From assembly GCA_964421155.1 (NCBI GenBank), contig CAYQVV010000003.1, forward strand, positions 1 through 32,389: a stretch of 32,389 nucleotides of DNA, in the 5' to 3' direction. The stretch's first letter is position 1. Each line of letters starts with the position of its first letter. Both the position numbers and the translations under genes were made by a program. The notes under the pieces were generated by a model that saw only the letters and a program-made list of their open reading frames with translations, had not been told where the DNA came from and made no database searches. Below, piece by piece: positions 1 through 32,389 of this stretch. Source of the DNA: an uncultured Elusimicrobiaceae bacterium (lineage in GTDB: Bacteria; RUG730).

Positions 1-369
1 CCATCTACATTAATTCCAGATACAATAACAAATCTGGGAGTTAAGGTGGAATATGAACTTAAAAAAGCTTTGAAAGATGCAGACATTGTAAATATTTTAA
101 GAATTCAATTAGAAAGACAAACTCAAAATTTGTTTCCATCATTAAGAGAATATACAAAACTTTATAAAGTCACAAAAGAATCTTTAAAAAAATCAAATCC
201 AGATGTTTTGATTATGCATCCGGGACCAATGAATAGAGGAATAGAAATATCTTCTGAGGTCGCGGATATGCCAAATTCAGTTATAAATGAACAAGTTACA
301 AATGGCATTGCAATTAGGATGTCTATATTATATTTATTGTCGCTTTATAGGAATGAAAACATAAATTAA
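1..369 (+). CDS. pyrB: aspartate carbamoyltransferase catalytic subunit, C-terminal part (5' end lies upstream of the window)
   Basis: Frame 1 is open from base 1 into the listed ORF (46..369). The tail carries the ATCase-type HPGPMNRG-EI motif. It lies directly upstream of dihydroorotase, matching pyrB-pyrC order. Confidence 0.85.
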   Translation, partial: PSTLIPDTITNLGVKVEYELKKALKDADIVNILRIQLERQTQNLFPSLREYTKLYKVTKESLKKSNPDVLIMHPGPMNRGIEISSEVADMPNSVINEQVTNGIAIRMSILYLLSLYRNENIN

Positions 370-443
370 AACTATCGTTTTTTTTTAAGTTTGCTTTTAA
401 AAAGGCTTGCCTTTAAAATTTTTTACTGTAGGAGTAAAAATTA

Positions 444-1739
444 ATGAAAATTTTGATAAAAAATGGAAGGATTTTAGATCCAGCTAGAAAATTTGATAGA
501 ATTTGTGATATTTATATAATGAACGATAAAATTAAAAAAATAGGTAAAAACTTAAAAGTTACAGATAAAAATGTCCGAATAATTGATGCAACAGATAAAT
601 TTGTTTTTCCAGGGCTTATAGATATTCATACTCATTTAAGAGAGCCCGGATTTGAAGGGAAAGAGACAATTGCAACAGGTAGCTATTCAGCTGCAAAAGG
701 AGGAGTAACTTCTATTTGTTGTATGCCAAATACAAATCCGGTTTTAGATAATCTGCCTTCTATTGAATATGTTATTTTAAAGTCTGAAAAAGAGGCAATA
801 GTAAATGTTTATCCAATAGGTTGTATTACAAAAAAACAAGAAGGAAAAGAGATTTGTGAAATTGGGACTCTTATAGACGGCGGAATAATTGCTGTTTCAG
901 ATGATGGTAGACCAGTAATGGATTCTTTTATAATGTATAAAGTTTTAGAATATTGTAAAATTTTTGATATACCAGTAATTTCTCATTGTGAAGATTTAAA
1001 TCTTGTAAATAATGGGGTTATGAATGAGGGCGAAATTTCTATGAGGCTTGGACTTGCTGGGATTTCACCTGCTGCAGAAGAAGTTATGGTTGCAAGAGAT
1101 ATAATTTTAGCAGAAAGGACTGGCGGGCATTTACATATAGCTCATATTAGCACAAAAGGATCTGTAAATCTAATTAGAGATGCAAAGAGAAGAGGAGTTA
1201 ATATTACTTGTGAGACTGCTCCACATTATTTTACATTAACAGAAGAAGCAGTTTTGGGATACAACACAAATGCAAAAATGAATCCTCCTCTTAGAACAAA
1301 GCAAGATATTAAAGCTATAATTGAAGGATTAAAAGATGGAACTATAGATTGTATAGCATCAGATCATGCTCCTCATACATCAGAAGAAAAAAATAGAGAA
1401 TTTGATCTTGCACCTTTTGGAATAATTGGATTGGAAACAGAATTAGCTCTTTCTTATACACAATTAGTTTTAAAAGAAAAAATGGATATTAGTTTTGTTT
1501 TAAAAAAATTGACTGCTAATCCTGCAAAAATTATTAGATTAGAAGATAGAGGAAACCTTAATGTGGGGAATTTTGCAGATGTTATTATTTTTGATCCAAA
1601 TAAAAAATTTAGAGTTGGGGATAATATAGCTTCTAAAAGTTCAAATACTCCGTTTTTTGACTGGGAGTTACAAGGAGTGGTTGACACTACAATCGTCAAT
1701 GGTAGAATTGTGTGGAATGAAGGAGAATTTAATATTTAA
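444..1739 (+). CDS. pyrC: dihydroorotase (amidohydrolase family)
   Basis: 431 aa. It has the DIHTHLREPG metal-binding HxH motif, a late ASDHAPH motif, and the typical PGLIDIH start of the fold. A TAGGAG RBS lies about 7 nt upstream of the ATG. Confidence 0.93.
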   Translation: MKILIKNGRILDPARKFDRICDIYIMNDKIKKIGKNLKVTDKNVRIIDATDKFVFPGLIDIHTHLREPGFEGKETIATGSYSAAKGGVTSICCMPNTNPVLDNLPSIEYVILKSEKEAIVNVYPIGCITKKQEGKEICEIGTLIDGGIIAVSDDGRPVMDSFIMYKVLEYCKIFDIPVISHCEDLNLVNNGVMNEGEISMRLGLAGISPAAEEVMVARDIILAERTGGHLHIAHISTKGSVNLIRDAKRRGVNITCETAPHYFTLTEEAVLGYNTNAKMNPPLRTKQDIKAIIEGLKDGTIDCIASDHAPHTSEEKNREFDLAPFGIIGLETELALSYTQLVLKEKMDISFVLKKLTANPAKIIRLEDRGNLNVGNFADVIIFDPNKKFRVGDNIASKSSNTPFFDWELQGVVDTTIVNGRIVWNEGEFNI

Positions 1740-1747
1740 TTAATATT

Positions 1748-2794
1748 ATGTCAGACAAAAAAAATATAACAAATAGAAAAATTTTTTCAATATATTTATT
1801 TAGTGGGCAGAACCAACATTCTAAAAACCAAAAAATAGAAGAAATAAAAAAAACAGTTCTGTCTGAAATAAATGAGTTTAATTTTGATCTTTTGTATGCA
1901 GATGATATAGAACCTAAAAAGGTTATAGAAATTGCAGAAACAATGCCATTTTGTAGTGATAAAAGATTGATTATTCTAAAAAATTTTGAAAATTATTCGT
2001 CAAAGCAAAAAATGATTTTTTCTGAATATTCCAATAATCCTGCAAGTATGACTTGTTTGATTTTGGATGCAAATGAGAGGCAAGATAAGAGAGAATCTTG
2101 GCATAAAGTTTTAGATTCCAATAAAGATTTTGTTCAAATAGAAGTGTTTTGGCAATATCAATATAAAGATTTGCTTAAAATTATTATTGACATTTTTTCT
2201 AAAAAAGGCAAAAATATTGATTATGAAGCTAGTTCAGTATTAGCAGAATTGATAGAAACAAATCCATCTACTCTAGATGAAGAAATTCAAAAAATTTTAG
2301 ATTTTGTCGGGGATAAAAATCATATTTCTTTAACAGATATAAAAGAAAATGTCGTAAAAACTCAGAATCACGATTTATATGAATGGGCGATAAAGATAAC
2401 TAAAAAAGATTTCAGTGGAGCTATAAAGTTTTTGAATAATTTATCTCCAAAAGAATTAAAAGCTCCTCAATTATTATTTTATACAATAACAGAGAGGTTT
2501 ATAAAAATATCTAAATATTTGACAATGATTAGTGAAGGTATTTCTTCAGCAGATGCTCAAAAATTTTTAGGTATATTATATTTTTTAGATCCAAATTTTC
2601 ATAAACAAGCAATATCATTTGATTTTGAAAAATTGAATAAAATATTTAATGTTATTATTGAGGCAGATTTTTTTATGAAAACAGGACAAGGTTTTGCAAG
2701 TAATAATTCTAAATTTTTATTTGAAAAGTTGATATTAGATATAAAATTTATTTTAGAAGGAAATGAGAATAGTGGGGAGAATTTTGGCTCTTGA
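1748..2794 (+). CDS. holA: DNA polymerase III delta subunit
   Basis: 348 aa. The N-terminal IYLFSGQ block, the central A-VLAELIE...LDEEIQKI...I-L-DI block and the following ...LYEW..I...DF..A pattern match the delta-subunit layout. Size is typical. Confidence 0.75.
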   Translation: MSDKKNITNRKIFSIYLFSGQNQHSKNQKIEEIKKTVLSEINEFNFDLLYADDIEPKKVIEIAETMPFCSDKRLIILKNFENYSSKQKMIFSEYSNNPASMTCLILDANERQDKRESWHKVLDSNKDFVQIEVFWQYQYKDLLKIIIDIFSKKGKNIDYEASSVLAELIETNPSTLDEEIQKILDFVGDKNHISLTDIKENVVKTQNHDLYEWAIKITKKDFSGAIKFLNNLSPKELKAPQLLFYTITERFIKISKYLTMISEGISSADAQKFLGILYFLDPNFHKQAISFDFEKLNKIFNVIIEADFFMKTGQGFASNNSKFLFEKLILDIKFILEGNENSGENFGS

Positions 2795-3176
2795 TTATGG
2801 TTTAGTTAGAACTGGAATTGCAATTAGCGATGAAACTAAAAAAATTGCAAGGGCATATAAAGTAGTTATTGGATTAGAAGGATTAAAAAAAGAGATAAAT
2901 AATATATTTGAATTTTATAATATAGATAAAATTTTGCTTGGCATTTCTAATAAAACTAATGAAGAGATCGGAGAAATTGGTGTTTTATCTTTAAAATTTT
3001 CTGAATATTTAAAAGATAAATTTAAAGTGGAAATAGATTTTATAGACGAAGCAATGACCACAAAAGAAGTTGAAAGAATTTTTCGTGAAATGGGAAGAAA
3101 TATAAAGAAATATAAAGGTGAAATAGATAAATATTCTGCTGAACTTATGTTGCAGGAATATTTGGATAGACTCTAA
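2763..3176 (+). CDS. ruvX: Holliday junction resolvase-like nuclease RuvX/YqgF
   Basis: 137 aa. The N-terminal ILALDYGLVRTGIAISD motif is the YqgF signature. The start is ambiguous: ATG 2763 overlaps holA by 32 nt, and GTG 2772 or TTG 2784 are alternatives with better RBS spacing. Confidence 0.85.
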   Translation: MRIVGRILALDYGLVRTGIAISDETKKIARAYKVVIGLEGLKKEINNIFEFYNIDKILLGISNKTNEEIGEIGVLSLKFSEYLKDKFKVEIDFIDEAMTTKEVERIFREMGRNIKKYKGEIDKYSAELMLQEYLDRL

Positions 3177-3195
3177 TTTTATGGAGAGTTAACTT

Positions 3196-4185
3196 ATGTA
3201 TGATTATCAGATCGGAATTATTAGAGCTAAAGAAAGCGAATTATTAAAAAAAACAGATTATGATAGAATTTTAGGTTTTTTGACTTTGAGAGATGTTTGG
3301 GTTGAATTGACAAGATTAAATTTAGGATATAAAGATATTAATTCTAATGAAATGTTAGAAAATATTTCTAAAGTTTATTCAGAAAATTTGAAAAATTTAT
3401 ATTTAGAAACTGTTTCATTTTTTAAAGATGAAGATATTAATTTAAAGAAATCGTTTTTGTATGAGTTTGATTTTTATAATTTGAAGTTATTTTATAAACA
3501 AAAAATATTTGGAAATAATGATTTTGGAAATAAATTTTTAGATATAGGTTTTATTGGATTAAAAAAAATTGAAGATTATATAAAAAATGAAAATTTTATT
3601 TTTGAAATATTAGATGAAAAAAATATAATATTGTCTGATATTTTTGATATTGTTAAAAATGATAAAACTACACTTGCTCCTTTAGATTTTGATTTTATGC
3701 TGGATAGAATGCTTTTTGATTTTAGAATTAAAATTGCTACTATTGAAAATAATGACTTTTTAGCAGATTTTTGGAAAAAAAATATAGATTTTTATAACTT
3801 AAAAATTTTTTTGAAAGATTTTGAAAATAAGGATACTCTTTATATAAAAAATGGATTTATAAATATAGATAATTGGATAAATTTGAAAAATTTACATGAA
3901 GAAGAAGTTATAAATTTTATGGAAGATTATGGATATAAAGACTTGATAAAAAAAGCTTTTCTTGTTATTAAAGAAGATTTTGATTCTTTGGACTGGGAAA
4001 TAGAGGAAGAAAGCATTTTGTTAGATTTATGTGAGAGATCTTGTTTTTATAGTGCCAGTATAGAACCTATAATTTCATATTTTTATAGGAAAAGTTGTGA
4101 GATAAAAAATCTGAATAGAATACTTTTTAACAGAGCTTTTAAAAAAGGGATTGATTCAGAAATAAAGATTAGTAAAAATTTTTAA
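3196..4185 (+). CDS. V-type ATPase subunit C (AC39)-like / DUF2764-like protein, orphan
   Basis: 329 aa. The N-terminus Y-Y-IG-IRAKESELLKKTDYDRIL resembles the conserved start of prokaryotic V/A-ATPase subunit C. A GGAGAG RBS lies 8 nt upstream. No other V-ATPase genes are nearby. Confidence 0.45.
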   Translation: MYDYQIGIIRAKESELLKKTDYDRILGFLTLRDVWVELTRLNLGYKDINSNEMLENISKVYSENLKNLYLETVSFFKDEDINLKKSFLYEFDFYNLKLFYKQKIFGNNDFGNKFLDIGFIGLKKIEDYIKNENFIFEILDEKNIILSDIFDIVKNDKTTLAPLDFDFMLDRMLFDFRIKIATIENNDFLADFWKKNIDFYNLKIFLKDFENKDTLYIKNGFINIDNWINLKNLHEEEVINFMEDYGYKDLIKKAFLVIKEDFDSLDWEIEEESILLDLCERSCFYSASIEPIISYFYRKSCEIKNLNRILFNRAFKKGIDSEIKISKNF

Positions 4186-4218
4186 AAATGATTTTTTATA
4201 ATAAAAGGAGTTTATTTA

Positions 4219-4539
4219 ATGTCAGCACCTCAAGCAATTAGTGAAAATAACATTGAAATTTTTATAGATGGAACAGAAAAAGGATATAAGGGTCAAATAT
4301 TGAATATTAATTCTAGGGCAATGGCTTTTATGTGTGATGAAAAGATTGAAGATAATAATATTTATTTTTTTTCATTTGTTTTGCCTGCGATGGAAAAACT
4401 TAAAAATATAAAAGGTAAAATAGTAAGACAAGAAAAATTTGGAACAAAATTTTTGACTATATTGACTTTTTTTAATATCCCTAAAGTAGAAATGTTGGCA
4501 ATTTATAGATATATTGAAAAAATAAATGAAACTTGTTAA
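4219..4539 (+). CDS. small PilZ-like beta-barrel protein; c-di-GMP-binding motifs look degenerate
   Basis: 106 aa with an AAGGAG RBS. The G-ILNINSRAMAF...G.IVR pattern resembles the PilZ core. There is no RxxxR motif, and the (D/N)xSxxG motif is not intact. Confidence 0.4.
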   Translation: MSAPQAISENNIEIFIDGTEKGYKGQILNINSRAMAFMCDEKIEDNNIYFFSFVLPAMEKLKNIKGKIVRQEKFGTKFLTILTFFNIPKVEMLAIYRYIEKINETC

Positions 4540-7500
4540 TTCCACAATAAAAGATATAACTTTTAAAGTTTATAATAATATAAATTTATTTATAGAAAGA
4601 AATTTTAAAAAAATTTCTTTCTATTTTAATATTTATTTATATTTATTTGATTTTTTTATAAAAAATATTTTTGTTTTTATTTTAGGATTTATTTTTTCTA
4701 CAATTTTTTATATAAATATAAGTATAAAATTTTTGTTTAAAAATTTTATAGACTCATTAAAGATTTTTGATTTTGCCCAATTTTTTAATCCAAATAATTT
4801 AAATTTTTTAAATAGTTTTAATTTTTTTGACTATTTATTAATTGTTTCTTTTTTTTCTATTTTAATAATCAAGATAATTTTATCCATAAAAATAAAAAGT
4901 AAATTTAGTGTTAAATTGTTATTTTTTAATAGAATATTTTCCATAATTACTTTTTTATCGTTTTTTATATTTGGCTTTTTTATTCATTCATTTTTTTATA
5001 AAACTTCGTTACTAAAACAAAAAAATGAATTGTTTTTTGAATATAAAATAAATAATAAAGTTAAAAAAGAATCTTTATTAAAATCAAAGAAAAATAAATC
5101 ATTATATTTCAGGGGATATATAAATAACAATCCTATTTTTATAGATAATAAAGTAGTTTTTGAATTTACGCCAGTAGACATAAAAAAAATAGATGAATTT
5201 GATAATCATAAAGATGATAATTTTTTTTCAAAAGTTTTTTTTGAGAATAAGAATATAAAAAAATTTATTAAAAATGAAAAATATAAGAATTTGAAATTTT
5301 TAGTTGTTGCAGAAAAAATAGATTTTGATATTCTTCCGGAATATAAAAATTTCTATGAAATGAAAGCTTTTGTTAGAAAATTAGATGAAAGTGAAAGATT
5401 TTTTATTAATAATTTGGGATTTGAACAAGATATTTTTTGGACATTAGATAATGTTAAGGATTCTAAAAAATATGAAAATATATATAATTCTTGGATTTCT
5501 TTTTTTATAACAAAAATTAGAGATAGATCTATTAATTTTTTTAACAAAAAATCCCAGCAGAGATTTAAAAGTGAGTTTGGTTTTACAAAATGGGTTATGT
5601 TTGGAGAAAAAAAAGATTTACCAGAAATTTTACAGATAAATAAATTTTTTTACAATCCTATTTTTTTGATTATAGAATCTAAATTTTATATTTGGTTTTT
5701 GTGTTTTATTCCATTGATTTTTTATAAAAAAATAGGACTTTTTACAAAATTTTTATTTTTTTTGATATCTGGAATTTTTCTTTTTATGTTTGGGTGTTTT
5801 CATTTTTTTTCTCCAATAATACTTAATGCTATATGTATGGTTTTATTTTTTTTATTTTTTTCTAATATATTTAATTTATCTAAAGAAAGGGCTTTTTTTT
5901 TAGCATTTAGTATAGAAACAGTTTTTTCTATCTTTATTTTAAAAAATTATTTTATTTTTTCTGATAGGTGGTGGATATATTTTTGTTCTATATCTTTTGT
6001 TTTTATTTTTTTTACAGAAATTTTTGATAATTTTTTATGTAAAAAAGTAAAGGGTTGGAAATTTTGGGGATATTTTTGTTTATTTTTATTATTTTGTTTT
6101 TTTTATTTAATAAACTGGCAGACAATAAATTTAAAATTAAATATTTTTAATATTAAATTTATTTTTTTTATTTTTATTTTTTTGTGGATATTATTCATAA
6201 ATTTTCTTGATAAATATTATCCAATTATAAATTTACGATTTAAAAATATTAACCCTATAATTAGATATTTATTTATAAGCTGGATACTTATTTGTATTTG
6301 TGTTTTATTGCCTTTATCTATAATTTATGGAGAATATTTTTGTATTTCATTAATAGTTTTACTTTTTCCATTGTTTTTTCTATTTTTTTTTATTTTTCAA
6401 ATTTCTTTTATTATTTTTTTTGTAAATATATATTTCTTAGAGCATATTTTTATAAGTTTATATTTTAAATATTTCAAAATGTGTATAATTATATTTAATA
6501 AAATTTTTATTAAATATTTGAATAATGTTATTTATAAATTTTCTACTATAGATTTTAATTTTTCAATGAATCTTTACTGGTTTATATTTATATATCTTTT
6601 TTTTATTTTTATCTTTTTTTTATTTATAAATAAAAAAAATAAATTTAAATTGCATAAATATTTTTTATTAATAAAAAATTTTCTTTTTAAATTAATAAAT
6701 TTTAAAAATTTATTAATTTTCTTTTTAATAATTCTTATTACTGCTTATTGTTTGGCACTTTTTCTTAGAAATAGAGAGGCTTTAAATATTAAATTTTTTC
6801 AAAATAATTATGGTAATTATGTTTATTTTCAAACTCCAGCTAAACAAAAAATTTTTTTATGGAATGTCAAAAAATTAGATTTTACTCCAATAAATTTAAG
6901 ATTTATAAATTTTCACAGTGATATCAATTTTTTTAGATTAAATGGTATTCAAAAAATAAATAAATTAATATTCAATAATTTTTTGGATAATCCAGATATT
7001 TTTTTTCTTTATAAAGAATTTTTTGAAAATCAATATTTGGATAATGCTTCTTTTGATAAATTTAAAAAATTTTCATTATCTAAAAAAAATAAAAATGTTC
7101 CAGAAATATTTTTTGATATTTCAAAAGAAGATATAAATAATATAAAAAGTTTGAATATTTCATATTTTGATTTAAAAAGTAATATTATAAATAATGCAAA
7201 ATTATATGAGCAATTTATTAAATTGAATTTGTTTATAGATATTTTAGATAAATCAAATTTGAAAATAAATTTATACAATAAGAATATAAAAAAATTATTT
7301 ATTTTAGAAGACAGCTTGAATAAAAAAATTTTTGTGTTAAATCTGTTATATAATAATTCAAAATTAAATCTTTTTTTTAAATATGATTTAGACAGCATAA
7401 ATATTTTAATAGATAAAAAAATGATCTCTTTTACAGATAAAGAATATTTATCAGAATATGCTTTTCAAAAAAAGACAGCTTATTTTCAAAAAAGTAAATT

Positions 7501-7627
7501 TTTGGATGGCTTTAGGATTCTTTTTAACTCGTTAAAGTTTAATTTAAATATAAAGGATAATTTTTTAATTAATTATATGAATGTTAAATGTTTTGGGAAT
7601 AAAACTATAATAAAATTTTTGGAGTGA
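4526..7627 (+). CDS. ComEC/Rec2-like polytopic membrane protein, highly diverged, with a degenerate C-terminal metallo-beta-lactamase-like region
   Basis: 1033 aa and extremely F/I/K/N-rich. The layout matches ComEC: N-terminal TM helices, an OB/DUF4131-like soluble block (YFRGYINNNP...FEFTPVDI), and then GFTKWVMFGEKKDLPEIL..FFYNPIFLIIESKFYIW aligning to the LG-r..l..e....F...G..HLLAISGLH competence motif. Many TM helices follow, then LNIKFFQNNYGNYVYFQTP aligns to the start of the ComEC lactamase domain (fLDVGQGDailI), with the catalytic residues lost. Confidence 0.4.
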   Translation: MKLVNSTIKDITFKVYNNINLFIERNFKKISFYFNIYLYLFDFFIKNIFVFILGFIFSTIFYINISIKFLFKNFIDSLKIFDFAQFFNPNNLNFLNSFNFFDYLLIVSFFSILIIKIILSIKIKSKFSVKLLFFNRIFSIITFLSFFIFGFFIHSFFYKTSLLKQKNELFFEYKINNKVKKESLLKSKKNKSLYFRGYINNNPIFIDNKVVFEFTPVDIKKIDEFDNHKDDNFFSKVFFENKNIKKFIKNEKYKNLKFLVVAEKIDFDILPEYKNFYEMKAFVRKLDESERFFINNLGFEQDIFWTLDNVKDSKKYENIYNSWISFFITKIRDRSINFFNKKSQQRFKSEFGFTKWVMFGEKKDLPEILQINKFFYNPIFLIIESKFYIWFLCFIPLIFYKKIGLFTKFLFFLISGIFLFMFGCFHFFSPIILNAICMVLFFLFFSNIFNLSKERAFFLAFSIETVFSIFILKNYFIFSDRWWIYFCSISFVFIFFTEIFDNFLCKKVKGWKFWGYFCLFLLFCFFYLINWQTINLKLNIFNIKFIFFIFIFLWILFINFLDKYYPIINLRFKNINPIIRYLFISWILICICVLLPLSIIYGEYFCISLIVLLFPLFFLFFFIFQISFIIFFVNIYFLEHIFISLYFKYFKMCIIIFNKIFIKYLNNVIYKFSTIDFNFSMNLYWFIFIYLFFIFIFFLFINKKNKFKLHKYFLLIKNFLFKLINFKNLLIFFLIILITAYCLALFLRNREALNIKFFQNNYGNYVYFQTPAKQKIFLWNVKKLDFTPINLRFINFHSDINFFRLNGIQKINKLIFNNFLDNPDIFFLYKEFFENQYLDNASFDKFKKFSLSKKNKNVPEIFFDISKEDINNIKSLNISYFDLKSNIINNAKLYEQFIKLNLFIDILDKSNLKINLYNKNIKKLFILEDSLNKKIFVLNLLYNNSKLNLFFKYDLDSINILIDKKMISFTDKEYLSEYAFQKKTAYFQKSKFLDGFRILFNSLKFNLNIKDNFLINYMNVKCFGNKTIIKFLE

Positions 7628-7635
7628 TTGAAAAT

Positions 7636-8010
7636 ATGTTTGAGTTAAAAGTAAAATCTAAGTTTTCGTCTGCACATTTTTTAAGGGAATACAATGGAAA
7701 ATGTGAAAATTTACATGGACATAATTGGAAAGTAGAAGTAGTTATTTGTGGTAATGATTTAAATAATATTGGATTATTGGTAGATTTTAAAGAACTTAAA
7801 GAAAAACTGAATCATATTTTAAATGAATTAGATCATTATTTATTAAATGAAAAAGAATTTTTTATAAAGTTAAATCCTTCTTGTGAAAATATATCATTTT
7901 ATATTTATAAGAAATTGAATGAATCTTTATCTTTAAATAATAATAGAGTTAAAGTTAAAAGAGTAAATGTTTGGGAAACAGATGATTCTTGTGCTAGCTA
8001 TATAGAATAA
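7636..8010 (+). CDS. queD: 6-carboxy-5,6,7,8-tetrahydropterin synthase (queuosine biosynthesis)
   Basis: It carries the classic QueD/PTPS motifs F.A.H ... C.N.HGHN. The ORF track starts at GTG 7624. ATG 7636 is preferred because GGAG at 7621-7624 then sits 11 nt upstream. Confidence 0.9.
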   Translation: MFELKVKSKFSSAHFLREYNGKCENLHGHNWKVEVVICGNDLNNIGLLVDFKELKEKLNHILNELDHYLLNEKEFFIKLNPSCENISFYIYKKLNESLSLNNNRVKVKRVNVWETDDSCASYIE

Positions 8011-8041
8011 TAAAAATTATTAACAAAATATAGGATTTTTA

Positions 8042-10756
8042 ATGATATTATTTTTATTTATATTTTTTATTTTTAATATATTTTTGCTTGCATTAGTAAT
8101 TTTAAAAGTTAAAAAACAAAATTTTTTTAAACAATATTTTGTTAGTTTTATGGTATTTTTTTGTAGTTTAATTTCTCTTTATATTTTATTTTTATCTACA
8201 AAAAATAAAATATTTTTAGATTTATCATATTTTGGTAGTATATTTTTTTACAATAGCTATTTATCTTTAATAATTTCTTTTACTTATCAAAAAAAAATTA
8301 AAAAAGAGTTTCTTTTAAGTTCATACTTTTTTTCTTTTATTATAGGAATTATAATTCTTTATTTTAAAATAATCTTAAATAATTCAGCTATAATTTGGCT
8401 TTATTTTTTTTGGATTTGGGTAGTTTTTGGATTAAATTTTTATATTTTTTATAAACTCTCAATGAAAAAAAATTTAAAATATTTTTCTTTTAAAAAAAAT
8501 TCAAATTTATATACTGCAAGTATTATATTTATTTTTTTTCCTACAATTTTAAAATTATTATTTTTTAATAGTTTTAAATGTTTATTTATATATGTTTTTT
8601 CCATTACAATTTTTATATTATATATATTTTTTTTAATTTTATTTAATAACCTTACAGAAATAGATTTTAATTGGCGAGTTTTTTTTATGAATCTATTTTA
8701 TTATTTTATATTTTTTATTTATGTTTTTTTGATTTCGTATTTTTTTAGAAATAACTATGTTTTTTTGATTTTTAGTGAAATTTTTGGTTTATTAATTTTT
8801 TTTATATTTTTTAATAAACCCTTGATATTTTCATTGAAAAAAATTTTTTTAAAAAAATATTTGAATATTATAAAAAATTTATTTGAAATAAGAAAAAAAA
8901 TTTTAAAAAATAAAAATATGGACTTGAAAGATGTTTTAGATATACTTCTTTTAGATTTAAGAACAGCTTTGAGTTTGAAAGAAGTTTCTTATTATAATCT
9001 AGATATAGAAAAAAATAAATATATTCTTTTCGCTTCAAGCTATTGTGAAAATATTGATATAAAAGAAAAAGAGTTTCTGGAAAATTCAGTTTTAATAAAA
9101 GAATTATTAAAGACAAAAAAATATATTTATAAGCAAAAGATTTTGTTCCAATCTGAAGAGTTAAAATCATCTATACTTTTAATTAATTTTTTTAAAAATA
9201 ATGATTGTGAGTTAGTTTTCCCTATTTTTTTTAATGACAAGTTGTTAGGTATTCTGACTTTTTCAGGGAAAATAAATGGTAGACTTTTTTATAACTATGA
9301 GATTTTTTGTATTTCTAAAGTTTTAGATACTCTTAATGAAAAAATTTATAATAATTTTTTAATAACATATAATAATTTTAAATATTATAATACATCACAA
9401 AATGATTTTTTGACTAGTATTAAACATATAAATATTTATCAAAATTTTAGAGATTTTGTTAGACAATTAATTTCTTTGATTAATAGATGGTTTGGAACAG
9501 AAAATACAGTTATTTATTTATATGATAAAAAACACAAGAATTATAAAAAATTTTATGAGATAAAAGATAGTAAATATCCAGAAAAATTTCAAAAATCGGA
9601 TTTTTTGATAAATTATTTAAGTTTGAAAAATGAAATAATTTTTTTTAGAAATATTAATCTAGATATAGATAATGAATCTTTTATAGATTTTTATAATTTT
9701 TTAAAAGATTCAAATATAGATATTATTATTCCTATTTTTGATACTTATTTAATAGGTTTTATTTTTATAAACAAAAAGATTTATAATAATTCTTTTGTTA
9801 ATGAAGATCCTTTTTTATTTTTGTTTTTGCGAGATAAAATAGAAATGCTTATGAATAATGCTATAATTTGGAAAAAAACAGAAGAGGACAAAAAAGTTTA
9901 TCTAAAAAACAATATATATTTAGAAAATATTTTTAAAAAAGAAATAAAACAAATAATAGCTACTAATCAAATTTTATCATATTTTTTGATTGAAATTAAA
10001 GAATTACAATGGTTTTTATCAGAGTATGGATTTAGGGTAAAAGATGAAGTATTAGATATTGTTTTAAATACTATTCAAGATGTTATAAGACCTGTTGATA
10101 AAATATTGAGATATTCAAAAAAGAAATTGATATTGATTTTAAATATAAAAAATATAGATGATATTTCTATAATTGCATATAAGATTTTATCTGCAATAAA
10201 AACATCTCCTGGAGTTTTAGAATTAGCTAAAAAATATAATAAAGATATTACTTTACATATAGGCATAAGCAGTTTTTACTCTACAAATATAAATTATGAT
10301 AAAATAGATGATATTCATGATATTTTATTACTTAGATCAAGAAAAGCAATGAGATATTTAAAAAATTATGAAGATAGACAAATTTATATTACAACTATTC
10401 TAGATAGTTTTGATTGCAATTATAAAACATTATTGCCTTTAGATGTATTGTTTATAACAAAAAATGATTATTATAAAAAAAATAAATTTTCAAATATAGA
10501 GTTTTCTTTTAGTGATTCATTTTGTGAATCTACTAAAAACTGTCAAGATAGGGATGTTATTGTCATTGATTTTATGGAAGACAATGATGAAAGAAAACTT
10601 TATGATTATATAAGGCAAATAAAATTAAAAAATAGAGATATAAAAATTTTGGTTATAAGTGAAAATGATTCTTTAAAGAAAAAATTTGAAACTAAAAATA
10701 TTAAATTTTGTAAAAGAGAATTATCAGAGCAAGATTTTAAAAATTTTGCTATTTAA
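8042..10756 (+). CDS. multi-pass membrane signalling protein with GAF-like middle region, catalytically dead GGDEF domain (I-site retained) and receiver-like C-terminus
   Basis: 904 aa. The N-terminal ~270 aa are hydrophobic TM helices. The segment SYFLIEIKELQWFLSEYGFRVKDEVLDIVLNTIQDVIRPVDKILRYSKKKLILIL aligns residue-for-residue with the GGDEF core of PleD-type cyclases, with RxxD kept and GGEEF replaced by SKKKL. The C-terminal DVIVIDFMEDND...IKILVISEND looks like a receiver domain. Confidence 0.5.
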   Translation: MILFLFIFFIFNIFLLALVILKVKKQNFFKQYFVSFMVFFCSLISLYILFLSTKNKIFLDLSYFGSIFFYNSYLSLIISFTYQKKIKKEFLLSSYFFSFIIGIIILYFKIILNNSAIIWLYFFWIWVVFGLNFYIFYKLSMKKNLKYFSFKKNSNLYTASIIFIFFPTILKLLFFNSFKCLFIYVFSITIFILYIFFLILFNNLTEIDFNWRVFFMNLFYYFIFFIYVFLISYFFRNNYVFLIFSEIFGLLIFFIFFNKPLIFSLKKIFLKKYLNIIKNLFEIRKKILKNKNMDLKDVLDILLLDLRTALSLKEVSYYNLDIEKNKYILFASSYCENIDIKEKEFLENSVLIKELLKTKKYIYKQKILFQSEELKSSILLINFFKNNDCELVFPIFFNDKLLGILTFSGKINGRLFYNYEIFCISKVLDTLNEKIYNNFLITYNNFKYYNTSQNDFLTSIKHINIYQNFRDFVRQLISLINRWFGTENTVIYLYDKKHKNYKKFYEIKDSKYPEKFQKSDFLINYLSLKNEIIFFRNINLDIDNESFIDFYNFLKDSNIDIIIPIFDTYLIGFIFINKKIYNNSFVNEDPFLFLFLRDKIEMLMNNAIIWKKTEEDKKVYLKNNIYLENIFKKEIKQIIATNQILSYFLIEIKELQWFLSEYGFRVKDEVLDIVLNTIQDVIRPVDKILRYSKKKLILILNIKNIDDISIIAYKILSAIKTSPGVLELAKKYNKDITLHIGISSFYSTNINYDKIDDIHDILLLRSRKAMRYLKNYEDRQIYITTILDSFDCNYKTLLPLDVLFITKNDYYKKNKFSNIEFSFSDSFCESTKNCQDRDVIVIDFMEDNDERKLYDYIRQIKLKNRDIKILVISENDSLKKKFETKNIKFCKRELSEQDFKNFAI

Positions 10757-10773
10757 ATTTCAATAAATTATCT

Positions 10774-10839
10774 AAATAAATCAAAAATAAATCAAAAAAA
10801 TTAACAAAAAATTAACAAAAAATTTATTTTAAATTGATA
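10774..10839 (+). promoter_or_regulatory. six helically phased 11-bp direct repeats (AAATAAATCAA x2, AAAAATTAACA x2, AAAAATTTATT, TTAAATTGATA); Pho-box-like array
   Basis: Read directly from the sequence. Hexamer cores TTAACA (10801-10806, 10812-10817), TTTATT (10823-10828) and TTGATA (10834-10839) recur every 11 bp. A TATACT -10-like hexamer at 10849-10854 lies 9 bp downstream of the last core. The array is immediately upstream of the porin-pstS unit. Confidence 0.45.
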
Positions 10840-10921
10840 AACTTTTTTTATACTTAGTTTAAATTGGTAATGTTAGAGCTCAATGTTATCAATTTAATTT
10901 AAAATTAAAAGAGGATATTTA

Positions 10922-12097
10922 ATGAGAAAGATATTTTTTATTTTTCAATTTATTATTATTTTTTTGAGTATGGCATTTTTGAATGCAAAAGGATTGGATA
11001 ATGTAGATTTGCTTTTGAACAAATTGATTAGTAAGGGTATTATTACAGAAAATGAAAAGAAAGAAATAATGAGTGATTCAGAAAAGAAAAAAGCTTTTAT
11101 TAAGTTTTATGGAGATTATAGATTAAGATATCAAACAGAAGAAAAAAAAGATAGTAATGGTAAAATTTATTACAGAGATAGAACAAGGATGAGATTTAGA
11201 TTAAAGGGTGATGCAAATGTTTCAGATAATTTAATGATAAAATTTGGGATAGCTACTGGAGGTCAAGATCCAAGATCTACAAACCAAACTTTGGAAAATG
11301 GTTTTGAACCAAAAAATATTTATTTAGATTATGCTTATGCACAATATACATGCCCAATATTTGGAAATGTATATGCAGGAAAATTTGAAAATAAAAATAT
11401 TATTTGGACTCCATCAGATTTGATGTGGGATGGAGATATTAATTTAGAAGGTTTTGGCATTAGTAAAGATCTAAAATTAGGAAACTCTAACATTACATTT
11501 AACAGTGGATATTTATTTTTAGATGAGCTGAATGGAAGAGACAATATTTCTATGTTTGTTTTTCAACCAGTAGTAACTTTGAAAATATCAGAGAATGCAG
11601 ATTTTAAATTGGCGCCATCTATGTATTATTTTAGTAAATTGAAAGGAAATTCTTTGCCTTATTCTGTATTATCTAATACAAATTCAGGAAATTTGAAATA
11701 TGATTATAATTGTTATTCAGTTGGAACAGAAATAAATTTCTATGATATTTTACTTCCAAAAATTGGATTTTTTGCTGAGGGTGTAATAAATCCAGATCCA
11801 GATGATGCAAATAAAGGATTTTTAGGTGGGGTACAAGTTGGATCTAAAAAAATAAAAGAATTTGGAGATTGGGAAATTAAAGCTATGTATAGAGAACTTC
11901 AAAAAGATGCATGGTTAGATATTTTTCCAGATTCAGATACTTTAGGTGGAAAAACAGATAACCAAGGAATGGAAATGATTTTAAATTTAGGATTAACAAA
12001 TAATGTATCTCTAGGTGTGGATTATTATTCTATTGGGAATATAGGTAAAGACAATAAAAAAGATCTAGTTCAAGCAGATATTAATATTAAATTTTAA
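10922..12097 (+). CDS. outer-membrane porin, probably phosphate-selective porin O/P-like
   Basis: 391 aa with an N-terminal signal peptide (FLSMAFLNA/KG). It shows an alternating amphipathic beta-strand pattern with frequent aromatic and Gly residues, and ends in a C-terminal Phe (INIKF) typical of OMP beta-barrels. It sits directly upstream of pstS. Confidence 0.6.
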   Translation: MRKIFFIFQFIIIFLSMAFLNAKGLDNVDLLLNKLISKGIITENEKKEIMSDSEKKKAFIKFYGDYRLRYQTEEKKDSNGKIYYRDRTRMRFRLKGDANVSDNLMIKFGIATGGQDPRSTNQTLENGFEPKNIYLDYAYAQYTCPIFGNVYAGKFENKNIIWTPSDLMWDGDINLEGFGISKDLKLGNSNITFNSGYLFLDELNGRDNISMFVFQPVVTLKISENADFKLAPSMYYFSKLKGNSLPYSVLSNTNSGNLKYDYNCYSVGTEINFYDILLPKIGFFAEGVINPDPDDANKGFLGGVQVGSKKIKEFGDWEIKAMYRELQKDAWLDIFPDSDTLGGKTDNQGMEMILNLGLTNNVSLGVDYYSIGNIGKDNKKDLVQADINIKF

Positions 12098-12117
12098 AAT
12101 AGGAGAAATTTTATAAA

Positions 12118-12930
12118 ATGAGTATAAAAAAAATTGTTTCAAGTTTATTGATTGCATTATGTGGAATCAACTTATTATTAGCTTATGATGAAGTAACAAT
12201 GGTTGGATCAACAACAGTTCTTCCAATAGCTCAAGCTACATCAGAAAAATTTATGGATTTAAATAAAGATACAGATATTTCTGTAAGAGGTGGAGGGTCT
12301 GGAGTAGGAGTATCAGCACTTATAGAAGGAAGATGTGATATTGCTAATTGTTCCAGAGAAATGAAACCTTCTGAAATAGAAAAAGCAAAAAGTAAGGGAG
12401 TTAGCCCAAAAGCTAATATTATTGCAATGGATGGAATTGCTGTTATCATTAACAAAAATAATTCTATTAAAAATTTATCTATAGAACAATTGAGAGGAAT
12501 TTATACAGGACAAATTACAAATTGGAAAAATTTAGGTGGAAAAGATCAAAAAATAGTTGTTATTTCAAGAGATACAGCTAGTGGAACATATGAAGCGTTT
12601 GGACATTTAGTTTTAGGAGATTTAAAAGTAGCACCTTTCGCATTGTTAGAAGCATCAAATAAAGGAGTATTCTCTATAATAGAAAAAACTCCTGGTGCTA
12701 TTGGATATGTGGGTGTTGCTTATGCAAAAGGGAATGTAAAAGTAATAACAGTTAATAATATTAAATGTTCAAAAGAAAATATTTTAAGTTCTAAATATCC
12801 TTTGTCTAGAGCTTTATTTATGTATACAAATGGAGCTCCTAAAGGATCTGTTAAAAAATATATAGATTTTGTTTTAAGTCCAGCAGGACAAAAAATAGTT
12901 GAAGAAGTTGGATATATTGGATTAAAGTAA
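12118..12930 (+). CDS. pstS: phosphate ABC transporter substrate-binding protein
   Basis: 270 aa with a signal peptide. Motifs GSTTV.P, VRGGGSG.G, SR..K..E, ISRD..SGT and IGYVG are typical of PstS/PBP-like 2. Confidence 0.92.
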   Translation: MSIKKIVSSLLIALCGINLLLAYDEVTMVGSTTVLPIAQATSEKFMDLNKDTDISVRGGGSGVGVSALIEGRCDIANCSREMKPSEIEKAKSKGVSPKANIIAMDGIAVIINKNNSIKNLSIEQLRGIYTGQITNWKNLGGKDQKIVVISRDTASGTYEAFGHLVLGDLKVAPFALLEASNKGVFSIIEKTPGAIGYVGVAYAKGNVKVITVNNIKCSKENILSSKYPLSRALFMYTNGAPKGSVKKYIDFVLSPAGQKIVEEVGYIGLK

Positions 12931-12938
12931 ATTTTGAG

Positions 12939-12978
12939 TGACGAGGATTCTATAATCCTCGTCAATTTGTTTGTTTTT
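12939..12978 (+). terminator. rho-independent terminator/attenuator after pstS
   Basis: There is a perfect 11-bp stem, TGACGAGGATT (12939-12949) / AATCCTCGTCA (12954-12964), with a 4-nt loop. It is followed by the T-rich tail ATTTGTTTGTTTTT. Confidence 0.75.
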
Positions 12979-13004
12979 AATTATTTTTTTGATTAGAAAG
13001 AAAC

Positions 13005-13196
13005 AAATTTATTGTTTTGACTAGAAATTAGTTTTTTTAAAAGAGCGACTTACAAAAATATAAGGTGTGAAAGATACATAGAAAGATTTCAGTCATTGCG
13101 AGAGAGCATAGCGAACGAAGCAATCCAGAAAGTTATTTTTATTAAAAAAAGATTTTTTTTAACTGGATTGCTTTGCTAAAGCTCGCAATGACGAGA
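13005..13196. repeat. palindromic (MITE/REP-like) repeat element, copy A
   Basis: It is a direct repeat of 15800-15966, sharing AAATTAGTTTTTTT..GAGCGACTTACA.AAATATAA.GTG...CATTGCGAGAGAGCATAGCGAACGAAGCAATC. The internal inverted repeat is 13092-13128 vs 13163-13192. Two perfect 11-bp helices (GTCATTGCGAG and AAGCAATCCAG) surround an AT-rich loop. The left-end motif AAATTTATTGTTTTGACTA recurs at 16789-16807. Confidence 0.8.
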
Positions 13197-13270
13197 GATG
13201 AGGTAAGTGAAAAATAACGAATAAACTATTCGTTATAAAATTGTAACAATAAAGATTAAAGGAAAATATT

Positions 13271-14164
13271 ATGAAGAAATTTGTTTACATTAAAGAAGAA
13301 ATTTATAAATATTTTTTAATTATATTTAGTTTTACTTCTTTAATTTGTCTTGTTGGAATAATGATTGTGTTGTTTAAAGAAAGTTTTCCTGCATTTAAAC
13401 ATTTTACTTTTAGTAATTTATTTTTAAATAAATTTTGGTATCCTACTTCAGAGCCTCCAGAATTTGGATTGCTTTCTTTGATTATAGGCTCTCTTTCTGT
13501 TACTTTTGTGGCTTTTTTAGTAGCCGTGCCTTTAGGTCTTGGATCAGCATTATATATATATGAAATAGCCCCAAATTGGCAAAAAAAATTTTTAAAATTT
13601 GTAATAGAAATATTAGCAAGTATTCCGTCAGTTGTTTATGGATTATTTGGAATAGTAGTTATGTCACCATTTTTACAAAAAATTTTTTATATGCCTACAG
13701 GGCTTTGTCTATTGACAGCTGGTATAATTTTGGGAATAATGTCTACTCCTACAGTCTGTAGTATTTCAGAAGATGCTTTGGCTAGTGTTCCAAAAAGTTT
13801 AAGAGAAGGATCTTTAGCATTAGGAGCTACTCGTTGGCAAACATTGACTAGAATAATTTTTCCGGCAGCAGGGTCTGGTATTTCTACAGCTATAATTTTA
13901 GGAATTAGTAGAGCAATTGGTGAAACTATGACTGTTTTAATGGTTGCTGGTGGAGCAGCAATGATTCCAACATCATTATTTCAGCCTGTTAGAACTATGA
14001 CTGGGACAATAGCTGCAGAAATGGGAGAGGCAGTTTATAAAAGTGATCATTATTATGTGCTTTTTGTTATCGGATTAGTATTGTTTATATTTACATTTTT
14101 ATTTAATATTACAGCTGAATTGATAAGTAGGAAATATAGATTAAAATTGGGGCAGGGAAGATGA
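13271..14164 (+). CDS. pstC: phosphate ABC transporter permease PstC
   Basis: 297 aa, multi-TM, with the EAA-type loop SLREGSLALGATRWQT and the RAIGETM motif. An AAGGA RBS is present. Confidence 0.93.
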   Translation: MKKFVYIKEEIYKYFLIIFSFTSLICLVGIMIVLFKESFPAFKHFTFSNLFLNKFWYPTSEPPEFGLLSLIIGSLSVTFVAFLVAVPLGLGSALYIYEIAPNWQKKFLKFVIEILASIPSVVYGLFGIVVMSPFLQKIFYMPTGLCLLTAGIILGIMSTPTVCSISEDALASVPKSLREGSLALGATRWQTLTRIIFPAAGSGISTAIILGISRAIGETMTVLMVAGGAAMIPTSLFQPVRTMTGTIAAEMGEAVYKSDHYYVLFVIGLVLFIFTFLFNITAELISRKYRLKLGQGR

Positions 14165-15012
14165 AAATAAAAAATTTAGAAGAAAAATTTTGGTTCGGGT
14201 TGTTAGGAATTCTTATATTTATAACTTTGTTATTTTTAGGTGTAATTATTTATTTTATTTTTAGTAAAGGTTTTTCTGTTTTATCTTGGAGTTTTATTAC
14301 AGAAGTCCCTAGAAGAGCTATGACTCAAGGTGGAGTTGCTCCTGCAATAGTCGGTTCATTTTTTTTGACTTTTGGTTCTATTTTGATTGCTTTGCCTTTG
14401 GGGGTTGCATGTGCTGTATATTTGACAGAATATGCTACAAAAAAATTTTTTTTAGTTGATATAATAAGACTTGGAGTTAATAATCTAGCTGGAGTCCCAT
14501 CAGTTGTTTTTGGATTATTTGGTTTGGCTATTTTTGTAAAATTTTTTGGATTTGGAATTTCAATATTATCTGGAAGTTTGACTTTAGCTATTATGATTTT
14601 GCCTAGCATAATATCTACCTCAACAGAAGCTCTAAATTCTGTTCCTTATTCTTTAAAAGAAGCTTCTTTAGCTTTGGGTGCAACAAAATGGCAAACAATA
14701 AGAAAAATAGTTTTACCTAATGCTATGAACGGTATTTTAACAGGAGTTATTTTAGGAATCGGTAGAGTAGCAGGAGAAACAGCTCCTATACTTTTTACTG
14801 CTGTAACTTTTTATAGAAGAGGATATCCTAATTCTGCATTTTCAGAAGTAATGGCTTTGCCGTATCATATATATGCTTTGATGACAGAAGGCACTTATCC
14901 AGAAGAACAGACTGCAATAGCATATGGTTGTGCATTGATATTATTGATAATGGTTTTGGGAATGTCTTCAATTGCTATTTTTTTAAGAAGTAGGAATAAT
15001 AGGAATTTTTAA
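14161..15012 (+). CDS. pstA: phosphate ABC transporter permease PstA
   Basis: 283 aa. The ATGA start/stop overlaps pstC. It has the [16 protein letters not shown] loop and the GRVAGETAP motif. Confidence 0.93.
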
Positions 15013-15026
15013 TAAAGGAGAATATC

Positions 15027-15788
15027 TTGGATAATAATGTAAGAATTAAAGCAGAAAATGTAAGTTTTTTTTATGGAGAAAAACAGATTTTAAATAATAT
15101 TAGTTTAGATATTTACAATAATAAAGTAACTTCAATAATAGGTCCTTCAGGTTGTGGAAAATCTACATTTTTGAGACTTTTTAATAGGATGAATGATTTA
15201 ACTTTGGATAGTCATTTAGAAGGTAAAATACTTTTGGATAATGAAGATATTAATTCTAAAAATGTAGATGTTGTGGATATTAGACGAAGAGTTGGAATGG
15301 TTTTTCAAAAGCCGAATCCTTTTCCAAAAAGTATTTATGAAAATATAAGTTATGGCTTGAAAATAAATGGAATAAAAGATAAAAATATTATTGATGAAAA
15401 AGTTGTTACATCTTTAAAGCAAGTAGCTCTTTGGAATGAAATTCAAGATAGATTATTTGATAGTGCATTAGCTCTTTCAGGAGGACAACAACAAAGGTTG
15501 TGTATAGCTAGATGTTTGGCTGTTAGTCCAGAAGTTATTTTATTTGATGAACCTTGTGCAAGTTTGGATCCTATTTCAACAAAAAAAATAGAAGAATTAA
15601 TAGAAGAATTAAAAGAAAATTATACTATTGTAATAGTCACTCATAATATGCAACAGGCATCCAGAGTTTCTGATTATACCGCTTTTTTTTATTTAGGACA
15701 TCTGGTAGAGTATAATAAAACTGGAAAAATATTTACAGTGCCTAAAGATAAAAGAACTGAAGATTATATTACTGGGAAATTTGGTTGA
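15027..15788 (+). CDS. pstB: phosphate ABC transporter ATP-binding protein
   Basis: 253 aa. It has Walker [10 protein letters not shown], the signature [13 protein letters not shown], Walker B ILFDEP and the H-loop VTHNM. The start is TTG, with AAGGAG 6 nt upstream. Confidence 0.95.
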
Positions 15789-15799
15789 TATTTTTTTTA

Positions 15800-15966
15800 A
15801 AATTAGTTTTTTTTAATGAGCGACTTACAGAAATATAAAGTGCAAAATAAGAATAAAAAGATTCAGCCATTGCGAGAGAGCATAGCGAACGAAGCAATCT
15901 AGATAGTTTTTTTTATTAAAAAAGATTTTTTTATATAGATTGCTTCACTAAAGTTCGCAATGATGA
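15800..15966. repeat. palindromic (MITE/REP-like) repeat element, copy B
   Basis: It is a direct repeat of 13025-13196. The internal inverted repeat is CATTGCGAGAGAGCATAGCGAACGAAGCAATCTAG (15868-15902) vs TAGATTGCTTCACTAAAGTTCGCAATG (15936-15962). It starts right after the pstB stop codon. Confidence 0.8.
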
Positions 15967-15978
15967 TGATCTAAAAAT

Positions 15979-16040
15979 AAAATTTAATGTCATTGACAAA
16001 AACGAATTATTTGAAAAATTTTAATAGATTGCCGTAGACA
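15979..16040 (+). repeat. repeat module R1, copy a (AAATTTAAT..CATTGACA...TTGAAAA.TTTTA.A.ATTGCCGTAGACA)
   Basis: It is a near-identical direct repeat of 16555-16616, read by eye. It contains a TTGACA hexamer and an A/T-rich TAATAG/TATAAA box just before GCCGTAGACA. Confidence 0.7.
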
Positions 16041-16115
16041 AAGATATCAAAGGAAAACCCACTCAAATACCGTTGGTTTTCCTTTGTAACCTTTCCGCTG
16101 GCTTTGTGTCGGCAA
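16029..16115 (+). other. predicted nested stem-loop in the ORF-free region
   Basis: The outer helices are TTGCCG (16029-16034) / CGGCAA (16110-16115) and CAAAG (16039-16043) / CTTTG (16102-16106). They enclose a perfect 8-bp hairpin, GGAAAACC (16052-16059) / GGTTTTCC (16075-16082). Confidence 0.3.
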
Positions 16116-16554
16116 AAACTCGCACCTTAGTTAGATTTTAGTATAAAAAACCTCTTAACCATATAAAGTTAGGCGATATTATTGAAAGTTTAGTGAGGCT
16201 CACACATTAGCCGACAGACAAGGAAATAAAAAATAAATTTATATTTAAGTTTTTTTTGTCCGCCTTATAGCGGAAAAGCTGAGTAAAAATATTAAAAATC
16301 GTTTAAAAATTTCTAGGTTGTTGTTTTTTATTTTATGTTGTATTGAAATTTTAGATTTTTAATGTTTTTAATCCTATATCCGATATACAGCGGACTAGCT
16401 AATTTGCGACGACGGGGATTGACCGTCCTGTCGTCAAACCAAAAAAGGCAATGTCAAAAAAGAAAATTAAAACGGTAATTTATTGAAAGCTTTTTGAAAA
16501 CTTTAAAAGTATTAAATATTTATTTAAAAAAAAATGGCAAGTATTTTGTATAAA

Positions 16555-16616
16555 AAAATTTAATAGCCATTGACAATGAAATGATGTTTTGAAAATTTTA
16601 TAAATTGCCGTAGACA
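16555..16616 (+). repeat. repeat module R1, copy b
   Basis: Direct repeat of 15979-16040 (see that entry). Confidence 0.7.
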
Positions 16617-16971
16617 GAAAATCGTCATGTTAAAATCTAGATTCTTCGCTTCGCTATGAATGACGAGAAAAAAATTTGTGAAATTTAAACATTTAGCCGA
16701 CAAACAAGAATAAACAATAAAACACCCCGATTGTCGCAATGTTTAGTAAAATTGCAGACTACCCCTCTAAAAGAGGGGAATTTAAATAAAATTTATTGTT
16801 TTGACTAAAGAAAGTTTATAAAAAAGAAGTTAAAAAAAATAAAATTTAATTTTTAATTTTTTTTCGTCGGAAAAAGTTTGAAAATTCTCCATGTGGAGAA
16901 AAATTGTTTGTTTTGTAATAGTCCAATATTTAGAAAAAAAATTATTTAAATTGTAAAAAAAAGGAGAATTT

Positions 16972-17637
16972 ATGTTTCAACAAAAATTGTATGATTTAAG
17001 AATTAAAATAACGGAATATGCAGCCTTTATTCAAAATATGTTTTTAGGAAGTGTTAGAAGTATTTCAACTTTAGACAGAAATATGTTAGAAAACATAATA
17101 CAAAACGATGAAAAAAAAGCAAATAAATATGAATTAGATATTGAAAAATTGTGTACATATTTTATAGCTCAATATGATCCAAAAGCTATAGATTTGCGAA
17201 CATTACTTATGACATTAAAGATAAATAATGACTTGGAAAGAATAGGAGATCATTCTGTAAATATTTCAGAAAGTGGATTGTTTTTAATAGATAGCCAAAA
17301 AATTTCAATAAAAGAAATAAATAGTTTAAATGAAACGATAAATGTTGTTTCTGAAATGTTGAGTTTAGCAATAAAAGCATTTATAGATAAAGATATAAAA
17401 TTGGCTGCTAATATTAGAGAAAAAGATAATATTGTAGATGATTTGCATAGACAAACTTTTAAAGATATGATAGTTCTCATGAAAAAAAATACAGATTTGA
17501 TAGAAGATGCTTTGCATATTATTAGAATTTCTAATAATTTAGAAAGAATAGCAGATTTGACTACTAATATTTGTGAAGATATTGTTTATATTTTTGAGGC
17601 AACTATTTTAAAGCATAAAAGTTTGAAAGATACTTAA
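16972..17637 (+). CDS. phoU: phosphate signalling complex protein PhoU
   Basis: 221 aa. It has the two-fold PhoU repeat with DLERIGDH and NLERIADL motifs. An AAGGAG RBS is present. Confidence 0.93.
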   Translation: MFQQKLYDLRIKITEYAAFIQNMFLGSVRSISTLDRNMLENIIQNDEKKANKYELDIEKLCTYFIAQYDPKAIDLRTLLMTLKINNDLERIGDHSVNISESGLFLIDSQKISIKEINSLNETINVVSEMLSLAIKAFIDKDIKLAANIREKDNIVDDLHRQTFKDMIVLMKKNTDLIEDALHIIRISNNLERIADLTTNICEDIVYIFEATILKHKSLKDT

Positions 17638-17674
17638 CCATTATAATTAAATTTTTAATTAATTTTAATATCTT

Positions 17675-17707
17675 AAAAGGAACGGTTTTTTAGCCGTTCC
17701 TTTTTTT
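17675..17707 (+). terminator. rho-independent terminator after phoU
   Basis: The stem is GGAACGG (17679-17685) / CCGTTCC (17694-17700), extended by flanking A/T pairs and followed by a T7 tract (17701-17707). Confidence 0.75.
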
Positions 17708-17762
17708 ATTTTTAAATAAAAAAATATTTAAATTTTTTCAATGAATATAGTATAATATAAAA
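17681..17762 (+). repeat. 82-bp direct repeat, left copy (identical to 23404-23485)
   Basis: A character-by-character comparison by eye found the 82-bp core identical. It includes the 3' half of the phoU terminator and a TATAAT box. Weaker homology extends outward: 17649-17665 = 23374-23390, and ATTACATT lies downstream of both copies. Confidence 0.9.
17728..17756 (+). promoter_or_regulatory. possible sigma70-type promoter inside the left repeat (TTAAAT-17-TATAAT)
   Basis: There is a perfect TATAAT at 17751-17756 and a weak -35 (TTAAAT) 17 nt upstream, 121 nt before the helicase ATG. Such hexamers arise easily in AT-rich DNA. Confidence 0.3.
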
Positions 17763-17876
17763 TTATATACTATTACATTATTTGAAGTTTTATTTTAATA
17801 AAATTTTTATTTTTTTTATGATGTGGGGGAAGTAAAGTATAAATATTAATTGTATTATATTTTGTGGAGTTATATT

Positions 17877-20800
17877 ATGTTCAATATTGATTTAAAGTTA
17901 GATAATTGGAAAAAAAGACTGTTAGATTTAGGAAAAAGAAATCGTTTAATTAACTATCGAGAAACAAAAAGATCTAATTTGAATATTACTGTTCCTAATT
18001 ATGTTGATCTTTTCGAAAAAATTGTAGTGGACGAGCAAGTTTTGATTTTTCCATATCCTGTTGATAAAAGATTTGATGAAGAGGATTTAATTAAATCTAA
18101 AACGGAGATTATTAAGGGGGATTTGGAAACTGATAGAACAATCAAGGAACAACAAAAAACACTTAAATCTTTAAGAGAAAAAGCAAAAACAGCAATTGAG
18201 GAACAAGGGGTCAATATTCTTTATCTTTCATTTGGGTTTTTAAAATGGTATGAAAATACTGATTCATCTCAAATGATTGTATCTCCTATTGTTTTGGTCC
18301 CTGTTACTCTTACAATAGAATCCATTTCTGATCCATATAAAATGTCTTTACACGAAGATGAAATTGTAATTAATCCAACACTTTCACATAAACTTAATAA
18401 CGATAGGGGTTTAAATTTACCAGAATTTGATGCTCAAAAAGATAGCATTGAAAACTATTTGATGGAAATATCAAAGCTTGTGAAAAAAGAGGGATTCACT
18501 ATTGATACTAATGTTAGTTTATCTTTGCTCTCATTTTTAAAAATTAATATGTATTATGATCTCGATAAACATACTGAAAAAATTAAAAATCACAATATTA
18601 TAAAAGCATTATGTAGAGATAATAGTTCAATAGAGCATGTTTCTGAAACAATGAATAATTATGATCATGATAATAACCAAAGACCTGTTGATATCTATCA
18701 AGTAGTTGATGCGGATTCAAGTCAACAGGATGCTGTAGTTCTTTCAAAAAAAGGTATCAGCTTTGTTTTGCAAGGCCCTCCGGGAACAGGGAAAAGTCAA
18801 ACAATTACTAATATTATTTCTGAAGCATTAGCGGATGATAAAAAAGTTTTATTTGTATCGGAAAAGAAGGCAGCACTCGAGGTAGTACATAAAAGATTGA
18901 CTTTAGCTAAACTTTCTGATTTTTGTTTAATCCTACACAATCATAAGGCAATTAAAAGAGAAATTTTAAAAAGTTTAGAGGATACAATAAATCTTGATAA
19001 AGTATCTGTAAAAGAAAATGCCATTTATCAATTAGAAGTTTTAAACAATGAACGAAAAAAGTTAAATGAATATAGCTGTCAGTTACATACAAAAATTATG
19101 CCATTAAATAAAACAATTTATGAAGTAAATGGTATATTGGCAAAGCTTACATATGCACCTGATGTAATATTTTTATTGGAGAATGTTGAGCAAACTACCC
19201 CTGAACAACTAAGAAAATACTTGTATTTAATATCTGAGTTGACTAAGACTATTGGGAAAATGACTAGTGATTACAATTCGAATCCATGGAAAGGTAGTAA
19301 TGTTAAATATATTTCTCACGAACTTCGTCATAATATTGAGACATATTTAAAAAAAATAAAACTACAATTGCCTCAAATGACAGACAAAATACAAAGTGAT
19401 TTAAACTCACTTTGTATTGAAAATAATTTACTGGTTGGAGAATTTGAGGATTTTATAGTGTTTTTAAAATTTTGTGCAACATCGCCAAAAGTTCCGAAAG
19501 AATGGTTGTCAAATAATGATATACAAGTTCTTTCTGATAAAGCTAAAGAGTTAAATATTAATAGAAAAGAATATTTGACTCTTTTGAAAGAATTGAGTGA
19601 GTTATATAAATCTGATGTTTTTGATATTAATGCGAAACAAATTAGTTTTCAATTGTCAAATGCTTTTACGGATATGTTTAAACTATTAAGTAGTAATTAT
19701 AATAATGAAAAAATTATTTTTGATAACGCAGATCGTTTAATATCTTTGTGCCAAAAAACAAATAAAAATTTTGAGAATCTTTTAGTAGCATCTGGAACAA
19801 TAGCTAAAAGTTTACAATTAAAAGAACCTGTAAATATTACGGAAATTCAAAAAATTTATGAATTTGCAGAAATTTTTAATCAAAAAATTCATCCAAAAGA
19901 ATCTTGGTTTTCTCAAGACACAAAAAAGACACTTCTTGATTTTCTTGAACAGGCAAAAGAAAATCAAAATTTACTAAATACATTAAAATCAGAAATATTT
20001 GAAAAATATGAAAAAGAAATTTTGAATATTTCTTTTTATGACATGCTCAAAAGATTCAAAACCGACTATATTTCATTGTTTAAAATTTTTAATAAAGCAT
20101 ACAGAAAAGATAAAAAAGAAATAAAATCACTTTGCATTATTCCTGTCAAAAAAATTTCGGACAAAGACATTATCGAGCTACTTTGTAAAATTAAAATTTT
20201 TAAAGAAAAACAGCAATGGTTTAAAGATAATGAAGGTTTTTTTATAGAAAATTTTGGAACTTTATATGTTGGAGAACAAACAAATTATCTTGAAATTGAA
20301 AAGAGATTTCTTTTGCTAGATAGTGTTACGAATTATTTTAATGGCATAATTCCTGAAAACATAAAACATATGCTTTTAAATCATAATAATTATCAAAGTT
20401 TTGGTCAAGAAGTTCAAGCAATAAATGAAATTATAAAGTTAGAAAATTTGATGCTACAAAATGAATATCAATCTATTTTATCAGAGACACAGAATTTTAA
20501 AGATTGCTCCCTCGAGTTAATTATAGAAAAAAATATTCGTATAATTAAGTTATTGTCTGATTGTAAAAAAGCAATACAGCCTTTGTTTTCATTTGCGAAA
20601 GATAACAAAAATTATGATTTTCATAGTGAAAGTCTTTCAAAACTTATTAGATTGCAAGAAATTAAATCTGATATAGAATTAAATGCTTCTGCTTTTAAAG
20701 AAGAATTAAAGTTTTTTTATAATGGAATAGATACAGATTGGGAAAAGGTATTATCTTCACTTTTATGGACGAATAAATTAAAAGAATATATAGAACACTA

Positions 20801-23387
20801 TCATTTGACAAAAGATTTCCAATATAAAATAATATCAGAAGATTTGGCAATAAAAAAAACATATGAGTTAGCTTTGTATATACAATCTTTTGGAAACAAT
20901 ATTTTTAAGGATATTTATTGGTTTGATTCTTTATTTGATGAAGAATATAGTATAAAAAAAATCAATTTATATGCTTTACAAGATAGAGTTCAAACCTGTT
21001 TGGATAGTTTGACAGGATTAGAAGAATGGATAGATTTTAAAACTGCTAAAGAAAATTGTGAAGAGGAAGGGTTATCAGAATTTATAAATGTAATCATTGA
21101 ACAAAATATTGATAAATTTATGATTGAAAATGCTTTTAAAAAGTATTTTTATAGATTGTGGCTCGATAAAGTTTTACCAAATTATCCTGCTGTCTATTCA
21201 TTTAGAAGTCGTGACCAAGAAGAAAAGATAAAACAATTTTCTAACATTGATAAGGAACAAATGCAAATTGCAAGTTTGAGGATAAGGGAAAAACTTATTA
21301 ACAAGTTGCCTGATTTTGGTAGTATAACATCGGCATATGGAGAAGTTGGTATATTAAAACGAGAACTTGGAAAGCAAAAAAAAATAATGCCTATTAGAAA
21401 ACTTTTTGAGAAAATTCCTACTTTATTACCTTGTCTGAAACCATGTCTTATGATGTCTCCTTTATCAGTAAGTTTATTTTTACAATCAGATATTTATAAT
21501 TTTGATATGGTTATTTTTGATGAAGCTTCACAGGTATGTACAGAAAATGCTATTGGTGCAATCATGAGAGCTAAACAAGTTATTATTGCAGGAGACAGTA
21601 AACAGTTGCCACCTACAAATTTTTTTAATGCTTCGATATCTGATGGAGATTATGATACTGAAGATGATGAAATCGAAGATTCTTGTTCTTTTGAATCTGT
21701 ACTTGATGAGGCGGTAACAGTATTACCTGAACGGTCTTTAAAATGGCATTATAGAAGTAAACATGAAGATTTAATCGCATTTTCTAATGCTAAAATATAT
21801 AACAATTCGCTAATAACCTTTCCTTCTCATATAGATAAAGGAGCTGATAATGGTGTTGAATATATTTTTGTTGAAGATGGGGTTTATGATCGTCAAGGTA
21901 AGAAAAACAATATCACTGAGGCAAAAAAAGTTGCAAAAATGATATTTGAACATATTACAATTTACCCAACTCGTTCTCTTGGAGTTATTACATTTAGCGA
22001 ATCTCAGAAACATGCTGTTGATGTTGCGGTAGAGGAACTCAGGAAGCAAAATCCGCAATATGAAGAATTTTTTAGGGAGGATAAAAAAGAAGAATTTTTT
22101 GTAAAAAATATTGAAACGGTGCAAGGTGACGAAAGAGATACAATAATTTTTAGTATTGGTTATGCAAAAGATGCCAATGGTGTTATGTCTTTGAATTTAG
22201 GACCGCTTAATAAACAGGGTGGAGAAAGACGGCTTAATGTTGCAATAACTAGAGCAAAATACAATATGAAATTAGTAGGTTCAATTCAGCCAACAGACAT
22301 CAAGACTGAAGATAGTAATTCTGAGGGACTTAAACTGCTGAGATCGTATATTGAGTTTGCAATTACTGGAAAGAGTGTATTGGTAAATGAAATTACATGT
22401 GATAAAAATATACATTTCGACTCTCCTTTTGAAGAATCTGTATATGATTTTTTAAAAATGAAGGGATATAGATTAAAGACACAAGTTGGATGCTCTGGTT
22501 ATAAAATTGATCTTGCAGTCTATCATCCTATACTTGATGGTAGATTTGTGCTTGGTGTTGAGTGTGATGGTGCGACATATCATTCTTCTCGTACAGCTAG
22601 AGAACGCGATCGTCTAAGACAAGATGTGCTTGAAGATATTGGTTGGCGAATATATCGTATTTGGTCTACTGATTGGATAAAAGACCATATTACTGAAGGA
22701 AAAAAGCTATTGGATGTAATAGAAAAAGCTATAGCAGAATATCAAGAAGAAAATTTTTGTATGAGTTCTTATAAATCGAAACAATGTATCGAAGAATTTT
22801 CTATTGATAATTATTTAATAAGAGAAAATAAAGACATTGAACAGACGAATAATAATTTTTGTTTTGATTATTATAAAGAGGTGGATATATTTGAAATTAA
22901 AAGAAGTTCTGATTATTTTATTTATATTTGTGATGTATTTTATCATATAGTTAAAAATGAATATCCTATACATTTTGAATTATTGTGTAAAAGAATAGCT
23001 CCATTGTTTGGAAATCAAAAATCAACAATAAAAATTAGAAGAGAAATCGATTATGTTTTACAACGAATGAGTAAGAAAGTATATTTTAAAAATAATTATT
23101 TATACCTTGTAAATGGGGGAGAAATTATTCCTCGTATACCAAAACAAGGAGAACTTCCTAGACCGATTAATTATATTTGTTCTGAAGAACTAGCAAAAGC
23201 AATGTTAGTTATTATTTCAAAAAGTTATGGATTAACGAAAGAAAGTCTATATCAAATAACTTCTCGTGAGTTTGGGTTTAATCGCATAGGGAATAATATT
23301 GTTGTAATCTTAGATGAAGCTTTTGATTTGAATTTGAAATTGTCAAAAATACAAATTATTGAAAATAAACTTAAAATTTTTAATTAA
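17877..23387 (+). CDS. giant DUF4011 / Upf1-like SF1 helicase (AAA_11 + AAA_12) / Vsr-DUF559-type endonuclease / DUF3320 fusion protein
   Basis: The start is set at ATG 17877, with GGAG at 17866-17869 and 7-nt spacing. The N-terminus W.KRLLDLGKRNRLINYR and LYLSFGFLKW...SPIVLVPV are DUF4011 hallmarks. Walker A is LQGPPGTGKSQT (nt ~18774). Motif II is VIFDEASQ (nt ~21510), followed by IIAGDSKQLPPT. The 2A-domain motifs are WHYRS, TVQGDERD and RRLNVAITRAK. Next comes YKIDLAV...LGVECDGATYHSSRTARERDRLRQDVLEDIGWRIYRIWSTDW, which is the DUF559/MTES_1575 PD-(D/E)xK fold. A C-terminal DUF3320-like tail completes the protein. Confidence 0.85.
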   Translation: MFNIDLKLDNWKKRLLDLGKRNRLINYRETKRSNLNITVPNYVDLFEKIVVDEQVLIFPYPVDKRFDEEDLIKSKTEIIKGDLETDRTIKEQQKTLKSLREKAKTAIEEQGVNILYLSFGFLKWYENTDSSQMIVSPIVLVPVTLTIESISDPYKMSLHEDEIVINPTLSHKLNNDRGLNLPEFDAQKDSIENYLMEISKLVKKEGFTIDTNVSLSLLSFLKINMYYDLDKHTEKIKNHNIIKALCRDNSSIEHVSETMNNYDHDNNQRPVDIYQVVDADSSQQDAVVLSKKGISFVLQGPPGTGKSQTITNIISEALADDKKVLFVSEKKAALEVVHKRLTLAKLSDFCLILHNHKAIKREILKSLEDTINLDKVSVKENAIYQLEVLNNERKKLNEYSCQLHTKIMPLNKTIYEVNGILAKLTYAPDVIFLLENVEQTTPEQLRKYLYLISELTKTIGKMTSDYNSNPWKGSNVKYISHELRHNIETYLKKIKLQLPQMTDKIQSDLNSLCIENNLLVGEFEDFIVFLKFCATSPKVPKEWLSNNDIQVLSDKAKELNINRKEYLTLLKELSELYKSDVFDINAKQISFQLSNAFTDMFKLLSSNYNNEKIIFDNADRLISLCQKTNKNFENLLVASGTIAKSLQLKEPVNITEIQKIYEFAEIFNQKIHPKESWFSQDTKKTLLDFLEQAKENQNLLNTLKSEIFEKYEKEILNISFYDMLKRFKTDYISLFKIFNKAYRKDKKEIKSLCIIPVKKISDKDIIELLCKIKIFKEKQQWFKDNEGFFIENFGTLYVGEQTNYLEIEKRFLLLDSVTNYFNGIIPENIKHMLLNHNNYQSFGQEVQAINEIIKLENLMLQNEYQSILSETQNFKDCSLELIIEKNIRIIKLLSDCKKAIQPLFSFAKDNKNYDFHSESLSKLIRLQEIKSDIELNASAFKEELKFFYNGIDTDWEKVLSSLLWTNKLKEYIEHYHLTKDFQYKIISEDLAIKKTYELALYIQSFGNNIFKDIYWFDSLFDEEYSIKKINLYALQDRVQTCLDSLTGLEEWIDFKTAKENCEEEGLSEFINVIIEQNIDKFMIENAFKKYFYRLWLDKVLPNYPAVYSFRSRDQEEKIKQFSNIDKEQMQIASLRIREKLINKLPDFGSITSAYGEVGILKRELGKQKKIMPIRKLFEKIPTLLPCLKPCLMMSPLSVSLFLQSDIYNFDMVIFDEASQVCTENAIGAIMRAKQVIIAGDSKQLPPTNFFNASISDGDYDTEDDEIEDSCSFESVLDEAVTVLPERSLKWHYRSKHEDLIAFSNAKIYNNSLITFPSHIDKGADNGVEYIFVEDGVYDRQGKKNNITEAKKVAKMIFEHITIYPTRSLGVITFSESQKHAVDVAVEELRKQNPQYEEFFREDKKEEFFVKNIETVQGDERDTIIFSIGYAKDANGVMSLNLGPLNKQGGERRLNVAITRAKYNMKLVGSIQPTDIKTEDSNSEGLKLLRSYIEFAITGKSVLVNEITCDKNIHFDSPFEESVYDFLKMKGYRLKTQVGCSGYKIDLAVYHPILDGRFVLGVECDGATYHSSRTARERDRLRQDVLEDIGWRIYRIWSTDWIKDHITEGKKLLDVIEKAIAEYQEENFCMSSYKSKQCIEEFSIDNYLIRENKDIEQTNNNFCFDYYKEVDIFEIKRSSDYFIYICDVFYHIVKNEYPIHFELLCKRIAPLFGNQKSTIKIRREIDYVLQRMSKKVYFKNNYLYLVNGGEIIPRIPKQGELPRPINYICSEELAKAMLVIISKSYGLTKESLYQITSREFGFNRIGNNIVVILDEAFDLNLKLSKIQIIENKLKIFN

Positions 23388-23400
23388 TTTAAATTTTTTT

Positions 23401-23430
23401 AGCAACGGTTTTTTAGCCGTTCCTTTTTTT
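23401..23430 (+). terminator. weakened copy of the phoU-type terminator after the helicase gene
   Basis: The 3' arm and T7 tract are the same as at 17694-17707, but the 5' arm reads GCAACGG instead of GGAACGG, giving one mismatch in the stem. Confidence 0.4.
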
Positions 23431-23485
23431 ATTTTTAAATAAAAAAATATTTAAATTTTTTCAATGAATATAGTATAATATAAAA
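23404..23485 (+). repeat. 82-bp direct repeat, right copy (identical to 17681-17762)
   Basis: See the left copy. The offset between the copies is 5723 bp. Confidence 0.9.
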
Positions 23486-23618
23486 ATTACATTTATAATT
23501 ATCTAAAATTACTTAAATAAAAAAAATGTTTAGAGAAAATAAAGAAATATTTGTCATTTTTGAGAAATTAGGAATTTATATTGGAATATATTATCCAATT
23601 TAGAGGCATTTATAAAAT

Positions 23619-24668
23619 ATGGAAAAACAATTGATTACAAAAAATAATCAGCTATTTGTTCGGGTAGCAGAGATTATAGACATTGCTCGTAAAAAAGTTG
23701 TTAGTAGTGTAAATTTGACTATGGTTCATACTTATTTTGAGATAGGCAGAATGATTATTGAAGATGAGCAACAAGGTAAAGAAAGAGCAGAGTATGGAAA
23801 ATTTGTATTAAAAGATTTATCAAAACAGCTTACAGAAAAATTTGGCAAAGGTTTTTCACCGGATAATTTAGAAAATATGCGAAAATTTTATCTTGCTTAT
23901 TCAATTTCCGAGACAGTGTCTAGGAAATTTATTTTAAGCTGGTCTCATTATCTTGTTTTAATGAAAATAGAAAATCCACAAGAACGAAGTTTCTATGAAA
24001 TAGAATCTGCTGAAAATGATTGGAGTTTGAGGGAATTGAAAAGACAGTATAATTCAAGTCTTTATGAAAGATTAGCCTTAAGCCGAGATAAAGACGAAGT
24101 AATGAAACTAGCAACTGCTGGAAATATAATCGTAAATCCCTCAGATATTCTGAAAAATCCATTAACATTAGAATTTTTAGGACTAGAGGAAAAAGCGAAA
24201 TATTCTGAAACAGATTTGGAAGATGGGATAATCTCAAAATTACAACATTTTTTGTTAGAACTAGGAAAAGGTTTTTTATTTGAAGCTAGGCAAAAACGAT
24301 TTACTTTTGACGATAAAAATTTTTTTGTTGATTTAGTTTTTTACAATCGGCTTTTACAATGTTATGTTTTAATAGATTTAAAAATAGATGAATTGTCACA
24401 TCAAGATTTAGGACAAATGCAAATGTATGTAAATTATTACGATAGATTTATAAAAAAAGATTTTGAGAACCCAACGATTGGTATTTTATTATGCAAGAAA
24501 AAACAGACAGCACTTGTCGAATTAACTTTGCCAAAAGATGCAAATATTTATGCCTCAGAATACAGCTTATATTTACCAGACAAAAAATTATTACAACAAA
24601 AATTAAATGAATGGCTGATTGAATTTGAAAATAATGAGCTGGATTCTAAATCTAGGAGGAAGAAATAA
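23619..24668 (+). CDS. YhcG-like PD-(D/E)xK nuclease (DUF1016 family)
   Basis: 349 aa. The N-terminal V...N..MV..YF.IGR.I...Q.G..RAEYGK..L..LS..L...FGKGFS..NL..MR.FY is the DUF1016 signature. The C-terminal FVDLVFYN....CYVLIDLK supplies the D...(D/E)xK nuclease core. Confidence 0.85.
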   Translation: MEKQLITKNNQLFVRVAEIIDIARKKVVSSVNLTMVHTYFEIGRMIIEDEQQGKERAEYGKFVLKDLSKQLTEKFGKGFSPDNLENMRKFYLAYSISETVSRKFILSWSHYLVLMKIENPQERSFYEIESAENDWSLRELKRQYNSSLYERLALSRDKDEVMKLATAGNIIVNPSDILKNPLTLEFLGLEEKAKYSETDLEDGIISKLQHFLLELGKGFLFEARQKRFTFDDKNFFVDLVFYNRLLQCYVLIDLKIDELSHQDLGQMQMYVNYYDRFIKKDFENPTIGILLCKKKQTALVELTLPKDANIYASEYSLYLPDKKLLQQKLNEWLIEFENNELDSKSRRKK

Positions 24669-24712
24669 TAATTTTTGGCAAATATTAAAAAAAAGAGAAT
24701 TTTTTATTAAAT

Positions 24713-25516
24713 TTAAAAAGTTATTTTCTCTATATGTTCGTTATCAATTTTTATATCTAATATCTTTTCTCCAAAATTTAAAAAACTTTGTTCATCATCG
24801 CTGACGAAAAATTTATAAGATCCTTTTGTTTTTGTTTCAATATTATTATTTTTTTCTAAAGTATTATGGACAACTTTTGAAGTCTCTATTGCAGAATCTA
24901 CAATACTTATTTTATTGCCAATAACTTCTTGTATTACATTTTTTATTATTGGATAATGTGTGCATCCCAATATTAGAGTATCAATATTGAAACTTTGTAG
25001 ATCTTTTAAATATTCTTGAGCAATAGAATATGTTTCTTTTTTATCAATCCAGTTTTCTTCTACTAATGGAACAAATAATGGACATGCTTTGCTAAAAACT
25101 TTTAAAGATTCATCTATATTGTGTAAAGCCTTTTCATAAGCATTACTTTTTATAGTCCCTTTTGTTCCAATTACCCCGATTTTTTTATTTTTTGAGATTT
25201 TATATGCTGCTTCAGATCCTGGATTTATAACTCCAATTACTGGAATACTTAAATTTTCAGTTAGAGTTTTTAGAGAAAAAGATGTGGCAGTATTACAAGC
25301 AATAACTAAGATTTTTATGTTTTTTTCAAGCAGAAAGTTTGCAATTTGCATAGAAAATTTTTGGATAGTTTCTGGAGATTTATTTCCATATGGCACTCTA
25401 GCAGTATCTCCAAAATAAACAATATCTTCATTCGGCATTTCTTTTATAATTTCTTTCATTACAGTTAATCCGCCAATACCAGAATCAAAAATTCCAATAG
25501 TTTTTTTTAGTTCCAT
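24713..25516 (-). CDS. murI: glutamate racemase
   Basis: 267 aa. It has IGIFDSGIGGLTV, ACNTAT and LGCTHYP, the two catalytic Cys motifs. Confidence 0.95.
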   Translation of the reverse strand: MELKKTIGIFDSGIGGLTVMKEIIKEMPNEDIVYFGDTARVPYGNKSPETIQKFSMQIANFLLEKNIKILVIACNTATSFSLKTLTENLSIPVIGVINPGSEAAYKISKNKKIGVIGTKGTIKSNAYEKALHNIDESLKVFSKACPLFVPLVEENWIDKKETYSIAQEYLKDLQSFNIDTLILGCTHYPIIKNVIQEVIGNKISIVDSAIETSKVVHNTLEKNNNIETKTKGSYKFFVSDDEQSFLNFGEKILDIKIDNEHIEKITF

Positions 25517-25531
25517 ATTATTATCCTAATT

Positions 25532-26680
25532 TTAAATATTAATAAAATTTTCATTATCAAAGATTACATCCATATTCAGACATAAAATTTTATTTTTATT
25601 TATTGATATATTTTTTGAATTTTTTAAAATTTCTTTGATTTTTACAAAGTCTTTTTCTGTAGTCAAAATAAAGTCGCAATTTTGTAAAGATTTTTCAATG
25701 TCTTCAATTTTAAACCAGCAGTGATCTTGAAAAATAAAAGTTTTTGAAATTTCTATTTCTAATTTTTTTACTGTATTTATAAAACTGTTTGGGTTTCCAA
25801 TTCCAGTTAAAATATTTATTTTTGAGTTTTTAAAATTTGATAAATCATTAATATTTTCTAATTTTATAAATTCATTGTCAAGGTTTGAAAAATAAGAAGG
25901 AATATATTGTGAAATTATTAAATTTTTGTATTCTTTTGAAAAACCGAATTTTTTTAAATTTTTTATTGTAGAATCTATGTTTTTTGTTTCTGCAAGATTT
26001 GTTTTTGTAAGAATTATTAAATCTGCATTTTTTATATTTTTTATAGGTTCTCTCAAAGTCCCTCTAGGAATAACGAAATCTTTAAAAAATAAAAAGTTTG
26101 ATGTCAAGTCAATAAGCATAATATTTAAATTTTTTTTTATAGATATTTTTTGAAATCCATCATCTAAAATAATATAATCAATTTTATCAGTTGAAGTTGA
26201 TAAAAGCTTTTCAATGACTTTTGGTCTGTTTGCACCTATTCCTAAATAAATATTTGGATATTTATTTAGAATCATAGAAGGTTCGTCTCCAATTTCATTT
26301 AGACTTAAATTTGCTTTTTCGTTAGATTTTAATTTTATTTGTATATCTTTATTTTTTCTCTTATATCCTCTAGAAACAACAGCTATATTTTTAGAATTGT
26401 ATTTTTTTTTGATAATATCTATTATTTTCATTACAATTGGAGTTTTTCCGGTTCCTCCAGTAGTTATATTCCCTATGCTTATTATAAAAGATTTTTTAAA
26501 TTCATAAGTTTTAAAAATCCCTAATTTGTAAAACAATTCTCTTAAAGTTAATAAAATAGTGTAAAAAAAAGATAATAATAAAAATAAAATATTAAAAATA
26601 TTAAAATTAGATTTTTGAAAAATAATTTTTTTATATAATTTTTCTATGTTATAATTATTTTTGTTTAGAGTTTTTTTCAT
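25532..26680 (-). CDS. lpxK: tetraacyldisaccharide 4'-kinase (lipid A biosynthesis)
   Basis: It has the P-loop IGNITTGGTGKTP after an N-terminal membrane helix, then VVSRGYKR and DDGFQ motifs. The ORF is open to a TTG at 26716. ATG at 26680 (MKKTL...) is the first ATG and gives a more typical N-terminal length. Confidence 0.85.
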   Translation of the reverse strand: MKKTLNKNNYNIEKLYKKIIFQKSNFNIFNILFLLLSFFYTILLTLRELFYKLGIFKTYEFKKSFIISIGNITTGGTGKTPIVMKIIDIIKKKYNSKNIAVVSRGYKRKNKDIQIKLKSNEKANLSLNEIGDEPSMILNKYPNIYLGIGANRPKVIEKLLSTSTDKIDYIILDDGFQKISIKKNLNIMLIDLTSNFLFFKDFVIPRGTLREPIKNIKNADLIILTKTNLAETKNIDSTIKNLKKFGFSKEYKNLIISQYIPSYFSNLDNEFIKLENINDLSNFKNSKINILTGIGNPNSFINTVKKLEIEISKTFIFQDHCWFKIEDIEKSLQNCDFILTTEKDFVKIKEILKNSKNISINKNKILCLNMDVIFDNENFINI

Positions 26681-26756
26681 AGCCAATAGTCTAAAAAATA
26701 TTATTGCAAAATTCAATAAATAAATTAAAATTTTTTTAAAATGATAGGAGAATGTT

Positions 26757-27698
26757 ATGAATGAAAATATTTTTGATAATTTAAAACAATGTGATATTGC
26801 TATTATTGGAATGGGAGCAGCAGGGCTTCAAAGTGCTATACATGTTGCAAGAAGAAATGTTTCTGTTTTTGTATTTGGGAAAAAAGAAGATAGTGCTTTG
26901 TTTAAAGCAGAGGTTGAAAATTATTTTGGTTATGATGAAAAAATTTTTGGTTTAGATTTGTTAAATAAAGGAGAATCATTAGCCAAAAAGTTTGGGGCAG
27001 AGTTTTTTTATCAATCTATTATTTCAGTTAAATTTGATAATGATAAAAAAGAGTTTATTTTAGAAACTGAAAATTATGAAAAATTTTTAGCAAAATCAAT
27101 AGTTATAGCAACAGGAGTTAATAGAAAAAAATTAAATGTAAAAGGTGAAAAAGAATATATAGGAAAAGGTGTTAGTTATTGTGTAGATTGCGACGGAATG
27201 TTTTTTAGAAACAAAATTGTTTCTGTTGTTGGAAATGAAAGTTCAGCTTTTTTGGGAGCATTAACATTGTCAACTTATGCTAAAAAAGTAAATTTGATTT
27301 TTAAAGATTTAAATGTCTCAGAAAAATTGTATAACGAAGTATTAAGTAATGAAAAAATTGAAACTTTCAAAAGTGAAGAAATAACTGAAATAAAAGGCGA
27401 TGAAAATTTTGTAAAAAACTTAGAACTAAAATCTGGAAATTTTATAGAAACAGCTGGAATTTTTATTGAATTAGGAAGCAAAAGTGCTATTGAATTGTTT
27501 TCTTTTTCAGAATTGAGTTTAGACTTAGATGAAAATTTTAAACATATAAAAGTTAATGCTTTGCAAGAAACTAATATTAAAGGTATTTTTGCTGCAGGAG
27601 ATATTTGTGGATTGCCGTATCAAGTTGCAAAAGCAGTTGGAGAAGGATGTATAGCTGGAATAAGAGCAGTAGATTTTGTTAAAAATGATAAATTATAA
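26757..27698 (+). CDS. thioredoxin-reductase-like flavoprotein (low-Mr TrxR fold) lacking recognisable NADPH-binding motifs
   Basis: 313 aa. It has the FAD GxGxxG motif IIGMGAAG, the redox-active CVDC in the TrxR position (27180-27191), and C-terminal GIFAAGD. The second dinucleotide motif reads VVGNESSA rather than GGGxxA, and HRRxxxR is replaced by IFKDLNV. Confidence 0.7.
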   Translation: MNENIFDNLKQCDIAIIGMGAAGLQSAIHVARRNVSVFVFGKKEDSALFKAEVENYFGYDEKIFGLDLLNKGESLAKKFGAEFFYQSIISVKFDNDKKEFILETENYEKFLAKSIVIATGVNRKKLNVKGEKEYIGKGVSYCVDCDGMFFRNKIVSVVGNESSAFLGALTLSTYAKKVNLIFKDLNVSEKLYNEVLSNEKIETFKSEEITEIKGDENFVKNLELKSGNFIETAGIFIELGSKSAIELFSFSELSLDLDENFKHIKVNALQETNIKGIFAAGDICGLPYQVAKAVGEGCIAGIRAVDFVKNDKL

Positions 27699-27699
27699 A

Positions 27700-27728
27700 T
27701 TGAATATATTTTATATTGATTGTATAAT
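27700..27728 (+). promoter_or_regulatory. sigma70-type promoter candidate (TTGAAT - 17 nt - TATAAT)
   Basis: TTGAAT lies at 27700-27705 and TATAAT at 27723-27728, with exactly 17 nt between them. This is 40 nt upstream of the hydrogenase-like ATG. Confidence 0.45.
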
Positions 27729-27768
27729 ATAAAAATTTGTTAAATTAAAAAATAATTTTGGAGATGTT

Positions 27769-29217
27769 ATGCAAAATAAAAATGATGCGAATATAACTAA
27801 AAAAGGACTTTTGGTAAATATAATTAGTTATTTTATGAAGGGAGTTTTAAAAGAAGAAATTAATAAAATTCCGTCACAAATAAGACCTAAAAATATGCAA
27901 TCTTCGAGATGTTGCATTTATAAAGATAGAGCAGTTTTAAAATATAGAATAATGTCAATGTTAGGGGTTAGTGTAGAAAATGAAAACGATGAATCTAAGC
28001 AGTTAAGTGAATATTTAGAAGATGCATTAGAAAGAGATAAAAAAATAGATTCAAACATTTTAACTGTTTTGGATATTGCTTGTTCTAGTTGTGTGACTAG
28101 TAGATATTTAATTACTAATGCATGTCAAGGTTGTTTCGCTAGACCGTGTGTTTTTAATTGTCCAAAGGGTGCAATTTCTTTAACAAATGGCAAAGCTAAT
28201 ATAGATTATGATAAATGTATAGATTGTGGAATATGTACAAAAGTTTGTCCGTATCATGCGATAATTCGACTTCCTATCCCATGTGAAGAAGCATGTCCAG
28301 TTGATGCTATAAAAAGAGATAAAGATACAAATGTTCAGAAAATAGATTTTGATAAATGTATTTTTTGTGGGAAATGTATTCATGCTTGCCCATTTAGTGC
28401 TATTTTGGAAAGATCACAGATTATAGATGTCTTGAAATTAATAAAAGAAGGGAAAAAAGTTGTTGCAATGATTGCTCCTTCTATTGTTGGACAATTTCCA
28501 GTTTCTTTAGAGCAAATTGCTGGTGGTATTTTAAAAATAGGATTTTTTAATGTAGAAGAAGTTGCTTTTGGAGCAGATTTAACTACAGAAAATGAAGCAA
28601 AAGAATTTGTAGAAAAAATGAAAAAAGGAGATCGTTTGATGACAAGTTCTTGTTGTCCAGCATATGTTAGAACAGTTAATAAACATATTCCAGAATTGAT
28701 TCCTGCAATTTCTCATACACCTAGTCCTATGAGATTTATTGCTGAAACCATAAAAGAAGAAAATTCTGAATTAATAACAGTCTTTGTAGGTCCTTGTGTT
28801 GCAAAAAAGAAAGAAGCTATAGAAGATATAAATACTGATTTTGTTTTAACTTTTGAAGAATTAGATGCTATGTTTACTGCTATGGATATAGATCTTCAGA
28901 CAGTTGAGCCTATTGTTTTTTCTAGAAAAGTTAAAGGATCAGGAAGAGGATATGCTACTAGTTGCGGAGTAAGTTCTGCAATTTTGAAAGAAATGCAAGA
29001 AAATTCTAAAGAAGAAATTCCTAATATAGACAATAAATTTATAAATGGAATAGATAAAAAATCTATAAAACTTTTGGAATTGTATGCAAAAGGTAAGATG
29101 CCTGGGAACTTTTTAGAAGTTATGGCATGCGAAGGTGGATGTGTTGGCGGTCCTTGTGTTATAGGAAAAGTTCAAAAGGCGATTGAGATAGTAAAAAAAG
29201 AAGCAGAAAAAGAATAA
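27769..29217 (+). CDS. [FeFe]-hydrogenase-like protein (2x[4Fe-4S] ferredoxin domain plus H-cluster domain)
   Basis: 482 aa. It has two CxxCxxCxxxCP motifs (CIDCGICTKVCP, CIFCGKCIHACP). The H-cluster-type motifs are TSSCCPAYV, GPCVAKKKE and EVMACEGGCVGGP. Confidence 0.75.
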   Translation: MQNKNDANITKKGLLVNIISYFMKGVLKEEINKIPSQIRPKNMQSSRCCIYKDRAVLKYRIMSMLGVSVENENDESKQLSEYLEDALERDKKIDSNILTVLDIACSSCVTSRYLITNACQGCFARPCVFNCPKGAISLTNGKANIDYDKCIDCGICTKVCPYHAIIRLPIPCEEACPVDAIKRDKDTNVQKIDFDKCIFCGKCIHACPFSAILERSQIIDVLKLIKEGKKVVAMIAPSIVGQFPVSLEQIAGGILKIGFFNVEEVAFGADLTTENEAKEFVEKMKKGDRLMTSSCCPAYVRTVNKHIPELIPAISHTPSPMRFIAETIKEENSELITVFVGPCVAKKKEAIEDINTDFVLTFEELDAMFTAMDIDLQTVEPIVFSRKVKGSGRGYATSCGVSSAILKEMQENSKEEIPNIDNKFINGIDKKSIKLLELYAKGKMPGNFLEVMACEGGCVGGPCVIGKVQKAIEIVKKEAEKE

Positions 29218-29238
29218 AATTATAGGAAATATTAGTTC

Positions 29239-31131
29239 ATGGAATTAAAAGATAGTATAGAGAATTATTCTATTTTGAAAAATATAAATGATTTTAAAGA
29301 TATAAAAAAATTATCTTTTGAGGAATTAGAAAAATTATCTTTTGAGATAAGAGATTATATTATAAAAATTGTATCTGAAAATGGTGGACATTTGGCTAGT
29401 AGTTTGGGAGTTGTAGATTTAACCATTGCATTATTTTATATATTTGATATAGAAAAAGATAAGGTTGTTTGGGATGTCGGGCATCAATCATATGCTTATA
29501 AAATTTTGACTGATAGAAAAAATGAATTTTCAACACTCAGAAAATTTAATGGAATAAGTGGATTTCCTAAGATTAGTGAAAGTAAATATGATGTTTTTGG
29601 AACTGGGCATAGTTCTACATCTATATCTGCTGCTTTGGGTTTAGCAGTTTCTAGAGATCTTAAAAATAGAAATGAGAAAGTTATAGCAGTTATTGGCGAT
29701 GGATCAATGACAAATGGACTTGCTTTTGAGGGTTTGAATAACGCAGGAAATTTAAATAAAGATATGCTAGTCATACTTAATGATAATGAAATGTTTATTT
29801 CTGACAGAGTTGGAGCAATAGGTAAATATTTAACAAAAATTTTATCTGGAGAATTTGTTCAAAATTTAGATTCAATTGTTTCAAGAATTACAAAAAATTT
29901 AAAAATTCCACAAATAATTATAAAAAAATTGATAAGCAGAGCAAAGACTATTTTAACTCCAGGTATGCTTTTTGAAGAGTTAGGCTTTACATATTTAGGT
30001 CCAGTTGATGGAAATAATATTTCAACATTAATAGAAATTTTAAGTAAGATAAAAGATTTAAAAGGTCCAGTTTTGCTTCATATAATAACTAAAAAAGGTA
30101 AAGGCTATAATTTTGCAGAAATAAATCCTACGAAATTTCATGGAATAAGTAGTTTTGATGAAGATACAGGAGAAGCACATAAAATTGTAGGAAAAAAAAA
30201 GACATATACTCAAGTTTTTGGAGAGACTTTAGTTAAAGAAGCAGAAAAAAATAAATCAATAGTTGCAATCACTGCAGCGATGTGTGAAGGAACAGGATTA
30301 GTTGATTTCGCCAATAAATTTCCTGATAGATATTTTGATGTGGGAATAGCAGAATCTCATGCATTAACTTTTGCTGCAGGTTTGTCAGTAAATGGAATTA
30401 TTCCTATCTGTGCTATATATTCAACTTTTTTACAAAGAGCTTTTGATCAAGTTTTGCATGATATATGTTTACAGAATCTTCCAGTTATTATAGCTATAGA
30501 TAGATCTGGAATAGTTGGAGAAGACGGTCCTACTCACCATGGAGTTTTTGACATTTCTTTTTTAAGAATAATTCCCAATTTAATATTTATGTCTCCTAAA
30601 GATGAAAATGAACTTTCTTTAATGTTAAGAACAGCTATAGAATTAAAAAAGCCTTGTGCAATTAGATATCCTAGAGGTGAAGGATTTGGAATAGAAATAG
30701 ATTATAACACTCCAATTTTAGAAATAGGAGATCAAGAAGTAATTTTTGATAAAGGCAATATTTGTGTATTTGCTACAGGAAATATGTTAATTAGAACAAA
30801 AAATGCTATAGAAAAATTATCCAAAGAAAATATGTTTTTTAAATTAGTAAATATTAGATTTTTAAAACCTATTAACGAAAATTTTATAAAAGAGTTTGTG
30901 AAAAATTCAGATATAATAATTACTTTAGAAGAAAATATATTATCTGGAGGAATGGGGTCAAATATTAAAGAAATTTTATCTGATGAAGGAAATAAAAAAA
31001 TTTTGTCCTTAGGCTTACCGGATAAGTTTATTGAACATGGTGGACAAGAAAAATTGAGAGATATATATAATCTTTCAGAAGAAAAAATTTATTTAATTTT
31101 AAAAGAAATATATCAAAGCAATGAAAAATAA
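29239..31131 (+). CDS. dxs: 1-deoxy-D-xylulose-5-phosphate synthase
   Basis: 630 aa. It has GGHLASSLGVVDLT, the ThDP motif GDGSMTNGLAFEGLNNAG, DVGIAE.HA and DGPTHHG. Confidence 0.95.
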   Translation: MELKDSIENYSILKNINDFKDIKKLSFEELEKLSFEIRDYIIKIVSENGGHLASSLGVVDLTIALFYIFDIEKDKVVWDVGHQSYAYKILTDRKNEFSTLRKFNGISGFPKISESKYDVFGTGHSSTSISAALGLAVSRDLKNRNEKVIAVIGDGSMTNGLAFEGLNNAGNLNKDMLVILNDNEMFISDRVGAIGKYLTKILSGEFVQNLDSIVSRITKNLKIPQIIIKKLISRAKTILTPGMLFEELGFTYLGPVDGNNISTLIEILSKIKDLKGPVLLHIITKKGKGYNFAEINPTKFHGISSFDEDTGEAHKIVGKKKTYTQVFGETLVKEAEKNKSIVAITAAMCEGTGLVDFANKFPDRYFDVGIAESHALTFAAGLSVNGIIPICAIYSTFLQRAFDQVLHDICLQNLPVIIAIDRSGIVGEDGPTHHGVFDISFLRIIPNLIFMSPKDENELSLMLRTAIELKKPCAIRYPRGEGFGIEIDYNTPILEIGDQEVIFDKGNICVFATGNMLIRTKNAIEKLSKENMFFKLVNIRFLKPINENFIKEFVKNSDIIITLEENILSGGMGSNIKEILSDEGNKKILSLGLPDKFIEHGGQEKLRDIYNLSEEKIYLILKEIYQSNEK

Positions 31132-32026
31132 AAAAAAATATAATAATTTTTTAATAATAATATTATTTTTTGCTAATATATTTTTATGGTTTTATTATTT
31201 TGTAAATTATACAGATATTTTTAATGAAAAAAAAAGTTTGATAATAAATAATTCAGAAAAAAAACAAAATAATTTAGATATAACCTTTTACTCTAATGAA
31301 AAAAATAGAGCAATTTTAATAAAAACTCCAGAGAATAGAATTATTATTATAGATTTGATAGATAAAGATAGTATAAACAAGGTAATAAATTATTTTAAAA
31401 AGAATGATATTTTGATTATAGATATGTTTTTATATTCAAATTTAAAAACCAATTTTATTCCTATTTTTAAAAAAATTTTAAATAATATTGTGGTAATTAA
31501 AGTCTTAAATGTTTTTTCATTAAATAATATTCCAAAAATAGATTTTTTTTTAGATTTTACTAAGAATCATCCAGAGATGATATATGAAAGAATTCAACAA
31601 ACAAGAGAAGTATTTATTGAGCCTTATTTAAAATTTAAAATTTTTTATCCATTTGATAAAAATCAAAATAAAAGTATAGGCAATCCAGTTATTTTATTAA
31701 TATATAAAAATACAAGAATTTTATTTAGTTGTGAAAATACTTATAAAGATCAATATTTTTTAATGCAAAATCATGATTTTGTTGAAGAAATAAATAATAA
31801 TAAGATTAATATATTTGAATATCCAAATGTTTCTTTTGAAATGACAATTTTTCCTGAATTTTTTGAAAAAATAAACCCAAAATATATTATTGTTAATAAA
31901 AAATCTTTATTTAATAATGATTTTTTGGATTTAAATATCTGTAATAAAGTTCCGGATTCTAATATAAAAAAAATAGTTAATAATTTTTTAAGTTTTAAAA
32001 GTGATGGAGATTATATATATTTTTGA
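31121..32026 (+). CDS. membrane-anchored ComEC-lactamase-like domain protein, catalytic motifs lost
   Basis: 301 aa with one N-terminal TM helix. LDITFYSNEKNRAILIKTPENRIIIIDL aligns to the start of the ComEC metallo-beta-lactamase domain (fLDVGQGDailI.tp.g..iLID.G). No HxHxDH motif is present. It overlaps the dxs stop by 11 nt. Confidence 0.35.
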   Translation: MKNKKKYNNFLIIILFFANIFLWFYYFVNYTDIFNEKKSLIINNSEKKQNNLDITFYSNEKNRAILIKTPENRIIIIDLIDKDSINKVINYFKKNDILIIDMFLYSNLKTNFIPIFKKILNNIVVIKVLNVFSLNNIPKIDFFLDFTKNHPEMIYERIQQTREVFIEPYLKFKIFYPFDKNQNKSIGNPVILLIYKNTRILFSCENTYKDQYFLMQNHDFVEEINNNKINIFEYPNVSFEMTIFPEFFEKINPKYIIVNKKSLFNNDFLDLNICNKVPDSNIKKIVNNFLSFKSDGDYIYF

Positions 32027-32040
32027 TATAGGATTATTTT

Positions 32041-32389
32041 ATGTTTAAAAATGAAAAGAAGATTATAAAATTTTTATTATTTTATTGTTTATTATTGTTT
32101 TTTTTAGGATATATATTTGCGGATATAAATGAAGATTTGTTGGATATAGAAGATAAAATTACAAAGTTGGATGGAAAAAAAGATAAGAAATCTAAGAAAA
32201 AATTAGAAGAGCTTACAGAAAAGAGAGATTCTATTCAAAATAGCATTTTAAAATCTAAAGAAATAGAAGAAAAGATGAAGAATGAAATAATCCTTAAGCA
32301 GAATATTTTAGAAGAAGAAAAAAGAAAAGAAGAGGAAAAAAGAAAAGAAGAGGAAAAAAATAATGAAATAAGCATTAATAATAAAAATA
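32041..32389 (+). CDS. secreted/anchored coiled-coil protein, N-terminal part (continues beyond the window)
   Basis: This ORF is not in the supplied track because it has no stop within the window. From ATG 32041 the frame stays open to the end. It has a hydrophobic signal-like segment (FLLFYCLLLFFLGYIFA) followed by K/E-rich heptad-like sequence. Confidence 0.5.
   Translation, partial: MFKNEKKIIKFLLFYCLLLFFLGYIFADINEDLLDIEDKITKLDGKKDKKSKKKLEELTEKRDSIQNSILKSKEIEEKMKNEIILKQNILEEEKRKEEEKRKEEEKNNEISINNKN
32320..32355 (+). repeat. perfect 2 x 18-bp tandem repeat (AAAAGAAAAGAAGAGGAA) encoding KRKEEE twice
   Basis: Read directly from the sequence: 32320-32337 is identical to 32338-32355. Confidence 0.85.

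Follow-up and report, generated by a model that had tools for sequence, protein, structure and literature searches.

The window analysed here is a stretch of 32,389 nucleotides from an uncultured Elusimicrobiaceae bacterium (contig CAYQVV010000003.1). It carries one giant helicase gene, flanked by pstSCAB-phoU upstream and by murI, lpxK, trxB, a Fe-hydrogenase gene and dxs downstream, the housekeeping surroundings that the initial annotation had described. A second nuclease gene, which had also been pointed out, lies beside the helicase gene. The locus comprises the following features, all on the forward strand:

17649..17762 (+): left copy of a direct repeat, with an intrinsic-terminator hairpin on the phoU side at 17675-17704 and, at 17727-17756, a promoter-like TTTAAA-18-TATAAT site.
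17763..17876 (+): unique leader 5' of the helicase gene, with GGAG at 17866-17869.
17877..23387 (+): ORF of 1836 amino acids, a predicted DUF4011 / Upf1-like helicase / Vsr-fold nuclease / winged-helix fusion of the Hhe/ProA/PDC-S37 superfamily.
17916..18395 (+): DUF4011 module, residues 14-173 (Pfam; AF2 model).
18717..18911 (+): opening half of RecA1 of the helicase, residues ~281-345, which includes Walker A (GPPGTGKS, K306) (Pfam, PDB sequence matches, alignment).
18957..21356 (+): RecA1 insert of ~800 amino acids, residues ~361-1160.
21459..22286 (+): remaining helicase core, residues ~1195-1470, with DEASQ, GDSKQLPP, QGDERD and RLNVAITRA (Pfam, PDB sequence matches, alignment).
22428..22718 (+): predicted Vsr-fold endonuclease domain, MTES_1575 / DUF559-like, residues 1518-1614 (Pfam, alignment, AF2 model with Foldseek).
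22869..23384 (+): C-terminal tail, residues ~1665-1836, tandem winged-helix-like in the model and overlapping DUF3320 (Pfam, AF2 with Foldseek, PMC3710099).
23374..23485 (+): right repeat copy, which begins within the last codons of the helicase gene and places the same terminator (23404-23421) and promoter-like site (23450-23479) as in the left copy upstream of yhcG.
23619..24668 (+): YhcG/DUF1016 PD-(D/E)xK nuclease gene, with DUF1016_N and a YhcG PDDEXK domain (Pfam; PADLOC candidate PDC-S02).

The mechanical ORF call runs from a TTG start over 17850-23387 (+). The ATG at 17877, with the GGAG lying 7 bases 5' of it, gives the 1836-residue product, in agreement with the single polypeptide of about that length first proposed, and the ORF at 17877-23387 is a real and intact gene. 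Of the four parts proposed for this polypeptide, Pfam matches DUF4011 (E 2.5e-41, 141.7 bits, cut-off 22.2), the helicase and the nuclease (MTES_1575, E 4e-36, 123.4 bits, cut-off 38.2); DUF3320 (PF11784) scores 20.1 bits at residues 1686-1721, below its gathering cut-off of 25. A precomputed PF11784 match is present in most homologues of the protein, and the tail is winged-helix-like in the model. Where the helicase core begins with Walker A, AAA_19 and AAA_30 are matched over residues ~281-343; AAA_11 is matched twice, best at residues 1204-1247, and AAA_12 covers residues 1284-1469. With a weak additional match to DUF559, the Pfam search that had been suggested recovered DUF4011, AAA_11, AAA_12, MTES_1575 and DUF559 alike.

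The helicase and nuclease motifs quoted in the initial annotation are all found, with GPPGTGKS at residue 300, DEASQ at 1215, GDSKQLPP at 1239, QGDERD at 1416 and RLNVAITRA at 1452 in the helicase, and IDLAV at 1544, ECDGATYH at 1562 and RDRLRQ..GW..R.W at 1577-1596 in the nuclease. They are also intact across the family, as the key residues of every motif are unchanged in 121/121 aligned sequences (the query and 120 homologues at 43-59% identity). Walker A and DExx are in place, as are the motifs of the two RecA domains, and the core is classified from its sequence as a Upf1-like SF1B helicase; its PDB sequence matches are IGHMBP2, Sen1, Upf1 and Dna2 (4b3f, 5mzn, 2xzo, 5eaw). The IGHMBP2 equivalog model TIGR00376 scores 85 bits against a cut-off of 349, and the protein is therefore not an IGHMBP2 orthologue. 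The RecA1 insert is rich in L, K, I and E, matches no Pfam family and is the least conserved part of the protein; longer homologues carry duplicated modules of ~145 amino acids inside it.

The AF2 model spanning the nuclease and the tail has a mean pLDDT of 78.2. In Foldseek searches, its nuclease part (about residues 1520-1620) matches I-Bth0305I (3r3p) with a TM of 0.78-0.82 on the target and a probability of 1.00, and the DUF559 protein 3hrl and Vsr (1cw0) are matched at the same probability. The Pfam score, the modelled fold and the acidic and histidine residues together place the domain in the predicted Vsr/DUF559/MTES_1575 fold. D1545, E1562, D1564 and H1569 are invariant in the 121-sequence alignment and are probably the counterparts of the catalytic residues of Vsr. 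For the tail, the matches are weaker and are to proteins with tandem winged helices, among them SelB and Stn1 (E > 0.03, probability about 0.8-0.85). DUF4011 is modelled as a mixed alpha/beta fold (mean pLDDT 78.6) with no significant structural relative in the PDB (best Foldseek E 0.055, TM 0.14 or less) and one match in BFVD, an uncharacterised 'AAA domain protein'. The N-terminal and C-terminal pieces also had no significant sequence match in the PDB, and neither the DUF4011 fold nor the variable insert has a characterised relative. At E <= 1e-10 the DUF4011 family comprises about 4,500 clusters of 50% identity. The Hhe/ProA/PDC-S37 family has no solved structure, and no biochemical mechanism was found for it in the accessible literature.

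The PADLOC search, another of the checks suggested at the outset, returned PDC-S37 (PDLC05009) as the strongest match overall, with E = 0 and 1440.7 bits in three stretches, the best of which aligns residues 896-1831 with model positions 622-1543 of 1550; the Hhe model PDLC02194 scores 630.1 bits. The PDC-S37 match is significant over most of the protein's length and assigns it, at the profile level, to that group. Among NCBIfam models the best match is 'anti-phage protein ProA' (NF058533, antiphage_ProA), with 1315.7 bits against an equivalog cut-off of 1500. Poor alignment of the variable insert splits the ProA match into three stretches, and the alignment reaches the last model position (residues 835-1803 against model positions 915-1903 of 1903). 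Hhe_antiphage (NF042953) matches colinearly, residues 91-1643 against model positions 126-1710 of 1797, with 916 bits against an equivalog cut-off of 2000, and the protein thus belongs to a subfamily different from Hhe. Five clade relatives of ~1,840 amino acids behave in the same way, scoring 1343.6-1398.6 bits against ProA, below its cut-off of 1500, and also falling below the Hhe equivalog cut-off. As the scores lie below both equivalog cut-offs, function is extrapolated here across subfamilies. The named top matches of the ~1,840-aa branch that holds the helicase protein are almost all from Bacillota, and no experiments on this branch were found in the literature.

The genomic contexts of the relatives point the same way. 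No synteny is common to the seven homologue loci, and most of them adjoin restriction-modification, McrBC, Abi or insertion-sequence genes. One homologue follows directly on a type I restriction-modification operon; one has McrBC-like genes, Abi_2, a Schlafen/AlbA gene and transposases nearby; one is close to Mrr, a type I restriction-modification system, an AAA_15 ATPase and DUF3800; and one follows smpB, beside a VbhA/Fic pair. Insertion-sequence and integrase remnants occur at homologue loci, and plasmids of bacteria and haloarchaea carry homologues as well. The defence role put forward in the initial annotation is thus favoured both by named anti-phage models that match most of the protein and by relatives that are non-syntenic and mostly in defence or mobile contexts. 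The yhcG gene belongs to the same small island as the helicase gene and is not a conserved partner; a reading in which it is an obligate partner was rejected because it is absent from 7/7 homologue loci.

The helicase protein is 59% identical to, and colinear with, proteins of Bacillota. The DXS of the host shares 70% identity with its best match and 55-58% with most others, and its named matches are nearly all from Elusimicrobiota. With an elusimicrobial host and best homologues in Bacillota, transfer of the helicase gene between phyla is likely. The GC3 of the gene is 0.168, compared with 0.09-0.16 in neighbouring genes, and its codon usage is almost fully host-like; no other gene of the window has a GC3 as high as the helicase gene and yhcG, but the gap is small, a weak compositional signal of recent transfer.

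The most probable reading, to which a probability of about 0.7 may be given, is that the gene product acts on its own as an ATP-driven helicase-nuclease of the Hhe/ProA/PDC-S37 superfamily and defends the cell against phages or other invading DNA. Its substrate, polarity, trigger and protective phenotype are all points that we infer from the domain content and the literature on Hhe. The Upf1-like SF1 motor would load on single-stranded or branched nucleic acid, such as arises upon phage DNA replication and recombination or upon takeover of host DNA metabolism, and the two C-terminal winged-helix domains would help to grip it. The Vsr-fold, Mg-dependent endonuclease, positioned directly after RecA2, would nick or cut the tracked DNA and so halt phage replication, perhaps with some cost for the host cell. 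DUF4011 and the variable, module-duplicating RecA1 insert may constitute the sensing or auto-inhibitory part. The gene would have reached the Elusimicrobiota genome by horizontal transfer, its relatives being of Bacillota type.

An unlikely alternative role is genome maintenance, in which the protein would be a repair or recombination helicase-nuclease acting on the host chromosome, for example by mismatch- or lesion-directed Vsr-type nicking combined with a 5'-3' motor. In its modelled fold the nuclease is like the repair endonuclease Vsr, the helicase core has similarity to Dna2 and IGHMBP2, and the gene is located among housekeeping genes here; the neighbours of one homologue are uvrB and mfd, with defence genes absent nearby, and in P. 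aeruginosa a large DUF4011 gene belongs to the core of all isolates (PMC10250203). A housekeeping function is difficult to reconcile, however, with seven homologue loci that lack synteny and lie mostly in restriction-modification, Abi or insertion-sequence contexts, with plasmid-borne homologues, with closest relatives that belong to another phylum and with a direct repeat that brackets the gene in the manner of an insertion, and the best-scoring named families are anti-phage.

Action on RNA, in which an RNA helicase of Upf1 type, fitted with a RAP-like (Vsr-fold) domain, would degrade phage or aberrant transcripts instead of DNA, seems quite improbable. The helicase core is Upf1/Sen1/IGHMBP2-like, the nuclease model matches the RAP domains of mitoribosomal and FASTKD proteins with probabilities of 0.96-1.00 (Foldseek), and the closest named homologue is labelled 'RAP domain-containing' in UniRef. 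Yet the domain keeps the full, invariant acidic and histidine set of DNA-cutting Vsr/DUF559 enzymes, and its top domain-level structural matches are DNA endonucleases (3r3p, 3hrl, 1cw0). No HEPN Rx4-6H motif is conserved outside the helicase motifs in the homologue alignment, and the published triggers of hhe are T7 DNA-metabolism genes. Bas63 g40 also behaves as a trigger and is toxic only with hhe present (bioRxiv 10.1101/2024.10.10.617714).

The bracketing repeat, which had been taken to delimit a cassette, is an exact direct repeat of 82 nt (17681-17762 and 23404-23485; zero expected by chance) that extends to ~114 nt around a short diverged patch (17649-17762 and 23374-23485). The unit of terminator, promoter and helicase gene is a self-contained cassette and lies between phoU and yhcG, the other candidate defence nuclease. 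The window has no tRNA or tmRNA attachment site and no Rfam element, and no integrase is found among the 21 ORFs scanned. In metagenomic contigs, a 46-nt core of the repeat has zero exact matches, and those with an identical PhoU or YhcG do not contain an empty phoU-repeat-yhcG site; they either break inside the repeat or carry the 3' end of the helicase gene upstream of yhcG. A PhoU search of genome contigs gave distant relatives only, at 45% identity or less. A circular form, suggested by a contig of 5725 nt (L005) that equals exactly one repeat period, was rejected, assembly collapse being simpler: the right and left repeat copies hardly differ in other strains (L026), so that an assembler would collapse them into a loop. 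That the unit is mainly a selfish cassette, whose Vsr-fold nuclease aids the spread or persistence of the gene like a homing endonuclease and for which defence is a side effect, is very unlikely, since a 5.5-kb helicase fusion is unlike known homing-endonuclease genes, intron or intein context is lacking, the repeat is ordinary terminator and promoter sequence with no recognisable target site and related proteins are both annotated and employed as defences against phages, even though the best domain-level fold match is a homing endonuclease (I-Bth0305I), the single-gene unit sits between direct repeats with no integrase and the gene appears to have crossed phyla.

A more speculative and rather doubtful extension is that the ~1,840-aa PDC-S37-like clade, with its mainly Bacillota relatives, forms a third branch, distinct in its trigger or substrate, and that the ~114-nt repeat reflects integrase-free movement of a single defence gene. 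A circle carrying the gene and the repeat would recombine with a matching intergenic region, and a ready-to-express cassette would be dropped between housekeeping genes, across phyla into Elusimicrobiota.

The gene may be labelled as a Hhe/ProA-like (PDC-S37) defence helicase-nuclease. Elusimicrobiota have few cultured members and little is known about their phage defence; the host range of the family now includes this phylum. The small island beside the pst-phoU operon holds two single-gene nuclease candidates. As a compact and well-conserved member, the protein could serve as a structural or biochemical target, although any member of the family would be equally usable.

The protein can be compared with several known systems. 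The grouping with Nhi-type helicases in the initial annotation was imprecise, as a helicase phylogeny places Nhi among UvrD-like SF1 enzymes and Hhe, MkoA and MkoC among Upf1-like ones (PMC10925250); no Nhi model is among the PADLOC matches, and membership in Nhi was ruled out. The comparison with Mokosh holds for the Upf1-like helicase core and fails for the rest, with 95.5 bits for MkoA and 66.2 bits for MkoC in PADLOC against 1440.7 bits for PDC-S37. The protein has neither a PLD nuclease (Pfam) nor a partner gene and instead carries DUF4011, a predicted Vsr-fold nuclease and a winged-helix tail, and with core matches of 66-96 bits only, membership in Mokosh was likewise ruled out. The MTES_1575-type giants of Anantharaman et al. 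(2013, PMC3710099) share the SF1 helicase, two winged-helix domains overlapping DUF3320 and the 'novel Vsr REase' domain on which Pfam MTES_1575 was founded. They additionally carry HEPN and transglutaminase domains, of which Pfam finds neither in the helicase protein, and as it also lacks a conserved Rx4-6H motif, identity with the HEPN-containing giants was ruled out.

PDC-S37 is probably the same clade as the helicase protein; it is itself a computational 'candidate' of PADLOC, and no mention of it was found in the literature searched. ProA is similar in that the aligned part takes in the nuclease and the tail, and the publication behind its name was not found in literature searches. Hhe is alike in that a single very large chain combines DUF4011 at its N-terminus with a Upf1-like SF1 helicase and a Vsr-type endonuclease, and differs in that the match ends short of the C-terminal tail (winged-helix/DUF3320); reports on phage spectrum, triggers and counter-defences concern the E. 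coli Hhe. The initial annotation knew of no experimentally defined function for this architecture, but Hhe (HheA) is an experimentally used single-gene helicase-nuclease defence system (Gao et al. 2020; PMC13223576; bioRxiv 10.1101/2024.10.10.617714). Judged by these profile relationships, the helicase gene joins an already named family of single-protein anti-phage helicase-nucleases and is not a new system.

The helicase gene is called mechanically as a very long + strand ORF (17850-23387, start TTG), and an ATG at 17877, with GGAG seven bases 5' of it, gives a product of 1836 aa. The initial annotation had read in this one polypeptide a DUF4011 module, an SF1 helicase core, a Vsr-type nuclease and a DUF3320 tail. 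Pfam recovers the first three, including the expected DUF4011, AAA_11, AAA_12, MTES_1575 and weak DUF559 matches, while DUF3320 stays below its cut-off.

Pfam domains of the 1836-aa protein
Residues 14-173: DUF4011, E 2.5e-41
Residues ~281-343: AAA_19/AAA_30, one half of the SF1 helicase core
Residues 1204-1247 (best stretch): AAA_11, SF1 helicase core
Residues 1284-1469: AAA_12, SF1 helicase core
Residues 1518-1614: MTES_1575, Vsr-type, E 4e-36, with a weak DUF559 match to the same stretch
Residues 1686-1721: DUF3320, 20.1 bits (sub-threshold; cut-off 25)

Every helicase motif quoted in that annotation (GPPGTGKS, DEASQ, GD.KQLPP, QGDERD and RLNVAITRA) and every nuclease motif (I-D-x-A, ECDG..YH and the RDRLRQ...GW..R.W block) is there, and their key residues are invariant in 121/121 sequences when the protein is aligned with 120 homologues of 43-59% identity. 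Because of this invariance, both enzymatic modules are taken to be under purifying selection and are predicted to be active. The motor fits the Upf1-like SF1B type, in agreement with its solved relatives by sequence, IGHMBP2, Sen1, Upf1 and Dna2 (PDB), which cover the helicase core only. The core is split: Walker A (residue 306) is separated from motif II (1215) by an insertion of some 800-850 residues in the RecA1 domain (window 18957-21356, residues ~361-1160). No other part of the protein is as poorly conserved as this insert, whose mean top-residue frequency is 0.22-0.46 (residues 480-1040) versus 0.8-0.9 in the motor. Homologue lengths run from about 1,670 aa up to about 2,430 aa, and homologues of 2,100-2,400 aa contain two to four additional ~145-aa modules within the insert, which are duplicated neighbouring segments; insert length varies in this way across the family (P0035 and P0049 are examples). 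It has the look of a modular stretch that evolves fast within an otherwise highly conserved enzyme.

The AlphaFold2 model of residues 1490-1836 (mean pLDDT 78.2) matches Vsr-fold enzymes in its nuclease part at a Foldseek probability of 1.00, namely the homing endonuclease I-Bth0305I (3r3p, TM 0.78-0.82 on target), the DUF559 protein NGO0050 (3hrl), Vsr itself (1cw0) and RAP domains. The tail gives weaker tandem winged-helix matches (SelB, Stn1; E > 0.03, probability about 0.8-0.85), which agrees with the 2013 description of MTES_1575-type giants as bearing a Vsr REase and two wHTH domains overlapping DUF3320 (PMC3710099). The model of residues 1-290 (mean pLDDT 78.6) has a mixed alpha/beta fold with no significant structural match in the PDB and one BFVD match, an uncharacterised phage protein.

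Features of the window around the helicase gene (strand where recorded)
4526-7627: ORF of 1033 aa
Between this ORF and the next: 6-pyruvoyl-tetrahydropterin synthase gene
8042-10756: ORF of 904 aa
5' of the helicase gene: pstS-pstC-pstA-pstB-phoU
15789-16971: pstB-phoU gap (1.2 kb)
16972-17637: phoU
17649-17762: left repeat copy (exact part 17681-17762)
17877-23387, +: helicase gene
23374-23485: right repeat copy (exact part 23404-23485)
23619-24668: YhcG/DUF1016 PD-(D/E)xK nuclease gene, PADLOC single-gene defence candidate PDC-S02, 466.7 bits
3' of yhcG: murI and lpxK (opposite strand); trxB, an Fe-hydrogenase gene and dxs (29239-31131)

The suggestion of a repeat-bounded cassette beside a second nuclease and between housekeeping genes is borne out. 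A direct repeat, 82 nt in its exact part (zero expected by chance) and about 114 nt across a short diverged patch, brackets the helicase gene alone. No integrase or transposase turned up in the 21 ORFs searched with Pfam, and the window has no tRNA. In each repeat copy an intrinsic-terminator hairpin is accompanied by a promoter-like TTTAAA-18-TATAAT, so that the same terminator-promoter module lies 5' of both the helicase gene and yhcG. Relative to its homologues the helicase protein is not shortened at the C-terminus, although the right repeat starts in the last codons of its gene. In a locus from another metagenome (L026, JGI 3300076265), the right copy hardly differs from the left and carries the left-type patch; the two copies therefore vary between strains, via gene conversion or recent recombination. 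Such near-identical copies explain why a further contig (L005, JGI 3300076591) is 5725 nt long, exactly one repeat period (window 17666-23390). The same locus is present in JGI 3300076594, 3300076591, 3300076265 and 3300076261 and in SRR12447101 and SRR12447103. Together the helicase gene and yhcG form a small two-gene defence island adjoining phoU; YhcG is absent from 7/7 homologue loci, and was for this reason rejected as a partner and taken as a neighbour.

Elsewhere in the window, the pstB-phoU gap has neither an ORF of at least 60 aa nor an Rfam or tRNA match. Short GC-rich islets interrupt its very AT-rich sequence, and two motifs each occur twice in it: 'CATTGACAA...AAATTGCCGTAGACA', near 15995 and 16568, and 'TTAGCCGACA[GA]ACAAG', at 16207 and 16693. 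Possible readings are the remains of a gene, regulatory repeats or a small RNA that has escaped annotation. The ORFs of 1033 and 904 aa are extremely low in GC (15-17%); the former has no Pfam, PADLOC or NCBIfam match, and GGDEF (residues 619-769) is the only domain match of the latter.

More than 7,700 proteins in a 5.8-billion-protein set match the helicase protein at E <= 1e-10, and the top source-named matches are almost all from Bacillota, with one from Bacteroidota, at up to 59% identity. The DUF4011 module alone retrieves 4,535 clusters (50% identity, E <= 1e-10), mostly of proteins of 1,800-2,400 aa. Homologues occur in 578 plasmid records of bacteria and haloarchaea, 11 of them near full length, and are rare among phage records.

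Neighbourhoods of seven homologues
P0002: 3' of smpB, adjoining a VbhA/Fic pair
P0011: amid an IS, a fragment of an integrase, and AEP-TOTE SNF2 and DUF3987 genes
P0097: immediately 3' of hsdR-hsdM-hsdS
P0035: adjoins topoisomerase and IS21/Mu-type transposase genes
P0041: McrBC-like genes, Abi_2, a Schlafen/AlbA gene and transposases nearby
P0082: Mrr, a type I R-M system, an AAA_15 ATPase and DUF3800 nearby
P0105: uvrB and mfd on either side, without defence genes (contig L034, ENA ERZ27297473, locus positions 7326-19652)

These contexts, with no synteny common to the seven loci, argue, if anecdotally, for an accessory, defence-island-linked gene rather than a syntenic core gene. The window's DXS has its best match at 70% identity and most others at 55-58%, the named ones being nearly all from Elusimicrobiota or Endomicrobia, which places the low-GC host in Elusimicrobiota; a pattern scan of GTDB species representatives gave no PhoU above 45% identity. 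The accessory 1836-aa protein is 59% identical to Bacillota proteins and colinear with them, with 12 gapped positions across the whole alignment, which is best explained by inter-phylum transfer of its gene. In a host of about 25% GC, the GC3 of the helicase gene (0.168) and of yhcG (0.200) are the window maxima, the others lying at 0.09-0.16; the excess is slight, and composition is nearly ameliorated.

A role in defence is the reading we favour, at a probability of about 0.7. The Upf1-like motor would track single-stranded or branched nucleic acid made in phage replication, bearing at its C-terminus the Vsr-fold endonuclease and winged-helix DNA-binding domains, and sensing or auto-inhibition would fall to the DUF4011 module together with the insert, which varies by duplication. 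Domains, invariant catalytic residues, family membership and contexts were observed directly; substrate, polarity, activation step and outcome (direct phage DNA degradation or abortive infection) we infer from the domains and from published Hhe genetics. According to a preprint (bioRxiv 10.1101/2024.10.10.617714), hhe is one gene encoding helicase and nuclease domains, candidate Hhe triggers are T7 DNA-metabolism genes and Bas63 g40, the latter toxic only in the presence of hhe, and Hhe is countered by phage NAD+-synthesis genes and gp130. Chromosomal repair is an unlikely role; P0105, flanked by the nucleotide-excision-repair genes uvrB and mfd, is the sole context among the seven that hints at such a link. 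An RNA-directed role is somewhat less probable again; the Upf1-like type of the motor speaks for it, and against it a conserved HEPN-type Rx4-6H motif was looked for outside the helicase motifs, the RecA1 insert included, and not found. That the repeat-flanked unit is mainly a selfish cassette is very improbable.

Matches of the 1836-aa protein to anti-phage models (no curated cut-off is given for PADLOC models)
PADLOC PDC-S37: 1440.7 bits, E = 0
PADLOC Hhe: 630.1 bits
PADLOC MkoA / MkoC: 95.5 / 66.2 bits, helicase core only
NCBIfam anti-phage protein ProA: 1315.7 bits, cut-off 1500
NCBIfam DUF4011 domain-containing anti-phage protein Hhe: 916 bits, cut-off 2000

The alignment with ProA reaches the model's last position and that with Hhe is colinear across residues 91-1643, but both scores fall below the NCBIfam cut-offs, and five close relatives (four Bacillota, one Bacteroidota) score alike (ProA 1343-1399 bits, Hhe 902-960 bits). 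By these scores the protein is a member of the Hhe/ProA/PDC-S37 superfamily. Its branch, of ~1,840-aa proteins, lies just beyond the two equivalog definitions of NCBI and is probably the one that PADLOC names PDC-S37. The statement of the initial annotation that this architecture had no experimentally defined function was wrong, since hhe is published as a defence system, listed by a 2025 review (PMC13223576) among those of Gao et al. 2020 (Science 369:1077). Neither a publication behind the name ProA nor experiments on the ~1,840-aa branch were found in the literature searched. The likeness to Mokosh MkoA and MkoC is confined to the helicase core; in a helicase phylogeny (PMC10925250), Hhe clusters with these two among the Upf1-like helicases, and Nhi falls among the UvrD-like ones. 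Mildly new are the Elusimicrobiota host, the terminator-promoter direct repeat flanking a single defence gene and the placement of the branch outside the NCBI equivalog models; the architecture is not new, and the helicase protein joins a known, named family.
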